Position numbers and translations under genes: made by a program
Virus record (IMG/VR): IMGVR_UViG_3300034159_000059
Origin: a virus
Length of the DNA stretch: 64,000 nt
Direction: 5' to 3' (one strand)
Notes under the pieces: generated by a model
The model's input: only the letters and a program-made list of their open reading frames with translations
What the model was told of the DNA's origin: nothing
Databases searched by the model: none
In this document: positions 1 to 64,000 of the stretch, piece by piece
Layout of the letters: every line of letters starts with the position of its first letter
Numbering within the stretch: position 1 is the stretch's first letter

Positions 1-2
1 GC

Positions 3-110
3 AACGCCGGGAAGCAGGCGCATGAGGAGCGCGTGAAGGAGCTCCTCAATGATGGAGCGTACTGCGCTTCCGTCGCCAAGGAGCTCGGGAAGCGGGCGGA
101 GATCGGCTAA
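3..110 (+). CDS. 3' end of an upstream gene that is cut by the window edge (…VKELLNDGAYCASVAKELGKRAEIG*); function unknown
   Basis: Frame open from the window edge to TAA at 108-110; too short for the ORF track. Confidence 0.3.
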   Translation, partial: NAGKQAHEERVKELLNDGAYCASVAKELGKRAEIG

Positions 111-206
111 CAACCAGTTGGAGATCTGAGAGCCGATGGTAGTATCGCTGTCTTCGAGGGGCGCGCATTCGTTCACGCGCACAACCAACTCAGTGAGGTA
201 ACCTAC

Positions 207-1205
207 ATGAAGTACAGTTTTGCGATGTTCACGATGCTCGTTGCTTCTCTCTTCTTCACCGCCTGCGGTCCTCAGAGCAGTGCTGGTGGGATGCACGTCA
301 ACATCTCCTCCAACGCGCTCAGCACCGCAGACGTGACGTCGGTCGTCATCAACTACAACCAGACGAGCGGGGGCAGCTACGGCACGGTCACCGTGACGCC
401 TTCGGAAGGGGCGTTCACGGCCATCGTCTCGCCTCTGCCCGCCGGCACCTACAGCATCACGGCCAACGCCAAGAACGCGAGCAACTCCGTCGTCTACACC
501 GGAACGACCTCCGCCGTCGTCACCACAGGAGCCACCACCCTCGTCGCGATGATGCTGCAACAATCCGCCAGCTCGATCAACAACGAGACGTATGCCCCTT
601 CCATCAGCGCGGTCACGTTCAACCCCATGAACCCGGTGCCGAATCAGCCGGTCACGGCCAGCGTCAGCGCCTCGGGAGGTCTCGCAGGTCCTCTCACCTA
701 CCTCTGGAGTGCGACCTGCGCAGGCTCTACCAACATCACGTTCTCGAACGCCACATCGTACTCGACCACCATCACCTCGGATTGCACTACCTCGATGGTG
801 GTGAGTGTCTCCGTGAGCAACACAGGCTACACAGCATCGGTGTCGACTACGCTCTCGTACTCGGTGCAGGGGGCGCAGATCGCGATCACGTTCAACACCT
901 ACCCGGTGATCGTGAACTATACGACCAACGACGGACAGATCGCACCGGGGCAGTCGACGGCCTTTGCGGTGGTGGCGAACGACCCGGACGGTGATCCACT
1001 CACCTACGCCTGGACGCTTCCTACGACCGGTACGTATGCGTGCTCGGGCGCGGTCCTCACGAACGCCAACAGTGCAAACCCCTCCCTCACTGCGCCGGCG
1101 GAGCTGCCGAGTAACGGCAGGTGCGAGGTGGATCTCGTGGTCACCGACGGCCGAGGAGGTAGAGCGACCGGCCTCGTGACCTTCACGGTCGCCAACCTGA
1201 ACTAG
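207..1205 (+). CDS. Predicted lipoprotein with Thr/Ser-rich Ig/cadherin-like repeat domains
   Basis: N-terminal MKYSFAMFTMLVASLFFTAC is signal peptide plus lipobox Cys; motif VVANDPDGDPLTYAWTLP is typical of cadherin-like/Ig-like beta-sandwich domains; RBS GAGGT before the ATG. Confidence 0.7.
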   Translation: MKYSFAMFTMLVASLFFTACGPQSSAGGMHVNISSNALSTADVTSVVINYNQTSGGSYGTVTVTPSEGAFTAIVSPLPAGTYSITANAKNASNSVVYTGTTSAVVTTGATTLVAMMLQQSASSINNETYAPSISAVTFNPMNPVPNQPVTASVSASGGLAGPLTYLWSATCAGSTNITFSNATSYSTTITSDCTTSMVVSVSVSNTGYTASVSTTLSYSVQGAQIAITFNTYPVIVNYTTNDGQIAPGQSTAFAVVANDPDGDPLTYAWTLPTTGTYACSGAVLTNANSANPSLTAPAELPSNGRCEVDLVVTDGRGGRATGLVTFTVANLN

Positions 1206-1232
1206 ATACACAACTCCAGGCATTGCGGAGAG

Positions 1233-1260
1233 GAGCCCAGCAGTACGGGCTCCTCTTTTT
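1233..1260 (+). terminator. Rho-independent terminator after the lipoprotein gene
   Basis: GGAGCCC-agcagtac-GGGCTCC stem followed by TCTTTTTAGCTTTT. Confidence 0.7.
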
Positions 1261-1354
1261 AGCTTTTCACCGTCCGAGAAAGTCTCAAGGCCGCATCGAT
1301 ATAAGAGTTGAGAGCAGCAACTCACTTCCTTCTACCAGAGAATCTGGAGCTCGC

Positions 1355-1762
1355 GTGCCAAGCAAGAAAGAGATCAACGCTGTAAAGAAGAAGGTCGAAG
1401 AGGTCTTGGGTAGGTTCACTCCTCTTTCCGATCTCAGTGGTGAACCCAGTGATCCGGTGAAGGTCTTCTTCTACGACCTACGTCCATCCCACATCATTCT
1501 TCGCTTCCCCTACGCCTGGACGTCTTCCCATCCAGATCTCGAACATGGCTTCTATGGAGTCCACGCAGGCTACAACGTTTATCTGAGTGATGCCCTCAGA
1601 GATGCGGTCGTTGCGAGGCTCATCACGTCAGAAGAGAGCTCCATCTTCCAAGAGTATATCGATCAGAAGTACATGCAATCTGAGAGGTTGAGGAAGGCCG
1701 AAGAGCTCAAGACCAAGGCAGAGTCTTTGGGCTACGAACTCGTTCCCAAGAAGAGGAAATGA
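1355..1762 (+). CDS. Hypothetical protein; GTG start proposed
   Basis: ORF track 1223..1762 would start inside the terminator hairpin; GTG at 1355 has GGAG 5 nt upstream; GAGAAAG-N18-ATAAGA promoter-like motif at 1278-1306. Confidence 0.45.
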   Translation: MPSKKEINAVKKKVEEVLGRFTPLSDLSGEPSDPVKVFFYDLRPSHIILRFPYAWTSSHPDLEHGFYGVHAGYNVYLSDALRDAVVARLITSEESSIFQEYIDQKYMQSERLRKAEELKTKAESLGYELVPKKRK

Positions 1763-1763
1763 T

Positions 1764-2447
1764 ATGGCAGCATTTGTTGTGATCGTCAGCGTGCTGGTTC
1801 TTCTTTCAGGATTCTACGTGTTCCTAGCAAAAGGAGCCTTCCGGGCGGAGTTAGGGCGATGTGAGAGTAAAGACTTGCCTGGGGGTTGGAAGCTGAAGAA
1901 GACGAAGGTCGAGCAGTACCAGTTCAACGGCCCGAATGCAGGACTATGGGCCATCATCACTCTCGACCCTCGTGGCATCTTCCAGGCCGTATCCGATCTA
2001 GGCAACTACAGCTATGAGGGGTGGGGCGGGCATGGACAGGCCTCGTTCAAGCACTTCCTCGTGCGACTCGATGAGGCGGGCTACTTCCTGGAGAAGATGT
2101 GCGGAGTCGATCGATGGATCTTCTCTCATAAACAGACGTTCAAGTACGTGAGAGAGCGTATCTGCGAGAAGCGTCGAGATGGATCCATCGACAAAACGAC
2201 CGCACGAGAGTGTTGGGATGAGTTGAAGGCTATCGGGCATCCGATGGACTCACACGACTACGTTGATGGAGTCACTCAGTACTCCCCAACGCTCTATCTC
2301 CACATCTTTCAAGAAGACCCTTTCAACGTGGCAGACAGTTGCAGCAAAGAGCTTGCCCCAATGCCGCTCCGCTTCTTCAAGGAGATCTTCAGAGAGCAAC
2401 TGGTTCCAGTGCTTCGAGAGGAGCTTGGAAAGGAGATATCTTCATGA
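1764..2447 (+). CDS. Hypothetical protein with an N-terminal transmembrane anchor
   Basis: 227-aa ORF; hydrophobic N-terminus FVVIVSVLVLLSGFYVFL; RBS GAGGA upstream. Confidence 0.6.
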   Translation: MAAFVVIVSVLVLLSGFYVFLAKGAFRAELGRCESKDLPGGWKLKKTKVEQYQFNGPNAGLWAIITLDPRGIFQAVSDLGNYSYEGWGGHGQASFKHFLVRLDEAGYFLEKMCGVDRWIFSHKQTFKYVRERICEKRRDGSIDKTTARECWDELKAIGHPMDSHDYVDGVTQYSPTLYLHIFQEDPFNVADSCSKELAPMPLRFFKEIFREQLVPVLREELGKEISS

Positions 2448-2746
2448 ACGCTGTTCTTGCTTGGTTCCTCACGTCCTTCCTTCTGATCCACATCTTCCTG
2501 GCCATCACGTTCGTCAGCGCTCGAAGGCCGATGCTCCTAGGGTTTCCCGTCCTAGGCATCACGCTTGTCTTTGTGAGTGGCAGCTACCTCAAGGCGAACA
2601 TAAGCTGGGAGCATCCTGGAGAGAGCGCTCTGACTCTCTTCGTCGTGACGCTCTTGCACATCGGTGTAGCTATCCTCGCCGCCCTCACTTCTAAGCAGAT
2701 GAAAGACGGAACTGAGGGCAAGGAGCAAACTGGGAGGAAGGATTAA
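2444..2746 (+). CDS. Small integral membrane protein (about 3 TM helices)
   Basis: Internal ATG with AAGGAGAT RBS; ATGA overlap with the previous stop; sequence strongly hydrophobic. Confidence 0.55.
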   Translation: MNAVLAWFLTSFLLIHIFLAITFVSARRPMLLGFPVLGITLVFVSGSYLKANISWEHPGESALTLFVVTLLHIGVAILAALTSKQMKDGTEGKEQTGRKD

Positions 2747-3201
2747 TGGGGAGAGGGAAGCCGTACTTCGAAGATGATCCTTTCCTGAAGTGGGTTTCTC
2801 AACATCAGGCAGAGCTTGAGACCGCTCTGCCTGGGAAGCGGATCGCCGTCGGTCCCCTATTCGTGGATGGCACAACGGGTGTGGTGGCTTCAGCGGACAC
2901 CTACGCCGAGTTGTACGAGAAGGTCAAGAAGCTAGGGATGCTGGAATCGACCCTGATCGCGAAAGTCCGAGATCCTCGTTCTCTCAAGATGCGGACGGTG
3001 GCAGAGCGCCTAGCTCTCATCCCCGCAGAAGAGAAGGAGAGGCTGAGCAACTTGGCGACTCTCATCATCCATCAAGCGCACAACGAGGACGTGGAGGCTG
3101 CCAAGCGTGTCATCCTCAGAATCCTCCAAGGCACCTTCCTCGCAGGGCGTGAAGGGGAATGGTTCATCGATCCACAGAAGAATGGAGAAGATCCACTGTG
3201 A
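2746..3201 (+). CDS. Hypothetical protein
   Basis: 151-aa ORF; TAATG start/stop overlap, consistent with operon coupling. Confidence 0.55.
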   Translation: MGRGKPYFEDDPFLKWVSQHQAELETALPGKRIAVGPLFVDGTTGVVASADTYAELYEKVKKLGMLESTLIAKVRDPRSLKMRTVAERLALIPAEEKERLSNLATLIIHQAHNEDVEAAKRVILRILQGTFLAGREGEWFIDPQKNGEDPL

Positions 3202-3503
3202 AGAGAAAGCCAAAGGAGTGGGGAGCAGAAGCCCTTGGGGATCTCATCCTCAAGAAGGTTCGTAACAAAGAGATGCGGGCTAACCTAGCAATCGCAGCAG
3301 TTCGCCTGGCAGAGGAAGAGGAGCGTGAGGTCATCATAGCCTTCCACAACATGGGCTACGCGATGGCACGTGGAGATGCGCAAGCTCACTCCTCTCCCTC
3401 GTACAAGGAGCACGTCAATACGATGGTGGACAGGGCAGCGTTCTACCGCGAGCTCTCCGAGTATATCTGGGACAGGAAGGCCTCACGTAAGAAGGGAGAA
3501 TGA
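3198..3503 (+). CDS. Hypothetical protein; GTG start, GTGA overlap
   Basis: GGAGAAG RBS 7 nt before GTG 3198; alternative ATG at 3159 would overlap the previous gene by 43 nt. Confidence 0.45.
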   Translation: MKRKPKEWGAEALGDLILKKVRNKEMRANLAIAAVRLAEEEEREVIIAFHNMGYAMARGDAQAHSSPSYKEHVNTMVDRAAFYRELSEYIWDRKASRKKGE

Positions 3504-3505
3504 TC

Positions 3506-3946
3506 ATGCTACTCACCGCGCAGAATGTTCATAACACCGTCATCGACTGTCTCTTCGAGGAGGATACGCCGGAGAACCGCGCACGATCGGTCATCGTCGA
3601 GGGCATCCTCTACAACTTCGGCTTCGATCCAACGAAGCTGGAGAAGCACAAGGAGGATATCGCAGACATGCTCAGGCAGTTGCCTCCGACCTTCAAGCAA
3701 GAGGTTGGAGGAGGGTGGAGCTTCCTCAATGCCTGCATCCGCGCAGTCGACGGAGTTCAGTGGGGAGAGCATCGAGACATGGATGCCCTCTTCTCCCTCG
3801 GTATGGCTGTGGGGCTCGTGAAGAGTTGTTTGCCGAGGGAGCAGTGGTCCCAGCTCCCCAACGGCATGCCGTACTACGTGATCTTGGAGAGCCCCAAGAA
3901 GGAGGAAGCATGCGCGCATTCTACTTCGGATGCTTCGGCGAGCTAG
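3506..3946 (+). CDS. Hypothetical protein
   Basis: ORF 3500..3946; second ATG (3506) has better RBS spacing after GGGAG. Confidence 0.5.
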   Translation: MLLTAQNVHNTVIDCLFEEDTPENRARSVIVEGILYNFGFDPTKLEKHKEDIADMLRQLPPTFKQEVGGGWSFLNACIRAVDGVQWGEHRDMDALFSLGMAVGLVKSCLPREQWSQLPNGMPYYVILESPKKEEACAHSTSDASAS

Positions 3947-4287
3947 GCCACTACTGGTGGAGTACTTCTCTTCGAGAGAAGATCTTCGACACCCCGCAGG
4001 AGCTGGGTAGAGGGCTCGCCATTGATGGGATCTATGCACCCTTCGGGAGAGAGATCGAAGGCTCTGCGCAGATCGTCTACATGCGGCCCCCGAACCAGCA
4101 CAAGGCCTGGACCATCATCGCCTTCTGGGACCGGTCCGTAGACAAGAGATCTGGATCCAACAGCGCCTTCGTACTCGAAGGCGTCTATCCCTTCGAGGAC
4201 GCACTTCACATCGCGAAGGGGCAGTTCCCTGACGTCTTCAAGCGCTTCACGTTCCCCATCACTCGATGGGAGCCACCCGCTGTATGA
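3910..4287 (+). CDS. Hypothetical protein (MRAFYFGCFGELGHYWW…)
   Basis: ATG preceded by AAGGAGGAAG RBS; 37-nt overlap with the previous gene. Confidence 0.45.
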   Translation: MRAFYFGCFGELGHYWWSTSLREKIFDTPQELGRGLAIDGIYAPFGREIEGSAQIVYMRPPNQHKAWTIIAFWDRSVDKRSGSNSAFVLEGVYPFEDALHIAKGQFPDVFKRFTFPITRWEPPAV

Positions 4288-4298
4288 AAGGAACACAG

Positions 4299-4553
4299 AT
4301 GCCCAAGAAGCCGAATCAAGCTGCGCCGAAGAAGTCGAAGAGCGTCACTCTGAAGGAGCTGCGGGTCTCTCTCGGGAGGACCGTCAAGGAGGTGGAGAAG
4401 GATACCTTCGCCGTGAGTGGTTGGGTGAGTGAGGCAGAGAAGCCCAGGGATCATCGCCTCTCCACCATCAAATCCTACATCCAAGCGCTGGGAGGAGAGT
4501 TGGAGCTCTTCGTCCGCTTCGGCAAGAAGAAGCGTCTCCAGCTCGACATCTAG
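4299..4553 (+). CDS. Putative XRE-family helix-turn-helix DNA-binding protein
   Basis: LKELRVSLGRTVKEV…TIKSYIQALGGELELFV resembles Cro/C1-type HTH regulators; RBS AAGGAA. Confidence 0.55.
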   Translation: MPKKPNQAAPKKSKSVTLKELRVSLGRTVKEVEKDTFAVSGWVSEAEKPRDHRLSTIKSYIQALGGELELFVRFGKKKRLQLDI

Positions 4554-4561
4554 GAGGCACC

Positions 4562-4864
4562 ATGGAGAACATCATCTCTCACCTGCACAGCAATCCAAAG
4601 CTGTTGGTCACAGCCATGGTCACGGTTTGTGAGACAGCGGCGATGCTATTCATCTTCCTCGTCGTTCGTCCGTCCTGGACCATCGCAGGTCTCTCGTATC
4701 TCGGTATCCTGTTGTTGATGGCAGGAGCCGGGCTCATGAGCGTGCAGATGAAGATCGCTGGATGGGAGACGGCGATCGTCGGCCTTCTTGTCCTTACCTA
4801 CGTCCGTCATCACATCTTCTCAAAGCCAGTTCGCAGACCACGTATGCGAGCGGATCGTTCATGA
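4562..4864 (+). CDS. Small membrane protein (2-3 TM)
   Basis: AGGAGG RBS; hydrophobic segments LVTAMVTVCETAAMLFIFLVV and GLSYLGILLLMAGAGLM. Confidence 0.6.
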   Translation: MENIISHLHSNPKLLVTAMVTVCETAAMLFIFLVVRPSWTIAGLSYLGILLLMAGAGLMSVQMKIAGWETAIVGLLVLTYVRHHIFSKPVRRPRMRADRS

Positions 4865-5397
4865 CATCGAATGAACCGAAGCATGCCGTGACGCACATCT
4901 TGGCCGAGTGGCGCAAGGAAGTGGAGAAGGAGCTTCGGGGTTCTGAAGCCGTTTGCACCAACATTTACAACGACCCGAAGGACAGGTCTGTCTATAACGA
5001 ACGGGCCTGGCGGAGCGCGCGGATTCTTCGACGCATCGCCGAACTGGAACAGGCTGCGGCAACCACCATCCCCACACAGAGCGTGGGGATGGAAGCGACG
5101 TGCCAATGCGGTCGGGTGAAGCAGTCTACAGAACCAGAGCAAGGATGGAACGCTCAAGGCATCGGTGAGGATCTGCCTGGAGGGTACATGCTGATCCACA
5201 ACCTCAACGAGGACTGCTACGTCGAGCCGCCGACCTATGAGACTGGAGAAGGAAGAGCTGAAGCACTGGAAGCAGAACGTTCCACTCGATGCGTTGGCAC
5301 AGTCTGGACGAACGAGGCACGAGCCTACGTCGATGAGATCCTGACTGCTCTTGAGACCGCAGAGGCAGAGGTCCGGCGACTGGGCACGAAGAAGTGA
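4861..5397 (+). CDS. Hypothetical protein
   Basis: ATGA overlap with the upstream stop; the ORF track N-terminal extension (from 4762) lies inside the previous gene. Confidence 0.55.
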   Translation: MTSNEPKHAVTHILAEWRKEVEKELRGSEAVCTNIYNDPKDRSVYNERAWRSARILRRIAELEQAAATTIPTQSVGMEATCQCGRVKQSTEPEQGWNAQGIGEDLPGGYMLIHNLNEDCYVEPPTYETGEGRAEALEAERSTRCVGTVWTNEARAYVDEILTALETAEAEVRRLGTKK

Positions 5398-5404
5398 GAT
5401 CAAA

Positions 5405-5430
5405 AGGAGAGCTCCGTCTCTCCTTTTTAC
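5405..5430 (+). terminator. Rho-independent terminator
   Basis: AGGAGAG-ctccgt-CTCTCCT followed by TTTTAC. Confidence 0.65.
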
Positions 5431-5445
5431 CTCTTCACTCATTGA

Positions 5446-5474
5446 GAAAAGAATCTCCACTACAGGGAATAAGA
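5446..5474 (+). promoter_or_regulatory. Candidate promoter: GAAAAG-N17-ATAAGA
   Basis: Exact bipartite motif 45 nt upstream of the 5520 start; the same motif recurs at 8209-8237 and 56449-56477. Confidence 0.4.
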
Positions 5475-5519
5475 GAACGAGGTCAAGATGACTCTTCTTT
5501 CACCTCAACGGGAGACCGA

Positions 5520-5927
5520 ATGAATCGATTGGAGTTGACCCAGAAGAAGCGAGAGTCGTTGAAGGACCTCGTGCAGAAGGGACACAGCGACAAGAGGGAG
5601 ATCCAGGAGATCCTCACGAGACGCTTTGGGAGCCCTCTCTCCGACGGCACGTTCTACAAGACGCTGAAGGAACTGCTCGGGCAGCGTGGAGGGCTGCGGC
5701 TCGTCAAGCGGAACCCTGGCCGGTGGAGTCGAATCCCCAAGGCGGGGGGCGTTGTGGAGACAGCGGTCCCCAAGGAGCTCGCCGAGCTCATCGAGCAAGT
5801 CATCCACGCTGCCCAGCGCGTCGGCGTGGACGTGGTCAACATCGACGCCGACAAGAAGAAGTTCAACATCCATCAGAAGGAGAGAGATGTGGAGATCTCT
5901 CTCGATGACGAGAGGCCGGAGGAATGA
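5520..5927 (+). CDS. Putative winged-helix DNA-binding protein
   Basis: Internal ATG with GGGAGA RBS; the ORF track start 5394 overlaps the terminator; SDGTFYKTLKELL…LRLVKR is wHTH-like. Confidence 0.45.
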   Translation: MNRLELTQKKRESLKDLVQKGHSDKREIQEILTRRFGSPLSDGTFYKTLKELLGQRGGLRLVKRNPGRWSRIPKAGGVVETAVPKELAELIEQVIHAAQRVGVDVVNIDADKKKFNIHQKERDVEISLDDERPEE

Positions 5928-6415
5928 AAGCCAAGATCGGAAGTGGGTTGGGTATTGGTGGCATGAAAAGCCACCTCAGAAGGATCGAGATCGAGGGGAT
6001 CGCTGGCCAAGTCTCGTATCTCTCGAAGAACACCATCATCGAAGAGGTGTTCAAGCATCCGAAGAAGTACAGCGCGCTGGCTGCATTGATGAACTCCGTC
6101 ACCATGGAGAGAGCAGTCAAGACTGCGCGGATGATGAAGCTCGGAGCGGCGATCCGCCTCATCCGCCAGAAGATCAAGGGAGACCCCGTCCCCGGCCGTA
6201 GCTATCCCGTCTTCCTCTCTGTCCCTCTCGCCCATGGGAAGTGGGGGCTGAAGCCCGCACAGGAGGTGATGGGGAACGAAGACCTGCGGCTCAAGTACTT
6301 CGATCGGCTTGCGGTCGCAGAGGTTGGGGCCAAGAAGCGAAGGAAGCTGTACGTCGAGTACATCAAGATCGCAGGACACATGGCGGGGCCGACGGCGCAG
6401 TGGAAGAAGACCTGA
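5924..6415 (+). CDS. Hypothetical protein
   Basis: 163-aa ORF coupled by ATGA overlap. Confidence 0.55.
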   Translation: MKAKIGSGLGIGGMKSHLRRIEIEGIAGQVSYLSKNTIIEEVFKHPKKYSALAALMNSVTMERAVKTARMMKLGAAIRLIRQKIKGDPVPGRSYPVFLSVPLAHGKWGLKPAQEVMGNEDLRLKYFDRLAVAEVGAKKRRKLYVEYIKIAGHMAGPTAQWKKT

Positions 6416-6422
6416 TGCAGAG

Positions 6423-6458
6423 AAAGACGAGAGACGTATCCTCTCGTCTTTCTTAGCT
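6423..6458 (+). terminator. Rho-independent terminator (12-bp perfect stem)
   Basis: GAAAGACGAGAG-acgtatc-CTCTCGTCTTTC followed by TTAGCTCT. Confidence 0.7.
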
Positions 6459-6544
6459 CTCACACACTCTCACATGAAGGGGAGCCTACTACTGGCCCAT
6501 CAAGACTTTGCATCTCTCAGACACCGTGTTACCGAGAAGAGGCC

Positions 6545-7429
6545 GTGGCTCTTCTCATCTCTTCTACTGAACTTCCTGAGCATTGGTACAACCGAGTCGC
6601 TACCTCGATCGAGCGCCTTCACTGGAAGGTGACATCGGTGGTGGCTGTATCTTTGGTAGTCGTCGTCGCATCTACCGACGCGGCTATCGATCGGCTTGCC
6701 GGCTCCGACATCAACCTCGTCTTGCTGTACCTCGTGCCTGTAGCCTTTGGCGCCTGGACAGGAAGAGCACGAATGGGCTGGGTCATCTCAACACTCAGCG
6801 CTCTCAGCGCCGTAGGTCCACACCTCATATCCTCTCCAGAGCAATCTCTCGCGCTCAGCCTGAACATGGGCGTCGATATGCTCGTCTTCCTCTCCATCAG
6901 CTACGTGCTACCAGGCCTACGCAGCCTCCTAGAACACGAGAAACTGGTCTCTCGCACAGATCATCTCACAGGGGTTGCTAACTCCAGAGCGCTTCGAGAG
7001 AGGGCTTTGCGAGAGATACTGCGAGCACGCAAGCACGGGTACGAGCTGTCGGTTGCGTATCTAGACGTAGACGATTTCAAAGCCATCAACGATAAGCACG
7101 GGCATGCAGGAGGCGATCGCATCCTCAAGCTCATCAGCTCTATCACTCGACAAGCTCTACGCTCCACAGACATGGTTGCGAGAGTAGGAGGAGATGAGTT
7201 CGCTCTACTCCTACCAAACACAGGAGCTGCGGCTGCGAAGCGCGTCGTGGAGAGAGTCCGTTCTGAGGTGTATCGAGCATCCCAGGCCGCTGGGGTAGAG
7301 GTGACGCTAAGCATCGGAGTGAAGACCTTTGCTGATATCCCATTGAGCGTAGAAGAACTCGTCGAGTCCGTGGATCTTCTCATGTACTCCGTGAAGAGAG
7401 ACCGGAAGGACGACGTCGTCTACGCCTGA
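6545..7429 (+). CDS. Membrane-anchored GGDEF-domain diguanylate cyclase
   Basis: About 4 N-terminal TM helices followed by a canonical GGDEF domain: DHLTGVANSRAL…YLDVDDFKAINDKHGHAGGD…RVGGDEFALLLP (intact GGDEF active site). GTG start after GAGAAGAGG. Confidence 0.8.
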   Translation: MALLISSTELPEHWYNRVATSIERLHWKVTSVVAVSLVVVVASTDAAIDRLAGSDINLVLLYLVPVAFGAWTGRARMGWVISTLSALSAVGPHLISSPEQSLALSLNMGVDMLVFLSISYVLPGLRSLLEHEKLVSRTDHLTGVANSRALRERALREILRARKHGYELSVAYLDVDDFKAINDKHGHAGGDRILKLISSITRQALRSTDMVARVGGDEFALLLPNTGAAAAKRVVERVRSEVYRASQAAGVEVTLSIGVKTFADIPLSVEELVESVDLLMYSVKRDRKDDVVYA

Positions 7430-7510
7430 AGAGCTCCTGCAAACCGACCAGTTCCTGCGGAATAAGAAACTGAAGCGACCGGTAGTATCGCTCTTCTCTC
7501 AGGAGGTCTC

Positions 7511-7609
7511 ATGCTGGGATTCGCAGGCTTCGCCGTCTTCTTCCTCGTCATCGCTGGTCTCTGTGACAAGGCACGAAAGAAGAGGATCGAGAAAGACAAG
7601 AAGAAGTGA
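7511..7609 (+). CDS. 32-aa hydrophobic peptide (MLGFAGFAVFFLVIAGLCDKARKKRIEKDKKK)
   Basis: Perfect AGGAGG RBS 6 nt upstream; one TM segment plus a basic tail; not in the ORF track (too short). Confidence 0.35.
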   Translation: MLGFAGFAVFFLVIAGLCDKARKKRIEKDKKK

Positions 7610-7692
7610 AAGAGAGACATAAGAACGTAGAGGAGCATTGAGCTTGGGTTCCCTTCGGACCTCCCAAACCCCAAAGCTTGCGCACTCCGGCG

Positions 7693-7728
7693 GTAGGTGT
7701 CCCTCCTGACACCTACCGCTGTTTTCTT
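7693..7728 (+). terminator. Rho-independent terminator
   Basis: GGTAGGTGT-ccctcctg-ACACCTACC followed by GCTGTTTTCTT. Confidence 0.7.
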
Positions 7729-7745
7729 AGCACTTGGAGCACGAC

Positions 7746-8204
7746 ATGATGATCGAGACAGCAGTCGAAGAGGCGAAGAACGAGTGCGTCGTCTTCCTAG
7801 GCCTACAACACGTGCCTGGTACAACGCAGGAGGTAGTGGCGGCCTTGGGGCCAGTGCTCAAGGCTTTGAAGAAGGTCATCGTTACCTCTCATTTTCTCAC
7901 CGGAAGGAAGGGCGAGGATCGGAGAGGAGTAGTGGTGTATGAGGCAGAGGGGGTAGAGCCTCAGAACGATGCCTTCAAGCTGATGCGAAAGCTAGTCTTC
8001 ACGCCGGAAGGCTCGCTCGTAATGGAAGACGTGCTCACGTGTCAGAACGAGTGTCATGTGTATGCGGTGCATGCACGAGAAGTAGAGCTAGAAGTAGTGC
8101 TTCAAGAGGGAGTGACGCCTCGACAGCTCGTTGAAACCATCAAGGAATTCCTATGTGACCCAGACGAGGCTGTCATGGGACCAACTCTCGGCATGATCCA
8201 CTGA
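7746..8204 (+). CDS. Hypothetical protein
   Basis: ATG 6 nt after GGAG; the ORF track TTG start at 7734 overlaps the RBS. Confidence 0.55.
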   Translation: MMIETAVEEAKNECVVFLGLQHVPGTTQEVVAALGPVLKALKKVIVTSHFLTGRKGEDRRGVVVYEAEGVEPQNDAFKLMRKLVFTPEGSLVMEDVLTCQNECHVYAVHAREVELEVVLQEGVTPRQLVETIKEFLCDPDEAVMGPTLGMIH

Positions 8205-8208
8205 GTCA

Positions 8209-8237
8209 GAAAAGCCGTTACGTCTTGAGTGATAAGA
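8209..8237 (+). promoter_or_regulatory. Candidate promoter: GAAAAG-N17-ATAAGA
   Basis: Exact bipartite motif 53 nt upstream of GTG 8290. Confidence 0.4.
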
Positions 8238-8289
8238 AGGGTGTGGAGAGGGGAATGGTTCTTCTCTCTTTCGCTGTGAGGAGGCGAAG

Positions 8290-8775
8290 GTGACCGTTGC
8301 GCTCGTAGAGGGAGACGACGTGGAGACGGGGAATCCGCACGAGAGGTTGTTGAAAGAAGAGATGTTGCGAGCAGAGATCGCTCGGTTGAAGGCCATGACC
8401 GCGTTGTTCGAGGACATGGGCGCCCTCTTCAAAGGGATGGCAAGTCAAGCAGAAGCAGAAGCTGACGTGGCCATCTGCAAGAAGGAAGAAGTCGAGAGGG
8501 ATAGCAAAGACGTGGATCTGAAGGAGCTCTTGGCGAGCAAGCGCAAGTCGGAGATCGAGCTGGAGATCGCTCGAAATCGAGATCAGGTAAAGCGCATCCA
8601 AGAGCGGACGGAGCAGCACCGACGAGGGCAGCCTCCGAAGAGCCCTTATCGAAAAGATCCAAAGACTTCGGTGCATGCAGACAAGAAGGAGGTGTTGGTG
8701 GACACACAGAGCAGTGCGTCTCTCAAGGGTCCCATTCGAGGACTTGATAAGGTCCCGACGACGGCATCTCCGTGA
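8290..8775 (+). CDS. Coiled-coil hypothetical protein
   Basis: GTG start 4 nt after GAGGAGG; Glu/Lys/Arg-rich heptad-like sequence. Confidence 0.5.
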   Translation: MTVALVEGDDVETGNPHERLLKEEMLRAEIARLKAMTALFEDMGALFKGMASQAEAEADVAICKKEEVERDSKDVDLKELLASKRKSEIELEIARNRDQVKRIQERTEQHRRGQPPKSPYRKDPKTSVHADKKEVLVDTQSSASLKGPIRGLDKVPTTASP

Positions 8776-8783
8776 ACGAGCTC

Positions 8784-8812
8784 GGGCCGCCGAAAGGCGG
8801 CCCGTCTCTTAG
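8784..8812. terminator. Hairpin terminator at the convergent gene boundary
   Basis: GGGCCGCC-gaaa-GGCGGCCC followed by GTCTCTTAGC; lies between the last + gene and the first minus gene. Confidence 0.6.
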
Positions 8813-8830
8813 CTCAAGCTCTTAGCCCGT

Positions 8831-9145
8831 CTACGACTTCACGACGGCCAGCGATGTGAGCTGCCCGGAGGTATTCATGGTAAGGGCGAGGGACATTGTC
8901 TCCACCAAGGTGCCTGATGCGTCGTACTGTTTCTTTGTGACGGAGGTTAGGACCCCACTCACGTCACGCGAGAGGGAAGTCTCTCGGATCTTCTGCGTCT
9001 TCCCTGAAGACGTCCAGAGGATGACAGAAGAGAGACGCCCATTCACGTCTCTCGACAGCTCTAGGTAGCCAGTGAAGAGGCTCCCGTGCGCCAGAGTGTG
9101 TCTGGTGTCGTGAGATACCTCGTTGATGATGTGAGGAATGGGCAT
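8831..9145 (-). CDS. Hypothetical protein (distal end of the tail operon)
   Basis: 104-aa ORF; start abuts the stop of the upstream fiber gene. Confidence 0.45.
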   Translation of the reverse strand: MPIPHIINEVSHDTRHTLAHGSLFTGYLELSRDVNGRLSSVILWTSSGKTQKIRETSLSRDVSGVLTSVTKKQYDASGTLVETMSLALTMNTSGQLTSLAVVKS

Positions 9146-9147
9146 GG

Positions 9148-10785
9148 TCAGCTCATAGCGATGACGAGGTCTCCGACGTTATGGACGTCAGCGTCGATCT
9201 GAGAGAGATCCTTCTGTCCTGTCCCCTTCAGGCTGTTCACGGCGTTGGTGATGGCCGTATTCGATGCCGGGTCGGGGGGCAGGTAGTCTGTCTTGGTTCG
9301 GATGGACCCCACGACGTCTCGGTCGATTTGTTGGAAGCCTGATGAGGTAGAGGCTGGGTCGGGAGGGAGGTTGTCCGTCTTGGCTTTGATAGCGACGATG
9401 CGATCTCTGTCATCGGACGTGAAAGCGTTGGCGCCTACACCAACCACTGAATCGATATGAGAGTTCGAGGCGGGATCGGATGGCAGGTAGTCTGTCTTGG
9501 CGCGGACCGCGACGATGTCTGAACGGTTGCTGTCTTCCGTAGACTTGATCGAAGCGAGGGTAGTGCGATCGGTAGACGTGAACGAGTTGTTGGTGACTGT
9601 AGCCACTGCCACGGCAGTGGCGTGCAGAGAGTCTGTCGAGCCCGTATATCCAGTACCTGCTAGATAGTCTCGGGCTCCGTTCACACCTGTGGCAGATGCC
9701 GGATCCGAAGGAAGGTTGTCGGTCTTGAGCTTGACCCCACGAGCGTAGACGTAGGTCTCGCTGATGGTCCTCTTCACATTCGAGCCGTAAGAGTTGTCGA
9801 GCCCGAAGAGAGCATCTCTGGCAGTAGTCACATCGCCCTGAGTAGACACTACGGAAGCGGGCATGACTGCGTTGATGGCGTTCAGTGCAGCACGATCGTC
9901 TGCGGTGAAGCCTCCTGATCCGGAGACGATGCCTGTGAGAGAGAGCTGAAGCTGGTGCAGGGAGTCTGTGGCCGCGCTGAAGCCCGTTCCTGCAAGAGCG
10001 GTGACATCACTCTGAGCCGCAGGAGTTGCTGGAAGGTTGTCGGTCTTGAGCTTGACCGCAGCGAGCTCGATCTGAATGTTGTGTAGAGAGTCTGTGCCAG
10101 AGACCCAACCCGAACCGCCTTTGAGCTCAGTGGCTCGGCTGTCTGTGTTCGAGTTGATGGACGTGACTGCACTCGTCACGTCCCCAACGGCAGCAGGAGC
10201 CGCTGGAAGGTTGTCTGTCTTCGCCTTGATGGCGTTGACGTTCGAGCGATCGGATGAGTTGAAAGAGTTCGTACCCAGCCACGTCTCGATCCCTGAAGTA
10301 GACACCGGATCGGAGGGCAAGTTGTCGGTCTTGGCCTTGACTGCCAGAAGCGTAGTGCGATCGTCTGAGCCGAAACCGCCACCAGAACTGCTTCCAGCAG
10401 ATACGTTCTGAATGTCCGCGGAGATGGAGGTGCTGACTGGAGTGCCGAGACGGTTGTATACGTCGGTCGCGTCTGCAACGACGATCTTCACCACTCCAGG
10501 GTATCGAGCCGCGCCGACGCACGTGACCATGTACTGGAACACACCAGGCTGATCTGTGTACGTCGCTGGGATGAGGATGTTGTAGTACCCAGCCTGGGAG
10601 TAAGCCCCTTGAGTCTTCTCCTCCCACATGCTCGGTGAGACGGTCAGATTAAACATCGTCCCATCGGATTTGATGACTGTGCAGTTGATGGAGCTGTACG
10701 CGACTCCGGCCATAGGCGCGTCAGAGACAGAGTCAACCAAGGTGACTGGCGCACGAACCACAGTGCTTTGCTTGTATTCAAGCAT
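9148..10785 (-). CDS. Tail fiber-like protein with tandem (A/K)KTDNLP(x)PA repeat units
   Basis: At least 7 copies of a roughly 35-45-aa unit …AVKAKTDNLPSDPAS…; paralog of 22433..23803 with near-identical stretches (DVTSAVTSINSN). Confidence 0.65.
   Translation of the reverse strand: MLEYKQSTVVRAPVTLVDSVSDAPMAGVAYSSINCTVIKSDGTMFNLTVSPSMWEEKTQGAYSQAGYYNILIPATYTDQPGVFQYMVTCVGAARYPGVVKIVVADATDVYNRLGTPVSTSISADIQNVSAGSSSGGGFGSDDRTTLLAVKAKTDNLPSDPVSTSGIETWLGTNSFNSSDRSNVNAIKAKTDNLPAAPAAVGDVTSAVTSINSNTDSRATELKGGSGWVSGTDSLHNIQIELAAVKLKTDNLPATPAAQSDVTALAGTGFSAATDSLHQLQLSLTGIVSGSGGFTADDRAALNAINAVMPASVVSTQGDVTTARDALFGLDNSYGSNVKRTISETYVYARGVKLKTDNLPSDPASATGVNGARDYLAGTGYTGSTDSLHATAVAVATVTNNSFTSTDRTTLASIKSTEDSNRSDIVAVRAKTDYLPSDPASNSHIDSVVGVGANAFTSDDRDRIVAIKAKTDNLPPDPASTSSGFQQIDRDVVGSIRTKTDYLPPDPASNTAITNAVNSLKGTGQKDLSQIDADVHNVGDLVIAMS
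9225..10350 (-). repeat. Intragenic tandem repeat array encoding the KTDNLP units
   Basis: Recurrent (a)agaccgacaacct(t/g)cc(g/a)tc… DNA units; segment 10185-10255 is nearly identical to 23155-23225. Confidence 0.5.
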
Positions 10786-11637
10786 CTAGTTGGTCCTCGG
10801 GTTGGTGCGAGTGCGCTTGAGGTTCTTCATCGTTCCACCCGTACCAGTGGCTGTGGAGATGATGTTCTTCATGGGACGGGAAGCTGAGTGGTGGACCGGG
10901 ACCGAGCTCGCTTGAGGATTCGCAGCGGCATACAGAGGAGCCGCTGAGAGGTAGTGCTCAGTGATGCGAGCCTGGCTGAGCGCTCCGCTGTACACAGCCA
11001 TGTCATTGAGACGGATGTTATTGGCATAGTAGGACGTGGAATTCCCTAGAAGAGCGTTCGAGGAGTTTTTCACGGTCCCTGAAGAGACTGTCCCATACCC
11101 TGTCCCTAGAAGCACTTTGCCGTTCACGTACCAAGATGCGCCATTCACAAAGGATCCGGAGCCATCCCAAACCATCACCAGGTGGACCCAAGCGCCTGCC
11201 GAGTACGTCGCGTTCGGTGATGAGTTCGTATAGTTGGAGGTACCGTTATTCATGAGGAAGCTGAAATGCCCTTGGTAGGCGTACATCGACCAAGCGTTCG
11301 AGGACGATCCCTTGCTGATGATTCCCAAGTTCGTAGTGAGGAAGCCTATGTCAGCGAACCAGCACTCAACGGTGAAAGGCTGGTTGTACTCGAAGTCCCC
11401 GACCGAGGTCGGTAGTGTGACGACTCCGTTCGAATTCCCCGGGAAGGATACACACAAGCTGTCTGCCTTACCTCCGCCTAGACCGATCAAACGGGCATCT
11501 TGCCCAATCACCATAGAACTACCGTAGACCCCGTTCCGCCCGTTTGGGGAAGAATCCACAGCCGTCGTCCCTGAAGACTCGATGAGTCTCCAAAAACCAA
11601 CAGGAGAGTCTGCGAGCACTGCTGTAGCGTAGGACAT
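10786..11637 (-). CDS. Concanavalin A-like lectin/glucanase (LamG-type) domain protein; possible receptor-binding/adhesin module
   Basis: VGFWRL…SSPNGRNGVY…FTVECWF…AWVHLVMVWDGSGS…YVNGK matches the LamG jelly-roll signature; ATG at 11637 follows the stop of the upstream gene. Confidence 0.6.
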   Translation of the reverse strand: MSYATAVLADSPVGFWRLIESSGTTAVDSSPNGRNGVYGSSMVIGQDARLIGLGGGKADSLCVSFPGNSNGVVTLPTSVGDFEYNQPFTVECWFADIGFLTTNLGIISKGSSSNAWSMYAYQGHFSFLMNNGTSNYTNSSPNATYSAGAWVHLVMVWDGSGSFVNGASWYVNGKVLLGTGYGTVSSGTVKNSSNALLGNSTSYYANNIRLNDMAVYSGALSQARITEHYLSAAPLYAAANPQASSVPVHHSASRPMKNIISTATGTGGTMKNLKRTRTNPRTN

Positions 11638-11639
11638 GG

Positions 11640-12986
11640 CTATAGGTTGACGGGCATGAGGAAGAAGCGAAAAGTGCATACCGGGAAATAGGTGTAGAGG
11701 ATGACCTCTCCTATACTCGTAGAACTGTTGGTTCTAGAAGCAAAGGCGAAAGAAGACGCGCTGTACCCGTTGTACACGTCACCGGAAGGAGGCGTGTTAT
11801 TCCCTACACTGCCGGGGAAGTCACAGCGAATCATCACGTAGGTGTTGCCGTCATCAGAGGGTCCAAAACTCGCAAGATGGAGACCACTCGGATTCATGAT
11901 GGGGTACTTGAGGTACTTCACATCCCCTCGCTTCCCCTCATTCCCCACCATCCCTGTAGAGCTGGGCTTTGCACTCTGATACGCATCAACGTCGCAGTAC
12001 TGAAACCGAGCTGCGTCGTCGAGACTGGTTCTCGTGAAGTCGTCGAGGTACGAATACCCTCTCGGAGAGAGGGTCGTCATGCAGGGATGCTGGATTACGG
12101 AGTTGGACCACATGGTGCTACTGATGGACTTCCAGATCTCAGCGCATCCCACTGTGTTATTGGCGTCTGTAATACTTGTCGCATAGTATGCGTTCAACCC
12201 TGAGTAATCCATGTTCGAACACGCAAAGAGGAGGCAGGAAGTGTCCCCTACTCTGTAGGGAGTGAGATTCCCGACGTAGAGAAAGTCTGCGACTCCAGAG
12301 AAAGATGGATCTCCTGATGTCCAGAGCCCAAGAGCATCAGGCAGTGCCCATAGGATGTACTGAATCTTGCTGGTCGAAGACTGTTGAGAGCTGAAGCCTC
12401 TCATGATCTCCATCGTGCTCGGGTTGGCGCCGACATGGGTTGATGCGTTCCATGTCTCATACACCTGGACGAATAGTAGATCTCCGTAAGAAGCACCCCG
12501 AGCCAGTAGAACGTAGAAGGTCTTCTGCTGGCTCGTACACTGAAGAACAACGTACCCACCGGTCTTGGTGTACGCCCTGCCAGGAGAGATGCTGGTTCCT
12601 GTGTAGTTGCGATCCAGAGTCGCTTGGTAACCGTTGGCGTTGGCCGCGTTGATGGTGTACCAGTTGGACTGATCCGAAGAGATCTGAGTGACTCCGGGAG
12701 CGATACACCTCGCAAAGCGCATCGCGTTGTTGTTGCCTTGCGAGATGGCGCTAGACCCGTTGGTCATCGTGGTCCCGTTCGCAGATACCAAGCCGGTGAC
12801 GTAACCAGTACATGCAAACGGGACGACCAGAGGGGTTCCAGACCTCTGGTCATCGTATAGAGTCCAACCATTCACGCCACTTCCGATGTCAGCCACGATA
12901 TCGGAGAGGATGTTTGCGAAGCTCGAAACAGGAAGAGCGGTGTAGCCTTGAGGAGATCCACCAGTGTGAGGGAAGAACCCAGCCAT
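11640..12986 (-). CDS. Hypothetical tail fiber/baseplate-associated protein
   Basis: 448-aa ORF in the fiber cluster; Ser/Thr/Gly/Asn-rich, beta-rich composition. Confidence 0.5.
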   Translation of the reverse strand: MAGFFPHTGGSPQGYTALPVSSFANILSDIVADIGSGVNGWTLYDDQRSGTPLVVPFACTGYVTGLVSANGTTMTNGSSAISQGNNNAMRFARCIAPGVTQISSDQSNWYTINAANANGYQATLDRNYTGTSISPGRAYTKTGGYVVLQCTSQQKTFYVLLARGASYGDLLFVQVYETWNASTHVGANPSTMEIMRGFSSQQSSTSKIQYILWALPDALGLWTSGDPSFSGVADFLYVGNLTPYRVGDTSCLLFACSNMDYSGLNAYYATSITDANNTVGCAEIWKSISSTMWSNSVIQHPCMTTLSPRGYSYLDDFTRTSLDDAARFQYCDVDAYQSAKPSSTGMVGNEGKRGDVKYLKYPIMNPSGLHLASFGPSDDGNTYVMIRCDFPGSVGNNTPPSGDVYNGYSASSFAFASRTNSSTSIGEVILYTYFPVCTFRFFLMPVNL

Positions 12987-12992
12987 GTGTAG

Positions 12993-13637
12993 CTACCTCA
13001 TTCCGTAGTCAACGATCTGCACTTCGAGGTTGGAAGAAGATGTTGCGATGCCGAGCTGGATCATTCGATTTCCGGCCGACAAGGATTCGTACAGAGCAGG
13101 ATGCCCGTCCGTTGGACCTAGGAAGTAGGGAGTGCCTGGGGTGGCCCCTGAGAGGCCTCCAGTGAGTGCCCCGGCCACGAGAACCCCCACCCCGCCTCCT
13201 GATGCCACGGAGGCCGAAGCAACGCCTAGGACGAGGCTCTTGGCGTCGGTAGCGCAGTCTCCGTTCGCCACCCTCCCAGCCGAGGTGAGGTAGACCCCCG
13301 ACCCCTTCGTGACTCCATTCGAGACGAAGGTGGGCATGAGGAGGGTGGCAGTAGGAGCTCCTGGCCCGGCGCTTCCAGTCTGGAAGGCGGCCGAGATGGC
13401 TACACCAAGTTGACGGTAGAAAAGCTGGGCTGCTGCCGTCGTGAGGGAGAGGGATGCGGGGCTCTGATCCGGTCCTGGGGGAAGAACAGTTGCAGAAGGA
13501 AGAAGAGAAGGATCCGTCCCCCCTACTGCTCCGGACTCTATGAGTCGCAAGAAGGCTGCGACGAATGCTTCCGCGTTCGTGATGTCCGCGGTGGTGATCG
13601 GGAGAGGGCCGGTGGGAATCAGAACTGGATTCGGCAT
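12993..13637 (-). CDS. Hypothetical structural protein
   Basis: 214-aa ORF; Gly/Ala/Ser-rich. Confidence 0.5.
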   Translation of the reverse strand: MPNPVLIPTGPLPITTADITNAEAFVAAFLRLIESGAVGGTDPSLLPSATVLPPGPDQSPASLSLTTAAAQLFYRQLGVAISAAFQTGSAGPGAPTATLLMPTFVSNGVTKGSGVYLTSAGRVANGDCATDAKSLVLGVASASVASGGGVGVLVAGALTGGLSGATPGTPYFLGPTDGHPALYESLSAGNRMIQLGIATSSSNLEVQIVDYGMR

Positions 13638-13645
13638 CAGCTACC

Positions 13646-13903
13646 CTACCTCACGCTTCTGGTTGGCCGCATCGGGCTGAGCAGCTTCGGCTGTGGTTTG
13701 TAGATGCTCTCAGCCCACTGTGGGTCGATACGAACTCCGCAGAAAGGACAGTAGTTGATAGGAACGAGAAAGAAAACCCTTGGGTCGAACTCTGCACGGA
13801 CGCAGATGCTGAAGCGATCCGGATGCTGAGAGTAGGTGACGAGCGCATCGATGAAAGCCTGCATGAGATCGCAAGGAGTTCGGTCACAGACGCGATGAGC
13901 CAT
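13646..13903 (-). CDS. Small Cys-rich (zinc-ribbon-like) protein
   Basis: CDRTPCD…CPFCG cysteine pairs. Confidence 0.45.
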   Translation of the reverse strand: MAHRVCDRTPCDLMQAFIDALVTYSQHPDRFSICVRAEFDPRVFFLVPINYCPFCGVRIDPQWAESIYKPQPKLLSPMRPTRSVR

Positions 13904-13905
13904 GC

Positions 13906-14226
13906 TCAGCCTCCCTTCTGTCTTGCTGCCCTACGCTTGAGATACGAGAGGATCGTCTCTTCATCTTCGTCTTGCTTCACCATGAGCTGGATGGCCTCAT
14001 CTTCCCCAAAGACATCAAGGTCTTCATCTTTCAGCTTCGGGCGCTTCTTCGCCTCAACCGAGTCACTGGGAAGAACATGAACTCTCCCCAGGACATCGAG
14101 CATGAAGACAGCGGTACCGCAGCTTTTGAGAGCTGCGGTGGCCGCGATCCCGACTGCATAGAGGCTCGGGCGGTGCCCGCTCACGAGCTTGCTGAGAACC
14201 AAGTCCTCTTCGACCTTCTCCTCCAT
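13906..14226 (-). CDS. Hypothetical protein; first gene of this minus-strand block
   Basis: 106-aa ORF. Confidence 0.45.
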   Translation of the reverse strand: MEEKVEEDLVLSKLVSGHRPSLYAVGIAATAALKSCGTAVFMLDVLGRVHVLPSDSVEAKKRPKLKDEDLDVFGEDEAIQLMVKQDEDEETILSYLKRRAARQKGG

Positions 14227-14282
14227 GGGTCCTCCACTCCGGTTTGACAGTGCTACGCTGTCATTCTGCCACGTCCAGGCAG

Positions 14283-14359
14283 GTGAAAACCCCTTTCACT
14301 TCATGATACCAAAGCCGGTTTCGGTGCGGTAAACGTCGTGAAGTGAAAGCCCCTTTCAC
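14283..14359. promoter_or_regulatory. Two 17-bp perfect palindromes GTGAAA(A/G)CCCCTTTCAC, 60 bp apart; candidate operator pair
   Basis: 14283-14299 GTGAAAACCCCTTTCAC; 14343-14359 GTGAAAGCCCCTTTCAC; each preceded by (t)cgtgaa / caggcag(g); they sit in the divergent intergenic region upstream of the RHH-like gene. Confidence 0.5.
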
Positions 14360-14416
14360 CCTCGTACCCGGAACGGTGGCATCTTACATCAACTCGTCTT
14401 GAACAGGAGGTTGAGC

Positions 14417-14590
14417 ATGCCGGTAGGGTTCCCTCGCATGGAATTCCATCCCAGTCCGGATACCAGAAGGTACATCGAGAAGCTTCGAGAAGAGCTTTCG
14501 AAGAGCGCCAAGAAGCGAATTACCCTAAGTGAGGTTATCGAAGAGATTCTCCGCATGTACATCGAAAAGGCTGAGCGCGAGAGAGGGTAG
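14417..14590 (+). CDS. Small putative DNA-binding protein (ribbon-helix-helix-like)
   Basis: ATG 6 nt after AGGAGG; KKRITLSEVIEEILRMYIEKAE resembles the RHH/CopG beta-strand plus helix; directly downstream of the palindrome pair. Confidence 0.5.
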   Translation: MPVGFPRMEFHPSPDTRRYIEKLREELSKSAKKRITLSEVIEEILRMYIEKAERERG

Positions 14591-14674
14591 TTCTCAAGAA
14601 GCATCTTGCTTTTTCAGGTCTTGATGCTAAGAGATGCATGAGAAGAAGTTCTTCTCTCAAGAAAGGAAGAAGTC

Positions 14675-15280
14675 ATGCCTCGTGGCATTTACGATCGCAG
14701 TCAGATGAAGCCGAAGGGGACGGCCAAGACCGCCAAGGCGGCCGAGCCCACCACCGGCGGTGGGTCCGCTCTCACCAACTCCCCTCTGAAGAGGAAGTAC
14801 GTGAGGAAGGCCACCACACAAGCTCTCAAGGCTGTCCTCGACTCTCCCAAAGGGTTCGAGGCGTCTGGAACGGCGCCAGAGTCTGACCTCGGTGGCGTGG
14901 TCTTCTCTTCCGTCGGAATGCTCTACACCCATCTCGGTCAGCTCCACTCCGCAAGGGTGCAGCTCTCTCAGCAGAGCATCGACCACAACCCCAAGGTCAT
15001 CGCCGTCATCGACGAAGAGATCATCGCCACGCTCGGCTCTCTGAAGATCTGGAGACAGAACACCTTCAAGACCGAGAGCAAGGAGCCGGAAGCGCAGACC
15101 CAGAGCATCCCGGTGATCCCGCCGGCCCTTGTCGCAGCGGCCCCAGCGCCTGCCCCGGCACCCGCTCCAGCGCCTGCCCCTGCGTTCCAGGGAGCCTCTA
15201 CGATGACTCCGCCCCCCGCACCGCTCCCCTTCTCGCCCCAGACGGTCGAGGAAGTGCGCCGCGCATCCGGCCAGGCGTAA
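14675..15280 (+). CDS. Hypothetical protein with a C-terminal (Ala-Pro)n repeat
   Basis: RBS AAGGAAGAAG; AAAPAPAPAPAPAPAPAPA tract; simple DNA repeat at 15139-15186. Confidence 0.55.
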   Translation: MPRGIYDRSQMKPKGTAKTAKAAEPTTGGGSALTNSPLKRKYVRKATTQALKAVLDSPKGFEASGTAPESDLGGVVFSSVGMLYTHLGQLHSARVQLSQQSIDHNPKVIAVIDEEIIATLGSLKIWRQNTFKTESKEPEAQTQSIPVIPPALVAAAPAPAPAPAPAPAPAFQGASTMTPPPAPLPFSPQTVEEVRRASGQA

Positions 15281-15307
15281 CAAAACCGGCCGAGCAGAGA
15301 CTCGAAG

Positions 15308-15334
15308 GGCCCCGTTTCGGGGCCCTTTTTCTTC
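15308..15334 (+). terminator. Rho-independent terminator
   Basis: GGGCCCCG-ttt-CGGGGCCC followed by TTTTTCTT. Confidence 0.8.
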
Positions 15335-15386
15335 CCACGAGAGGCGTCTTCCTAGAGAATCCCCTTGAAACTGCAAGGGGATCCAC

Positions 15387-15599
15387 ATGGCGCTACGAGG
15401 TACAGTGAAGTGGTTCAACGATGCAAAGGGCTACGGGTTCATCAAGCCTGACGATGGGGGGAAGGACATCTTTGTCCACCACTCCGTCATCAAGATGGAT
15501 GGGTTCCGCACTCTCTCTGAAGGGGAGCGCGTCGAGTACACCATCGAGGCCGGGGCGAAGGGCCCGCAGGCCGTAAACGTCTCTCGCATCTCAGAGTAG
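15387..15599 (+). CDS. cspA: Cold-shock protein (CspA family, S1-like cold-shock domain)
   Basis: [35 protein letters not shown]…[20 protein letters not shown]: canonical CSD with RNP1 (KGYGFI) and RNP2 (VFVHH) motifs. Confidence 0.9.
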
Positions 15600-15614
15600 T
15601 GCTCAAGACAAGGG

Positions 15615-15658
15615 AAGGCCGCGCTCCCGGGGGGAAGAAGCGCGGCCTTCTTGTCGCC
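15615..15658. terminator. Hairpin terminator at the convergent boundary
   Basis: GAAGGCCGCGC-15 nt loop-GCGCGGCCTTC followed by TTGTCGCCC. Confidence 0.6.
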
Positions 15659-15680
15659 CTCCTGCCTCGTGGGGGGAGGG

Positions 15681-16397
15681 CTACGCTCCGATGGCTGCTT
15701 GAGCGGATGAGCCCGTGACCAGCGCGAGCTGAGCGACAGCGATGGGGACCACTCGCTCAGGCTGGAGTGCCACCTGCTCTTGCACCACACACCCCTGCGC
15801 GTCTGTCGCGATGGAGTGGGAGGGGATGTACGTCTCCTCCAAGTAGAAGGCGCAGAGCGTGGTCTCGTTCGAGTCCTTCATGTAGACGAGAAGACCACAC
15901 GGTTGCGAGAAGAGGTCCGACGCCAGGTTCAGGTAGATGTTCTCGAAGCCCGGCGGAATCTTCACGTCGTGTTGGTTGGCGACGCTCGCCATGATGTTCG
16001 GATCCACCCCGAACGTCGGAACGAGGGTGGGGGCCGGATCCTGGTAGAAGGCGTACATCACCCGGAGGATCGAGGGGCCGTTGTAGAGCACCCGTCCGAA
16101 GCCGGCCTGAGCGACGGTGCGCCCGGCGATGAAGTAGCTCCGCTCGCTCCCGAGCTCCCAGAAACGAGCGAAGGCCTTGTTGTGTGCGAGGTTGAAGTTC
16201 TGGACGATGCCGATGGGCAACGCCCAGTTCTGCTTGCCGACGGACGCCGCGGCTGCTGCTGATCCTCCCACGGCGGCGAGCCGGGGCGGACCAGCGGCGA
16301 GCATGGTGAAGACGCCCGAGGCGAAACGGCCCTCTCCCAGGGCCGACGAGTTGTCGACTTTCTGGGAGTAGGGCTGCCAGTTCGTGATGGAGGACAT
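15681..16397 (-). CDS. Tail structural protein (tube-like / tube-associated)
   Basis: 238-aa ORF immediately downstream of the sheath and putative tube genes. Confidence 0.45.
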   Translation of the reverse strand: MSSITNWQPYSQKVDNSSALGEGRFASGVFTMLAAGPPRLAAVGGSAAAAASVGKQNWALPIGIVQNFNLAHNKAFARFWELGSERSYFIAGRTVAQAGFGRVLYNGPSILRVMYAFYQDPAPTLVPTFGVDPNIMASVANQHDVKIPPGFENIYLNLASDLFSQPCGLLVYMKDSNETTLCAFYLEETYIPSHSIATDAQGCVVQEQVALQPERVVPIAVAQLALVTGSSAQAAIGA

Positions 16398-16437
16398 GAG
16401 CCGCTCCTTGAGTGAGGGTTGACGTCAACGCCTGTTG

Positions 16438-17079
16438 TTAGGCGTTGGCGAAGACCTCGAAGTCCTTCGAGCCATCGGCGAGGTTGCTCGCGGACGGAGT
16501 GAAGGCACTGTAGGTGAGGTCGATGGTGGAGACGTCCTGCACGCCTGCCACGAAGACCTGAACGTTGTCGCTCTGGAGCTTGACGGTCCCGCAGGCCAGC
16601 TTGTCGCCTGTGCCGAGAGAGACGACGTTGGTGGCGTGAGTGTCGGTGCCGCTACCAGTGTAGCTCATGCGCGTGACGGTCTTGAAGATCTTCGTCCCGT
16701 ACACGGCATTGCCCACACTGGCGACGATGGTATCGCTGGCCGCCTTACCGAACTGATCGGTGCCTTCGACCAGGACATCGCCGCCATCCCAGTCCGCGCC
16801 GAAGGTGCAGGAGACATTCCGAGCGAACGTGGGGTTGGTGGAAACCGTCACGCGCACCTTGGTGTCCGGGGCGACCGGAGCAGCGTCACCGAAGACGTTG
16901 GCATGAAGCACCGTGGCATTCTTCGCAGGCACGTCAGTGAGGGTGATCCTCACAGGAGAGCCCTTCACGTCTTCGGAGCCAGCTCCGTAAACGACGCCCT
17001 GGGCAGTGTAATCGCCCCTCCTCGCCAGGTTGGTGAGGAAGGTCCGAGCTCGATTCGAGAGGGAAGTGGGGACTGCCAT
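16438..17079 (-). CDS. Putative tail tube protein
   Basis: 213-aa beta-rich ORF directly downstream of the sheath gene (canonical myovirus order). Confidence 0.45.
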   Translation of the reverse strand: MAVPTSLSNRARTFLTNLARRGDYTAQGVVYGAGSEDVKGSPVRITLTDVPAKNATVLHANVFGDAAPVAPDTKVRVTVSTNPTFARNVSCTFGADWDGGDVLVEGTDQFGKAASDTIVASVGNAVYGTKIFKTVTRMSYTGSGTDTHATNVVSLGTGDKLACGTVKLQSDNVQVFVAGVQDVSTIDLTYSAFTPSASNLADGSKDFEVFANA

Positions 17080-17108
17080 GACTGTTTCTCCTTACAAGTA
17101 GATCGGGT

Positions 17109-20100
17109 TCAGACCACGAGCGTGAGGCGGATGTAGTTGCAGGGGTACGGGACGTCGAGGGTCACGTCGATCATCACGGTGTCCGGGTTCTCCGGGTCCT
17201 GGATGATGTTGTTGAGCTGCGCTCCGTTGAGGATGCCATTGTCCTTCAGGAACTCCAGCATGCCGGTGATGGTCGTCCCGATGGTGTCGAGGAAGACTGA
17301 GGTGATGTTCTGCCGGCCGATGAAGCGACGGATACCTGCCCGAAGGAACTTGGCGACGAAGTCGACGTCCTTCGTGATCGAGAGCTCTCGCGTCTCGATG
17401 GTCGATGTGTCGGTGGAGAGCTGGTGCCGGCAGAATACCGGTCCGCCCTGCACCTCCTGCATGAGGATGAAGGCACCTCCACCCGCCATCTGATCGAGCT
17501 GCTTCTTGGTGAACTTCTCCGTCCCCACCACCCCGGTGAGGCCGGTCATGGGGTAGTTGGTGAGTCCCTGCTGCGGAGGCAGGCCAGCGATCATGCCTGC
17601 CACGACCGCACAGGCGTAGTAGCCGGGGACTTCCTTCTCCAGACCCGCGACGGTGGTCTTCACCGTATCGGGGAAGAAGGAGTAGGCCCGCCGGTTCGCG
17701 ATGCCAGAGTTCAGCGTCGCGACGGTAGAGGCGACGAGGGAGTAGTCCGGTTTGGCGGGGGAAGAGCCTGCGATCATCAGGCTCGCGCCGCGCACATTCA
17801 TGCTCCAAGCCGCATCGAGGATGTCGGTTGGAAGGGCTACGACCTCGTAGAAGTAGTCGTCGTTCTCTCCGGCCGCGAAGGTGGTACGGAGATTCACGAG
17901 GCCGCCGGTCACCGAGGAGATTGAGTAACGGTAGAAGACGCCGTTCCAGTTGAACTCGATGTAGACGCCATTCGCCACGGTGAAGGGCAGTGACGGATTG
18001 ATTCCGGCATCGACGAGACCAGCTTGAGGCGTGACGTCGACGAGGAGCTGGTCGGCAGTGGCAGTCGAGTTCGCAGAGACGCCACTCACGACCGCCCTTG
18101 GGGCGCGGGTAGTGGGCTGCGTCTTGTTGAAGAGGACGATTCGCTCGCCCATCTCCTCGGGCTGGCTCATCAGCGTGACGTGGGTGTTGAAGAGCTGATG
18201 CACCACATCATTCTGGGTGAGCAGTGCGATGGTGTAGACCTCTTCCGACTCCAAGAAGTCGGCTGCTCTGGCGTAGGCGAGCTCGGTTCCTTCCGGAGCG
18301 GAGCCAGAGATCTCGTCGACCCCGAGGGCACCGACCACGAATCCTGGGCAGTTGAGAAGAGCCAGGTAGGTACCGAAGGCGAGAGGGTTGGCGTCCGTCA
18401 CCGGGTCCATCACCGAGGTGAGGGTGCTGGTGTCTTGGAGATGGACGACTCCCGCGACTGCCGCGGACGCCGAGACATCGCGACGAAGTCCCTTGAACTG
18501 GATGTAGAGAGATGCCGGGCTGGTGGCGAAGTCGAGGGGGTAGCCAGTGACTGGATCGCGGACGAGATCCGGACCGATCACCAGGTTGCTGCTCACATCG
18601 ACGTAGGCGTCAGGATTCGGACGCCCTGTTCCGGCTGTCGCGGTCTGCGCTGCCGTGAAGCCGAGAGCCGTGAGAGCGGTTCCGTCGACGATGTAGACCA
18701 GAGATCCCGCGCCAGCAAGGGTGCTGGTGAGGACGAGGTTCGTCCCCGCTCCGTTCTTCGAAGCGACTGTGCCACCGACGAGCTGGTTGACGGTGTCGAC
18801 GGCGATGTCGAGCGAGGTATCGGTGAAGCCCACATCGTAGACGTGAGCGCCTCGGTCTAGAGAGAATCGGAGGTTCTCTCCAGTGAGCCCAGAGAACGAA
18901 GCGTCGGTTCCGGTACCGCTGGTGTCCGCGCTGGTGGAGTAGCCGAGGACCGTGGCCGCGGAGCTCGTCGCCTTGAAGGTGATGCTCTGAAGCCTTCCCG
19001 TCTTGGCGGTGGCAAGCTTCAGCTTGCCGGAATCGACAGAGGCAACGACGCCCGTGATGCTGACGGCCGCAGCCATTCCGGCGACGGTGGTGACGGGGGT
19101 GGAGCTTGTGAAGGTGAACGTTCCGACTGTCGCGACTCCATCCACCGTGAGGATGTAATCGATCCGGAGACCGGCGAGAGCCACGCCTCCGGACGGATCC
19201 GGGACGGCCCCGCCTTCGACCGAGGCGGCCACTGCTGCGGAAGCCGCAGCCGATCCCGTGACGGTGGACTTGGTTGCCGAAACGGTGGGCGAGAGCCCCG
19301 TTGCCTTGAACCACACGTACTGCGGCGCGAAGGGGGCAGCGTCGATGGGAAGACCGAGAAGAGCGTCGTCGTAGGTCTTCGAGAGGTAGCGGCCTTCCGT
19401 GTCAGCGGTAGAGAGGGCAGCGTCGATGGTGCCCATCCGGAAGCGAGTCGGATCGACGCGAGAGATCTCACCGCTCTTGAGCCGCGTGCCGTCGGCCCAG
19501 ATCTGATCCCCTGCCAGGATCGGGATGCCGTTGGTGCCGAAGGTGATGGCGGCAGAGCGTGCATGCGTCAGCGCGCCTGTGGCGACGTTGATCATGCCGG
19601 CATGAGAGGCCCAGGCCGAGTCTGCCGAAGAGACCCCACCCACGCTGTAGTCGCCACGGAAGAACTCGATCCAGGCGCTCTGTGTGGTGTTGTTCTGGAG
19701 GTTGTATGCACGGTAGCCGGCGCCGCACACCCTCTCTTCGGTTCCGACAGAGCCGACGGAGTTCCAGCCGATGCCGAGAAGAGCATTCGCCGTCCCACCC
19801 GCGCGCACCGTGATTGAGGAGAGCGCCCCGTAGCTCGGAGAGGAGAGACGGACGCCTGTGACGGAATCCCCCGACACAGTGACCGAAGCGATCGCCATCC
19901 CAAAGGCGTTGTTGATGACGGTGACGATGTCGGCCGGCGCGTAAGGAGACGAGCCCGGAAACGGGATGGTCACGTCTTGCGTGGTGTTGGCCGTAGTCGG
20001 CTGGTCGATGGCGAGAACGAGGTTCTGCCCACCGATGGAGAAGCTGGTTCCGACGATGTCGAGGACCGCCTTGGACGCCACATGGCTTGCGACCAGGAAG

Positions 20101-20426
20101 CCTTCTCCAGGATTCATCAGGAGCTCAGCGAGCCGACCTCCTGTGTAGAGGAAGGGACGGATCGAAGCCGTCTGGATGTCGACCTCGTCGATGTTGCCTC
20201 GCGGGTTCGGGAAAGACGAATGGGTGATCGTCTTTCCGAGCTGCGCGTAAGCACCGTACTTCGCCTTCGAGTTGATGGTTCCATCGGAGGTGAGGACGTT
20301 GATGACCTCGAAGGCCGCACCGACGATGACCGGCGCGAGCGTCGGCGTGAGGAACGTCGGCGACGTCTTGCGCGCGGTCTGAATGACATCGACGCCTGGC
20401 CGGGCGATCTCAGCAGTGGCGGCCAT
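17109..20426 (-). CDS. Tail sheath protein (1105 aa, with large insertion domains)
   Basis: N-terminus MAATAEIARPGVDVIQT… and C-terminus …QGGPVFCRHQLSTDTS…YIRLTLVV match the conserved sheath terminal domains; the long Thr/Ser/Gly/Ala middle is consistent with extra insertion domains. Confidence 0.8.
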   Translation of the reverse strand: MAATAEIARPGVDVIQTARKTSPTFLTPTLAPVIVGAAFEVINVLTSDGTINSKAKYGAYAQLGKTITHSSFPNPRGNIDEVDIQTASIRPFLYTGGRLAELLMNPGEGFLVASHVASKAVLDIVGTSFSIGGQNLVLAIDQPTTANTTQDVTIPFPGSSPYAPADIVTVINNAFGMAIASVTVSGDSVTGVRLSSPSYGALSSITVRAGGTANALLGIGWNSVGSVGTEERVCGAGYRAYNLQNNTTQSAWIEFFRGDYSVGGVSSADSAWASHAGMINVATGALTHARSAAITFGTNGIPILAGDQIWADGTRLKSGEISRVDPTRFRMGTIDAALSTADTEGRYLSKTYDDALLGLPIDAAPFAPQYVWFKATGLSPTVSATKSTVTGSAAASAAVAASVEGGAVPDPSGGVALAGLRIDYILTVDGVATVGTFTFTSSTPVTTVAGMAAAVSITGVVASVDSGKLKLATAKTGRLQSITFKATSSAATVLGYSTSADTSGTGTDASFSGLTGENLRFSLDRGAHVYDVGFTDTSLDIAVDTVNQLVGGTVASKNGAGTNLVLTSTLAGAGSLVYIVDGTALTALGFTAAQTATAGTGRPNPDAYVDVSSNLVIGPDLVRDPVTGYPLDFATSPASLYIQFKGLRRDVSASAAVAGVVHLQDTSTLTSVMDPVTDANPLAFGTYLALLNCPGFVVGALGVDEISGSAPEGTELAYARAADFLESEEVYTIALLTQNDVVHQLFNTHVTLMSQPEEMGERIVLFNKTQPTTRAPRAVVSGVSANSTATADQLLVDVTPQAGLVDAGINPSLPFTVANGVYIEFNWNGVFYRYSISSVTGGLVNLRTTFAAGENDDYFYEVVALPTDILDAAWSMNVRGASLMIAGSSPAKPDYSLVASTVATLNSGIANRRAYSFFPDTVKTTVAGLEKEVPGYYACAVVAGMIAGLPPQQGLTNYPMTGLTGVVGTEKFTKKQLDQMAGGGAFILMQEVQGGPVFCRHQLSTDTSTIETRELSITKDVDFVAKFLRAGIRRFIGRQNITSVFLDTIGTTITGMLEFLKDNGILNGAQLNNIIQDPENPDTVMIDVTLDVPYPCNYIRLTLVV

Positions 20427-20438
20427 CTTCTGCTCCTT

Positions 20439-21200
20439 TCACTTCCGAAGCTTGCGGGGTCTCGGCACGAGAGTCGCGACCCGTTGAGTGAGCGAAATCA
20501 CTTTTGTGTCCTTCAGAACTCGTCCACCGATCGCCGGTTCTCGTAGAGCGGGTTGCTCTGCCGGCGTCGTGCCGTTGACCTCAGAAGTTAGTATCAGGTC
20601 GAGCTCTTTGAGAAGAAGTTTGTCTACGGGCGAGATGCGATATGAATCCTGAAAGAAGAATGGGACTGTGACCGAGACAAGAGAAAAGTCCTTCCCAGAG
20701 TCAGGAAGAAGCGATCCTGCGTCTGTTTCCGCGCTGTAAGAGATGTCTTCTCCGACTCGGTGCATGCCTGCTCGAAGAAGATTCCTCTTGAGCGTTCGGG
20801 TCGCATACCCAGCGATCCAGGCAATGCGTTGTGCCTCCAACCCCTCACGAGCGAGACAGTTGTAGACCATGGTCGCAGCGACCAGGTCGGTGTGGGACTT
20901 GGCCCCCGTCTCGAAGTCGTAGTCCTTGAACTGATCCATCGAGATGTTGGACCAAGCAGCAGGCCCTCTCATGCAGACAATGGCGGGACGCTTCTCCAAG
21001 ACATCAGCTCTCAACACCCCTTGATCACTGACGAGGATGTCAGAGTTCTCTTGGTCCGGCTCCCACTTGTACGAGCCCTTGTCGAACGTGGAGAAGACGA
21101 GCTGAAGAAAGCGAACGAAGACCTTGGTGAAGTGGAGAAGGGGGTCTTCTCCAACTCCTTGTGGCTGCGGGGGCCCGTTGCTGTTCTTCAGCTCACTCAT
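20439..21200 (-). CDS. Hypothetical tail protein
   Basis: Start moved to the internal ATG (MSELKNSNGP…); the ORF track extension from 21260 overlaps the upstream gene. Confidence 0.45.
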   Translation of the reverse strand: MSELKNSNGPPQPQGVGEDPLLHFTKVFVRFLQLVFSTFDKGSYKWEPDQENSDILVSDQGVLRADVLEKRPAIVCMRGPAAWSNISMDQFKDYDFETGAKSHTDLVAATMVYNCLAREGLEAQRIAWIAGYATRTLKRNLLRAGMHRVGEDISYSAETDAGSLLPDSGKDFSLVSVTVPFFFQDSYRISPVDKLLLKELDLILTSEVNGTTPAEQPALREPAIGGRVLKDTKVISLTQRVATLVPRPRKLRK

Positions 21201-21573
21201 CAGACTCGACCATCTTCTGCTGACGGGTATTCGCGTAGTTCTGAGCGGCCATGAGCCCAACCATGGAGACGCCGAGAAGGGGGTAAAGCACTCGCTGTTT
21301 GAAAGCGGGGCTCATCTGCGGGTACTTGCTCTTGAGAGCGGTAGAGAGGCCCTTGTCAATGAGGGCCGCCGCTCCATGACCTGCTGCATACCCAAGGGCG
21401 TAGGTGGCACCCGACTTGAGGGCCTTCTTCCAGCGGGGGTTCTTCTTGATCGCATCTTCCGCGATCTTCTCGACCTCATCGAGACAAGAAGCGTTTCGCA
21501 GCTCGTTGCGCTGGTCAGCGAAGCGTGCCTTGTGGGTGGCCGAAAAACGACAGGATGTCCTTGTAGTCGGCAT
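21193..21573 (-). CDS. Hypothetical protein carrying an LDEVEKIAED motif; either an overlapped ATG start or expressed by -1 frameshift from the upstream gene
   Basis: The protein-like part of ORF 21193..21741 begins exactly where the upstream gene (21515..22432) ends; slippery G_TTT_TTC at 21542-21548. Confidence 0.3.
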   Translation of the reverse strand: MPTTRTSCRFSATHKARFADQRNELRNASCLDEVEKIAEDAIKKNPRWKKALKSGATYALGYAAGHGAAALIDKGLSTALKSKYPQMSPAFKQRVLYPLLGVSMVGLMAAQNYANTRQQKMVESDE

Positions 21574-22432
21574 CGGGAGAGTCGATGTTCTGGGCGTTGC
21601 GGAAGTTCCTCTCGGAAGCAGGGACCAGTCCCTGAGCATCGATGTTGAGGGGAATGGAGTACTCGATGTCGCTTCTCGGGACCTCATGGAGCTGAAGCTC
21701 TTGATGAACGACAGCTCTAAGTCTCTGGGTTGGCACAACATTCACTACTCGCCAACGCCTATTCTCTGACTCGATGAGTATGTCCCGGGGGGAGACGGGT
21801 GGGAAGGATGAACACCGTGCGGCGGTGTTTGATGGCTGGGTCTCCCCCATGGCTTGAAGAGCCACCTGCTTCGGGTTGGGGTCGAATTGGATGAAGATCT
21901 CGACGGGAGAGAGGTAACCCCCAAGCCATCCTGTCCCAAAGCATGGGAGATGGTTGGACCGAGCGATGCGGTTCAGCGTGGCGTCGTAGCAAGAGCAACG
22001 AGGACCGAACGTGCGCGCTGGGAACAACCAACTACGACGCCCGACGAACTCCCGGAAGAGTTGGTCTTCTTCCCGAATGATGGCGGAAGCGAGGATGTCT
22101 GGTGCCGCTTCTGAGGAGGCGGTGGGGCCCACCTCGGCTGTCTCATTCGTGCGCCGATCTACGATCCGAAGCTTGTAGAAGAACTGGCGCCACTTGTGGA
22201 GCGCGGGAACGCGATTGTCTCGGAAGCGATACAGGTCGCGGAAAGGCCCACCCATGACAGCATACGGCCCCATCGCTGCCTCAGAGCGCAGGACGAAGAA
22301 GTCGTAGTTGTAGATCTCGTGGCTCTTCAGATCCGAGTCTGTAGACGGACCCCTCACCGTCGAGATTTCCCAGAAGACGTCCAGGAAGTCGATGGAGAAG
22401 GAGCGTACCCAGAGCTTCGTGACTGTGAGCAC
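21515..22432 (-). CDS. Hypothetical tail/baseplate protein
   Basis: 305-aa ORF between the fiber and sheath genes. Confidence 0.5.
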   Translation of the reverse strand: MLTVTKLWVRSFSIDFLDVFWEISTVRGPSTDSDLKSHEIYNYDFFVLRSEAAMGPYAVMGGPFRDLYRFRDNRVPALHKWRQFFYKLRIVDRRTNETAEVGPTASSEAAPDILASAIIREEDQLFREFVGRRSWLFPARTFGPRCSCYDATLNRIARSNHLPCFGTGWLGGYLSPVEIFIQFDPNPKQVALQAMGETQPSNTAARCSSFPPVSPRDILIESENRRWRVVNVVPTQRLRAVVHQELQLHEVPRSDIEYSIPLNIDAQGLVPASERNFRNAQNIDSPDADYKDILSFFGHPQGTLR

Positions 22433-23803
22433 TTACGGATCCTTGAGCTTCGAGAACTGCTGGAGGTTGCTGGTGTTGGGGATGTAGGAGCCGGTGATGG
22501 AGTAGACCGCGATCGGGTTCGTCTTGTTGATGGCGTCGTTGCGCGTCGGGTAGATGCGGATCTTGCCGCTGATGAGGTTGTTTCGAGCGTCGAAGTCCGT
22601 GTCCTCGATCTGGACGTTCTCCCCACAGAGCCCAAGAACCTTCGTCAGGTTATCCTTCACGGAGCTGAGCCAGACGTTGAAGTCCGAAGGGATGAGATCC
22701 GTCTTGGCCTTGATGTCTGTCAGGGTTCCGGACGCCGTACCAAGGCTACCAAGACCTGAAGCAACGGAGTCGAGAGCAGCTTTAGTAGAATGGAGGTCGT
22801 CTCCAGTCCCGAACCCCACCCCTTCGATGGAGTCGAGCTTTCCTGAGATAGCAGCGAGGTCGGTGGCAGGTGTTCCCTTGACCCCAGCAATGGCAGTCGT
22901 GATCACTTCCTGAGAGGTGGTGATCGCCCCTTCGATACCCGACTCCGCAGTTCCGAGGGCGTCTGTGACTACCGTCTGCGAAGAACCGATCTGGGAGAAG
23001 ACCTCTGAGAGATCCTTGCTGGAAGCGCCTTTGAGGCTTGCGACTGCTCCTGAGACGTCTCCAGAGCTCGCAGGTGCGGCGGGGATGAGGTCCGTCTGAG
23101 CCTTGATGTCCGCGGCCAGTGTAGAGGTGTTTGAGTTGATGCTCGTCACGGCACTCGTGACATCCCCTGTCGTAGCCGGAGCCGCAGGAAGGTTGTCTGT
23201 CTTCGCCTTTACCGCGAGCACATCCGTGTCTACTTGGGTGAGGTCTTTGGAAGACGCTCCCATGATAGCGGCCTGTGCCGAAGTCACGTCTGCTTGAGCC
23301 GCAGGCGTTGCGGGAAGATTGTCTGTCTGGGACTTGACTGCGAGAACGTCGGTATCGACCTGAGAGAGGTCCTTGCTTGACGCACCCTTGATGCTGGTGA
23401 CGGCGCTTGTCACATCACTCTGGGAAGCAGGGGTAGCAGGCAAGTTGTCGGTCTTGGTTTTGACTGCCAAGACGTCGGTGTCGACTTGAGACAGGTCCTT
23501 GTTCGAGGCGCCTTTGACTCCTGTCACTGCGGCATCGATGTAACCAGTGTTGAAGAGCTGGTCCTGGTCCTTGAGAGTGGCGCCGAGAGACACTCCTCCG
23601 GCAGAGACGCGGAAGATGACGTTGTGAACACCTGTCGGAGCAGCCGACCAGTCGTAGTCGAAGTAGTACCACCCGTCCCCGCTCGTGACCTCCGTAATGG
23701 TCGGAGGCGTAGAGAGGTCAGCCAAGGTATCGAGCCGCTTCCAGATGCTGAAGGCCGGAGTGAGGCCGGTCTTCCCTGCACCGAAATCAAGACCGTATCG
23801 CAT
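22433..23803 (-). CDS. Tail fiber-like protein with KTDNLP repeat units (paralog of 9148..10785)
   Basis: 4-5 tandem units …KDLSQVDTDVLAVK(T/A)KTDNLPATPA(S/A)QSDVTSAVTSI…; shares identical peptides and near-identical DNA with the other fiber. Confidence 0.65.
   Translation of the reverse strand: MRYGLDFGAGKTGLTPAFSIWKRLDTLADLSTPPTITEVTSGDGWYYFDYDWSAAPTGVHNVIFRVSAGGVSLGATLKDQDQLFNTGYIDAAVTGVKGASNKDLSQVDTDVLAVKTKTDNLPATPASQSDVTSAVTSIKGASSKDLSQVDTDVLAVKSQTDNLPATPAAQADVTSAQAAIMGASSKDLTQVDTDVLAVKAKTDNLPAAPATTGDVTSAVTSINSNTSTLAADIKAQTDLIPAAPASSGDVSGAVASLKGASSKDLSEVFSQIGSSQTVVTDALGTAESGIEGAITTSQEVITTAIAGVKGTPATDLAAISGKLDSIEGVGFGTGDDLHSTKAALDSVASGLGSLGTASGTLTDIKAKTDLIPSDFNVWLSSVKDNLTKVLGLCGENVQIEDTDFDARNNLISGKIRIYPTRNDAINKTNPIAVYSITGSYIPNTSNLQQFSKLKDP
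22990..23515 (-). repeat. Intragenic tandem repeat (about 126-nt units) encoding the KTDNLP repeats
   Basis: Repeated …ggaaggttgtctgtcttcgcc… unit visible in the DNA. Confidence 0.5.
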
Positions 23804-23823
23804 GTGTTACCTCTCCGACGTTT

Positions 23824-24720
23824 TTACGCGCTCACCTGCTGAAGAGCCTTGGACTGCAACGCCTTCTGCGCGAACGGACCTGCGGCGGCACCGCCGATGC
23901 TCCCCTTGACAGCCCCACCTGCCATAGAGCCTAGGAGAGAATGACCCTGTCGCTCCTGCGGGGAGCGCATCATCTGCCTCGCCCCACCTGCTGCTGCACC
24001 GAGGCCTGCGCCGACGAGAGCGCGCTGCTTGAGAGACGTACCCGCTGTCGCCTGCAAGGCACTACGTGCGATGGGAGCTGCCTTGGTCACTGCCGCCTTG
24101 GCGGCTGGGAGAACTTTCCCTGCGATCCCGGCTAGCATGCCCGGGATCGCTCCTTCCTTCTCCATTAGCGCCCGCATCAGCTCCACCGAAGACTGCTTGA
24201 GCTTCTCGTCCGAGGCCGGGCCTCGAATGACCCGATGCGCGAGACGGCCGGCGCCGTATCCAGTCATAGCCCCTACGACGGGGTTCTTGTTCTTAGAAGC
24301 TTGCCGGAGCGCTCCGAAGAGAGCTCCAGTGTTGCTCCATCCCTCGGCGCGTTCCCTCTTGGTCTTCGGGGCCCGATCCTTCTTCTCGGAGAGCTTCTCC
24401 ATGTCCGCTCGGGCCAGATCACGAGCCCATCCCGCAACCGTCGCGATCTTGAGAGCCGAGACCTTCGTGAAGCCGGTCTTCTTGGCGGTGTCGGACATCC
24501 TCTGGATGGCCTCCTTCATACCGCCAACGGACTCATGCATCTTGGTGAGAGCCTTCTTAGGGGCCGGAGGGTGGAGAAGTGCCGGCTTGACTGGAGGCAC
24601 CATCCCCTCCTTCACGATGGCGGAAAGCTGCTCCACTGAGAGGGTCTTGAGGTAGTCGACGGGCTGCGAATCTTCTTCGAGGTACGTCGCGAGCAAGGTT
24701 TCGTAGTTCATTTTGTCCAC
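23824..24720 (-). CDS. Gly/Ala-rich basic hypothetical virion protein
   Basis: 298 aa; low-complexity G/A/K-rich; composition like 44654..45553 and 60375..61106. Confidence 0.5.
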   Translation of the reverse strand: MDKMNYETLLATYLEEDSQPVDYLKTLSVEQLSAIVKEGMVPPVKPALLHPPAPKKALTKMHESVGGMKEAIQRMSDTAKKTGFTKVSALKIATVAGWARDLARADMEKLSEKKDRAPKTKRERAEGWSNTGALFGALRQASKNKNPVVGAMTGYGAGRLAHRVIRGPASDEKLKQSSVELMRALMEKEGAIPGMLAGIAGKVLPAAKAAVTKAAPIARSALQATAGTSLKQRALVGAGLGAAAGGARQMMRSPQERQGHSLLGSMAGGAVKGSIGGAAAGPFAQKALQSKALQQVSA

Positions 24721-25184
24721 TCCCGAATCTGACGAGCGAGATCGATCCCGAGACGAGCGCCTGTGGCGCCGTAGGTCAGGCTTCCTGCCACCGGGTGTTC
24801 AGCCATGGCCTTTGAGACTCCGGCATACGCACCGGCCACTGCATCCTGAACCTTGTGAGAGAAACCTGGCTTCTTCCCCTTCTTTTGAAGCTTCTCTCCT
24901 TCGGCCTTCTGAGCAGCTTGCATCTGCGCTGCATCAAGCTCTTGAAGAGAAGGCTTTCCCTTCCACCTCTTCACGGTCGCAGCGCCGAGACCTGTGGCAA
25001 GAGCTCCACCGACCAACGCTCCGAGAATTTCTGGACGATTCGCCTGGGCCATCTGCTTTCCTGCGTTGAAGGCCTTATGGACGAAGTCAGAAGCCACTCC
25101 AGCGGTCTTCGCTTTGGCGAGTAGCTCGGGAAGGGGGTCGTTCATGTAGGCGAGCCTAGAAGAGAAGAAGTTCGGTGGGAACAA
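24708..25184 (-). CDS. Hypothetical basic protein
   Basis: 158 aa; contains DPLPELLAKAKTAG, resembling the FDELEKIA motif family. Confidence 0.45.
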   Translation of the reverse strand: MFPPNFFSSRLAYMNDPLPELLAKAKTAGVASDFVHKAFNAGKQMAQANRPEILGALVGGALATGLGAATVKRWKGKPSLQELDAAQMQAAQKAEGEKLQKKGKKPGFSHKVQDAVAGAYAGVSKAMAEHPVAGSLTYGATGARLGIDLARQIREWTK

Positions 25185-25201
25185 GCACGTAGACAGGAAG
25201 G

Positions 25202-26683
25202 CTACTTTGCTACAGTCCCTCCGACCGTATCATTAAGAGGCGTCCCGCCATACACCGCAGCGTGGGTTGCTACGGTAGACCCGGCCTTCAGATCCCCTGC
25301 TGTCCCGGTAACGGTGTTGTTCGCTCCCTCAAGTACGTGACCCCAGTGGTTCACCAGAACGCCAGCTCCACCACTCCCCGATCCCGAAACGTTCGAGTAC
25401 TTCATGAAGGCTCCGTTCTCGACCGTGACTCCGTTGGTGACACAGTTAGTGATGGAGAAGGGACCAGTGATGCCCAGGTAAGAAGCGCCAGCCACATCGA
25501 TACACTCACTCCCGGAAGTGGACCCTACGATCTGACCACCCATTCCTTTCGTGGCGATGATGGCCATGTATCCGTAGGGGCTGACGAAAAGAGTCGTTCC
25601 TTTGACGTCCGGATTCCATAGGTACGTCGTGTTTCCTAGTCCGGAGAACGTGGCCAGGTAGAATGAGCGAATGACCACGTAGGCATTCAAGATGTAGCCG
25701 GGACCTCCGATCCCAACCGAAGGAGAGCCGCTCGAAGAGGCGAACACCGCCCCGGCTCCGTTCAACGCTATGTTAGCGATGATGTCTTCTGCTGAGTTTG
25801 GGATCCACGCTGGAGCAACGCCAACATAACCAACCTGATGGCGAGCCGCTCCTCCGAAGGAGAAGCTGACACTCCCAGTGCCATCGAAGTAGGTGACGTA
25901 GAGGAAGGTGTTGACTCCTTCCTCGGTGGTCACTGCGATCCCGGTAAACTTCAACTTATAGAGAATGAGACTTGCGAAGCCTTTCGGACGAGTCCCGCTC
26001 AGGAAGAGGTAGTTACCGTTTCCCTGTCCAGAGATGATGGAGCCCGGAGACTCGATGACGAACTTGTCCCCCACCACAGGACGGGCGGAGGCTCCGTTGT
26101 CTCCTGCATTCATGGAGAAGTTGCCGTCAACCGTGTTGCCGGTAACGATACGAACGTACCCTGCTGCTGCTCCAGTCGTGAATCGCAAGAAGTAGGTGTC
26201 GTACTGGTTCAGCGTCAAGCTCAGGGTACTGTCCTGCACCTTGATGACAGCACTGCTGGTGCCTACCGTCACTCCAGTAATGGTCCTCTGACCGAGGCCC
26301 GAGTCGATCATCGTCCCCTGGATCGCGCACGGCTCTCCTTTAGGGCCCAGAGGGGTTCCGAAACGAACCGTATACGATCCGGTGATGGAGAACGTACCTG
26401 CTGTCAGGTTGACACGACACTTCCCTGTCCAGAAGTTCGGTACAGCCTCGATCGCTGCCTGGAAGGTCCTCTTCGGTAGGGTTTGGGTTCCAGGCCAAGA
26501 GTCATTCCCGTTGACGGGATCGGCGTAGACGCCAACGTCTCCTTGGTAGACCTTGAAGTCGGGAGCTAGGAGCGGGACGAGAGAGTTACCGGACTGATCC
26601 ACCGCGCTGCTTTTGATGACCTGTGCTAGCACCAGGCTAGGAAGCAGCGACCCTAGAAACAGGAGTCTCTTGGATGAGATCAT
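25202..26683 (-). CDS. Secreted right-handed beta-helix (DUF1565/pectate-lyase-fold) protein; putative depolymerase/tailspike
   Basis: Signal-peptide-like MISSKRLLFLGSLLPSLVLAQV then VYADPVNGNDSWPGTQTLP…FQAAIEAVP (DUF1565 N-terminal signature); tandem paralog of 26680..28125. Confidence 0.6.
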   Translation of the reverse strand: MISSKRLLFLGSLLPSLVLAQVIKSSAVDQSGNSLVPLLAPDFKVYQGDVGVYADPVNGNDSWPGTQTLPKRTFQAAIEAVPNFWTGKCRVNLTAGTFSITGSYTVRFGTPLGPKGEPCAIQGTMIDSGLGQRTITGVTVGTSSAVIKVQDSTLSLTLNQYDTYFLRFTTGAAAGYVRIVTGNTVDGNFSMNAGDNGASARPVVGDKFVIESPGSIISGQGNGNYLFLSGTRPKGFASLILYKLKFTGIAVTTEEGVNTFLYVTYFDGTGSVSFSFGGAARHQVGYVGVAPAWIPNSAEDIIANIALNGAGAVFASSSGSPSVGIGGPGYILNAYVVIRSFYLATFSGLGNTTYLWNPDVKGTTLFVSPYGYMAIIATKGMGGQIVGSTSGSECIDVAGASYLGITGPFSITNCVTNGVTVENGAFMKYSNVSGSGSGGAGVLVNHWGHVLEGANNTVTGTAGDLKAGSTVATHAAVYGGTPLNDTVGGTVAK

Positions 26684-28125
26684 TTGGTAGCAAAGCCTCC
26701 AACGGCGTCTGTGATCGGGGTGCCGTTCCACACGTTTGCGTGAGTGCCGACGGTTGTGCCTACCAGGATCTCTCCGGTAGCCCCTGTGACGGTGGTCGTG
26801 TTGGCAACAGATTTCGAGATACCAGAACCACGAAGGACTGCGATCCCAGCCCCACCATTTCCTGTACCAACGATACCGCCTTGATCAGACAAAACGGACC
26901 TGTCTTCGAGATCGATCCCGTGGCCTGCGTTGTTACTGAGATCCAAATCCATCATTTTCTCGCAAACGGATCCAAGCTGGATTCTTAGCCCAAAGGTCGA
27001 AGAGGAGTAGATACGACCCTTGAGGCCGCTTACCCCTACATGTCTAAAGTCAGAAGTCGGACCGATGTCGATATAGCAACCTTTGGCATCGACAGCGTAC
27101 ATAGAAACGAAAGCTCCTGGACCTAGAAGACGAAGACCGAGACCTCCTGGTCCGCGGAAGAGGAAATACCCAGAAATCATGACGCCGGGACCGGCCGTTT
27201 CCACTCCCCAGGGCCTGTTTGCCGAGGAGTGGATGTATACACCAGATCCACTTACAGCGGCATTTACAAACAGATCATCATCAACCAGTAGCGCCTGCAC
27301 ACCAGCGTTGAATTGGGAGTACGAACTAAACATCAGTGTTCCGTTGGTCGTGAGATCCCATTCCGACAGCAAGGAGTACATCACGGTGCTGGTGGCTACA
27401 TTCATGTAGCCACCAGACATGACGAACTTCACGCCATACGAGGCCCAAGAAAGCCCTGTCAGAATGAGACTCGACGAGATCGTAATCGTAGCGGAGGGCT
27501 TCTCTAGTACGAAGTGATCCCCTACAGCCGGTCTTTTGGAGGCCCCTCCATCAGGAGTCAGCCACTCAAACTGACCTCCGACCGTGTTGCCACGCACCAG
27601 TCTTGTGTACCCGGCTGCTGTGCCGGTCGTCATACGCAGATAGTAGCCAACGTACTGATCAACCGTAGGTGTGAGGGTAGAGTCCGTGATCTGGTATACG
27701 TAGTTGGTCGTGGTGGCGCCGACGGAGGACACTGTCCTCGTCCCCAAACCAGAGTCAGTCAGGGCAGGTCCAACAAGGACGCAGGCTCCTGCCTTTGTTC
27801 CGACTGAAGTCCCGGCGCGCATCGTAAGCGCGGTCACGGCGTAGGAACCAGCGGCCAGCATGATACGACACTTACCTGTGTAGGTTACAGGAAGTAGAGC
27901 TGCCGCAGCACTCAAAGTTTGTACAGGAGAACCTTGAGTCCCTGGGTTGCTGTCCAGGCCGTTCGTCGGATCAACATAGACGTACACATTACGTTGAGTC
28001 GGTCGAAAGTCAGGGGCGGAGATGACTACCGAAGACTCTCCGGAAGGGCTGATCGCCGAGGGAGAGTACACCTGAGCCTGCGTAAAGAGAGGGATCAGGG
28101 CAGTCAGGAGCAGAGTCTTACGCAT
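26680..28125 (-). CDS. Secreted right-handed beta-helix (DUF1565-like) protein, paralog 2
   Basis: MRKTLLLTALIPLFTQAQV signal peptide then VYVDPTNGLDSNPGTQGSPVQTL; AGGAGA RBS before the ATG at 28125. Confidence 0.6.
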   Translation of the reverse strand: MRKTLLLTALIPLFTQAQVYSPSAISPSGESSVVISAPDFRPTQRNVYVYVDPTNGLDSNPGTQGSPVQTLSAAAALLPVTYTGKCRIMLAAGSYAVTALTMRAGTSVGTKAGACVLVGPALTDSGLGTRTVSSVGATTTNYVYQITDSTLTPTVDQYVGYYLRMTTGTAAGYTRLVRGNTVGGQFEWLTPDGGASKRPAVGDHFVLEKPSATITISSSLILTGLSWASYGVKFVMSGGYMNVATSTVMYSLLSEWDLTTNGTLMFSSYSQFNAGVQALLVDDDLFVNAAVSGSGVYIHSSANRPWGVETAGPGVMISGYFLFRGPGGLGLRLLGPGAFVSMYAVDAKGCYIDIGPTSDFRHVGVSGLKGRIYSSSTFGLRIQLGSVCEKMMDLDLSNNAGHGIDLEDRSVLSDQGGIVGTGNGGAGIAVLRGSGISKSVANTTTVTGATGEILVGTTVGTHANVWNGTPITDAVGGFATK

Positions 28126-28135
28126 GCGCCTTCTC

Positions 28136-28585
28136 CTACTGGGAAGTAGACTGCCTGGAGTATGTACCAAGGAGCCGAACCGTCACTCCCCCGCTGCTGA
28201 CGGTGATCCCGTTAGACACTCCCATCACGCGACCTCTTGGAGGAACGCTGTAGCTGTCAGAGACGCAGATGGTTTTTCCGGCACAGCGGGATGGGATGGA
28301 GAAGGATTGAGAGCCTTGGAACCACTTCAAGCTGGAGTCGTAGAAGTAGATATCGATCTGTCCTGCACCAGATAGAGTCTGACCGGTGTCAGAAGTCACG
28401 ATAATGAAGAACGAGAGGAGGTTTGCCGCATCCAGCCCGGCAGTAGCACTGGTAACGCTCGTGGGAGCAGTGCCTGTGAGCGCGGTGTCTATGCTGGTCC
28501 AGTCTCTCTTCCCAAAGTCATCGGGAGAGCCTCCGACGAAGGCAAGGAGGAAGATCGCAGCGATCGAGATGAAGAGCTTCTTCAT
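28136..28585 (-). CDS. Small secreted protein (signal peptide)
   Basis: MKKLFISIAAIFLLAFVGGSP leader; 149 aa, Thr/Ser-rich. Confidence 0.5.
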   Translation of the reverse strand: MKKLFISIAAIFLLAFVGGSPDDFGKRDWTSIDTALTGTAPTSVTSATAGLDAANLLSFFIIVTSDTGQTLSGAGQIDIYFYDSSLKWFQGSQSFSIPSRCAGKTICVSDSYSVPPRGRVMGVSNGITVSSGGVTVRLLGTYSRQSTSQ

Positions 28586-28589
28586 GGCT

Positions 28590-28718
28590 CTACTCCTTGT
28601 AGAGAAGAGTGAACTTGCTGCTGCTGGTGTCGAAGACGAGAGAGACGAAGACGACGGAGTGCGCGTTGAGAAACGTGACAGCTTCCGTCATGGTCCGGAA
28701 GTACTGGGTCTTATACAT
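28590..28718 (-). CDS. 42-aa hypothetical protein (MYKTQYFRTMTEAVTFLNAHSVVFVSLVFDTSSSKFTLLYKE)
   Basis: AGGAGGA RBS 4-5 nt upstream of the ATG; its stop overlaps the RBS of the next gene. Confidence 0.4.
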   Translation of the reverse strand: MYKTQYFRTMTEAVTFLNAHSVVFVSLVFDTSSSKFTLLYKE

Positions 28719-29193
28719 GCTTCCTCCTTCGGAAGACGTTCTTGACGGCCCTGGCTGGTCCGGTGAAGACACCCTTCCCAAACTCTTCCCCTGCCGCGCG
28801 GGCAGCAGGCCTGGTCGCCTTCTCCATCTCTCGTGAGATGGTCTTCTTGAGCATTCTCGTGCTGCTGGGGACGACGGATCCCACTGTGGCGGCCTGGAGT
28901 AGGGAGGGTAGGTATTCCTTCTCGATCCGCTTGTTCCGGAGCTTCTTCGACTCTTCAGGCGTGAGCCGGGCACGCTCGTCAGAAAGGCGCTCGTGCTTCT
29001 CTTTCTTCACAGAGCTGCTGAGGCTTGCGCCAGCACCTGCGGCTCCAAAGAGGGCCGACTTGGGAGCCTTCTCCAGAGCCTTCTTGCCTGCCTTCATGGC
29101 GCGGACCTTGAGACGAGAGACTGGGGTGAAGGTCTTAGCGATCTTCTCCAGTTCATCGAACAGACCGTCGACCAGTTGAGTCTGCATCACCAT
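28711..29193 (-). CDS. Basic hypothetical virion protein with N-terminal LFDELEKIA motif
   Basis: MVMQTQLVDGLFDELEKIAKTF…; Lys/Arg-rich. Confidence 0.5.
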   Translation of the reverse strand: MVMQTQLVDGLFDELEKIAKTFTPVSRLKVRAMKAGKKALEKAPKSALFGAAGAGASLSSSVKKEKHERLSDERARLTPEESKKLRNKRIEKEYLPSLLQAATVGSVVPSSTRMLKKTISREMEKATRPAARAAGEEFGKGVFTGPARAVKNVFRRRKHV

Positions 29194-29750
29194 TCACCGT
29201 AGAAGTTGTTCACGAAGCGGTACTCAGAATGGATGCCGCCTCCCCAAGCACTCTCGATGTTGTAGGCCACCTTGAGGCGCTGCTTCTTCTCCTCGTAGGT
29301 GTTTCGAAAGAGCTGGATCCAGCTCTGGATGAAGGGAGTCTTGTCGTTGATGCCGACCTGAATCCCTCCATCCGAGAACTGAAGATGGTTGCGTGTCTGA
29401 AGCAGACCTACTGATTCGAGCAGGCAGATGACTGTGGCCCGCACTAGAAGATGGCGCGATGGGAAGTTCCCGATGGTGTGTCTCGTGAAAGGAGGAGTGG
29501 TGTTCCAGTCATCGAGAGCATCGAGGATGGCCCAGACGATCTGTCGGTTCGAGCTCTCTTCACCCGCGATGAGCCGGTTCAGCTCTGCGTAGTCGCGGGT
29601 GAAGAGACGAACCTGGTTCACGAAGTTGTTGAGCTCCAACTCCGCATCTGGAACCTGTGCTTTCTCGATGGGCGTGAGAGAAGGAGTGGGAAGCCTGTCA
29701 CCGGCACCCATGTACCCCGCACCGCTTGGGAGCTTCTCATAGTCGTCCAT
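29187..29750 (-). CDS. Hypothetical structural (neck/head-completion region) protein
   Basis: 187-aa ORF. Confidence 0.5.
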   Translation of the reverse strand: MDDYEKLPSGAGYMGAGDRLPTPSLTPIEKAQVPDAELELNNFVNQVRLFTRDYAELNRLIAGEESSNRQIVWAILDALDDWNTTPPFTRHTIGNFPSRHLLVRATVICLLESVGLLQTRNHLQFSDGGIQVGINDKTPFIQSWIQLFRNTYEEKKQRLKVAYNIESAWGGGIHSEYRFVNNFYGEW

Positions 29751-29759
29751 CAGCGACTC

Positions 29760-30053
29760 CTACTTGCGCTTGGGCTGCTGATTCTTCTTCTCGACAGGAC
29801 CCTCGTCGCTTGTGGAGAACGTGACGAAGTCCACCGGCTGAGCTTGGTAGGTACGTGGAGGCGCAAGAACTCGGTGTTCGAGGTTCCACCAATCTGGGAG
29901 CCTCCCAAAAGCCAGGACCTTCTTGTCTGCGAGCCGCTGGTCTGCTTTTGGGATGAACTTGTCGAGCTCCGGGACTTCGATCACTCCCCCGTTCGAAGGG
30001 ATGAGCTTCTTGTGGAAGTCGAGGACGCTGTCCGTGAGGTTGAAGACCTTCAT
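29760..30053 (-). CDS. Hypothetical protein
   Basis: 97-aa ORF. Confidence 0.45.
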   Translation of the reverse strand: MKVFNLTDSVLDFHKKLIPSNGGVIEVPELDKFIPKADQRLADKKVLAFGRLPDWWNLEHRVLAPPRTYQAQPVDFVTFSTSDEGPVEKKNQQPKRK

Positions 30054-30472
30054 GAATCCTCCCGCGATTCGAAGTCTGACGGCGGTTCTTCCGCCGCCGA
30101 GGAGGGAGGCAGAGCCTCCGACTCCTCTTGCGAGCCAGGAGAGCTTGCAGGGCTCTTCGGCGGCTCGTCCCCGGGCTTCAAAACGGATGCCTCCTTGCTG
30201 GTGACGAAGCGTCGCGCCATCATGTGGCTGAGCTTCGTTATCTCTCCCTCTTCGCCGATGACGTAGAGCTCGATGGACTCCGAGCGGAGGAGTTTGAGAA
30301 GCGTCGACCGATGACGAGCGAACTCGTCCTCGGTGAGTTTGCGTGCTCCCAGCCCTCGACGAAGGACCTTCCCTAGGACCAGGGGCTCTTCCGCGAACTG
30401 CCCTGACTGCCTTTGAGCAGCAGTCAGGGGACGCTTGTCGTGGAACCCTCTCCGGATCTCGAAGTGCATCAT
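30050..30472 (-). CDS. Hypothetical protein with an acidic Pro/Ser-rich tail
   Basis: 140-aa ORF. Confidence 0.45.
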   Translation of the reverse strand: MMHFEIRRGFHDKRPLTAAQRQSGQFAEEPLVLGKVLRRGLGARKLTEDEFARHRSTLLKLLRSESIELYVIGEEGEITKLSHMMARRFVTSKEASVLKPGDEPPKSPASSPGSQEESEALPPSSAAEEPPSDFESREDS

Positions 30473-30479
30473 CGTCCTC

Positions 30480-30713
30480 TCACACCTTCTGCTGGACTTC
30501 CGTCGCGGTCTTCTGGACGCCCTTGAGGACCTTGTCGATCTCCCAGGCGGCGACGAAGAAGTAGACCGCCACTCCCACGGCCAACGCGAGGGCGGCCTTC
30601 ACGATGGTGGAGGAGAGGATGAGCGTGAGCAACATCGGGACGAAGGTGAGGACGAGGTAGACCACAACCGCAGACACGGCTGCGGCGATGAGCTTCTTGA
30701 GATTCGGGGACAT
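30480..30713 (-). CDS. Small two-TM membrane protein (holin-like topology)
   Basis: 77 aa with two hydrophobic helices and a charged C-terminus. Confidence 0.45.
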   Translation of the reverse strand: MSPNLKKLIAAAVSAVVVYLVLTFVPMLLTLILSSTIVKAALALAVGVAVYFFVAAWEIDKVLKGVQKTATEVQQKV

Positions 30714-30855
30714 GAAGCAACCTCCAGATGGTTAGGGTACAGACTGCGCGATTGTGAGAGTAGCGCGTTCCGGCCTTGGTGGGAAAAGACAACCTGAAAG
30801 AAGAACGGCCTGGTCAAAGAAGACCAGGCCGTCCGCAGGTCCCCGCTGGGCCAGC

Positions 30856-32037
30856 TTAGAACTGGCTGACGTTCGGGTACTTCAGGCCCTGGTCGACCTT
30901 GTTGTTCACCGGGGCGAAGAGCGGGTCGCTCTCGTCCACCGGGATCTCGGCGCCGTAGCCAGTGTCGGTCAGGCCCGGGGTCACCGAAGCGGAGTAGAGC
31001 TCCAGCTTCACGATGGCGGCCACGTTGCCGATTCCGATGCCGATGTCCTCCCAGCTCTGCCAGGTGATCAGGTTCGCGATCTTGTCGATGTAGAACTTGA
31101 CCTGGTTGAGGACGTAGCTGCGGCCCAGGAACCCCGGCGCGGTGAAGCAGTAGATGTTGCCCTCGCGCAGGATCTCCGTCTTGATCGTCCGGATGTACTT
31201 CAGGCCGGTGATGTTGTCGCTCTTCCAGCCCTCGGTCGAGGTCTCTCCGGCGATCGTCATGCCGACGTCCTGGATGGTCCAGGAGCTCACCTCGTCGAAG
31301 TCGGGCTCGGTCATGAGCATCCGCTCCGCACGGAGGTGCCGGCGGTGGAGCAGCTTCTTCAGCTTGATGAAGTCGGTCTTGAGGACCGGGTAGATCGAGA
31401 AGTCGTCCGCGCCGTTGTTCAGCGAGGCCTGGAGAGCGCCTTCACCCTTCACGATCGAAGAGCTGATCACCGCGCTGGCGTTGACGTTGGTGGCGCTGAA
31501 CTTGATCGCGGCACCAAGGGTCTGCGCCTGCGCCTGGAAGGCCTGGACAGCGGCCTCGGTGAAGAGCAGGAAGGTCCTATCCTCGACGGCCTGGATGTCC
31601 TTCACCGTGTTCTCTTCGATGATCTTGGTGATGGGCATCTCGTAGGCCAGAAGCTCCTGCTCGTACTTCTCGAACTTCTCGCTGGAGATCGTGAAGAAGG
31701 GGATCTCGTAGCGGGGCGCCCGAATGAGCCGAGCCGTGGGCTGACCACGGAAGGTCATCGCCATGGCGCGCGAGTTGGGCTCGATGTCCACGATCTTCAC
31801 GAGCGTGTCGTGGTTGACCGAGCGCTGGCACTCAGACCGCTGCACCGGCTGAGGTGGGATCACCTTCTTGTGGAACGACACTTCACGCAGACGGTCTCGG
31901 ATGTAGTTCCCGCCGAACTCGGCGATCTTGTCCTTGGCCTCTTGCGTGGCGACCTTCTCGAAGAAGAGGTCGTTGAGGGCTTTCTGGGGAATCATTCTGG
32001 TCTCCTGTTTTGTCGAAAGAGTTGAAGGTCTCTTCAC
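30856..32037 (-). CDS. Putative major capsid protein
   Basis: 393-aa ORF downstream of scaffold-like acidic/coiled-coil genes; size and position fit an HK97-fold MCP; no motif-level proof. Confidence 0.5.
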   Translation of the reverse strand: MKRPSTLSTKQETRMIPQKALNDLFFEKVATQEAKDKIAEFGGNYIRDRLREVSFHKKVIPPQPVQRSECQRSVNHDTLVKIVDIEPNSRAMAMTFRGQPTARLIRAPRYEIPFFTISSEKFEKYEQELLAYEMPITKIIEENTVKDIQAVEDRTFLLFTEAAVQAFQAQAQTLGAAIKFSATNVNASAVISSSIVKGEGALQASLNNGADDFSIYPVLKTDFIKLKKLLHRRHLRAERMLMTEPDFDEVSSWTIQDVGMTIAGETSTEGWKSDNITGLKYIRTIKTEILREGNIYCFTAPGFLGRSYVLNQVKFYIDKIANLITWQSWEDIGIGIGNVAAIVKLELYSASVTPGLTDTGYGAEIPVDESDPLFAPVNNKVDQGLKYPNVSQF

Positions 32038-32040
32038 CCG

Positions 32041-32529
32041 TTACGGCAGGATGAAGTTCGACAGGTGGAGGAACCGGAGCATCCCGACTCCCGTCGCTGT
32101 CGTACCCGGAAGCTTCGTGACGAAGCCCACCACCGCCTTGCCCGAGACGGCCTTGATGAGGCCGCGCCGAGTGATGCCGCCAGCGTCGGTGATGTTGGTG
32201 ACCTCCAGGGAGTCGCCGATGCCGAGACCGGTGAGATCACCGTGGACGAGAGTCTCCGCCTCGTAGGGGCCGGCGAAGAGGACGGTGGCCTTCTGGATGG
32301 CCTGGGTGTCGTACCGGCCGCGCTCGGTGTGGATCGGGAACATGGCCAGCGTGGTTGCCGGGCTGGTCGAGCCACGAACCAGAGCGTAGTCGGAGTTGAG
32401 CTCCAGCCATTCTCCTTCGACGAGAGGCTGCGAGTCGAGAGGGTTGAGGATGCCCGGAACCGCGAGGGGGAAGTCCCTGCGGAGGGTGACCTGGAGCTCA
32501 GTGATCAGGGTGAAGTTCGGTGCTGGCAT
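32041..32529 (-). CDS. Hypothetical head protein (decoration or auxiliary)
   Basis: 162-aa ORF immediately upstream of the putative MCP. Confidence 0.5.
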   Translation of the reverse strand: MPAPNFTLITELQVTLRRDFPLAVPGILNPLDSQPLVEGEWLELNSDYALVRGSTSPATTLAMFPIHTERGRYDTQAIQKATVLFAGPYEAETLVHGDLTGLGIGDSLEVTNITDAGGITRRGLIKAVSGKAVVGFVTKLPGTTATGVGMLRFLHLSNFILP

Positions 32530-32573
32530 TGCGTCTCTCTCCTTGAAGGGTTGTGTGAAGTGCTACTTGCTGC

Positions 32574-32972
32574 TCATCCCAGTGAGGCGAGGTTGGCGGC
32601 GAACTGCTGTGTGGCGCGATCTGCTGCTGCATCGCCGCTGCTCTCGACCTCGACATCGTTCTCGTGCAGCGAAGCAAGCTTCGTCTGCGGGGCGGTGAGG
32701 CTCAGGGCCTCCTCGACCACATCCAGGTTCGGGCGCTCCAGGATGTCGGAGACCTTCTGGATGTAGGACATCTCGGAGTTGATTCCCTTCTCCTCCATGA
32801 CCTGTGCGAGCTTTTCCGCTCGCGTCTTCTTCTCGAAAGACGCGACCTTCTCCTTGAGGGAGTCGACCTCGCTCCGGAGAGACACGTTCTCTTTCGAGAG
32901 ATCGCGGAGTGCCGCACTCGCCACCTTGGTGAGGTTGGCGACTTCGATGTTGCTGATCTGCTCGGCGGGCAT
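32574..32972 (-). CDS. Coiled-coil protein (scaffold-like)
   Basis: ATG at 32972 with AGGAGAG RBS; heptad-rich EVDSLKEKVASFEKKTRAEKLAQVMEE. Confidence 0.45.
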   Translation of the reverse strand: MPAEQISNIEVANLTKVASAALRDLSKENVSLRSEVDSLKEKVASFEKKTRAEKLAQVMEEKGINSEMSYIQKVSDILERPNLDVVEEALSLTAPQTKLASLHENDVEVESSGDAAADRATQQFAANLASLG

Positions 32973-32983
32973 CGTCTCTCTCC

Positions 32984-34087
32984 TTACACCGTGGTCTTGT
33001 CTGCGACGGTGGACTGCTTCTTCTTCATTGCTGCTGTCATCTTGCAGTGCCGGCACGTACCGGCATCGCTGCACGTGCAGCCCTCCTCGGCAATCTTCGC
33101 GAGGAACGCCTTTGCCACTGCTGCTGCGATCTTCACGCCTCCCTTCGAGGCGCTACGCAGGTTCTCCTGCACCTTCGAATCGTGAGCCGCGGACATGGCC
33201 GGCTCGGTGAGGACTTCGGCCAGCTCCTTCTTCCGAGGCGCCTTGGCTTCCCGCTTGGTGGCGGCCTTGGGCGCGGCGTTGGAGCTGATGAGCTGTCGTC
33301 CCGGGTTCGACGGCACTGGAGCGGTGCTGGAAAGAGTCTCTCCACCCTGCTTGTGCTCGCCACCCAGATGCGCAGCCTCAGAGATCTTCGCGAGGATGTA
33401 CTCGGCAGCTTCGGACGAGGACTTCTTCTCCTTGTTGTCCTTCTCTTCCTTCTTCTCGTCCTTCTTGCCCTTCTCATCCTTCCCGAAGCCGCCGGCCATC
33501 TTCTCGACCTCCTCCTTCAGGAGGTCGACGCCTGCCTTCTTCCGGAGGATGTCCGCCGGCTGCTTCTGATGCAGGTAGGCCGGGCTCTTCTCGTCGGTGG
33601 CGACAGCGTTGGCGGGCGCACCCTTTGCGTCCGAGGGTTTCTCGGAGCCGGTCTGCATGGGGATGTTGTGGGACTTGGACTTGTCCTTCTTGTAGGGCTG
33701 AGTGCCTCCGACCGGCCGTCCTGTCTGGAGCACTTCCCCGCCCTGATGAACCTCTTTGCCCAGCTCGACCGAGTCCGCGAGCTTCTCGGAGGCGTAGTCG
33801 AGTGCGGCAGCGAGCTTCTCGACCTCTTCCGGATCGGCAGGATCGATGACCGAAGAGCACTTCTCCTTCTCTTCCTCTTCTTCCTTGGCCGAGGGGATGT
33901 GGCCGCCGTGCTCCTTCTTCTCGTAGGCCACGAGCTTCTTCACCTTCTCCTTGTCATCGCCCTTCTTCTCTTCCTTCTCCGCAGCCGCGAGCTTCATCTT
34001 CTCACGAGCCGCCTCGATGGTCTGAGCGACCACGTCCTGGAGAGGCAGGGCCACACCGGCGAGCTTGTTCTTCATCTCCGTCTCCAT
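32984..34087 (-). CDS. Lys/Glu-rich low-complexity protein with internal ILAKI(S/A)E repeats (scaffold/internal protein candidate)
   Basis: 367 aa; …AAEYILAKISEAAHLGG… and …VAKAFLAKIAEEGC… resemble the FDELEKIA motif. Confidence 0.5.
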   Translation of the reverse strand: METEMKNKLAGVALPLQDVVAQTIEAAREKMKLAAAEKEEKKGDDKEKVKKLVAYEKKEHGGHIPSAKEEEEEKEKCSSVIDPADPEEVEKLAAALDYASEKLADSVELGKEVHQGGEVLQTGRPVGGTQPYKKDKSKSHNIPMQTGSEKPSDAKGAPANAVATDEKSPAYLHQKQPADILRKKAGVDLLKEEVEKMAGGFGKDEKGKKDEKKEEKDNKEKKSSSEAAEYILAKISEAAHLGGEHKQGGETLSSTAPVPSNPGRQLISSNAAPKAATKREAKAPRKKELAEVLTEPAMSAAHDSKVQENLRSASKGGVKIAAAVAKAFLAKIAEEGCTCSDAGTCRHCKMTAAMKKKQSTVADKTTV

Positions 34088-34546
34088 CTAGATGGCCCCC
34101 GCGGCTGTCGCGAGGGGAGGGGGTAGCGAGTTCTGTGGCGACATCTTCACCGCCGGCATGTCCATACGGGGCTTCGAGTACGACGCTTGCTTCATCGAGG
34201 GGCTCAGCCTTGGGAGCGCCTTTGTAACGGTGGAGATCGTAGCGGGTTGCATGGGACCGGCTCCGGCTGCGATCTTCAAGAGCTCGTCTTCGAACCCTTT
34301 CCACATGACCAAGTCGATTGCGCTCGACTTGGTCATGTGGCCGGGGTCCGCCTTCTGCTCATAGGTGGACTTCGGCTCGTCGTACTTCTTCTTCGCAGCT
34401 TTCCGTCCTTCCACAGTGCCGTAGCCGGACGGAGTGTGTCCTGTAGCGTGAGACTGTTGAGTCGCAATGGCGAACGCAGTGCTCTTATTCATGGCCGGGT
34501 TCTTGGCCATGATGTGCTCAGCGCGGTTGTGAATCCACTGCGGCAT
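34088..34546 (-). CDS. Hypothetical protein with an internal GFEDELLKIAAGAG motif
   Basis: 152-aa ORF. Confidence 0.45.
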   Translation of the reverse strand: MPQWIHNRAEHIMAKNPAMNKSTAFAIATQQSHATGHTPSGYGTVEGRKAAKKKYDEPKSTYEQKADPGHMTKSSAIDLVMWKGFEDELLKIAAGAGPMQPATISTVTKALPRLSPSMKQASYSKPRMDMPAVKMSPQNSLPPPLATAAGAI

Positions 34547-34625
34547 CGTGTTCCTTGAAGTGAGCGCTCAGAGAGGGGGGCAGAAAGGAATGGGAGGTCC
34601 TCCCTGAGCGCCCGGGGAAGGAGAG

Positions 34626-35420
34626 CTACTTGCTCTCCTCAGTCTGCTCGTCCTTGAACTGGTAGCCGGCCGTCTCCAGCATCTCGGTGGCTCGCTGCTC
34701 GACCGCAGCCTCCAGCTTCGCGCGCTGCTCGTCGCTGGCGCTGACCTTCTCCTGCTCCGGCTCCTTCTGGTCGGCGGTCGGATCGATCCCGTTCGCCTTC
34801 AGGATCTCCAGAGCCCGACGCTCGGCGAGGACATCGAGTGCGCTGGCTGACGGCTCTTCCGCGGACGACTGCTTCTTCTTGCTCATGCGGCCAGCAGCGA
34901 AGCCAGCGGCGCCGGCAGCACCGGCCGAGTACTTCTTGCCATGCGCCTTGAGGTGCGCGCCGACCTTGCCGCCCACTTCCTTCGCCCCGCCCTTGATGGC
35001 CTCGAACCGGCCAGCGGTCTTCTCTTGCTCCGCAGCACCGATGTTCCGGAGCTCCTGAGCGTAGGCATGGGCCATCACGCGGCCCAGGTAGTCGGCCTCG
35101 GCGAGCTTCTCCTTCGCCTCGGAGACCTTCTCCTGCCCCTCTTCCTCTTCTTCGCCCTGAGCGGCCTTGGCAGGCTCCTCTTCCTCGGGCTCTTCGACGG
35201 CGGCCTGGTCATCGCCGTCCTCGTCAGCCAGAACCTGCTTCGCGAGCTCTTCGGCCTCTTCGTCGGACATCGCGGCCGGATCGATCTCGCCGTCAGCAGC
35301 CAGCTTCTCTGCGAGCTCGGCCTGGGCCAGCTTCTCGACGTCACCCTCGTCCTGGTTGGTGTGGTAGATCTCGGCGAGTCTCTCGTCCATCGGCATGTCT
35401 TCTTCTCCTTCAGCTTTCAA
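34626..35420 (-). CDS. Highly acidic protein (scaffold-like)
   Basis: 264 aa; runs of E/D (EEPEEEEPAKAAQGEEEEEGQEK). Confidence 0.5.
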   Translation of the reverse strand: MKAEGEEDMPMDERLAEIYHTNQDEGDVEKLAQAELAEKLAADGEIDPAAMSDEEAEELAKQVLADEDGDDQAAVEEPEEEEPAKAAQGEEEEEGQEKVSEAKEKLAEADYLGRVMAHAYAQELRNIGAAEQEKTAGRFEAIKGGAKEVGGKVGAHLKAHGKKYSAGAAGAAGFAAGRMSKKKQSSAEEPSASALDVLAERRALEILKANGIDPTADQKEPEQEKVSASDEQRAKLEAAVEQRATEMLETAGYQFKDEQTEESK

Positions 35421-35449
35421 GGTGAGGGCCGTCTTCGAGGCTTTGGCCT

Positions 35450-37177
35450 CTAGGCCGCGTGTGTGGTCTCCCGAAAGAGATCCGCATGTTCGAAAACGGC
35501 CGCACCAGCGACCGCGTCACTGCACAACAGGCTTCGATCTTGAAGATGAGCGCCCAATAGATACCGCATCGAGTCGGGAGTGAGGATCTCGGCGTTGGCT
35601 TTCTTCAGGAACATGGTGCTGAGGCCTTCTCCAAGAACCGCTTCTCTCAACTTCGGGTCACTCTCTACTGCATCCACTACCTGCGAAATCTTCTTCAAGA
35701 AGGAGCGCCGATATCCGTTGTACGCGGCGCTAACCTTGTCCAGCAAAGGATGCTCGATAGGCGCTCTGGTGGGAAGGACGTTTTTCGCCCCTCTTCCAGC
35801 AATCATGACCCGGAGCTGAAAAGGAGTCCCAAGGGCGGTACGTTCCTTGATGTACTTCTTGAGAGCGACGAAGATAGCATCCAGCGGCTCATCAGAGTCC
35901 CGACTCCCCATACCTCCGAAGTCGAAGTCGGGGACCTGTCGGAAAACCTTCCGCTCCCGAGTGAGCTGGTTGAGGAGATCGTCTTCGCCCATTCTGCGGA
36001 GCACCACATGCTGATACTCGTGGGGCTTCAGGACCATACCAGTACGAGAGATTGTCCCCAAGACGTCTTGCAGTCGCTTCTGCGCCAGGAAGTCGAGATC
36101 CTTGGGAGAGATGTCCGGTTCCTGCTTCTCCATGGCTGGCAAGGTCTTCATGCCAAAGGAGCTGGAGGGAACCTGCTTCACAATCTCGGAGAGCTTCTGT
36201 CTTGCTTCTTTCACTCCAAAGGCCGAAGCGAGCTTCTCGGTATGACAAGTGACCTGCTCTGCGCATGAAGAGCAGAGACGCCCACAAGGTCCTCGTAGAC
36301 CAGAAGCCCCTGAGCACGAAGCGGCTTTGGACAGCCCGTCAGAAGACAGGGGCACACCGCGAGAGTCGAAGAGAGAGGACTCCACCACGGTGGGTACCGC
36401 GCAAACATTGCCGAGGCAGAGTTGCGCGCCCTTCTGCGCCAGCTTCGCCATCACCTTGGCCGTCTTGTCGGCACCGATGAAGACGAAGCTGATGTCAAAG
36501 AAGCGAGGGAAGATGTTCTTGACGAAGATCTTCTGGCCGTCTGGGAGAATCCGATTTGGCCCGTAGATCCCTCGGAGTTCTTCCGGAGGACGCATGTGCT
36601 TGCAGTAGTCGTCTCGCGTCTTGGAACGATGCAAACACTCTCGGACGGAGCACTCGTCCCAAGGAACCCGACACCCCATGCTCACGTCAGGGAAGTCCCC
36701 GGACTCGATACGCGCCAGAATGCTTCCCGCACCTTGGCGTTCTGCGGCTTCTCGATCGAGCTTGATGACGAGCTCGACTCTACGCATCCTGTGATTCAGG
36801 ACGGAGAGAACTGGATTCCCGAAAGCACGAGCCGGGTCCTTGTTGGCGTGGTGCTGGAAAGCGTGAGCGTTGAGGAACGTCTGGTAGCCGTAATCCGTTC
36901 CTTTGTGAGCCAAAGACTCCCAAGGAAAGTAGTCGGCGTTGATGTTTGAACCGAAATACTCCCCAGCACCAAGGGCGTTCACTAGGACGTAGAGGTGCCT
37001 CTTCCGATCGTCCGACGTGATGGTCTGGATGTACTTGCGCAGCTCTTCCCCAGTCTCCCAATCGGAGAACGGATCTGCGCCGGCAGTCTTCTCGAAACAA
37101 CCGGCACTGCCGAAGAGTGCCTGGGCGTAGATGCCGGCGTCCGTGCGACCGAAGAAGAGTACCTGCTTCTCTTTCAC
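35450..37177 (-). CDS. Hypothetical head-morphogenesis protein (575 aa)
   Basis: Large ORF upstream of the scaffold-like genes; Cys/His cluster DVSMGCRVPWDECSVRECLH. Confidence 0.55.
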   Translation of the reverse strand: MKEKQVLFFGRTDAGIYAQALFGSAGCFEKTAGADPFSDWETGEELRKYIQTITSDDRKRHLYVLVNALGAGEYFGSNINADYFPWESLAHKGTDYGYQTFLNAHAFQHHANKDPARAFGNPVLSVLNHRMRRVELVIKLDREAAERQGAGSILARIESGDFPDVSMGCRVPWDECSVRECLHRSKTRDDYCKHMRPPEELRGIYGPNRILPDGQKIFVKNIFPRFFDISFVFIGADKTAKVMAKLAQKGAQLCLGNVCAVPTVVESSLFDSRGVPLSSDGLSKAASCSGASGLRGPCGRLCSSCAEQVTCHTEKLASAFGVKEARQKLSEIVKQVPSSSFGMKTLPAMEKQEPDISPKDLDFLAQKRLQDVLGTISRTGMVLKPHEYQHVVLRRMGEDDLLNQLTRERKVFRQVPDFDFGGMGSRDSDEPLDAIFVALKKYIKERTALGTPFQLRVMIAGRGAKNVLPTRAPIEHPLLDKVSAAYNGYRRSFLKKISQVVDAVESDPKLREAVLGEGLSTMFLKKANAEILTPDSMRYLLGAHLQDRSLLCSDAVAGAAVFEHADLFRETTHAA

Positions 37178-37189
37178 GTCACGCCCTTC

Positions 37190-37792
37190 TTACTTCTTGG
37201 GGCCGCCGCCGGAGAGTCGGTACTGCGCATCGACCATCTTCTTCTGGCTCTCTGCCATCTCGGTAAGGATCCGGTGGTAGGACATCGGAGCCGTATCCAG
37301 AAGCTGAGAGACGGCTGCCCCAGCCGCCATCGGGTTGGCCGCAAGAGCGGGGGCCACGTCACGAAGGGACTTGTAGTGCTGACGAACGACGTCCAGATCC
37401 TTCTCGCGCAGCTCTGGGTTGGCCGCCAGCATGTTCTTCCAGTGAGTCCCTGAGCGGAGGTTCTTCCGAACCACGTTGTAGAGGTCGGCAGCGACTGCCA
37501 TCCCGAGGCCTCCTAGAACTCCGCTGGCCACACTGCTGGCAGAGTCTGCCCCGAGACGCTTCCCCCAGGAACCGAGTCGAGCGACGCGACTGGACGTGTC
37601 GAGAACCCCAGGGTTGACGGCAGCCGTCTTGGATCTTTCCGTCACCGTCTCTGTGATCTTGCGAAAGCCTTCCTGGACGTCCGGAACGAACTCCGGAGCC
37701 ACCCGTTCCAGGAGCTTCAGCTCGAAAGCCGTCTTCTCGACGACTTCCGGAGCAGCTTGTGCAGCGATCTTCATCATCTCCTGGACGTTCAT
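37190..37792 (-). CDS. Hypothetical protein
   Basis: 200-aa ORF. Confidence 0.45.
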   Translation of the reverse strand: MNVQEMMKIAAQAAPEVVEKTAFELKLLERVAPEFVPDVQEGFRKITETVTERSKTAAVNPGVLDTSSRVARLGSWGKRLGADSASSVASGVLGGLGMAVAADLYNVVRKNLRSGTHWKNMLAANPELREKDLDVVRQHYKSLRDVAPALAANPMAAGAAVSQLLDTAPMSYHRILTEMAESQKKMVDAQYRLSGGGPKK

Positions 37793-38052
37793 TGTTCGAT
37801 CCCCAGTTGGGCACGATGAACGGCCGGGTTGAATCCCGACATCGTTCTCTTGGCCTGGCCGATGGCTGCGGCCGTCCCCAAAACCCCGACGGCTGTTGGG
37901 AGAGGGTGTGCGAGTGCCGTGGCGCCCACTCTCTTGGCGACCCCCACAGCAGCTCTTCCCGCGGCGCCGACAACCCCTGATCGCTTCTCCACCAGCCGAG
38001 TCAAGGCGCGCGTCGTAGAAGAGTGCTTCCGAAGTTCATCGAGCAGCGGCAA
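37789..38052 (-). CDS. Hypothetical small protein
   Basis: 87 aa; N-terminus MPLLDELRKH resembles the DEL(E/Q)K motif. Confidence 0.4.
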   Translation of the reverse strand: MPLLDELRKHSSTTRALTRLVEKRSGVVGAAGRAAVGVAKRVGATALAHPLPTAVGVLGTAAAIGQAKRTMSGFNPAVHRAQLGIEQ

Positions 38053-38980
38053 GGAGATCCTCCTTGATCACCTGCTTCACCGCCTGAAGCTGGTCTTCGA
38101 CCGTGAGGATGGCTGTGGCAACCTTCTCGCACTCGTGTTGGAAGGAGACCACTGCGCCGAACGTCTTCACGAAGGGGTGGTCCTGGTCGACGATCCGATG
38201 AGCCACCTTCTCCAGGTCAGAGAGTTGGCAGTAGACCTCGTCAGGCGCCGCCACCTTCTCCTGGAACAGGCGTGACATGACCGGCACCAGAGCTTCTTTC
38301 AGATCCTCTCCTTCAAGGACCTCACTGGCGCCACGTGCCACGTCCGCGAAGGAGCCTCCGTCGAGCATGTGGCTCTTCACGGCGTCGTAGTACTCCGCCT
38401 CCGCCTGCTTCAAGAGCAGGTCGAGCTTCTGAGCAGAGTCGGTGAGGTTGTCCTTGAGGGAAACCAGATCTTCCTTCTTGGAGATGATCTCGTGGACACC
38501 GGTCTCGTAGGAGAAGTCGAGGCTGGCCGTCTTCTCCCGTGTAGAGGGATCCCCGAGGAACATCCGCTCCAGCTCGTCTTCGAGCTTGGCGTTGGAAATC
38601 TTTTGCCTCGGAACCTCTCGGCAGTAAGACGGATCCTCGATGGACCGCGAGAGTCGCAGGGACGTTGCCGAACCGAGGGCGTCCAGCACTTGGTCGGCGT
38701 CTGCGAGGTCGAATTGGGGGTAGCTGTGTCCGGCCCCCGCGCTCTTCGCCTTGTCATGGAAGCCGAGGTAGGCGCTCGTGTTGGCGAACTCCACCACACG
38801 GCGAATCTGTTCGGAGTTGAGGTCAGGGCTCTCGGACGCGATCTTCATCACGCTGTCCTGAAGAGGGATGCCTGAAGTCAGAAGGCGATCAGCCGCCTCC
38901 TTCCCAAGCAACTCCAACTTCTCGGCGGAGGCCGCCTGTCCTTTTCCGGAGCTCAAGAACTGTGCGAGATCTGCTGGCAT
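38036..38980 (-). CDS. Hypothetical protein
   Basis: ORF track 38036..39148 trimmed to the internal ATG (MPADLAQFLSSGKG…) so it does not overlap the divergent + gene. Confidence 0.45.
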   Translation of the reverse strand: MPADLAQFLSSGKGQAASAEKLELLGKEAADRLLTSGIPLQDSVMKIASESPDLNSEQIRRVVEFANTSAYLGFHDKAKSAGAGHSYPQFDLADADQVLDALGSATSLRLSRSIEDPSYCREVPRQKISNAKLEDELERMFLGDPSTREKTASLDFSYETGVHEIISKKEDLVSLKDNLTDSAQKLDLLLKQAEAEYYDAVKSHMLDGGSFADVARGASEVLEGEDLKEALVPVMSRLFQEKVAAPDEVYCQLSDLEKVAHRIVDQDHPFVKTFGAVVSFQHECEKVATAILTVEDQLQAVKQVIKEDLLAAAR

Positions 38981-39040
38981 GGGTGGTAGACTCCCGTCCC
39001 TGGGAGAAGCTGGGTTCAGAGTAGAAGGGAGGTGGCTGAA

Positions 39041-39730
39041 ATGGGAAGCGAATTCCTCACCATCGACCAGGCAGCGGCGAAGCTCCGGGTGACGAAGAGA
39101 TCTGTTCTCAACTACCTGCGGAGGGGGCTCCTGCGTCGAGAGAGGCAAGGAAAGAACAAAGTTTGCATCCCGCTCGAAGACGTTGAGCAGCTTCAGACAG
39201 ACCTAGGGGTCGGGTTTCCTCCGATGAGTCGGAAGACCTTCTTCCAGCTCTGGGCCCGGGTGCAGCGCCTAGAAGCCGACATGGTAGTCGTGAAGAGGGG
39301 CCTTGGGGTAGGAGGTTCTCCTCTTCGTCCAACCAAGCAAGAGGCCATCCTCCTATCTGAGCACGCAAGACGAGCTCTAGACGCCGGGCAGTGGGGGGAG
39401 GAAGAGCTTGTGTCCTGGGCTGATCTCTTCGACCGTGCCGACGAAGTCTTCTTTGAGACTCTGGACGCAGCTCTCGAAGCCTCGGACGGGTGGCTCCCGT
39501 TCTACCAGCTCTGTGTTGCTCAGATGAAGCAAGTGAGCTTCGATCCCCGGTTCAAGACCTCCCTCTCTCTGCAAGCCCTGCACTCTCATCTGACGCAAGG
39601 GTTGCAGCATATCCGACAAGCTGCTCTCGTCTACATAGAGGCAGGAGGCGGCAAGACGACAGAGACGGCTGTCGCAAAGATGGACGGTGTCAAAGCCACG
39701 CTGGAGAAGAGGCTGACTGCAAAAGGTTGA
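39041..39730 (+). CDS. MerR/excisionase-type (HTH_17) DNA-binding protein with a C-terminal domain of unknown function
   Basis: LTIDQAAAKLRVTKRSVLNYLRRGLL…IPLEDVEQL is a classic HTH_17 helix-turn-helix; on the opposite strand to the flanking structural genes. Confidence 0.6.
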   Translation: MGSEFLTIDQAAAKLRVTKRSVLNYLRRGLLRRERQGKNKVCIPLEDVEQLQTDLGVGFPPMSRKTFFQLWARVQRLEADMVVVKRGLGVGGSPLRPTKQEAILLSEHARRALDAGQWGEEELVSWADLFDRADEVFFETLDAALEASDGWLPFYQLCVAQMKQVSFDPRFKTSLSLQALHSHLTQGLQHIRQAALVYIEAGGGKTTETAVAKMDGVKATLEKRLTAKG

Positions 39731-39797
39731 GCTCTGAAGGGATAAGAAGAAGAGGCGGAATTATTCGCCTCCTATTCCTTGGAGGTCTATCTCAACC

Positions 39798-40172
39798 ATG
39801 AATACCGTTTCAGGAGTTGCCGTCGATCAAGCAGACCCTTCCAGCCCTCCAGTCGGGAGTGACGGGAAATCCCGACCCCATCGAAAGATCAGTCTGACGG
39901 ACGAAGAAGTCCGTCTGATCGCCTTCGAGGCGGCAAGAAGAGGCGACAGCGCGCAGGCGGCGCGCATCGCTGAACTCATCGGGGAGCAGCCTCCCAAGGT
40001 CGGCTTCTTTCAGAAGATGCCCACTCGGGGAGAGATCCTCACCGTGGTTGGAGTAGCTGTGGTGGCCGGCGTCGGGGCGTATGTCGGCGTCAAGATCTCG
40101 CGACGTCGATCCTCCATGAAGTCCGGAGGCAAGGTGCTGAAGCTGGCACCACCTCTCGCCGCCAGCCGCTGA
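39798..40172 (+). CDS. Hypothetical protein with a C-terminal TM helix
   Basis: 124 aa; ILTVVGVAVVAGVGAYVGV hydrophobic segment. Confidence 0.45.
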   Translation: MNTVSGVAVDQADPSSPPVGSDGKSRPHRKISLTDEEVRLIAFEAARRGDSAQAARIAELIGEQPPKVGFFQKMPTRGEILTVVGVAVVAGVGAYVGVKISRRRSSMKSGGKVLKLAPPLAASR

Positions 40173-40265
40173 GGTTAGGGACTCTCTCGAATATGCAGTC
40201 TTCGGCTCGCGCCGAACGCCTACCAAAAATAGGCTCCTTCGATTTGAGAGAGGCGGGAAGGAAGC

Positions 40266-40306
40266 AGAAGGTCGGGCTTCCACACCCGACCTTCTTCCCT
40301 TTTAGG
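40266..40306 (+). terminator. Rho-independent terminator closing the + island
   Basis: AGAAGGTCGGG-cttccacac-CCCGACCTTCT followed by TCCCTTTTAGG; overlaps the terminase stop. Confidence 0.7.
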
Positions 40307-42188
40307 TATCTTCCGGCGCTGCGTAGTTGGTCTTCTGCGTCGGGTTCAGCACGTCATGGCGTGGATTCCGAATCATCGAGGCGAGGAAGCAGAAGAGGAT
40401 GGCGTGGAACGAGTCGTCCGTCATGTCCGGCGCGTGCTTGTACTGCACCTGACGCTGCGTCTCGTTGTACTCGCTGAAGATGTTCAGCATGTCCTTCGCG
40501 AACGGATCTTCGAACTGAGCAAAGTCCGGGAAGCGGAAGACGTCTAGACGCTTGATGGCGCTGAAGATGTCGCTCATCACCTCTGTGCGATGGACGAGGT
40601 AGCGACGCAAACCATCTTCCCAACGCACCTTCTGGCTGGGCTGGGAGTACTGGTACTTCACGATTCTGCGAGAGCCGAAGGTGCGGGCGAGCTGATCGTT
40701 CGGGTAGTGGCCACCACCGTAGTCAACTCCGACGAGCTGCACGTTCCAGTACTTGATGAGCTTGCTGATGAGGTCGATCTGGGCCGAAGGTTCTACCTCT
40801 GGGCCCTCAAAGCGGTGGATGTAGAAGATGTTGAAGAAACCATGAATGTAGGCGCCTAGCGCGATGACGGAGTACGAACCTTCGCCAGTACCCCAGTCGA
40901 TTCCCGCGTAGACCGGAGAGATGTCTCCGAGAGCTGCTTTGATGGCATGAAGACCATCCTGGTCCATGTACTGACCAGGGACGCAGTTGTCGATGATGTT
41001 CTTGCGCGTGAGGGGACGCGAACCAGAGTCGTAAGAAAGCCCCAATACCTCGTTGTAGAAAGTGGCGCGCGGGAACTTGACGTACTTGTCTAGGATCTCA
41101 GACCAAGGGATCCAGGGCACCATGAGCTGCGGGATCCGATACCCCTCGTAGAACTCCTTCAACTTCTGCTTCACGCCCTCATTCATCGAAGCCCACTGCG
41201 CCATCGGGTGCATGGGATCGATACGCTGTTTGCACTTGGAACAAATCGGACCATCCTGCCCAGGGTCGATGTTGTCCTCAGTGAGGATGTTCCAGAACCA
41301 GCTCGACGGGTTGTTGGGAGTGCCGTGCCGATCGCAGGGCACCACCCACTCATTCTGCGTTGAGAAGTTCTGCCAGTAGTGCTCGATGGTGTTGTCAGTG
41401 CTCTTCGGCGTGCCGGAGTAGAGGAAGAGCTTGTAGTGCGAGTGGGACGCGCACTCTTCGATGACGGGGATGTTGTCGGTGATGACATCCTGGATCTCGT
41501 CTACCAGGATGAGATCAGCCGGGATGCCTCTGGTACGGTCGGCGTTGTGGTAGGCGTATCGAAGCGTGATCTTCGAACGGTTGATGAACTGCTTCTCAAA
41601 GACGTTGTCGGAGAGCTTTGAGGTAGTCCAGGCCTTCAAGATCTCCGACGTCTCGATGGGCTCCTTGAGACGGTCCGCCGAGAACTTCTTCGTCTGCTGG
41701 TTCGTCGGAGAGACGTAGAGAACGTTGAAGGCGTTGACGATGCAGCAGTAGGCGAGACACTTGTTCCCGAGCAGCGTCGACTTCTCGACCTGGCGCCCGC
41801 ATTTGTAGAGAGTGCGACGTGCTGGCGTGTCGTAAGGAAGACGGAGGTACCGTCTTCCGTCGAAGCTGAAAGGGACGTGTTTCTGAAGCTCCTTGTTCGG
41901 AACCCGGATGGCGAACTCGACAAACTGAGAAGGAGGCACTCCGATGAGTTGAGCTTGTCTCTGCTGAAGCTCGCTCTCGTCCAGGAACCCTTCTTCGACC
42001 TCGGAGCGGTAGTCCCACTCTTCGCGGAGCTCAGGATACCCGCTCTCGGAGATGACGACGTCCGAGTCTAGGCGTAGGTACTCATCATATGGAAGGGTCA
42101 GCATCCGACAGGAGTCCTCATCATGGCGCCCCCAGGTCTTGCCTGGCTCAACTCGTTCTCGATCTCGACTGGAGCTGCACTCGACCAA
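40302..42188 (-). CDS. terL: Terminase large subunit
   Basis: 628 aa; ATPase Walker B-like …LILVDEIQDV… and a C-terminal nuclease region GIDWGTGEGSYSVIALGAY typical of large terminases. Confidence 0.9.
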   Translation of the reverse strand: MVECSSSRDRERVEPGKTWGRHDEDSCRMLTLPYDEYLRLDSDVVISESGYPELREEWDYRSEVEEGFLDESELQQRQAQLIGVPPSQFVEFAIRVPNKELQKHVPFSFDGRRYLRLPYDTPARRTLYKCGRQVEKSTLLGNKCLAYCCIVNAFNVLYVSPTNQQTKKFSADRLKEPIETSEILKAWTTSKLSDNVFEKQFINRSKITLRYAYHNADRTRGIPADLILVDEIQDVITDNIPVIEECASHSHYKLFLYSGTPKSTDNTIEHYWQNFSTQNEWVVPCDRHGTPNNPSSWFWNILTEDNIDPGQDGPICSKCKQRIDPMHPMAQWASMNEGVKQKLKEFYEGYRIPQLMVPWIPWSEILDKYVKFPRATFYNEVLGLSYDSGSRPLTRKNIIDNCVPGQYMDQDGLHAIKAALGDISPVYAGIDWGTGEGSYSVIALGAYIHGFFNIFYIHRFEGPEVEPSAQIDLISKLIKYWNVQLVGVDYGGGHYPNDQLARTFGSRRIVKYQYSQPSQKVRWEDGLRRYLVHRTEVMSDIFSAIKRLDVFRFPDFAQFEDPFAKDMLNIFSEYNETQRQVQYKHAPDMTDDSFHAILFCFLASMIRNPRHDVLNPTQKTNYAAPEDT

Positions 42189-42266
42189 GGCATCGTGGCA
42201 GAAGTCTACTCCACTGTAAATCCGTTAGTGTACACGGTTCGCGTCCGGTGGCCAGAGTCCATCTCC

Positions 42267-42458
42267 ATGAAGAATGCAGTCATGGTATGGAATCTGCTAC
42301 AGAAATGGGCGGCTGCAAACAAGACAACTCCAGATGGGCGAGTGGACTTCGTTCAAGAAATCATCACCACTACAAGAGAAGTCCGCATCCGAGGCTTCTC
42401 CGTAGACATCCACATTCGTGAGCGACTCGGGCATCCAAAGAACGAGTACCCGAAGTGA
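42267..42458 (+). CDS. Small hypothetical protein
   Basis: Internal ATG of ORF 42123..42458, chosen to avoid overlap with the terminase start. Confidence 0.3.
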   Translation: MKNAVMVWNLLQKWAAANKTTPDGRVDFVQEIITTTREVRIRGFSVDIHIRERLGHPKNEYPK

Positions 42459-42481
42459 TAAGAAGTGAAGGAGGATTTTTC

Positions 42482-42796
42482 ATGTTCTGGTTCTTCAAGA
42501 AAAAGTCTGCTCGTCACGCTGCTATCGCCGAAGAGCTGAAAAAGATTACCGCTGCGAATCGGCACAAGGTGGAGGCGGAAAAGCTCGCTCGCATCAAAGC
42601 GATCAACGCAGAAAGTGGACGCATCCTCGCTAGAGCAAGAGAAGAGGCTAGAGAAGGACATTCCAGGGCCGACTTCGACATCTCTCCAGCTCTTTGCTTG
42701 CACAAGGATGCCATCGTGGCCGATCTCAGAGCGAAAGGCCTCCAGGTCTCCTGCGGATTTCTAAAGGATGACCTTTCCCTGACGGTCTCGTGGTGA
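42482..42796 (+). CDS. Hypothetical protein
   Basis: GAAGGAGGA RBS 6 nt before the ATG; (C)CAAAG-N17-ATAAGA promoter-like variant at 42435-42463. Confidence 0.45.
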   Translation: MFWFFKKKSARHAAIAEELKKITAANRHKVEAEKLARIKAINAESGRILARAREEAREGHSRADFDISPALCLHKDAIVADLRAKGLQVSCGFLKDDLSLTVSW

Positions 42797-42802
42797 GGAG
42801 CT

Positions 42803-43450
42803 ATGGCAGAACTTCTCACAGGCGGGCTCGATGAGGTTGGTTGGGGAAGTCTCGCTGGTCCCATCGTTTCCGTTGTGGCGGTGATGACGAAGAAGGACCT
42901 CCTGCTTCTGCCGAAGGGGGTCACGGATTCGAAGAAGCTCAGTCCTTTACGACGAGAGAGCTTCTTTCTTCAACTCTGTGCGGCCGTCACAGACGTAGGA
43001 CTGGGTGCGGTGGAGCCCTGGGAGATCGACAAGATGGGCCCGAAGTTCGCGCTTCAGGAGAGCTACAACCGAGCGCTCGCAGAGCTGCACCACGCACCAG
43101 ACCTTCTCATCGTGGATGGCTCTGAGTGGACGAACCGGGTGAAGGGCTGGGCAGGGAAACAGGAAGTGGTCCCCAAGGCAGACTTCAAGTTCAAGGAGGT
43201 ATCCATCGCCTCCATCATCGCCAAGGTGGTGCGAGATCGGGTGATGGTCGAACGCGCAGCGCGGCTGAAGAAGCTCGGCTTCCCTGACTACAACTGGGCA
43301 GAGAACAAGGGCTACGGAACCCCCGACCACTTCGCCGCCATCCAGAACCACGGCCTTCTCTTCGGGCCCGAGCATGACGGCTATCAACACCGGAAGAGCT
43401 ACTGCAAGAACCTCATGGGGAAAGTGAAGATCTACAAGAAGGAGACCTAG
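42803..43450 (+). CDS. rnhB: Ribonuclease HII
   Basis: GLDEVGWGSLAGPIVSVVAV (DEXG catalytic motif), DSKKLS, IVDG, ASIIAKV.RD and YGT motifs of RNase HII; GAGGAG RBS. Confidence 0.85.
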   Translation: MAELLTGGLDEVGWGSLAGPIVSVVAVMTKKDLLLLPKGVTDSKKLSPLRRESFFLQLCAAVTDVGLGAVEPWEIDKMGPKFALQESYNRALAELHHAPDLLIVDGSEWTNRVKGWAGKQEVVPKADFKFKEVSIASIIAKVVRDRVMVERAARLKKLGFPDYNWAENKGYGTPDHFAAIQNHGLLFGPEHDGYQHRKSYCKNLMGKVKIYKKET

Positions 43451-43710
43451 TGAAATTCATCGGCACATTCGGTTTCGCCCATGAGGACCCCAAGACAGGG
43501 AAACCGTTGCGAGGCAAATACGTCGTGGTAGAGGCTGAGACCTTTGACGAGGCGCATCGGAAGATGTCCAGCAGGTTCGATAGGAAGTGGGGATGCTTGT
43601 ACGAGTCCAAGGAAGAGGCTGGGGTGGATCGTTTCGGGCTCACGAACCTCGACGAAAGACCTGACGAAGGGGTGGTGGTACCCAACCTGAAGCGCGTCGT
43701 GGAGCTCTGA
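43450..43710 (+). CDS. Hypothetical protein
   Basis: GTG start overlapping the rnhB stop (TAGTG); 86 aa. Confidence 0.5.
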   Translation: MKFIGTFGFAHEDPKTGKPLRGKYVVVEAETFDEAHRKMSSRFDRKWGCLYESKEEAGVDRFGLTNLDERPDEGVVVPNLKRVVEL

Positions 43711-43712
43711 TC

Positions 43713-43952
43713 ATGCTCGTGCTGGTGAAGTGCCACTGCTGTGATGTCCCCTTCCACTTCCCACAAGAGGTCCTCGCCCGGATGAAGGTTCCGTCGACCT
43801 TCTGCGAGCGCTGTTTCAACAGCTTCGACGCACTCACCCTTCGAAAGTGGTTCGTGGTCGACATTCTCCATCGACAGGTTCAGGAACTCTCCCGAACCAT
43901 CGAACAGGTGTTGGGTGGTCTTGTGAACCAAACGCCGACAGCGCTTGGGTAG
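43713..43952 (+). CDS. Cys-rich small protein (zinc-ribbon-like)
   Basis: KCHCCD…FCERCF cysteine pairs. Confidence 0.45.
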   Translation: MLVLVKCHCCDVPFHFPQEVLARMKVPSTFCERCFNSFDALTLRKWFVVDILHRQVQELSRTIEQVLGGLVNQTPTALG

Positions 43953-43957
43953 AGAGA

Positions 43958-43990
43958 AGGCCGGACAGAGAGTCCGGCCTTCTCTTTTTA
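43958..43990 (+). terminator. Rho-independent terminator
   Basis: AGGCCGGAC-agaga-GTCCGGCCT followed by TCTCTTTTTA. Confidence 0.75.
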
Positions 43991-44186
43991 GCTCAGAATC
44001 CAGTTCGGGTGACGAAGGCGGTGTTCTCTGTGCCCCCGCTGGGCCACATTCCTTCAGGGGAGAACGCCCTGTCCCTAGGAGAGAGATCGTCCTTGGAAGG
44101 AGGAATCCCTCTCTTCTTCCCCTGCGTAGCCTGGGGACGGAGAGCTCCCATCTTGACGATGGCCAGCAACTCTTCAGCGAAGGAAG

Positions 44187-44657
44187 TCATTCTCCGCCGA
44201 GACTCTTGTGGAGAGCAGTGGCGGCTCTGATAGCCAAGTCAGACCAGAACTGCTTCCCACCGAAGCCTGCGACTTTGACGAAGTAGGCTCCCATGTCCCG
44301 ATCATCCTCGACATCGAGCCCTTCGCCTCCAAAGACGTCCGTCATGGCCTTCTGGAGCTCATCCTTGAAGCCTTTGGGGAAGGCGGGGCGCGGTACGCCT
44401 GCGCTGTCTGCTGCATGAAGACCCCAGGGCCAGAAGTGGAAGATGATGTCCCCACTCCGCTTCGCGAACTCCGCCTCGAAGTGTCCGGGGCTACGGATCT
44501 CCCGGAACTGAATGGGCTCTACTTGCTTGTTTCCGAAGGATGTCTCCTTGGTGATGACGGGAAACCCTTCGCCCTTCGCCTGGTCGAGAACGGAGATGCG
44601 CTCCGGAGAGAGTGCAAGCTGCTTCCTCGATTGAAGTTCCTGCTCAACCCAGCTCAT
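44187..44657 (-). CDS. Hypothetical protein with a GFKDELQKAMTD motif
   Basis: 156-aa ORF. Confidence 0.5.
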   Translation of the reverse strand: MSWVEQELQSRKQLALSPERISVLDQAKGEGFPVITKETSFGNKQVEPIQFREIRSPGHFEAEFAKRSGDIIFHFWPWGLHAADSAGVPRPAFPKGFKDELQKAMTDVFGGEGLDVEDDRDMGAYFVKVAGFGGKQFWSDLAIRAATALHKSLGGE

Positions 44658-45553
44658 GAGAAACCCCCGTCATCCTTTGGGTGGTACCCCTTCTTGTCGA
44701 CCTCGATGTACTTCTTTCCACGAACCTTCGCCTCGGCGTGGGTTGCTGCGTACCTCGGAGCGTCTTGGCTGGAAGGATGGCCTACCCACACGTCTTTCAC
44801 TGGCCCCTTCCCTTTGAAACCGCCCTGGCTCTTGTAGAACTTCTCCACTTCTTTCACGCGCTGCCGGGCCTGCATGTGAGGATGCTGAGACAGCTTCTTC
44901 CCTACCCCAGCCGCTGTAGCGAGCGCCAGTCCTCCGGCGACAATCTTCTTCCTGTGCTTGTGCCAGAGGGAGTCACTGGGACGCTCCCAGTCGTCGTTCT
45001 TTGCCGAGGTCTTCTCAACCGACTTGGTTTCGTAGATAGGTCTCTGGCGTTTCAGCTCGTCGGCTTTCTGCCAGACCTTCTGCTTCGTCGCCTTGGGCTG
45101 CTTCAAGACTTCGGCGGCGTCGTTGAACTTGTGATGACGCGCCGCTTCTTGAAGAGTCGAGGAGTCTCTCCCAACTCGGCGCATCATGTGGCCGCCCGAA
45201 GCTCCTACGAGCGCGCCGAACAACGCTCCCCGCTTGGCGCCCTTCTTCCGCTCATCAGGCTTGGCGGCCATGGCGCCTCCCACCGCTCCTGGGATGGCGC
45301 CTACGACCGCATGCGCCGACGTCGGCCCCACCCAGGCTGGGATCTTCGGCATCTTCACAGCGGACAGTTTCTTGAAGAACGTCCGTGTCTCCGCCCTGGC
45401 TTGCTTCTCGAACTGGATCTTCCCGAGCTCATCGAAGAAGCCATTCCACATGGCTTGCTTCTCCATCGTAGAGAGGTCTCTGGAATGGAAGGTTCCTCGG
45501 GCGATCGAGGCTTCCTTTGACTTCACCATCGCAAGGTAGGTTCGGGAGTTCAT
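44654..45553 (-). CDS. Gly/Ala/Lys-rich hypothetical virion protein with an NGFFDELGKIQ motif
   Basis: 299-aa ORF. Confidence 0.5.
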   Translation of the reverse strand: MNSRTYLAMVKSKEASIARGTFHSRDLSTMEKQAMWNGFFDELGKIQFEKQARAETRTFFKKLSAVKMPKIPAWVGPTSAHAVVGAIPGAVGGAMAAKPDERKKGAKRGALFGALVGASGGHMMRRVGRDSSTLQEAARHHKFNDAAEVLKQPKATKQKVWQKADELKRQRPIYETKSVEKTSAKNDDWERPSDSLWHKHRKKIVAGGLALATAAGVGKKLSQHPHMQARQRVKEVEKFYKSQGGFKGKGPVKDVWVGHPSSQDAPRYAATHAEAKVRGKKYIEVDKKGYHPKDDGGFS

Positions 45554-45556
45554 AGA

Positions 45557-46420
45557 TCAGTTCTTGAGCCCGTCCTTCTCCTGCTCATCCTGCATGCCTC
45601 CGGAGAAGTTGCCGAGCGGAGCGAGAGTGTTGATGTCCGGTGGTGGCTTCTGCGGGTGTTCCATCCGGAAACGCTCGAAGTTCTTGAGCACGTCCTTGAG
45701 GGCCATGTCGCTGGTGGAGAGAGCCTCGTGACACTCGACGACGGCCTTCGCAAGCACGGCGATGGCCTTCACCTTGTCAGCGCCGGTACCAGGCTTGAGG
45801 TTCACTTCTTCTAGGGTGTAGTGAGCGATCTCCTGTGCGCGTTGGATCATCACCTTAGACTCAACAGCTTGCGCGATGCGAAGGTGGTAGAGAGCAAGGC
45901 GGGCATCGCCTTGCAGAAGAGACATGTAACGCTCATAGAGCGCGGCTCGCCCGAAGAGGAAGCGTCCCCAGTCGTCGAAGGTGAGTAGCTGGGGATTCCA
46001 AAAGTAGTGGCGGAAGGTCTTCACGCCCTCTTCGGAAAGGAACCAGGTGTACTGCTTGTTGATGCGCTGGCAGGTCACCTTGATGTCGAGGCGGGAGAGG
46101 ATCATCTGCTCTACCACCAGCCGTTGGTCAGGCATGGAGAGGATGTTCCACGCCTCCTGCATCTCAGGAGAGTTGCGGAAGATCTCGTAGATACCGAGGT
46201 TCCGCAAGTAACGCATCGACGGTCGATGCGTGGTGTCGAGGGGATCGAAGTCCTCTGGCGCCGGCGGAAGGCTCGCCTTCAAGAAGACGAAGTAGTTCTT
46301 CTCGTAGCTTGGAGGAAGAAGGCAGCCCCAGTCCTGGAGATGCTTCTCGATGGCCGCCTGATCCCAGTCAGGGTGCCGGATGATGAGGAACTTGATGAAG
46401 TACTCAGCAGGATGTCTCAC
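45557..46420 (-). CDS. Hypothetical protein
   Basis: 287-aa ORF. Confidence 0.5.
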   Translation of the reverse strand: MRHPAEYFIKFLIIRHPDWDQAAIEKHLQDWGCLLPPSYEKNYFVFLKASLPPAPEDFDPLDTTHRPSMRYLRNLGIYEIFRNSPEMQEAWNILSMPDQRLVVEQMILSRLDIKVTCQRINKQYTWFLSEEGVKTFRHYFWNPQLLTFDDWGRFLFGRAALYERYMSLLQGDARLALYHLRIAQAVESKVMIQRAQEIAHYTLEEVNLKPGTGADKVKAIAVLAKAVVECHEALSTSDMALKDVLKNFERFRMEHPQKPPPDINTLAPLGNFSGGMQDEQEKDGLKN

Positions 46421-46422
46421 GA

Positions 46423-48930
46423 TCAGGCCTCAGCGTGCTGAACGGCGCGGAGGGATTGGATGACCTCTTCCATGTTCTTCATCGTCCTCTCCACTGCCTC
46501 TTCAGGCACCGCCCTCTCTCCGACGTATCCCGAGAGAAGCATCTCGGCGAGTTGCTCGCTTGTCTGCTCCAGGCTGGGAATGAAGTCGATGAAGGTCGAG
46601 AGGTTCTCGGGGTTGACGAAGTTCAGAGCGAGCACCTTGTCGACCGTTGATTCATCCTGAAGCGTCGCGGCCTCCTTGATGAGATCGCGACGAAGGTTCG
46701 GGATCAGCGAAGCGAAGGCGGATGCGGTCTTCTTCTTTTCTTCGTAGAGCTCCGCCAGTGTGGTGATGTCCTTCAGGTTGGAAAGCTTCACCACACCATT
46801 CCGACGAGCGACAGAGAGCTTCTCCTTGATGGAAGAGCCATCGACGCCGAGCAGACCGAGCATGAACTCCGCAGAGACGGGGTCGAGGTCGTAGCGGTAC
46901 TTGGCCGCGATCTTCGCCAGCCCACAGCCTCCTTCGAGGTTGAACGAGCCGTTCCAGAAGAGGTCGACGGAGTGGGCCGCTGCCCGAGCCGCACTCGTCT
47001 TGTTCATCTCCTCCGCACTTCCGAGGAGCTGAGTCTGGCCATTCAAGGCCATGAACTTCCAGGAGGCCGGTACGGCGAATTCGCCATCAGCGATCTGTTG
47101 AGGCTGCACGAGCTCTGGGGAGAGATGCACCGTGACCTGATTCCCCATGAAGTCGACGCAGGTGTACATTTCCCCGCCATCGGGACCTGTCATGCCTCCT
47201 CGCACTGTCACAGGAGCAGTCGCACGGGCACCATCTCTCGTGACTTCGTAGAAGACTCCCTCACCGCGAGGGGCGGAGACTGGGAGCGTCATGCTCTTGC
47301 CGACGAGTTCTCCGACAACGGCGTCCTGGACAGAGAAGGCTGAGCCGTTTGTGAAGAGAGCCACTGGCGTTTCAGAGAAGCTCCCATCCCAGGCCAGTGT
47401 GGTAGGGAAGACCCATCCCAGTATCTGGTTCCCCATCTTGTCCTGAACCAGATACTCCCCGAACTCTTGAATGGCGTCAGCATTCGGCTCCTCGGGAGAG
47501 AGAACCTCTTCCGGGATCGGATCGGCCACTGCGGAGAGCGTCTGACCAGGCTGCATCGCCTGCGCCTGATCGGGACCGATGGCCTCTGCCGCCTCTTCTT
47601 GAGGAACCACCTGCCCTTGTGCCTCCTGGCCTGGAGCGAAAGCGTTTACGTTGGCGCTCTTCACGAGGAAGTTGCCACCGGGAAGCTTCTGGAAGGTGAT
47701 GACCGTCGGATCGATGCTCTCCGCGATGGCGAGCAACCGCTCCTCTACTGAGGCCCTCTTCGTCTTGTCGAAAACTTCGACGAGGAGGTCGGTCACCCCT
47801 GCTCTCTGAAGCCCGGCGCGCAGCGTCGCATCAGAGGCCACCTTCTGCACGAAGGCTTCCGCATCCTTCTCGCGGATGGTCGGAGCGATGGCGCGAAGAA
47901 GGGAGACAGAGGCCTTCTTCTGCTGACCTCCGCCCAGCATCTTCGTCCCCTCCGACATCATCTTCTGGCCCTTATCGAACTGCTTCTGCTGCGTCTTCTG
48001 CTGCTTCTCGACGAGCTTTCTCTTGTACTCCTCGATCTTGCCAGGAGGCGGCGGCTCCGGCTTTGGGTGGTAGCCGTAGATCTTGGTGGCCATCTCGTAG
48101 ACCCGGTTCTGAACTGCCGGGTGATCGCGGCCACCGTACTCCTGCACCATCTTCTGGATGTCGAGAGAGTCGTAGATCGCGTTCCACTGCTCCTTGGAGA
48201 TGTGCTTGAAGGAGACCTTCTCCTTGGTCGTCTTCTGGAGCGTCGCGAAAAGCTGCTCTTCTGGAGACGCGCTCGACAAGACCATCTTCGCAGCCGCGAG
48301 CCCTTGGGGGCCCTTATTGACCATCTTGAAGCCGATCGCCTTGGCCCGCGCCACTCGCGAGGGGTCTTTCGATCCCAGGTTCTTGATCGCGGTCTTGGCA
48401 GCGTAGGCGAAAGGCATCGACTCCTTCTGCACCGATGCGGTCTTGTAGTCGCCACCCATGCCGATGCCGGAACGGTGCGGCGGCATGAGAGGCTCGACCA
48501 AGGACGGATCCTGGGGCGGCGAGACAGAGAGGTCGAAGGTGCTGGGGTTGAAGAGCTGCTCCCTCACCCGCTCTTCGTTGAGCGGAAGGACTCGCTCGCC
48601 GTCGAGGAAGGTGCTGAAGGGACGGACCGACCGCTCCTGCACCACAAGGGGGACCCGAATGTGAGGCAGCCCGGCCTCGTCATGCTCAGCGTCGGGGCGC
48701 TCCGTCTTGTTGTGGATGTCGGCGTACCCGAAGGCGTAGCCGCGTTCCGGGTCGACTCGATCCAAGTTGACGTTGACGTCGTAGTCGGAGAGGTAGGGAA
48801 GCTGCTTGTAGAGATCGCTCGTCAGCTCCTGTGGCCAGTTCTCCGGCTTCTCCGAGAGACGGCCGGCGTATGCAGACGTCTTCTGAAGCTGGTCCTGCTT
48901 TGGGAGGTTGTCCTTGTAGAGGGAGCGCAT
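46423..48930 (-). CDS. Large hypothetical virion protein (835 aa)
   Basis: Long ORF between the spike-like gene and smaller virion genes. Confidence 0.55.
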   Translation of the reverse strand: MRSLYKDNLPKQDQLQKTSAYAGRLSEKPENWPQELTSDLYKQLPYLSDYDVNVNLDRVDPERGYAFGYADIHNKTERPDAEHDEAGLPHIRVPLVVQERSVRPFSTFLDGERVLPLNEERVREQLFNPSTFDLSVSPPQDPSLVEPLMPPHRSGIGMGGDYKTASVQKESMPFAYAAKTAIKNLGSKDPSRVARAKAIGFKMVNKGPQGLAAAKMVLSSASPEEQLFATLQKTTKEKVSFKHISKEQWNAIYDSLDIQKMVQEYGGRDHPAVQNRVYEMATKIYGYHPKPEPPPPGKIEEYKRKLVEKQQKTQQKQFDKGQKMMSEGTKMLGGGQQKKASVSLLRAIAPTIREKDAEAFVQKVASDATLRAGLQRAGVTDLLVEVFDKTKRASVEERLLAIAESIDPTVITFQKLPGGNFLVKSANVNAFAPGQEAQGQVVPQEEAAEAIGPDQAQAMQPGQTLSAVADPIPEEVLSPEEPNADAIQEFGEYLVQDKMGNQILGWVFPTTLAWDGSFSETPVALFTNGSAFSVQDAVVGELVGKSMTLPVSAPRGEGVFYEVTRDGARATAPVTVRGGMTGPDGGEMYTCVDFMGNQVTVHLSPELVQPQQIADGEFAVPASWKFMALNGQTQLLGSAEEMNKTSAARAAAHSVDLFWNGSFNLEGGCGLAKIAAKYRYDLDPVSAEFMLGLLGVDGSSIKEKLSVARRNGVVKLSNLKDITTLAELYEEKKKTASAFASLIPNLRRDLIKEAATLQDESTVDKVLALNFVNPENLSTFIDFIPSLEQTSEQLAEMLLSGYVGERAVPEEAVERTMKNMEEVIQSLRAVQHAEA

Positions 48931-48939
48931 CTTCTTCTC

Positions 48940-50013
48940 CTACGATCCGAAGAGAGTCGTCGACACCGGAAGGTTGTTGGAAGGCGGAGCCGGGGGTCCG
49001 GTCGGTGATCCAGGCCCGATGACTGGGTGTACGTGCGTGAGCAACCAAGTAAGGAAGGCAGGATCCGCCAGAAGAACAGGGAACGTCCCCTCCCCTACCA
49101 CAAGCATAGGGCCAGCAGTCACCTGGCCTCCTGCGAGGAGGGAAAGGGTCGTTCCTGCTTTGACGCTCGCCGCTGCATCTGCCTGGACGTCAACTGTCCT
49201 TCCTTGAATGCTGGCTGCGAGAGAAGAGGAGACTGAAACATTCCCTTGAGCCGCGAGAGAGAAGTTCCCTCTCACGCTCCAGTCTACATTCCCTTCGCAA
49301 GACCAGGATACCGAGCCATCCTTCTGAAACTCCAAGCTGATCTTCGTCGCCGCCCCTGTCTTCCCCGAGGCGTTGATGACGAGAGACAGGATATTCTGGG
49401 AGCTGTCTGAGTGGGAACCGATTTCAAGAACTGCGACGTAGTCAGGGTCGTCTGCAAACTGCTTCGCGCGCAGTTTCAGCGTTGCTGGGCGAGCTCCGTC
49501 CGTCGTGTTCTCAGAGCGCTGAATGCTCCAATCCAAATCCCCACCCAACGTATTCAGAGTGTAGTTCTCGCAGAAGTCTCTGATGGCATTGTTGATTGGG
49601 ATGAACATCCTCTGAGAAAGAGGACCTCCTCCGATCTGCACGACCCCACCCCGGCGCAAGATGAGGAAGTTCTCATCTCTCGTCCCTAGGTAGATGTCTC
49701 CTGGATTGAGACCCATCTTCTTGGAGCGCAGAGAGTCGTTCTCGTCTCGGGCAGGAGCCCAAGCCAAGACGAACGGCTTGGAGCCGTCAGAGGGGAAGCA
49801 GATCCAACACAGACTCCCTACCTCCGGCATGAAGTAGATGCCTTCGCCGTTTGCGTGGTGCTGGTAGGGTGTCGCGAACCCAAGGCCGGACAGTGGTTTC
49901 TTGGTGAACTGCGTGACAGCGGAGACCGAGTAGGCCTCGACATCGACGTCGATGATCTGACCAGACTCGACGTAGGCCGGAACGGTTCGGATCTGAGAGG
50001 CGGCTATGGCCAT
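48940..50013 (-). CDS. Putative baseplate/central spike-like protein
   Basis: EVGSLCWICFPSDGSKPFVLAW (gpV-like OB-fold region) and a C-terminal HVHPVIGPGSPTGPP tip-like motif; its ATG immediately follows the RNAP stop (TAAATG). Confidence 0.4.
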   Translation of the reverse strand: MAIAASQIRTVPAYVESGQIIDVDVEAYSVSAVTQFTKKPLSGLGFATPYQHHANGEGIYFMPEVGSLCWICFPSDGSKPFVLAWAPARDENDSLRSKKMGLNPGDIYLGTRDENFLILRRGGVVQIGGGPLSQRMFIPINNAIRDFCENYTLNTLGGDLDWSIQRSENTTDGARPATLKLRAKQFADDPDYVAVLEIGSHSDSSQNILSLVINASGKTGAATKISLEFQKDGSVSWSCEGNVDWSVRGNFSLAAQGNVSVSSSLAASIQGRTVDVQADAAASVKAGTTLSLLAGGQVTAGPMLVVGEGTFPVLLADPAFLTWLLTHVHPVIGPGSPTGPPAPPSNNLPVSTTLFGS

Positions 50014-53000
50014 TTAGTAGGCGAACGGCTTCTTGCGAGTGACTTCCTTCGGAGGAGCCCCGAACTCCTTGCCGTAGGCGATTCCAGGAATGGGGTGAGC
50101 GCCGTGGATGTCGCTCTTCCACGCCTGACTGGCCCCTCGCTGAAGGGTCTGCTTGAGGCGCTGGTAGTTGAGGCGAGCCATCCAGTCGGTAGACTGGTTG
50201 GGGATGTTTCCAGAGCCAGGAAGCATGGGCTCGTGTGTGATTGGCTGCTCGTGCGTCTTGCCTTTGTTGTTGCGGTTGAACTCCTCCACCAAGGAGTGCG
50301 GAACTACGTCTCCTGGATCCCACTGAGAGCTGCCAGGGTCCTTGATCCGAGTGTAGTTGGTGAGGCTTCGAACCACGAGCTCGATGTTACGTGGCCGGAC
50401 GTTTTCGTCCTTGTAGAGCTTCCTGTAGAGCTCGTCGACCAGGTGGCGCTGCACCCCATGCATGTCCTTGGTGATGTGGAGGAGCTCCTTCGGGTGAATC
50501 GGAGCCATCTCATGAGACAAGCTCTCGCCTCGACGCACCTCCGCTCCAACCACAAGAGCAGGGTTGATTTCTCCTTCTCGAATGTGGTGGTCGATCCCGT
50601 TGATGGTAACGACGTGGCCACCAAGACCGGGGTCTGGCTTGATGCCTGTGACGGTTCCTGTGGTCTTGGCAAGAATGGCTGACCCCTTCAAGATCTTCGG
50701 CATCTTGAGTAGGTCCTTCAGTCGTTGAATCCTGGAGACGGAACCACCTCCACGGCCCGACGCGATACCTCCGGTGTGGAAGGCATCCATGGCGAGCTGA
50801 GTCGCGGGCTCGCCCAAAGCTTGTCCAGCGAGGACGCCGATGTTGGTCCCCACCGGATGGAGCTTCCCATTCTCATTGAGGCCGAAACACTTAGAGCAGA
50901 CACCTTCTCCGTGCTGGCACTTGAGAGGGGAGCGGACTTGGATCTTGGCGTCCTTCCCAAGAACCTGACGCAGGCGATCTACGAGAGCAGGAGTGACCTG
51001 TTCCCCCGCCTTGAAAGGCCCGTGGTCCTTGGCCAAGAACCGATCGTAGACGTCGAGATGGTAGGGATCCTTGGGGTCGAGAGGCATCAGGATGCCGTGC
51101 TGCGTTCCACAGTCCTCGCTCGTGATGAGCGTCGAGATTGTGGAGTTGATGATGTCCTTCGTCATCGCGCCAGGCTCTCTCGTACCGCTGGCGCGCTGGA
51201 GAGTTCCCTTGCGGGCGCCGTGCTGGGCGAGCCAGTAGTCTCCGACGTCGAGCCCCTCTCCGTAGGACCTGGTGATGGGGAAGGGAACCACGCGGCCCGT
51301 AGAATCCTGCACAAGCATCGGGGCTGCGATCATCTGTCGAAGCTGCTCTGGTTTTCCACGCGCACCGGAGTAGACCATGGCGCCGAGGTGGCTACCTTCT
51401 TTTGGCAGCCGCACTCTCGCTGCGGCGTCGAGCTTCTCCGTTGCCTTGGAGAAGATCTCCACCAGCTTCGCCTCCCTCTCCCATGAATGAAGAGACGGGT
51501 CGATCTTTGCTGCTTGATGCTGCGCCTCCGCTACGATCTGGTCGCGCTCAGGCAGAGGAGCAAAGTCCTTCAGACTGAGAGAGAACCCGTGCTTGAAGGA
51601 CTGCTCAGTACCCAGATCCTTCAGGTTGTTCACCACCTTGTCGAACTCTCCAGGATGCTTCTTGGCGAGCTCGGTGACAATGGAGCCCATTGGCTTCTTG
51701 GAGATCTCGAACTCGGGGTCGTAAAGCACTTGCCCCCGCATCGCGAAATCCCGAGGAAGGCGGGATTCGATCCGTAGACGGCCAAGCGTAGTAGGCCGGT
51801 TCCCGACTTGTTCGACTCGGACTACATCTGTGTGAGTCAGGAGTCCTTTGTCGACCAGGTCTGAGAGCTCATCGACGGTCTTCACGGTCTTGCCGGAATC
51901 CTTACCCCATTTGGAGATGAGGTGAAGGCCGAGCAGGAACTCCTGGGAAGGGATGTGCATCGCGCCGTAGGTCGTGGGAGAGAAGAGGTTCCGTGAAGGG
52001 AACATCTTCTTCGCCTCTTCCACCGCTTCTTGGGAAATAGGGACGGTGCCCGCCATCGTATCGCCGTCGAAGTCGGCGTTGAAGCCGCCACAGACCAGCG
52101 GGTGGATCTTGATGGCCTTGCCTTCCACCGTCTTGGGGCGGAACGCTTGAACCGAGAACTTGTGCAGAGCCGGATCTCTTTTGAGAAGAAGGGGTCGATC
52201 CTTCATCACCTCGTCGAGAGCCTTCTTGGCATGATCCGACTGTGCCTTCATCTCGGACATAGCTTGAGAAGGCGTGTATCCGTAGCGCGAGTGCATATGC
52301 GCCACGACGAAGGGCTTGTAGAGCTCCATCGCGGCCACACGGGGAAGCCCGATCTCGTCGATGTGAAGGGAAGGTTCAGGGACGATGGTGGACCGAATTG
52401 ACAGGTCCTGCTTCCGCTTGACGAGCTTCTCTTGGAAGTACCCCTCCTTCGGCTGATCTCCACCGATGAGGTCCACAATACCCTTCAGCTCTCGGTTGTC
52501 GAAGCTCTCCTTGTCGTAGATGGGTGTGTAGTCTCCGACAGCCTGTAGAGCCTTCATGCTGTTCCAGAGCTCGCCGCGGAGCTCGTGGACCATCTCATGC
52601 CCATACTTCTCCGCAGGCATGACCTTCATCTTCTCATTCACAAGACCCACGGTCTTGTAGAGGTCGTTGAGAGAGCTCTTCGCCACATCACCGCGTGCCG
52701 TGGGAGTCACTGGACGGAAAGCAGCCGGCAGGACCGGGATGTTTTGAAGCACGTAGGCCTCGTGCGGCTTCATGTCGAGGTCCTTCAGTGCCAGAAGGTA
52801 CTTGAGCGTGCGGTTGCTCTGGTCGCGCTTCGAGCCTCTCTTCGTAGGAAGCTCCTCCCGCAGCTTCTTGATCTCCTCTTCGACGTTGACGCTCTTCAGA
52901 GCGTCTGCGATGGCTCGACCCCCCACCTTCCCGTCGAGGGTGCTCTGCCCTGACATGATCTTGTCCACTTCCTGGACGGAGATGTCGCCATGCTTGAGGG

Positions 53001-56000
53001 AGAGAAGAGACGGGATGGGGCCCTTGTTCTGCTTGTCTCCGACAAAGAGCGGATTCGGCACCGGCTCATGGAGCTTGATGTAGCTCCACTTCTCGCCGCG
53101 GGACCCGACGATAGCAGGATCGAACAGACCGCCCTTCTCAGGCTTGAAACCCTTGGAGGTGAAGAGCAGAGGTTTGCGGATCTCGTTCTTACCGTTGTCA
53201 GCGATCTTCAGGACCTCGCGATCCGTCATAGGCACCAGCCGCATCGAGGTGCCTTCCTTGCGAACATCAACGCCGAGGCCGCGAAGCAGTCCTTCGAATT
53301 TGGTGTATGCGAAGGGGATCTTCGGAGGAGGCGGCTCTCGTCCTTCTTGAATCATCCGCCAGAAGTCGACGCCCTGCATGTCTGCTTTGTAGGTCGTCAT
53401 CTCCCGAAGGTTGTGACGCGCGTTGTGTCCGAGGAGAGAGTAGAGCTCAAGGGAGCCGAAACCCTGGCCACCAGAAGCCCCGCCCTTCACTGGCTGCATG
53501 TCCTGATCGTATTTGTACGGGCGATCGGAGAGGTCCGAACCTCCTCCGCGCACTACCAGCTTCTTCTCGACCTGGTGCTTCAGCTTGAGAAGGTGTTGAG
53601 GGCCGACGAGGATCTTGCCCAGAGGGCGTCGACGATCAGATGGGTCGAAGACTTCCTCTTCGTCAGACAAGCCATGCTTCGCAAGCTCGTCCACCACCTG
53701 CTTGCGATAGTCGTGTCCTGATCCAGCGAAGTTGTTCACGAAGAAGGGGGAGCCGGTCTTCTCTGCCACTTTACCGGCAGCAGTCTCCAAGACCTGCCCG
53801 ATGTTCATACGAGTAGGCACGCCTGATGGGTTCAGGAGCACATCAAGAGGACGGTCTGTCCCATCCGGCTTCTTCACGAAGGGCATCTCGTGGTCCGGAA
53901 GGATCTTGGTGATGATGCCCTTGTTGCCGTGGCGTCCGGAGAGCTTGTCGCCGATCTCAGCAGCTTCCTCGGTCTTCACGAAGACCTTCACGCTCTTGCC
54001 GTTCGGACTCTTCACAACTCGCGTGACGATGCCCGGGTAGTCACTGTCCCAGGTGAGAGACTTGTCCTTCCATGGCTTGATAGCCTTGTTGCCGAATCTC
54101 TCGACCATGATCTGACTCTTCACCTTGTTGGGAGTCAGACACGTAGCGAGAACCTGCCCGTTCGTTACCCTAGAGCCCTCCTTGATGACGCCATCGTCAT
54201 CCAACATGGAGAGCTTATCTTTCGAGTGGCTCGTCGCCTTGTGTGAGGCGTAGGACATCCACTTCTTCTTTGAAGTAACGTCCTCTTCCGGCGCCACATC
54301 CATCTTCAGCTTGTGCAAATGCTCGCTGGTGAGCTTCTGAGAAGCCGACTCAGAGATGACGATACCGTCTTCGAAGTTGTACCCTTTGTAGGGAATGTAG
54401 CCGACGTGGAGGTTCGTCCCTAGGGCCAGAGTGCCGTTTCGAGTGAAGTTCGAGTCGGCCACCACCTGCCCAGCCTTCACCTGGTCCCCGACCTTCACCA
54501 CCGGCTGGGAGTGCAGCATGGTAGTCGGATCATTCAGCGGGAAATGGTTGTAGAGCTGAACCTTGTGCTCAGTCTTGCCGTCGTGGACGTGGACCCCGTC
54601 CGCAGTGATCTTCGTCACCTTGCCATCCACAGGAGCTCTGTGGGCCGCGAAACTCGTGCCGATGAGCTTCTCGAAGGAGTGGGTTGGGTTGTCCGACCGC
54701 ACCAGGCTCTGCACGAGAGGGGCTTCACGGTTCTTCAGCGAGATGGCCTGTTCCATCTGCTTGTCGGCCATCGAAGCGCGGTTGCCTTGGTCGCAAGGAA
54801 GGAAGGGGATGAGGTTCGATGTGTAGCTGAACATCGCCTTCGCCGTTGGCATGAGGAAGTCTGCCTCATGGTAGGGGCGCCGACTGATGTCCCCACCAGG
54901 CAACTTCACCTTCACTTCTCTGGCGATGGGAACGTACTTGCCGTCGACCTTCTTCACCTGATCAGGCAGCACCACCATGGCCGTGTGGAACTCGGGAACA
55001 GTGACATCCTTGAGCTTCCCGGTCTTGAGATCCACGACGGTGGTGCTGAGGCTCCGACCCTCCTTGCGAACACCAGAACCGAGGTGGAGCGTGATGCCTG
55101 TACGCTCAGACTCTGGGGTATGCATCGGATCGAGGAAGGCGAAGTGAGAAGGGTTCACCCCCTGCATCTCCTCACCGACCTTCTCGGGGTCCTTGATACC
55201 ACCGTAGTCCTTGGCGATGACGGTAGTCTTGAAGTTCCCTGAGAGCATCTGTACTGGGTTCGTCTGCTCACTGCGTTCGGAGACGTTGCCGCCTTGGGTG
55301 AAGAATTCCTTGATGGGACGGTTGAAGAGATCTCCGCCCTGCATGATCTCGGAGATGACGTTCTTTCGTCCGATGGAGAGCAGGACCTTGTTCTTCACTC
55401 TCTTCTTGAAGTTGTTCTTGTCGAGCTTCTCTGGAATGAAGTCCTCGACGTGAACGACTTCCTTGAAGATCAGGCTGTCACGATCATCAGGCTCTACCTC
55501 GCGCCGCTCCAACTTGAGCAGCTTGTTCGATGCAGCGAGAAGAGCTCCTCCGGTCACCTTCTCGAACGGGTGCCCGAGTGTGGCTTTGGTGGTATCTGGG
55601 AAGAGCTGCGTATCGTCGAAGTAGCGGAAGATGTGCTCCCGCATCTCTTCCATGGACGGAGCTCGCCCGATGTCTGGCGGGGCGGTCTTCTCCCAGAACT
55701 TCCGAAGAGCTCGTTCCTCTGCCTCTGGCTGAGCGACCTTGTTGGCTTCGAAGACGGCTTTGCCCCAGGACTTCTCCATCTCGGCATCGTCTACTCCCAT
55801 CACCTTGAGAAGGGGGTATGCTGGGATCTTCGCATCCCCCGACTTGGTCTTGAAGTTGATGAGACTCTTCTTGCGATCGAGGAGTAGGTCGAAGTTCTTC
55901 GACCCGCCCTTGCGCAAGTTGAATTCAGAAACCAGGTCTCCGTTGCGCTTCACGCGCGTGTAGATGCCGGACTTGAGGCGAAGAAGGTGGTCGACTTGAT

Positions 56001-56325
56001 ACTCACCCCCGTCCACGATGAACGAGTAGCGAGAGGTGAGCTTGGGGACCCGAGCGAGTTGGATGGTCGACTTGGAGATGGGCTTGCCCGTGATGTTGTC
56101 GATCAGCTCCATCTCCGCCCGGATCGGCACACCCCAAGTCTGTTCGTTGTGCTTGGCTTGGAGCTGCGAAGCGACATCGTTCGGATCGAGAGTATCTTCC
56201 GCCCAGATTCTCTTGAGCGACAGAGTTCTCTGACTCGTCTGGATGGGGAAGATGCTGGAAATCTGCTGGATGACGCCATTGGTGAGGGTCGTCATCTTGT
56301 CGGCGGTCTTAGGCTCACCGGCCAC
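50014..56325 (-). CDS. rpoBC: Single-polypeptide bacterial-type multisubunit RNA polymerase: beta (RpoB-like) fused to beta' (RpoC-like), 2103 aa
   Basis: Beta signatures [12 protein letters not shown] and [22 protein letters not shown]…[17 protein letters not shown]; beta' catalytic motif [24 protein letters not shown]; the beta' N-terminal Zn-finger region appears absent; GTG start with GGAG RBS (alternative ATG at 56295). Confidence 0.9.
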   Translation of the reverse strand: [2103 protein letters not shown]

Positions 56326-56448
56326 GGGTGCTCCAGTTGCACCTCGCGCTGGGTGCTATATCTGTCAGCCCTCTCTCTGCGCGTCTAGAGGTCTTCGGGC
56401 CGTATCGACTCGATGCGAGGATACAAGCACGGCCCACAGCATGGCAAC

Positions 56449-56477
56449 GAAAAGGCTCGAAGATCCAAGGCATAAGA
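56449..56477 (+). promoter_or_regulatory. Candidate promoter: GAAAAG-N17-ATAAGA
   Basis: Third exact copy of the bipartite motif, at the head of the + island 56533-58213. Confidence 0.4.
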
Positions 56478-56766
56478 AGTTGCAGGAGAACTGGTAGGCA
56501 TCTCTTGCTTTTACTCCGACCAGAGAGTGGTGATGAGCACCAAGCCTAACTCTACCGAGTTCGAAGAAGAAGTCCTGAGCTCGCTGTATGGAGACGAAGA
56601 GGGCAGCGATGACGTAGACGAAGGGACCGACGAGAGGGAGGAAGAGGTATGGCAGGAATCTTCATAGGAGCGTTCGTGGTTGGAATGCTCAGCTACTTCG
56701 TGATGCGGTTCACGCAGGCTTTGCAGGAAGTCCAAGTGCAGCAGGGATGGGGCTACTGAGGGCACC

Positions 56767-57180
56767 ATGGATCGTCCGCCATTTTGCAAGATCCTCTTCG
56801 GGAAGAATGGAGGGAAGTTCACGGCGACAGGCTTGCCGGACTTCAACCGAGAGGACGAGGACGATTGGGTCCGTGGGTGCTGTACCCGAGCCTTCGACTG
56901 CGGAAGTTGTCTCTTCCTCCAGGAGTGGCTCGCAGCTCTTCAGGCGCAAGGATGGGAGTTCGGTTGGGAGTGTGATCAGTGTCTAAGAGAGACCCTCCCC
57001 CTCGATCGGCAGAACGGAGTGACCCGGTCTGTGCAGGGCTTTTATCAAGCCGGGCGACGTGCAGGTCTCACTCCCGACGATCCTGATTACGATCCAGACA
57101 TGCCAGGGCTCGAAGGTTGTACACGCAACTGTGGATGGGAGAGCAGTCTTCTACAACTCGTACTGAGGAAACGGCCATGA
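56767..57180 (+). CDS. Cys-rich hypothetical protein
   Basis: 137 aa with at least 10 Cys (CCTRAFDCGSC…WECDQC…CTRNC). Confidence 0.45.
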   Translation: MDRPPFCKILFGKNGGKFTATGLPDFNREDEDDWVRGCCTRAFDCGSCLFLQEWLAALQAQGWEFGWECDQCLRETLPLDRQNGVTRSVQGFYQAGRRAGLTPDDPDYDPDMPGLEGCTRNCGWESSLLQLVLRKRP

Positions 57181-57416
57181 GTGAAGCGGTTCTCGCAAGG
57201 AGCACGCAGTCGACTACGAAGAAGGTTGCTTGGTCCGAAGCCATGAAGATGGTGCAGGCCAAGATCAAGGACACGACGCAGCAGAAGGTGCTTCAAGCGA
57301 TGCTCTCGGGGACGTACCCCTCTGGCGACATCGCTCGGAAGCTGGGCATCCCTTGCCGCGAGGTGGAGCGCATCAAGGACGCCATCTGGAAGATGATCGA
57401 CGAGCTGGTGGGCTAG
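57177..57416 (+). CDS. Small protein with a sigma-70 region-4-like HTH
   Basis: …QKVLQAMLSGTYPSGDIARKLGIPCREVERIKDAIWKMIDELVG resembles sigma region 4.2/LuxR-type HTH; ATGA overlap with the upstream gene. Confidence 0.5.
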   Translation: MSEAVLARSTQSTTKKVAWSEAMKMVQAKIKDTTQQKVLQAMLSGTYPSGDIARKLGIPCREVERIKDAIWKMIDELVG

Positions 57417-57632
57417 GTGTCTTGCGCCCTTTGCGGAGGGCCGATCCTCAAGGGGCAGTGGTGGGCGCGCACTCAGGCCTTCGTCAACATCATCGACGCG
57501 CATGGGCAGGCAGTATCCGTCCCTGTTGTCTTGGAGGACGGAGCTTCTAACAAAGAGGCTCACTACGGCTGTCTTCTCAAACGCTGCCCAGAACTGATCG
57601 GTGTGAAATGGGGTGAGCCGAGAGAACCATGA
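57417..57632 (+). CDS. Cys-rich small protein
   Basis: GTG start; CALCGG…YGCLLKRC. Confidence 0.4.
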   Translation: MSCALCGGPILKGQWWARTQAFVNIIDAHGQAVSVPVVLEDGASNKEAHYGCLLKRCPELIGVKWGEPREP

Positions 57633-58213
57633 CCAACTTCTACAATCCAACACCTCAACAAGGAACCCCATCTCTCGGGCCCTACACCGAGCAACAAGCT
57701 CCGTTCCTTGAATGCTCGAACTGCGGTACTCCGATCACGGTGGGGCAGCGCTACACCATGGTATGCGAGTACCTGCTAGGAGTGGACCTAGCCACAGGGC
57801 AGCTTGTTCCAGTGGCTTGTGTCGACTTCGAGGAAAGTGTAGCGGTCCACTCCGCGTGCTCCGCAGAGTACGCCCACGATCAGATCACCAAAGAGCCCTG
57901 CGGAAAGGACGAGGAAGATGCGCAGAGTGATTGTCCCTTCTGCGGAGCGGAGGGATGCACCCATTGTAGGGAACGTCTTCGAGAAGTTGATGCGTCCTTG
58001 CTCAAGGAACCAGTGACTCGTTCAGACATCCTCGACCAAGAGGATATGATCGAGAACGCCGTAGGGGTTCAGAAGTTCCTCTTCGACCGGGTTCGGAACG
58101 GGCAGCCGGACACGGCTGTAACGAACGAGCTCTGGTACATCCATGAGCTTCTCAATCAAGCAGCCGAGAGGCTGTCGAACCTTCGAGCCGCAGGAGTGTT
58201 TCCAGACACGTAG
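57629..58213 (+). CDS. Cys-rich hypothetical protein (zinc-binding-like)
   Basis: ECSNCGT…DCPFCGAEGCTHC motifs; ATGA overlap. Confidence 0.5.
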   Translation: MTNFYNPTPQQGTPSLGPYTEQQAPFLECSNCGTPITVGQRYTMVCEYLLGVDLATGQLVPVACVDFEESVAVHSACSAEYAHDQITKEPCGKDEEDAQSDCPFCGAEGCTHCRERLREVDASLLKEPVTRSDILDQEDMIENAVGVQKFLFDRVRNGQPDTAVTNELWYIHELLNQAAERLSNLRAAGVFPDT

Positions 58214-58225
58214 ATGTGGCGAGGA

Positions 58226-58258
58226 GAAGCCGACGAAGTTCGTCGGCTTCTTTTTAGC
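58226..58258 (+). terminator. Rho-independent terminator
   Basis: GAAGCCGACG-aagtt-CGTCGGCTTC followed by TTTTTAGCC. Confidence 0.75.
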
Positions 58259-58262
58259 CTGT

Positions 58263-60368
58263 CTAGACGCCCGTCGAGGATGCCCGGCGAGTTGGGCGCT
58301 GCGTCGGTTGCGGAGTCTTGGCGTCGAGAGGGCTGGGTCCTCTGTTCTGGTTGATGATTTGGAGTACCAAATTCCCGAGCTGCGGATTCGACATCCGCAC
58401 CTTGTTGATCTCCATCATCATCGCGCTCTCGCCTTGCTCGTCTCCGACCTTCTTGATCTGGTTCGCTGCTCTCTTTGCCAGATAGAGAAGGTTGTAGCCG
58501 CCACCCTTCTGACCAAGCTGGAGCGGGCTGGACGCGGAGACAGGAACCCCATCCGTCGGCGCTTGCTGCGCGTTGTCTGGAGAGACCGTCGACCCTTCTG
58601 GCATTCCTGGAGCGGCTTGGGGACCTGGGACCATCTCCCCTTCCTGCCCAGACTGCTGACCTCCCATGCCCGGCATCCCAGGCATGCCTCCAGCCTGGGA
58701 TGGGTCTTGTCCCTCTCCCTGCGCGCCTGCCGGGCCGCCGGCACCTGCCTGAGCGTCGGCACCCGCTCCAGCGCCTGCCCCTTGCTGGCCACCCGCTCCC
58801 CCCGTCGCCTCCATGAGCTCCTGCTGCGCCTTTGCCTGATACCGGGTCTGGACCATCATCATCTCGCCCTGGATACCGGCTTGGGCGAGCTGCTGCTTCC
58901 GCATGACGTCGAGTTTGTGGTCCAGCTCCAGAGCCTTCCGCTCTTCCTCCACGGCGATGTCCTGGTCGACCTCGGATAGAAGCGTCTGGTCTGAGAGCTT
59001 GTCCGCCTGGTTGAGGGTGAACATGAAGTTGGAGCGCTGGAGATCGTCAGCCATCTTGAAGCGCTTCATGTGAGCCCGGACAATGGGCCACTGCATGAAG
59101 TTGGCGATTCGACGGATGACGAAGTTGTTGAGCATGTTCTCGTGGTCCTGACGGTACCCGATGAACATGTTCTCCAGCATTCGCATCGAAACGTTCGACC
59201 CCGAGTAGGTGAGGCCGCCGTAGACGAACTCTTGAGGAACGCCCATGCCGGCCACGATCTGTTTCGACCAGACGTCCATCTCTTGGTAGAGACCGAGGGC
59301 CTTCCCGTCCCCTCCAATGGACTCGTTCCCGATCGGCACAGGAAGGATGGGGAGGTAGTTGTTGTCGTACTTCCACTTGGCGATCTCTGCCTCGATACGC
59401 TGGCGCCAAGAGTTCAGGTCGAGAGTGGTGTACGGATCGCTGGTGTTTGAGCCTGCCTGGGGGAAGAGGATGCGCAGCGGGACGATGTGCTCCTGAGCGA
59501 TCGACTCCTGAGCCTTGCGAAGGATCTGGAGGTAGAAGGTGTCCTTCAGGACCGGCAGGATGAGAGGCATGCCCCAGCCGTTGTCCTTCTGGGAGATGAT
59601 GGGGCGCTTGAAGACGAAGATGTTGTCGTCGGTGAAGCGGATGTACTTGTTGCGCCGCAGAGCCTCGACGAAGATGTCAGGGACGGTGTCGAGAACGTTC
59701 TTCTTCCCCAGGATAAGATCGTTCTTGAGCTGAAGGGGGAGTTCGAAGGTGTAGATGGGGTCTGCGCCACCGAAGCCCGGGTCGATGTTGATGTACTCCG
59801 GATTCCACCGCATCAGGCGGATGCGCCGCAAATCTCGGTCGTACCAGTCCAAGACAGCAGCAGGACCCTCCCTCCCGCACTTGTCACAAGAGATGATGTA
59901 CTCCAAGTTACGCCACTTGTAGTGGATCTTGGAGGCCTTCTCCTTATGCTTGCAGCTCTTGCAGATGAGGTACTTGGTGAAGGGGAAGTGGATGGTGACG
60001 GCGCAAATGCCGTAGGTGTAGTAGTCGAGCCCAACCTCGATCTGGAATGCTCGGTACCGAAGATGCTGACCAAGCAGGATCTCCCACTTCTCACGGATCC
60101 GCTGATCCTTCTCGTCGATGACGATCTCGGTGACGGGGTACTCACTCATCTTGTGGATGACCACGTTGATGAGTGGGTTGACGAGATAGTAGTAGCGGCA
60201 CCACCTGAGCAGCGCCTTCATCGAAGGCGGCAGATATGTGTGCGCGATGTCGAAGAAGGGAGACGGGTAGCGAACACCACTGCGGTTCGTTCCGTCAGCG
60301 GTACGTCCGCGCTGTCCCGAGAACCGGGAAGCGCCTCCGTAACCGAGGGACAGGTTGTCGTAGCTCAT
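58263..60368 (-). CDS. Putative portal protein (701 aa) with a Gly/Ala/Gln/Pro-rich C-terminal tail
   Basis: Size and position are right for a portal; low-complexity C-terminus GAGAGADAQAGAGGPAGAQGEGQ…; no motif-level proof. Confidence 0.55.
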   Translation of the reverse strand: MSYDNLSLGYGGASRFSGQRGRTADGTNRSGVRYPSPFFDIAHTYLPPSMKALLRWCRYYYLVNPLINVVIHKMSEYPVTEIVIDEKDQRIREKWEILLGQHLRYRAFQIEVGLDYYTYGICAVTIHFPFTKYLICKSCKHKEKASKIHYKWRNLEYIISCDKCGREGPAAVLDWYDRDLRRIRLMRWNPEYINIDPGFGGADPIYTFELPLQLKNDLILGKKNVLDTVPDIFVEALRRNKYIRFTDDNIFVFKRPIISQKDNGWGMPLILPVLKDTFYLQILRKAQESIAQEHIVPLRILFPQAGSNTSDPYTTLDLNSWRQRIEAEIAKWKYDNNYLPILPVPIGNESIGGDGKALGLYQEMDVWSKQIVAGMGVPQEFVYGGLTYSGSNVSMRMLENMFIGYRQDHENMLNNFVIRRIANFMQWPIVRAHMKRFKMADDLQRSNFMFTLNQADKLSDQTLLSEVDQDIAVEEERKALELDHKLDVMRKQQLAQAGIQGEMMMVQTRYQAKAQQELMEATGGAGGQQGAGAGAGADAQAGAGGPAGAQGEGQDPSQAGGMPGMPGMGGQQSGQEGEMVPGPQAAPGMPEGSTVSPDNAQQAPTDGVPVSASSPLQLGQKGGGYNLLYLAKRAANQIKKVGDEQGESAMMMEINKVRMSNPQLGNLVLQIINQNRGPSPLDAKTPQPTQRPTRRASSTGV

Positions 60369-60374
60369 TGTGTG

Positions 60375-61106
60375 TTACCTCTGGCCCTGGAGCGGAACAG
60401 CAGGAATCGTTTTACGTCCCCTCATGCGATCTGCTGCTGCTCCGGCAAGGTCCCCGAGCTTCCCTCCGATCAGAGAAGCTGAGACACCTCCGGCGAAGCC
60501 GAACGGGGCTCCGATGATGCCACCAGCCTGATCCCCTACAAGCTTGGCCGCTCTGCGAAGTCGGCTATGCCCTTGCCCCGAAGGATCTTGGCTCTTCATC
60601 ACATCACGAGCCCCGGTCGCTAGACCGTAGCCCATAAGTGCTTTCCACCCAAAACCCAGAGGCTTCCCTCCTGGACGGAAAGTGGCCTGCATCCCTTGCT
60701 GGAAGCTCTTTTGAGGGGTAAGGAAAGCGGCGGCGGCTTGTCCCATCTGACCAGCAGCGGTGGCTCCATAACTGGCAGCCCCTTGAGCTCCTCGCTGGGC
60801 CACGTTGCCGATGTAGCCGCCTACATCGCGCAAAAAAGAGATCTTCTTCAGGCCTTCCCGCGCCTTCTTCTTGTTGGCCTTCCCCCAAGACCGAAGCTCC
60901 AATCTCTTCGAAAGCTTTGGAGTGACGCTCTTCGCAGCCTTGCGCCCTACAGCATGTGCGTTGACACGGTTGTGCAGGTACGTCTGCGCGTCCCGGGACA
61001 GGTTCGTCCCTCGTATCTGAAGCATCTTCTTGGAGATGCCGGAAATCTTCTCTAGCTCATCAAGGAACGCAGGGAGGGAGTCTCTGATCACGTGGCCCCC
61101 AGCCAA
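60375..61106 (-). CDS. Gly/Ala-rich hypothetical virion protein with N-terminal PAFLDELEKIS motif
   Basis: 243-aa ORF. Confidence 0.5.
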   Translation of the reverse strand: MAGGHVIRDSLPAFLDELEKISGISKKMLQIRGTNLSRDAQTYLHNRVNAHAVGRKAAKSVTPKLSKRLELRSWGKANKKKAREGLKKISFLRDVGGYIGNVAQRGAQGAASYGATAAGQMGQAAAAFLTPQKSFQQGMQATFRPGGKPLGFGWKALMGYGLATGARDVMKSQDPSGQGHSRLRRAAKLVGDQAGGIIGAPFGFAGGVSASLIGGKLGDLAGAAADRMRGRKTIPAVPLQGQR

Positions 61107-62026
61107 CTCTTCAGAGTCGTGAGCTGTTCGGCAAGCTGCTTGCGGCGAATGTTCATGTAGTCGCGCGCCAGAAGTAGCTTGGAGACCTGCATGTCTTCCA
61201 TACTCTCTTCGTCGGGATGGAACTCGACGAAGGGGAGCTTCTCTACTTCCTTCCAGCGCTTGACGATGGGAGTCGGGTCGAACTTGACGATGAGATCGAG
61301 GTTCTTCCCCTTACCAGCATTCACCAGCTCTTGTCTTGGCTGAAGAGAGAGGCCTTGCAACGGATGTAGGCGATCCGTGCAGTTCGAGCAGAATCCGTCA
61401 TGGAAGAGAGCAGACTCTTCGTTGCCACAATCCTGGCAGCGGTAGTGGGGCTGGGAGAGTTCGAGCTGCATGAAGTCCAGAGGAGGCGGCACGTAAAAGA
61501 CGTTCTCTTCCAGCACAGTTGCTGCCATGTAGAGACGAACCTCGTCGCTGAACTTCTCACGACGAAGGAAGTCTAGGGCATCGACTGCCCCGTACAGCTC
61601 TTCCAGAGAGAGCATCTGCATGATGCGGAAGTTCGGAAGATGGTTGCCGTTCAAGGCATGCGCCACCTTCTCGAAGATCTGCCAGCGGGTCCATGGACCG
61701 GTGGAGGAGTGCAGAGCTTGGAGTGCGCGGATCTTCTGCCAACAGATCTCCGAGACGCCGGTAGAGAACTCTTGAGAGATCTCTTCGCGAACCGTCTCAG
61801 GCTCCCACCGATACCAGTCAGACCCGAAGGCTCGTAGGAGAGAGAAGTCGAGGACGACGGGGTGGGTGTTGGGACGGATGAACAGGTTCCGAAGCGTGAC
61901 CGGTTGAGAATAGTCTTGAGTCGGAGCCACGACGCGCTCCTCCGGACTACCCTCGGTCGGAGCGGTCGGCTTGACCTCGTCCAAGGAACGAAGCTTCTCG
62001 AAAAGGGTGTCTTCAGGAGTCGGCAT
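61088..62026 (-). CDS. Hypothetical protein (312 aa; CxxC…CxxC pair)
   Basis: YRCQDCGNEESALFHDGFCSNC. Confidence 0.5.
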   Translation of the reverse strand: MPTPEDTLFEKLRSLDEVKPTAPTEGSPEERVVAPTQDYSQPVTLRNLFIRPNTHPVVLDFSLLRAFGSDWYRWEPETVREEISQEFSTGVSEICWQKIRALQALHSSTGPWTRWQIFEKVAHALNGNHLPNFRIMQMLSLEELYGAVDALDFLRREKFSDEVRLYMAATVLEENVFYVPPPLDFMQLELSQPHYRCQDCGNEESALFHDGFCSNCTDRLHPLQGLSLQPRQELVNAGKGKNLDLIVKFDPTPIVKRWKEVEKLPFVEFHPDEESMEDMQVSKLLLARDYMNIRRKQLAEQLTTLKSWLGAT

Positions 62027-62553
62027 CAGCGCTCGATGATGAAGGGCTCCGTTGCCTTCGGCAGCTCGATCGACCTCTTGGGCACTGTGTTCGACTTCGG
62101 AGTGAAGGAAGAGAGCATCGCGGCCCGTTGCGGATCTTGGTGAAGACGGACAGGCGGGTGCGGTAGAACCTTCTTCTGAGCAGCTTGGAAGGCGTGCCCC
62201 AGAGCGTCAGCCTTCATGCTCCCGACCGCCGCCCTCCCTGCCCGCGCTACTCCGCTAGGCCCGAAAGGCAGCCCCGCCTTCTTCATCTTCTTGAAGGCAG
62301 AGTGCGCAAGGTGGGCAGCCGAGGGAACGCCGAGAACACCAAGGCCTGCCAGTTCGTACTTCGCGTGCCTCTTCTCTTCGTCCGAGGCCGGGTTGTTCTT
62401 GCGGAGCTTGGCGGCGCTTGGAACGGCGAGAACGCCGAGGCCCCCAAGCTCCGCGCCGTGAGCTAGATGACCTCCGTGCTGAGCAAGGAAGCCGGAGAGG
62501 CCGGCGATCTTCTGGAACTCGTCGGCGAAGGCGTGAACGGTGGTCAAGTGCAT
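62026..62553 (-). CDS. Hypothetical basic protein with N-terminal AFADEFQKIAG motif and an internal duplication
   Basis: ELGGLGVLAVPSAAKL / ELAGLGVLGVPSAAHL repeat. Confidence 0.45.
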   Translation of the reverse strand: MHLTTVHAFADEFQKIAGLSGFLAQHGGHLAHGAELGGLGVLAVPSAAKLRKNNPASDEEKRHAKYELAGLGVLGVPSAAHLAHSAFKKMKKAGLPFGPSGVARAGRAAVGSMKADALGHAFQAAQKKVLPHPPVRLHQDPQRAAMLSSFTPKSNTVPKRSIELPKATEPFIIER

Positions 62554-62561
62554 GACGTCTC

Positions 62562-62906
62562 CTACTCTACGCTGGTAATGGCTCTCCCGTACCCTCTTCC
62601 TGCTGCTGCCACGCGATCCGCGTCGGCCGCGGCCTTGGCGCCCGACGGCTTGCGCATATTCGCCTGTAGTTTCGCGAGCATGGACGACTCTGGCGACAGC
62701 TTCTTGACTGGAGGGGACGGACGCGAGGCGCGCGATGCAGAGAGAAGGGAAGAAGACTTCCGGGGAGGGATGACGATCCCCTTGGCCGCGCGGAGGTTCT
62801 GGTGCTCCGTTACGAGCTGCTTCGCGATGGGACTTTTGAGGAGAGCGCCCGTGAAGGCGATCTTCTGGAGTTCATCGAAGAAGCCGCTGAGGGTCTGGGA
62901 GTTCAT
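62562..62906 (-). CDS. Hypothetical basic protein with N-terminal GFFDELQKIA motif
   Basis: 114-aa ORF. Confidence 0.45.
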   Translation of the reverse strand: MNSQTLSGFFDELQKIAFTGALLKSPIAKQLVTEHQNLRAAKGIVIPPRKSSSLLSASRASRPSPPVKKLSPESSMLAKLQANMRKPSGAKAAADADRVAAAGRGYGRAITSVE

Positions 62907-64000
62907 GAATTCTTCGCCATCCTCGCGATCACCTGTTTCGTGTCGGCTGGCATGGAATTGAAAATGGTGACGGGGTCGATGGAGAAGGCTTCCGCGAAGT
63001 CCGGCTGGAAGTTCCTCTCGATCTCTTCCCGAGGAATGGTATGGAGCTGCCGATAGGTGACGGAAGTGCCGTCTGGAAGCTCAAAGCACGGAGTGTCGCT
63101 TGACGCCGCCGTCTTCTCCGACTCTTCGTTCTTGCCGAAAGTGGCGAAGTAGGGGTCGCACACAACACCACCCCACTCGTAATTGAGCCCACAGAGCTCA
63201 TCCGCCTCGCGCAGAAGCTGGGCGAACGTCTCTGGCTCCATCATGGCTCTCTTCTCTTGGAGGTCGTCCCAGACGGCCTTGAAATCAGGAGCCATGGTTC
63301 GACGATTGGCGAGATGGGCCTCGACATCAGGTGCGTACTCGGTAGAGCCGTACCGAGCCATCGTGTCTGGGACGGTGACGCCGAGAGCGTCTGCTCTCAC
63401 GCTGGCCGTCTTGGCGAACTCGTGGCGATCTTGAGGAGGCAGAGTAGGCCAGTTCTCTTCGAAGAACTGAATCGCCCTCTGCACGTCGGAGTAGCTGTCG
63501 AGGGCGTATTGGCCGTTCAGAGCGGTATACGAGGCCTTCTTGACCTTCACCACTGGTCGAGCATACTCGGTGGCGACGTCGACCTGGTTGGCGACCTTTT
63601 TGAAGGGTTTCACTTTTTCAGGAGGAATGGCTCGGCTGTCGTCCGTGAGGATGACGCCTCCGTCTGGAGGCTTGGCTCCAGCGGTCTTCATCTGGTTGGC
63701 CGTTGGGATGACGCGGCCAGAGTCCGCTCCTCCTCGGACCGAGATCAGGTTTGTTCGCTGCGCCCAGTCTGCTTCGTCGCCGACGAACGGCTGGTTGCGG
63801 GAGTCCCTTGTCCTGGACAAGGCGCCTGCACCTTTCGAGGAGGCAGCGGAGACCTTCGAGTGCTGCATGATGTCAGAGAGTCGGTTCAGGACCCTCCCAC
63901 CCTTGGACTGTTCGCGACGAACGTAGCCTTTGGAAGCGGTCTGGGGCTCAGGGGCGAACGCCTGCTTCAGCTTCTCTGGGACAGGAAGCCCGAACTCTTC
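62903..64000 (-). CDS. Hypothetical protein whose 5' end may be truncated by the window edge
   Basis: ORF track starts at Met 63868, but the frame stays open upstream to position 64000 (…EEFGLPVPEKLKQAFAPEPQTASKGYVRREQSKGGRVLNRLSDIM…). Confidence 0.5.
   Translation of the reverse strand, partial: EEFGLPVPEKLKQAFAPEPQTASKGYVRREQSKGGRVLNRLSDIMQHSKVSAASSKGAGALSRTRDSRNQPFVGDEADWAQRTNLISVRGGADSGRVIPTANQMKTAGAKPPDGGVILTDDSRAIPPEKVKPFKKVANQVDVATEYARPVVKVKKASYTALNGQYALDSYSDVQRAIQFFEENWPTLPPQDRHEFAKTASVRADALGVTVPDTMARYGSTEYAPDVEAHLANRRTMAPDFKAVWDDLQEKRAMMEPETFAQLLREADELCGLNYEWGGVVCDPYFATFGKNEESEKTAASSDTPCFELPDGTSVTYRQLHTIPREEIERNFQPDFAEAFSIDPVTIFNSMPADTKQVIARMAKNS

Follow-up and report, generated by a model that had tools for sequence, protein, structure and literature searches.

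We detected a bacterial-type RNA polymerase (RNAP) in which complete β and β′ modules are fused into one chain, encoded by an uncultured, tailed phage with a genome of ~209 kb. The gene is located at positions 50014-56325 of the analysed 64-kb stretch of this genome (the window), on the minus strand like all features given with coordinates below, and sits between the portal and tail-spike genes. This agrees with the initial annotation, and more than 100 full-length relatives, a conserved synteny and a second assembly support that it is a genuine, conserved phage gene. Based on its sequence, the protein is predicted to be a catalytically competent DNA-dependent enzyme of the cellular type (i.e., with two double-psi β-barrels, DPBBs).

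The fused gene and its phage neighbourhood

The gene is a single unbroken ORF of 2103 codons, starting with GTG and with zero internal stops, and its product has 2103 aa, a mass of 233 kDa and a pI of 9.2. A GGAG motif lies 5 nt upstream of the GTG, an alternative ATG is found at codon 11, and the start is uncertain by ~10 codons. The gene is preceded by a non-coding leader of ~185 nt (56326-56510), presumed from its sequence to be the promoter region, in which only one sigma70-like match was found, at chance level. The ORFs between this leader and the portal gene are called on the opposite strand. At the other end, the RNAP stop and the spike start are contiguous (TAC TAA ATG GCC), and thus the TAAATG junction described earlier can be read directly in the sequence. 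The RNAP gene has the same orientation as the genes for portal, spike and terminase, in line with the virion-gene strand stated before. An independent Logan assembly (SRR10968273) exhibited 0 mismatches to the window across an overlap of 12.9 kb, which takes in the first 5238 nt of the RNAP ORF, and its RNAP protein is also full-length (2103 aa), with one substitution. The proposal of one uninterrupted 2103-aa gene is therefore supported by both the intact ORF and the second assembly.

The genes surrounding the polymerase encode virion and packaging proteins. The gene abutting the RNAP stop (48940-50013; found downstream in the same orientation in 40 loci) belongs to a family with Pfam matches to Phage_base_V (6 members), Gp5_trimer_C, Gp5_C and DUF2345, and we therefore identify it, at the family level, as a gp5/VgrG-like central baseplate spike, in agreement with the spike-like virion gene reported before. 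It is followed by two conserved genes of unassigned function, one encoding an 835-aa protein (46423-48930; downstream and co-oriented in 44 related loci) without any Pfam or PHROG assignment, and one encoding a 287-aa helical protein (45557-46420; 29 loci), which was considered as a sigma-like candidate and rejected (hhalign probability of 0.2% against a sigma profile). The large terminase subunit TerL (40302-42188; 36 loci) matches PHROG 675 (E 9e-62) and Pfam GpA_ATPase, as well as the TerL of Salmonella phage Arash (E 8e-55). The major capsid protein (30856-32037) has 28.8% identity to the Arash capsid protein gp226 (E 6e-34), with a PHROG major-head-protein match present in the same ORF set, and a sheath gene is also found in the window. 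The portal gene (58263-60368; PHROG portal) lies upstream in the same orientation in 55 loci. Its product has 30.6% identity to Arash portal gp204 (E 1e-72), and the gene is itself preceded by a conserved gene for a 312-aa protein (61088-62026; 39 loci) with weak Pfam matches only (Zn-ribbon signals). The order portal, RNAP, spike, 835-aa protein, 287-aa protein and TerL recurs in 28-55 loci, with the genes on a single strand.

At least 96 protein clusters (96 among the best 120) retain the single frame, as do ~48 of the 67 IMG/VR family loci, with ~8 more carrying in-frame inteins. The more than 100 relatives that retain it have 46-78% identity. The enzyme occurs in hundreds of metagenomic phages, and the phages with a fused RNAP form a large clade of uncultured tailed phages of ~165-220 kb. 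The only cultured relatives are Arash and the Vibrio phages D69, D148 and D181. All phage RNAPs grouped in one clade, separate from the 74 bacterial sequences, in every one of 60 bootstraps of a tree built by neighbor joining (NJ) only, a setting in which long-branch attraction could place the phage clade outside the Bacteria. The fused and Arash-type RNAPs were likewise joined in one clade in 60/60 bootstraps. Within it, the split Arash-type forms are nested among the fused ones with weak support (33/60), and thus the split architecture of the Arash and Vibrio phages looks derived from the fusion.

Domain architecture, active site and losses

The β-like module (aa 1-1024; 53254-56325) comprises the lobes/protrusion, fork, β DPBB, flap and whole β C-terminus, as delimited by phmmer and AlphaFold/Foldseek, and the β′-like module (aa 1025-2103; 50017-53253) the clamp, catalytic DPBB, bridge helix, trigger loop without SI3 and C-terminal region (phmmer, hmmalign). 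In phmmer alignments, residues 266-765, 777-859 and 893-1024 correspond to E. coli β 429-926, 1048-1126 and 1213-1340, while residues 1047-1074, 1120-1875 and 1865-2023 correspond to E. coli β′ 36-63, 166-960 and 1137-1295. The Pfam domains follow the order found in cells, i.e., Rpb2_6 (E 1e-63) and then Rpb1_1, Rpb1_2 (E 6e-27), Rpb1_3, Rpb1_4 and Rpb1_5. The top matches among solved structures are bacterial β′ subunits (E 3e-111), and strong Pfam and PDB matches to β and β′ cover ~1700 aa. The N-terminal lobes and protrusion have marginal sequence similarity to E. coli β in phmmer. An AlphaFold model of aa 1-600 (pLDDT 80-95 across aa 10-340) matched bacterial β chains in Foldseek with an E of 1e-23 and a probability of 1.00, and with a low TM because the domains are mis-oriented, and this model indicates a bacterial β-like fold for the N-terminal 600 aa.

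The rpoB signatures attributed to the N-terminal half were found, including the β active-site motif GRHGNKG (aa 797-803; 53917-53937), and the rpoC active site attributed to the C-terminal half is present as NADFDGD (aa 1416-1422; 52060-52080), which holds the Mg2+-binding Asp triad. Both motifs are unchanged in all 42 family sequences. K802, within GRHGNKG, corresponds to E. coli K1073, and K794, just upstream, to K1065. In an hmmalign comparison of these 42 sequences, the equivalents of β R678, E813, D814, K1065, K1073 and R1106 (E. coli numbering) are invariant or nearly so, and those of β′ N458, D460, D462, D464, R425 and H936 are invariant in all. The bridge helix and trigger loop region (residues 1645-1864) corresponds to E. 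coli β′ 720-950 and conserves H1850 and M1846, the equivalents of trigger-loop H936 and M932. On the other hand, the pocket residues are replaced in the equivalent of rifampicin cluster I (55216-55287; hmmalign), with Q513 changed to E/R, F514 to R/N, H526 to A/G/N/S, R529 to K/A/S and S531 to T. Besides, I572 is changed to T and R687 to E/T. Judging from these replacements, the fused RNAP is probably insensitive to rifampicin.

Pairwise alignment to the E. coli β C-terminus and β′ N-terminus revealed a direct, linkerless junction between the two modules (53224-53280), in which G1018, K1023, G1025 and P1032 are invariant across the 42 sequences. Shortly after it, alignments place the deletion site of the β′ Zn-binding domain (ZBD; E. 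coli ~64-96) at 53080-53118. This 33-residue deletion takes out all four Zn1 cysteines (E. coli C70, C72, C85 and C88) and is shared by 42/42 members, in line with the previously suspected loss of the β′ N-terminal Zn-finger. The second zinc site of β′ (50887-51111) is kept, with C1739, C1803, C1810 and C1813 (E. coli C814, C888, C895 and C898) invariant in 42/42. The flap-tip region is ~6 residues shorter. The estimate that the protein is about 650 aa shorter than β plus β′ was accurate (a deficit of 646 aa relative to the 1342 + 1407 aa of E. coli). However, its description as compact or minimal was overstated, as ~400 of the 646 "missing" residues lie in lineage-specific insertions of E. 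coli, namely SI1, SI2, SI3 and the β 1170-1224 region, which are absent from many bacteria as well.

Proposed role of the fused polymerase

We adopt a functional model from the virion RNAPs of the phiKZ/AR9 type, of which one set is packaged and injected, resulting in host-independent, rifampicin-resistant transcription (PMC7598289, PMC13282480). We somewhat favor the hypothesis that the fused chain is a competent RNAP that is packaged in the virion and starts transcription without the host RNAP, with a phage specificity factor. According to this scheme, the gene would be expressed together with the morphogenesis genes (portal, spike and terminase), and the protein would be packaged in the capsid and ejected along with the DNA. 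Transcription of the first phage genes by the ejected enzyme would then not depend on the host RNAP and would probably be insensitive to rifampicin. Newly made enzyme could carry later transcription, since the complete cultured relatives have one RNAP gene set per genome (found by tblastn in two places in Arash, gp206 and gp216, and in one in the Vibrio phages). The covalent fusion would secure a 1:1 stoichiometry and make an alpha-dimer assembly platform unnecessary. Promoter specificity may come from a phage-encoded factor. Sigma70-family genes are found upstream of the fused RNAP in three relatives (L040, L041 and L070). No alpha, omega or sigma Pfam domains were found in the 64-kb window and no homologs of the Arash sigma factors in ~84 kb (window plus flanks) of the ~209-kb genome, and a pattern-limited scan of large fused-family contigs did not detect a gp196-like sigma.

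Adjacency to structural genes is not proof of packaging. The fused RNAP is nevertheless probably carried in the virion, a reading by analogy that combines the gene position with virion mass spectrometry of Arash, a distant relative. The Arash paper (PMC10585845) reports 3516 spectra for gp206 (β+β′N), the highest count of any virion protein, and 1210 for gp216 (β′C) from purified virions, and the sigma factor gp10 was likewise detected. However, 88 proteins are listed there as "structural", ribonucleotide reductase and RNA ligases among them, and the authors themselves allow for carry-over of abundant proteins. This very inclusive proteome, metabolic enzymes among it, could also fit an active polymerase that is made during infection for middle and late transcription and never packaged, and whose location amid the morphogenesis genes is historical. 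The ~185-nt upstream region that the gene has of its own and the opposite-strand genes that separate it from the portal gene point in the same direction. We regard this reading as possible yet rather unlikely, as the Arash ortholog is the top-scoring virion protein and not a trace component, the order portal, RNAP and spike is kept in 40-55 loci, and a late-only polymerase would be unable to transcribe the genes preceding it, so that the host RNAP would be needed early.

It is also conceivable, though we consider it improbable, that the phage β-β′ replaces host β and β′ and assembles with host alpha2, omega and/or sigma, thereby redirecting the host machinery. The catalytic barrel is closer to bacterial β′ (~40% identity) than to the phiKZ-type subunits (25-29%), E. 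coli counterparts can be aligned to the clamp-helix region, the flap and the β′ C-terminal region, and the 84 kb of window and flanks yielded no phage sigma. Such a hybrid is harder to reconcile with the deleted ZBD, the shortened flap tip and the sigma factors encoded by relatives, and the fused lineage is about equidistant from all bacterial phyla sampled (27-30% identity), which argues against co-adaptation to the subunits of one host. Finally, a mis-assembled or frameshift-masked rpoB-rpoC operon, or a contaminating chromosomal rpoBC fusion, has a negligible probability. Bacterial rpoBC fusions do exist (Helicobacter and Wolinella, PMC9696931, and contig L097), and a few family contigs have been binned into bacterial MAGs, but these have the same phage neighbors. 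The identity with SRR10968273 over the 12.9-kb overlap, the frame retained by the relatives, the flanking portal, spike, TerL and capsid genes and the separation from the bacterial representatives in the NJ tree all stand against it, and a frameshift or host-contamination origin is refuted by the independent assembly, the full-length relatives and the phage synteny.

Comparison with known RNA polymerases

The closest cultured systems are those of Arash and the Vibrio phages, in which β is joined to β′ at the same junction, with 29-32% identity over the whole length (32% for Arash), and Arash also shares the portal-RNAP order together with the capsid, terminase and structural genes. Unlike the fused RNAP, their enzymes are split after the catalytic barrel (β+β′N and β′C, ~1525 and ~606 aa), with genes in between. 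The Arash paper annotates "β" and "β′" subunits and, in the passages covered, does not mention a fusion (PMC10585845).

The bacterial RpoB-RpoC fusions of Helicobacter and Wolinella (PMC9696931) and of L097, which clusters with a Dependentiae-like MAG, also carry β and β′ head to tail in one polypeptide. In contrast to the phage protein, the Helicobacter-type fusions serve as housekeeping enzymes encoded on the chromosome. Their ZBD is present, they function together with alpha, omega and host sigma, and they branch inside the Bacteria. We rejected an assignment of the fused RNAP to this type, given its phage flanks and its branching outside the bacterial representatives, and the sequence comparisons indicate that the phage fusion arose independently of the bacterial ones.

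Like the fused RNAP, the phiKZ and AR9 enzymes are phage-encoded β/β′ homologs, and they operate without alpha or omega (PMC7598289, PMC13282480). They differ in being split into 4-5 polypeptides, in having a virion and a non-virion set that are paralogous, in lacking a canonical sigma and in being far more divergent. The split β and β′ in two sets were not found here, where a single ORF is present and the complete cultured relatives have one set. YonO, the crAss-like gp62/gp66 and the tape-measure-fused vRNAP of P23-45 also hold both barrels on one polypeptide, and some of these single-chain phage RNAPs are delivered by the virion (PMC10770324, PMC7481178). These enzymes are, however, too divergent to be detected with β/β′ profiles and have most cellular accessory domains absent, whereas the fused RNAP is readily matched by Rpb2_6, and its lobes, flap, clamp, bridge helix and trigger loop are all retained.

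The mReC phages (Weinheimer & Aylward 2020, PMC7481178) are, like the fused-RNAP phages, uncultured and tailed, with β and β′ that are detectable with cellular profiles and branch deeply as a clade separate from the Bacteria. In the NJ tree, mReC, represented by two contigs of that study (L084 and L085), is the sister group of the fused RNAPs. In the supplementary table of that study, as far as covered, the subunits are separate proteins (β of ~900-1390 aa, β′ of ~1000-1520 aa), with two sets on some contigs, and the capsid and TerL families given in the paper are T4-like (PF07068, PF03237), as opposed to the GpA-like TerL of the window.

We found no description of a full β-β′ fusion in phages in the literature. 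The earlier statement that known phage multisubunit RNAPs are split is incomplete, as the mReC β and β′ genes are whole and separate and the Arash-like phages already have β fused to β′N. Considering the whole mReC genes and the partial fusion of the Arash type, the fusion proposed to be unusual is indeed so when compared with the literature, while in metagenomes it is common.

The fused RNAP gene and its relatives

In the current study, the beta-beta' RNA polymerase (RNAP) gene at 50014..56325 (minus strand) was found to be one open frame of 2103 codons, in agreement with the single fused gene described in the initial annotation, and all beta and beta' signature motifs quoted there are located in this ORF. 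The gene starts with GTG, with GGAG 5 nt before it (an alternative ATG start lies at codon 11), and ends in TAC TAA, the stop codon touching the ATG of the spike gene as had been claimed. The Pfam domains follow the cellular order, with Rpb2_6 (beta barrel, aa 575-929, E 1e-63) preceding Rpb1_1, _2, _3, _4 and _5, and the best-matching solved structures are bacterial beta' chains (E about 3e-111).

The 2103-aa protein is also on record from a 209,442-bp JGI contig. Besides, the Logan assembly of SRR10968273 encodes a 2103-aa protein with one substitution, and its contig shows no difference from the window across 12.9 kb, a stretch that takes in the first 5238 nt of the ORF. Protein database relatives form at least 120 clusters (46-100% identity, contigs up to 165-220 kb); among those listed, 96 have 2070-2135 aa and 22 are longer, with intein or homing-endonuclease domains. 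A contig scan with the single RNAP protein found no relatives and was repeated with the family alignment. Relatives are encoded by 502 IMG/VR stretches. Of 67 family-level IMG/VR loci, about 48 keep a single unbroken frame of 2020-2210 codons, and in about 8 others in-frame inserts lengthen the single frame. The second assembly, the more than 100 frame-keeping relatives and the phage flanks exclude that the fusion is an artefact or host DNA: neither an ORF-splitting frameshift nor a chromosomal host rpoBC, both considered at the outset, was found, the Logan contig being identical over its overlap and the neighbours being phage genes.

Many relatives reach 2390-3596 aa because intein, LAGLIDADG or Hom_end domains are inserted in frame, as in protein clusters P0009, P0013, P0034, P0083 and P0093, among others, and at loci L023, L034, L042, L053, L059, L065, L066 and L092. 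A homing endonuclease was also detected inside the RNAP region of Vibrio phages D181 and D148. At two loci (L047 10001-15991 and L071 10001-15991), the whole RNAP falls within one continuous tblastn HSP yet contains in-frame stops, and these phages may have reassigned a stop codon.

The beta module (aa 1-1024) aligns to E. coli beta from residue 429 up to the C-terminus at 1340, and relative to E. coli it is devoid of SI2 (beta 932-1038) and of some residues in the 1170-1224 region; SI3 is absent from the beta' module. Sequence alignment hardly extends into the first 264 aa, where hmmalign to E. coli beta failed. Structure prediction, which the initial annotation had called for, was performed with AlphaFold on aa 1-600; the model is confident over aa 10-340 and has a bacterial beta fold, and its Foldseek matches are bacterial beta chains only (best E 1e-23). 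Based on this match, the beta lobes are retained but reduced, and SI1 is absent. The beta C-terminus runs directly, with no linker, into the beta' N-terminus (TSMRLVPMT...), and this junction is kept across the family. The suspected loss of the beta' Zn-finger was borne out, as the N-terminal Zn-binding domain (ZBD), a stretch of 33 residues that includes all four Cys, is missing from 42/42 aligned members. The same 42 members show little or no variation at the second zinc site, at the NADFDGD triad, at R425 and the trigger-loop His and Met, or at the active-site Lys, Arg, Glu and Asp of beta. A shortening by about 650 aa holds (646 relative to E. coli), but the description of the enzyme as minimal does not, since about 400 of the 646 are lineage-specific insertions; judged from the alignment, the fused RNAP is trimmed, not minimal. 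At the level of sequence, these results establish a single-chain polymerase that is of phage origin, intact and conserved and that has every catalytic determinant.

Residues of the rifampicin pocket are replaced (H526 by A, G, N or S, Q513 by E or R, F514 by R or N, R529 by K, A or S, S531 by T, and I572 by T). From known resistance positions, we infer that the fused RNAP is probably insensitive to rifampicin.

Phylogenetic position of the fused enzymes

By neighbour joining (786 columns, 160 taxa, 60 bootstraps), a method with which long-branch attraction is possible, all phage sequences group together and are separated from 74 bacterial sequences representing many phyla (60/60 bootstraps), and the fused and Arash-type enzymes together also form one clade (60/60). 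The Arash-type split forms are nested inside the fused forms, with a weak bootstrap value of 33/60. The sister of the fused and Arash-type clade is a group with separate, adjacent genes for beta (about 900 aa) and beta' (about 1010 aa). This group is the published clade of multi-subunit-RNAP-encoding Caudovirales contigs (mReC), as two of our loci, L084 and L085, are listed in the accessible part of the mReC supplementary table, where each entry has two proteins (PMC7481178). According to supplementary file 5 of the mReC study, some mReC contigs, e.g., 3300017989_Ga0180432_10000070 (L084), carry two different beta/beta' pairs (PMC7481178), which recall phiKZ with its virion and its non-virion set. 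No second RNAP set was seen in the fused family in a limited test, and the complete cultured relatives have one set each.

The identity of the fused RNAP to bacterial enzymes is uniform, 27-30% over about 1500 aa, which counts against recent capture from a host. Fusions of rpoB and rpoC are known in bacteria (PMC9696931). A locus in a bacterial MAG (L097 3660-11189) encodes a fused rpoB-rpoC of 2510 codons that groups with a Dependentiae-like (Vermiphilus) sequence inside Bacteria, a bacterial fusion beyond the Helicobacter and Wolinella cases named in a review (PMC9696931).

Among cultured phages, a related enzyme (29-32% identity) occurs only in Salmonella phage Arash (181 kb) and in Vibrio phages D69/D148/D181 (187 kb). 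In the Arash/Vibrio D69-type, the RNAP is split into a 1525-aa protein, comprising beta and beta' through the catalytic barrel, and a protein of about 606 aa with the remainder. The mReC sister clade and the Arash proteins have already been published, and proteins of the fused family are present in public databases, labelled beta'. A literature search of incomplete coverage found no description of a full beta-beta' fusion in phages; the 2020 and 2026 jumbo-phage reviews, a 2021 comparative genomics paper and the mReC paper make no mention of it.

Genome neighbourhood and candidate promoters

The window is phage DNA: on the minus strand it carries genes for the large terminase TerL (40302-42188), portal (58263-60368), major capsid protein (MCP, 30856-32037) and, directly after the RNAP, a gp5/VgrG-type spike (48940-50013), and a tail sheath gene is also present. 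The one-strand order [62903 gene]-[61088 gene]-portal-RNAP-spike-[835 aa]-[287 aa]-...-TerL recurs in 28-55 related loci. The right-edge gene at 62903 encodes 469 aa, longer than ORF 62903-63868; past this edge lie helicase, UDG, DnaB and primase genes, and past the left edge many small ORFs. Arash and the window have portal, TerL, MCP and several structural genes in common, and Arash/Vibrio D69-type phages, like the window, have the portal just upstream of the RNAP. No cultured phage matched window 44-64 kb in a near-identity DNA search.

Between portal and RNAP, at 56550-58262, 4-5 small opposite-strand genes are called, among them one of 194 aa (with weak Zn-ribbon signals) and one of 137 aa; the cassette occurs in one related locus only and is not conserved. 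About 60 of 72 window ORFs have no Pfam match. A GGDEF diguanylate cyclase (6545-7429, plus strand, Pfam E 3e-35) is encoded among early-like genes, which suggests that the phage may manipulate host c-di-GMP signalling, and the product of 1764-2447 (plus strand) has Pfam PF26211 (Phage_phiTE_072), which makes it one of very few window proteins with an annotated family.

Scans for sigma70-type promoters and intrinsic terminators around the RNAP gene remained at chance level, the upstream regions of late genes compared by eye have no common motif, and the motif TTAGCTNTTCAC is not more frequent window-wide than expected by chance. In the small-ORF (early-like) region, ATAAGA occurs seven times in 2.6 kb of intergenic and not once in 16 kb of coding sequence (Fisher p = 1e-6), at window positions ~1300, 5468, 7461, 7618 and 8231 (plus strand) and at 5562 and 9568 of locus L008, left of the window; across the whole window it is not enriched. 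At 6/7 sites the next start codon lies 49-58 nt downstream, and several sites have a hairpin, a T-run and 'TTAGC' about 37-41 nt upstream. ATAAGA does not match the sigma70 consensus and is a candidate phage-specific promoter element.

Possible role and comparison with known systems

We hypothesize that the fused RNAP would be enzymatically active, expressed together with the morphogenesis genes and, as in Arash, packaged. In purified Arash virions, the larger RNAP protein gp206 reportedly had the most spectra of any protein (3516), with 1210 for gp216, the other RNAP part, and 467 for the sigma gp10, and the authors noted that abundant enzymes were possibly carried over into the virion preparation (PMC10585845). 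The alternative is a non-packaged polymerase for middle/late transcription. If packaged, the fused RNAP would start transcription after ejection without the host RNAP, beta-beta' tethering might substitute for alpha-mediated assembly, and promoter specificity might come from a phage factor.

On the other hand, the enzyme could form a hybrid with the host subunits alpha, omega and sigma. Domains of these three were not detected by Pfam in 71 window ORFs, and lax Pfam searches of the RNAP neighbours were likewise negative. The Arash sigmas, used as phmmer/HMM queries, found no homologue in the six-frame window and both flanks, and hhalign gave a probability of 0.2% for the conserved 287-aa neighbour against the sigma profile. 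Arash gp10 and gp196 are sigma70-family proteins by Pfam, and three IMG/VR loci with a fully fused RNAP carry gp196-like genes about 6 kb upstream of it. When IMG/VR was scanned for such sigmas with two peptide patterns, the only contigs recovered from the RNAP-bearing set were these three, already known. Our joint reading, which we consider possible but give somewhat less than even chances, is a capsid-carried single-chain RNAP threaded in with the DNA, which folds and works without alpha and omega, is immune to the rifampicin class and recognizes phage promoters via a phage factor or intrinsically (ATAAGA being the candidate element), the fusion being an adaptation to survive ejection and ancestral to the Arash-type split.

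To our knowledge, work on phage-encoded cellular-type RNAPs has so far dealt almost only with phiKZ/AR9-like jumbo phages, whose RNAP consists of 4-5 separate parts and is difficult to reconstitute. A one-gene RNAP with hundreds of variants, which keeps lobes, flap, clamp, bridge helix and trigger loop and is devoid of the ZBD and lineage insertions, would be tractable for biochemistry and cryo-EM. It could serve as a test of whether alpha and omega are dispensable once beta and beta' are tethered, of the packaging and ejection of a 233-kDa enzyme, and of promoter recognition without a ZBD, and, as a single-gene, probably rifampicin-insensitive bacterial-type RNAP, it is a possible orthogonal transcription module. 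Its catalytic barrel has about 40% identity to bacterial beta' versus 25-29% to phiKZ-type subunits, and the enzyme would fill the evolutionary gap in a series from separate genes (mReC) through full fusion to re-split forms (Arash), which is relevant to the debate on the antiquity of viral RNAPs.

Follow-up and report, generated by a model that had tools for sequence, protein, structure and literature searches.

The nearest cultured relatives of the phage studied here are Salmonella phage Arash and Vibrio phages D69, D148 and D181, in all of which the portal gene lies immediately upstream of genes for a multisubunit RNA polymerase (RNAP). Arash virions contain detectable RNAP beta and beta' together with the sigma factor gp10 (PMC10585845). 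Small phage proteins that intervene at sigma region 4 (sigma4) and the RNAP flap are best described in T4, where AsiA and MotA act in sigma appropriation (PMC6755090), and where gp33 binds the flap and forms a split sigma with gp55 (PMC12867686). Stand-alone helix-turn-helix (HTH) proteins of sigma4/LuxR-like type include RK2 KorA/TrfB (5clv), YlxM/UPF0122 (1xsv) and the C-terminal domains of LuxR/NarL proteins (1je8, 3kln).

The DNA analyzed here, a stretch of 64,000 nucleotides (IMG/VR record IMGVR_UViG_3300034159_000059, hereafter the window), derives from an uncultured ~200-kb phage that is a distant relative of Arash, D69, D148 and D181, with 28–30% identity in the portal and 29–32% in RNAP. 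Beta and beta' are encoded by separate genes in Arash, whereas a single fused gene encodes both in the source phage. The Arash portal-RNAP gap harbors only a 92-aa same-strand ORF, gp205. In the source phage, a compact operon of six ORFs (p44, p36, p137, p79, p71 and p194; plus strand, 56442-58255) separates the start of the fused RNAP gene from the portal gene's 3' end, both genes being on the minus strand. The features of this region are as follows.

50014-56325, minus strand: fused beta-beta' RNAP gene, opposite in direction to the cassette.
56418-56447, minus strand: sigma70-like promoter candidate of the RNAP gene from a consensus scan; TTGCCA (56447-56442), 18-nt spacer, TATCCT (56423-56418).
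56448-56478, plus strand: bipartite promoter-like motif of the cassette; CGAAAAG, 14 nt, GGCATAAGAA at 56469-56478.
56533-56667, plus strand: p44, acidic peptide of 44 aa; F-E-E-E..L..L.G motif, then an acidic tail; ORF and independent call.
56649-56759, plus strand: p36, hydrophobic peptide of 36 aa with a predicted single membrane span; ORF and independent call.
56767-57180, plus strand: p137, Cys8 protein, the conserved cassette anchor adjoining the RNAP gene.
57177-57416, plus strand: p79, predicted free-standing sigma-region-4-fold HTH protein of 79 aa; lineage-specific insertion.
57417-57632, plus strand: p71, small CCHC zinc-ribbon-type protein; GTG start; C3, C6, H49, C52.
57629-58213, plus strand: p194; CCHC zinc-ribbon domain (C29, C32, H74, C77), C-x2-C-x4-C-x2-C (C102-C113) and a C-terminal helical domain.
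58226-58255, plus strand: intrinsic terminator; 11-bp G+C-rich stem GAAGCCGACGA/TCGTCGGCTTC at 58226-58250, then TTTTT at 58251-55.
58263-60368, minus strand: portal gene, opposite in direction to the cassette.

All ORFs named in a preliminary description of this locus are present at their coordinates, and an independent gene prediction for the source contig also includes p44, p36, p137, p79 and p194. The genes are tightly packed: p137/p79 and p71/p194 are joined by ATGA overlaps, and the TAG stop of p79 is followed directly by the GTG start of p71. The portal-cassette-RNAP arrangement is kept in 22 of 24 related contigs, with RNAP homologues beside the cassette in 22/24 that share 35–67% identity over the N-terminal 400 residues. 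Across these contigs, the conserved core of the cassette consists of five elements, namely the acidic peptide, the membrane peptide, p137, one or more CCHC zinc-ribbon proteins and a helical module of ~70 aa, the last being fused to the zinc-ribbon protein in the source genome. No known relatives of the five elements were found, and none of the six cassette proteins has a match above threshold in Pfam, PHROGs or NCBIfam. DNA and protein searches of 50,697 GenBank phage records returned no match to the region, p79 or p137, no Rfam family matched the region, no tRNA was detected in the window, and the accessory ORFs occupying the same island in relatives have no Pfam match. We found no literature specific to the source phage clade or to fused-RNAP phages.

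The two tiny overlapping ORFs, tentatively proposed in the preliminary description, can be regarded as real genes because their kind, order and position are conserved in related phages. Counterparts of p44, recognized by position and composition, occur in L001, L002, L012, L006, L008, L013, L015, L018, L019, L023 and L024, and p36 is matched in position by counterparts in L001, L002, L012, L010, L011, L017 and L019. The eight cysteines of p137 are invariant across 27 homologues, and protein databases hold 35 clusters of p137 homologues. p71 is a paralog of the N-terminal domain of p194 and clusters with p194 and its relatives; it has homologues in L001 and L026, analogous small paralogs in L004, L008, L009 and L013, and a dN/dS of 0.17. 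In an alignment of 15 p71/p194-type sequences, p71 included, the C-x2-C...H-x2-C pattern is invariant, and p71 and the p194 N-terminal domain each carry the two conserved metal-ligand pairs of a zinc ribbon. Zinc-ribbon Pfam models match p71 and p194 below threshold only (E 0.02–0.2), and a PDB search yielded weak zinc-finger matches with E of at least 0.05. The N- and C-terminal parts of p194 are separate adjoining ORFs in relatives; in a database of 5.8 billion proteins its only full-length match is itself, other matches covering 47–60% of the query. The conserved Cys/His site patterns of p137, p71 and p194 uphold their earlier description as three Cys-rich, zinc-binding-like proteins and point to probable zinc binding by all three. 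In a more speculative reading, these always-adjacent Cys8 and CCHC proteins might serve the alpha-less fused RNAP in an accessory role or in its assembly.

The cassette and the RNAP gene are served by signals standing back-to-back. Both hexamers of the RNAP promoter candidate fall inside blocks conserved in L001, L002 and L012, and further relatives show TTGAC(C/G)/TTGCCA ... TA(T/C)(C/T)CT. On the plus strand, the sigma70 consensus scan revealed no canonical promoter in the intergenic DNA upstream of the cassette. Related contigs conserve the bipartite motif ahead of the cassette as GGCATAAG(A/G), and the candidate phage-specific promoter consensus reads CGAAAG, 14–15 nt, GGCATAAGAA. ATAAGAA occurs six times in the window, in 6/6 cases on the plus strand, in intergenic DNA and upstream of plus-strand genes; as intergenic DNA makes up ~8.7% of the window, the probability of such a placement by chance is ~1e-8. 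The same motif precedes another plus-strand cassette, one that includes RNase HII, an indication of a non-structural class of expression. At the downstream end, the G+C-rich hairpin with its direct U run folds with a dG of -29.3 kcal/mol (z = -6.8; 0 of 200 shuffles as stable), has the makeup of an intrinsic terminator, and was not listed by the consensus scanner. The same hairpin, with TTTTTAGC directly after it, recurs in the plus-strand cassette whose end is at 43952. The conserved motif and the stable hairpin bear out the earlier proposal of a separate plus-strand unit that has a promoter-like motif and a terminator to itself. The cassette appears to be a self-contained, non-late transcription unit, its timing being suggested by the motifs alone.

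The C-terminus of p79 had been described as resembling sigma-70 region 4.2. An AF2 model, built from an input alignment of 2 sequences, predicts a four-helix sigma4 fold with a C-terminal HTH, covering a sigma4-like unit alone, without region 2 or 3. In structure comparisons, sigma4 domains rank above LuxR-type and other HTH domains and align with the whole 4.1 + 4.2 unit; among them are Fusobacterium sigma-H (3mzy), E. coli sigmaE region 4 on -35 DNA (2h27) and S. aureus sigmaA domain 4 (4g6d). Over 58–77 aligned residues, identity to sigma4 structures is 9–16%, and Foldseek returned no significant match (best E 0.2). KorA and YlxM, stand-alone DNA binders of sigma4 fold, score nearly as well against p79 as the sigma4 domains do, and p79 has no sequence relationship to KorA, YlxM or LuxR/NarL proteins.

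This likeness in predicted fold has no counterpart at the sequence level. Neither p79 nor its homologue matches the Pfam models Sigma70_r4 or r4_2, even at E<=10, and NCBIfam and PDB profile searches gave no sigma region-4 match. Pfam, NCBIfam, PDB profile and hhalign comparisons likewise detected no ECF or LuxR match, the GerE/LuxR family (PF00196) included. Aligned by hhalign to six sigma4 sequences (E. coli rpoD, rpoS, rpoH, rpoE and fliA, and Arash gp10), p79 pairs over an 18-residue HTH core with a probability of 1.3% and a P of 0.039, which is not significant, the profiles being shallow. Residues R584, E585 and R588, which we take to be the -35 contacts of sigma70, are not conserved in p79 under the hhalign register, a register that matches the hydrophobic pattern. 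Sub-threshold matches to Phage_CP76 (E 0.0023), HTH_28 (E 0.018) and the AraC-like QhpR (E 0.019) were not used. The earlier likeness to sigma region 4 therefore holds for the predicted fold and fails for a sequence-level sigma70_r4, ECF or LuxR match.

The distribution of p79 differs from that of its neighbors. By tblastn and HMM searches it is absent from 24/24 related contigs, and a search of 1.84 billion representative proteins yielded a single homologue; p79 forms 2 clusters in protein databases, compared with 35 for p137. In the close relative L001, the slot is occupied by an unrelated 110-aa ORF. L026 keeps the p79 ORF, the ATGA start overlap and the p71 junction at a dS of 0.6, with an in-frame 9-codon indel. 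p79 evolves fast, its dN/dS being 0.68 versus 0.12 and 0.17 in its neighbors, a value also compatible with a decaying or weakly constrained gene. As nearly all related phages lack p79, it is better viewed as an optional regulator than as an RNAP subunit.

The preliminary description had placed p79 among candidates for a specificity factor or a minimal sigma-like subunit of the fused RNAP. In such a role it would amount to region 4 of a split sigma. The predicted fold and the proximity of the two genes are in favor of this, and the polymerase looks sigma-dependent in type: its clamp helices are alignable, as is its flap-tip segment, which is shortened (IMVERFGNKA vs E. coli LLRAIFGEKA), making a sigma4 docking site plausible. 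The presence of sigma gp10 in Arash virions alongside beta and beta' fits as well (PMC10585845), as does the lack of a Sigma70 domain in the 58 other ORFs of the window (Pfam), which spans 64,000 nt of the ~200-kb genome. Searches by phmmer with E. coli sigmas and Arash gp10 gave no match in the window, and a scan of IMG/VR for relatives of gp10 returned Arash-like phages only. The same window, however, yielded no sigma2-like partner for p79, so that the region 2 expected of a functional sigma is found within it neither in p79 nor in a dedicated partner. Of the 24 related contigs, all of which lack p79, 22 carry the homologous RNAP, and the co-conservation with RNAP across the clade that marks a specificity subunit is not seen. 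The cassette promoter motif is conserved in phages without p79, only one homologue turned up in 1.84 billion representative proteins, and a dN/dS of 0.68 is atypical of core transcription subunits. Judged by its distribution in sequence data, a subunit role for p79 is strongly disfavored, and we consider it very improbable.

Less at odds with a patchy distribution is a role as a sigma4 mimic or competitor, in which p79 would attach to host or phage RNAP at the tip of the beta flap, or titrate a sigma4-binding partner, so that -35-dependent initiation would be blocked or re-routed as with T4 gp33 or AsiA, by a different fold relationship. An anti-sigma or appropriator-like role, also listed in the preliminary description, retains some probability. 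Matches to sigma4 domains across the full 4.1 + 4.2 unit, the alignable if shortened flap tip of the fused RNAP, and a dN/dS and patchy occurrence that suit a host-interaction or arms-race gene all agree with this, and gp33, gp33/gp55 and AsiA/MotA provide precedents. The logic of these takeover factors may be likened to that of p79, as a small phage protein at the sigma4/beta-flap/-35 interface; p79, however, is closer to sigma4 itself than to a sigma4 binder, and none of AsiA, MotA and gp33 has a sequence or fold match to p79 among the matches listed. Since p79 also lacks sequence similarity to sigma4, and KorA and YlxM, which simply bind DNA, score nearly equally, we regard mimicry as unlikely while granting it some weight. 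That p79 is a trans-acting sigma4 module, supplying or blocking -35-type recognition on the flap tip of phage or host RNAP, is in our estimate improbable. A comparably small probability falls to p79 not being an HTH protein but a HAMP-like helical hairpin, or a weakly constrained or decaying ORF without specific function. The high dN/dS would suit the latter, and phmmer matched p79 to eight poly-HAMP proteins with E down to 5.6e-9, the pattern GD(I/L)..K(L/I)...E(V/I)..(I/L)K..I..M(I/V)(D/E).L being common to p79 and the HAMP connector + AS2. These scores are nevertheless sums over 4–6 near-identical, non-independent repeats, a single repeat contributing ~10 bits (one observed); the single-repeat PDB poly-HAMP match has an E of 1.3, and p79 shows neither a Pfam HAMP match nor the helix-connector-helix fold. 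Poly-HAMP homology was rejected on account of the repeat-summed scores, the missing Pfam HAMP match and the HTH model, and preservation of the ORF and its junctions in L026 at dS 0.6 speaks against a gene without function.

We favor, by a narrow balance of probability, a lineage-specific accessory HTH regulator of predicted sigma4 fold, inserted into a conserved non-late cassette. Going by the model and by a residue count of 13 K/R versus 9 D/E, p79 is most likely a small basic protein that would bind DNA and regulate transcription. Its gene would have been inserted at the junction between p137 and the zinc-ribbon gene, outside the conserved core, and would be expressed with the cassette from the candidate phage-specific promoter (CGAAAG, 14–15 nt, GGCATAAGAA). 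The protein may then modulate host or phage promoters, comparable to stand-alone sigma4/LuxR-type proteins such as KorA and YlxM.

On present evidence, p79 is an accessory and optional HTH protein, of a sort that phages commonly encode, and an addition to a known fold class. Should it act at the sigma4/flap interface, it would exemplify in nature a sigma domain that works as a detached and exchangeable module, here in a phage with its own bacterial-type RNAP. Such a module would bear on the way in which promoters are located by phage multisubunit polymerases, and p79 would be a split-off region 4 through which one lineage could optionally switch promoter specificity. The more solid yield for this uncultured ~200-kb clade is the conserved divergent promoter region, together with a candidate phage-specific promoter consensus and a conserved five-element cassette of zinc-binding-type proteins adjoining the RNAP gene, all of which are concrete targets once a member of the clade is cultured.

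The preliminary description placed a gene island, with its own terminator, between the RNA polymerase (RNAP) start and the portal gene, and a check of open reading frames (ORFs) and junctions showed its coordinates and description to be correct. Six closely spaced + strand ORFs, named by residue count, fill the interval from the RNAP start to the portal stop.

Features of the cassette and its surroundings in the window
50014-56325, minus strand: fused beta-beta' RNAP gene (2103 aa; catalytic NADFDGD motif present)
56326-56447, - strand: sigma70-like TTGCCA-N18-TATCCT plus ~90-nt leader before the RNAP GTG start; conserved in related contigs L001, L002 and L012
56533-56667, + strand: p44, acidic peptide
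56649-56759, + strand: p36, hydrophobic, single-TM-like peptide
56767-57180, + strand: p137, 9 Cys
57177-57416, + strand: p79, candidate resembling region 4 of sigma-70 family factors (sigma4)
57417-57632, + strand: p71, GTG start
57629-58213, + strand: p194, Cys-rich, C-terminus helical
58226-58255, + strand: terminator hairpin, 11-bp G+C-rich stem, U5 tail
58263-60368, minus strand: portal gene (701 aa)
7462, 7619, 8232, 39742, 42458 and 56472, + strand: six copies of ATAAGAA in the 64-kb window, GGnATAAGAA(g)

The source assembly's own gene caller independently predicted p137, p79 and p194, together with the tiny ORFs p44 and p36, whose existence had been suggested earlier and whose counterparts recur in relatives. 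ATGA overlaps link p137 to p79 and p71 to p194, and the TAG of p79 is directly followed by the GTG of p71; these overlapping or abutting junctions suggest translational coupling. The terminator hairpin folds with a dG of -29.3 kcal/mol (z -6.8), equalled in 0 of 200 shuffles.

The portal and RNAP proteins are 28-30% and 29-32% identical, respectively, to those of Salmonella phage Arash and Vibrio phages D69, D148 and D181. Beta and beta' form one 2103-aa polypeptide in the window, whereas they are encoded by separate genes in Arash, in whose virions they are among the most abundant proteins detected, alongside the sigma factor gp10 (PMC10585845). The fused RNAP can be aligned to E. coli beta and beta', including the beta' clamp helices, and its flap-tip segment (IMVERFGNKA versus E. 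coli LLRAIFGEKA) is ~6 residues shorter; judged from these alignments, it is a bacterial-type and plausibly sigma-dependent enzyme. Because a 209-kb JGI contig carries proteins identical to p137 and p194, the genome size is estimated at about 200 kb. No sigma70-family gene was found among the 58 other ORFs of the window, which excludes ~140 kb of this genome; a split sigma therefore keeps a small residual probability. Nor were genes for alpha or omega noticed in the window.

A portal scan yielded 24 related IMG/VR contigs (portal identity 43-76%), and 22 of them retain the order portal, opposite-strand island, RNAP, with islands of 1.5 to 5.6 kb. Recurrent island content comprises, in order, an acidic peptide (motif F-E-(D/E)-E..(A/S)(L/I)..G, then an acidic tail), a TM peptide of 35-39 aa, a p137 homologue, one or two zinc-ribbon CCHC proteins and a helical protein of ~70-84 aa. 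Homologues of p137 were detected by tblastn at 15 loci, and its 35 clusters in a database of 5.8 billion proteins are, without exception, unannotated. Eight Cys are invariant among 27 aligned p137 homologues, and p71 is paralogous to the N-terminal domain of p194, the two sharing an invariant C-x2-C...H-x2-C in alignment, patterns that fit the zinc-binding-like character proposed for the Cys-rich proteins. The full-length p194 fusion is seen in this genome only; its helical C-terminal part is a separate ORF in relatives where both parts were found.

ORFs of close relatives
L001 5702-6324; L002 12154-12750; L012 13870-14534: adjacent separate ORFs matching the p194 parts
L001 6530-6862, - strand: 110-aa ORF occupying the p79 slot, acidic, apparently beta-rich

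As the CCHC and helical parts are fused in p194 and separate neighbours in relatives, we infer that the two proteins work together. In the clade's more distant branch (L016-L021, L023), the island contains the acidic and TM peptides in some members, and also proteins of ~195 aa, ~420 aa (P-loop-type) and ~450 aa and one with tandem zinc-ribbon modules, two in number. This differing content marks the island as an accessory region that is flexible apart from a small conserved head.

The RNAP-cassette intergenic region holds conserved blocks in phages whose proteins are about 60-75% identical. The RNAP leader, with the conserved sequence GGCCCGAAGACCTC...GCGCAGAGAGAGGGC, is possibly structured; no Rfam family matches it or the cassette region. 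Directly back-to-back with the sigma70-like element lies the cassette-strand motif CGAAAAG-N14-GGCATAAGAA. All six exact ATAAGAA copies are on the + strand, intergenic and upstream of + strand genes, an arrangement with a chance of about 1e-8, intergenic DNA making up about 8.7% of the window; (C/G)AAA precedes the conserved GG by 14-15 nt at five of the six sites, that at 7619 being outside this comparison. Most relatives, p79-lacking ones among them, have the form GGCATAAG(A/G) upstream of the cassette. Another motif-led + strand cassette, that of RNase HII (42803-43450, +; E 8e-28), has ATAAGAA at 42458 and, after 43952, a hairpin similar in kind to the terminator at 58226-58255, followed by TTTTTAGC. 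With this recurrence and retention, the promoter-like motif previously attributed to the unit looks, from sequence, like a phage-specific, non-late promoter class for non-structural cassettes. Promoters of the sigma28 type have the layout TAAA-N15-GCCGATAA, to which GGnATAAGAA with its upstream (C/G)AAA may bear a loose resemblance. Elsewhere in the window, a GGDEF diguanylate cyclase domain protein (6545-7429, +; Pfam E 3e-35) could manipulate host c-di-GMP signalling, and the gene for a cold-shock-domain protein (15387-15599, +; E 1e-30) is followed by a strong hairpin.

Searches by tblastn and with an HMM from p79 and its homologue detected p79 at none of the 24 related loci and no second copy in the window. 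A word-indexed search of 5.8 billion proteins returned only the self-match, and exhaustive HMMER analysis of 1.84 billion representatives gave one true homologue, P0002 (58% identity), on a 964-bp contig where the gene order is also p137, p79, p71, p194. The remaining HMMER matches, poly-HAMP signalling proteins, were rejected as homologues: their scores add up four to six near-identical repeats and are therefore not independent evidence. In L001, among the closest relatives by portal identity, an unrelated 110-aa ORF with no Pfam match lies between p137 and the p71 homologue, and nothing fills this slot in L002 or L012. When the window is compared with L026, where the p79 ORF is preserved, dN/dS is 0.68 for p79, 0.12 for p137 and 0.17 for p71. 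Given its absence from 24 loci, single homologue, variable slot and high dN/dS, p79 is a fast-evolving, lineage-specific insertion rather than a gene conserved alongside the polymerase.

The p79 C-terminus had been likened to sigma region 4.2, a resemblance that stands at the level of fold, in a two-sequence model, and not at that of sequence. No Pfam match to Sigma70_r4, r4_2 or GerE was obtained even at E<=10, and NCBIfam and PDB profile searches were negative. Against a small sigma4 alignment, hhalign aligned the HTH core alone, in the correct register (Prob 1.3%), under which the sigma70 residues that we take to contact the -35 element are not conserved. The AF2 model, which rests on a two-sequence alignment, has four helices (residues 4-29, 33-43, 49-56 and 60-78) and a pLDDT of 78 for the whole chain, reaching 82-90 from residue 21 onward. 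In structural comparison with this model, sigma4 domains matched best, the stand-alone sigma4-like proteins YlxM (7.1) and KorA (6.9) ranked next, and LuxR/NarL-type domains scored lower (5.3-6.1). Foldseek placed sigma4 and LuxR-type domains at the top (TMq 0.53-0.63), with no significant match (best E 0.2).

Considering its predicted fold, basic charge (13 K/R versus 9 D/E) and patchy distribution, we lean slightly towards p79 being a free-standing HTH regulator with a sigma4 fold, an accessory protein co-expressed with the conserved cassette; most simply, it would be a KorA/YlxM-like DNA-binding regulator. The poly-HAMP matches and high dN/dS would suit a HAMP-like, non-HTH protein or a decaying ORF, but the confidently predicted HTH and the preserved reading frame make this improbable. 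The specificity factor or minimal sigma-like subunit envisaged in the preliminary description fares badly against the distribution: p79 is missing from 24 of 24 relatives, and the promoter motif is kept without it, so that p79 is very unlikely to serve the fused RNAP as a dedicated specificity subunit. We likewise assign little probability to p79 as a trans-acting sigma4 module, or to the zinc proteins as RNAP accessory factors.

Small sigma4/LuxR-fold HTH proteins in phage accessory slots are already known, and the accessory regulator p79 would add one member. The cassette, to which no mechanism can be assigned, is noteworthy as dark matter that is conserved beside a fused bacterial-type RNAP in an uncultured clade.
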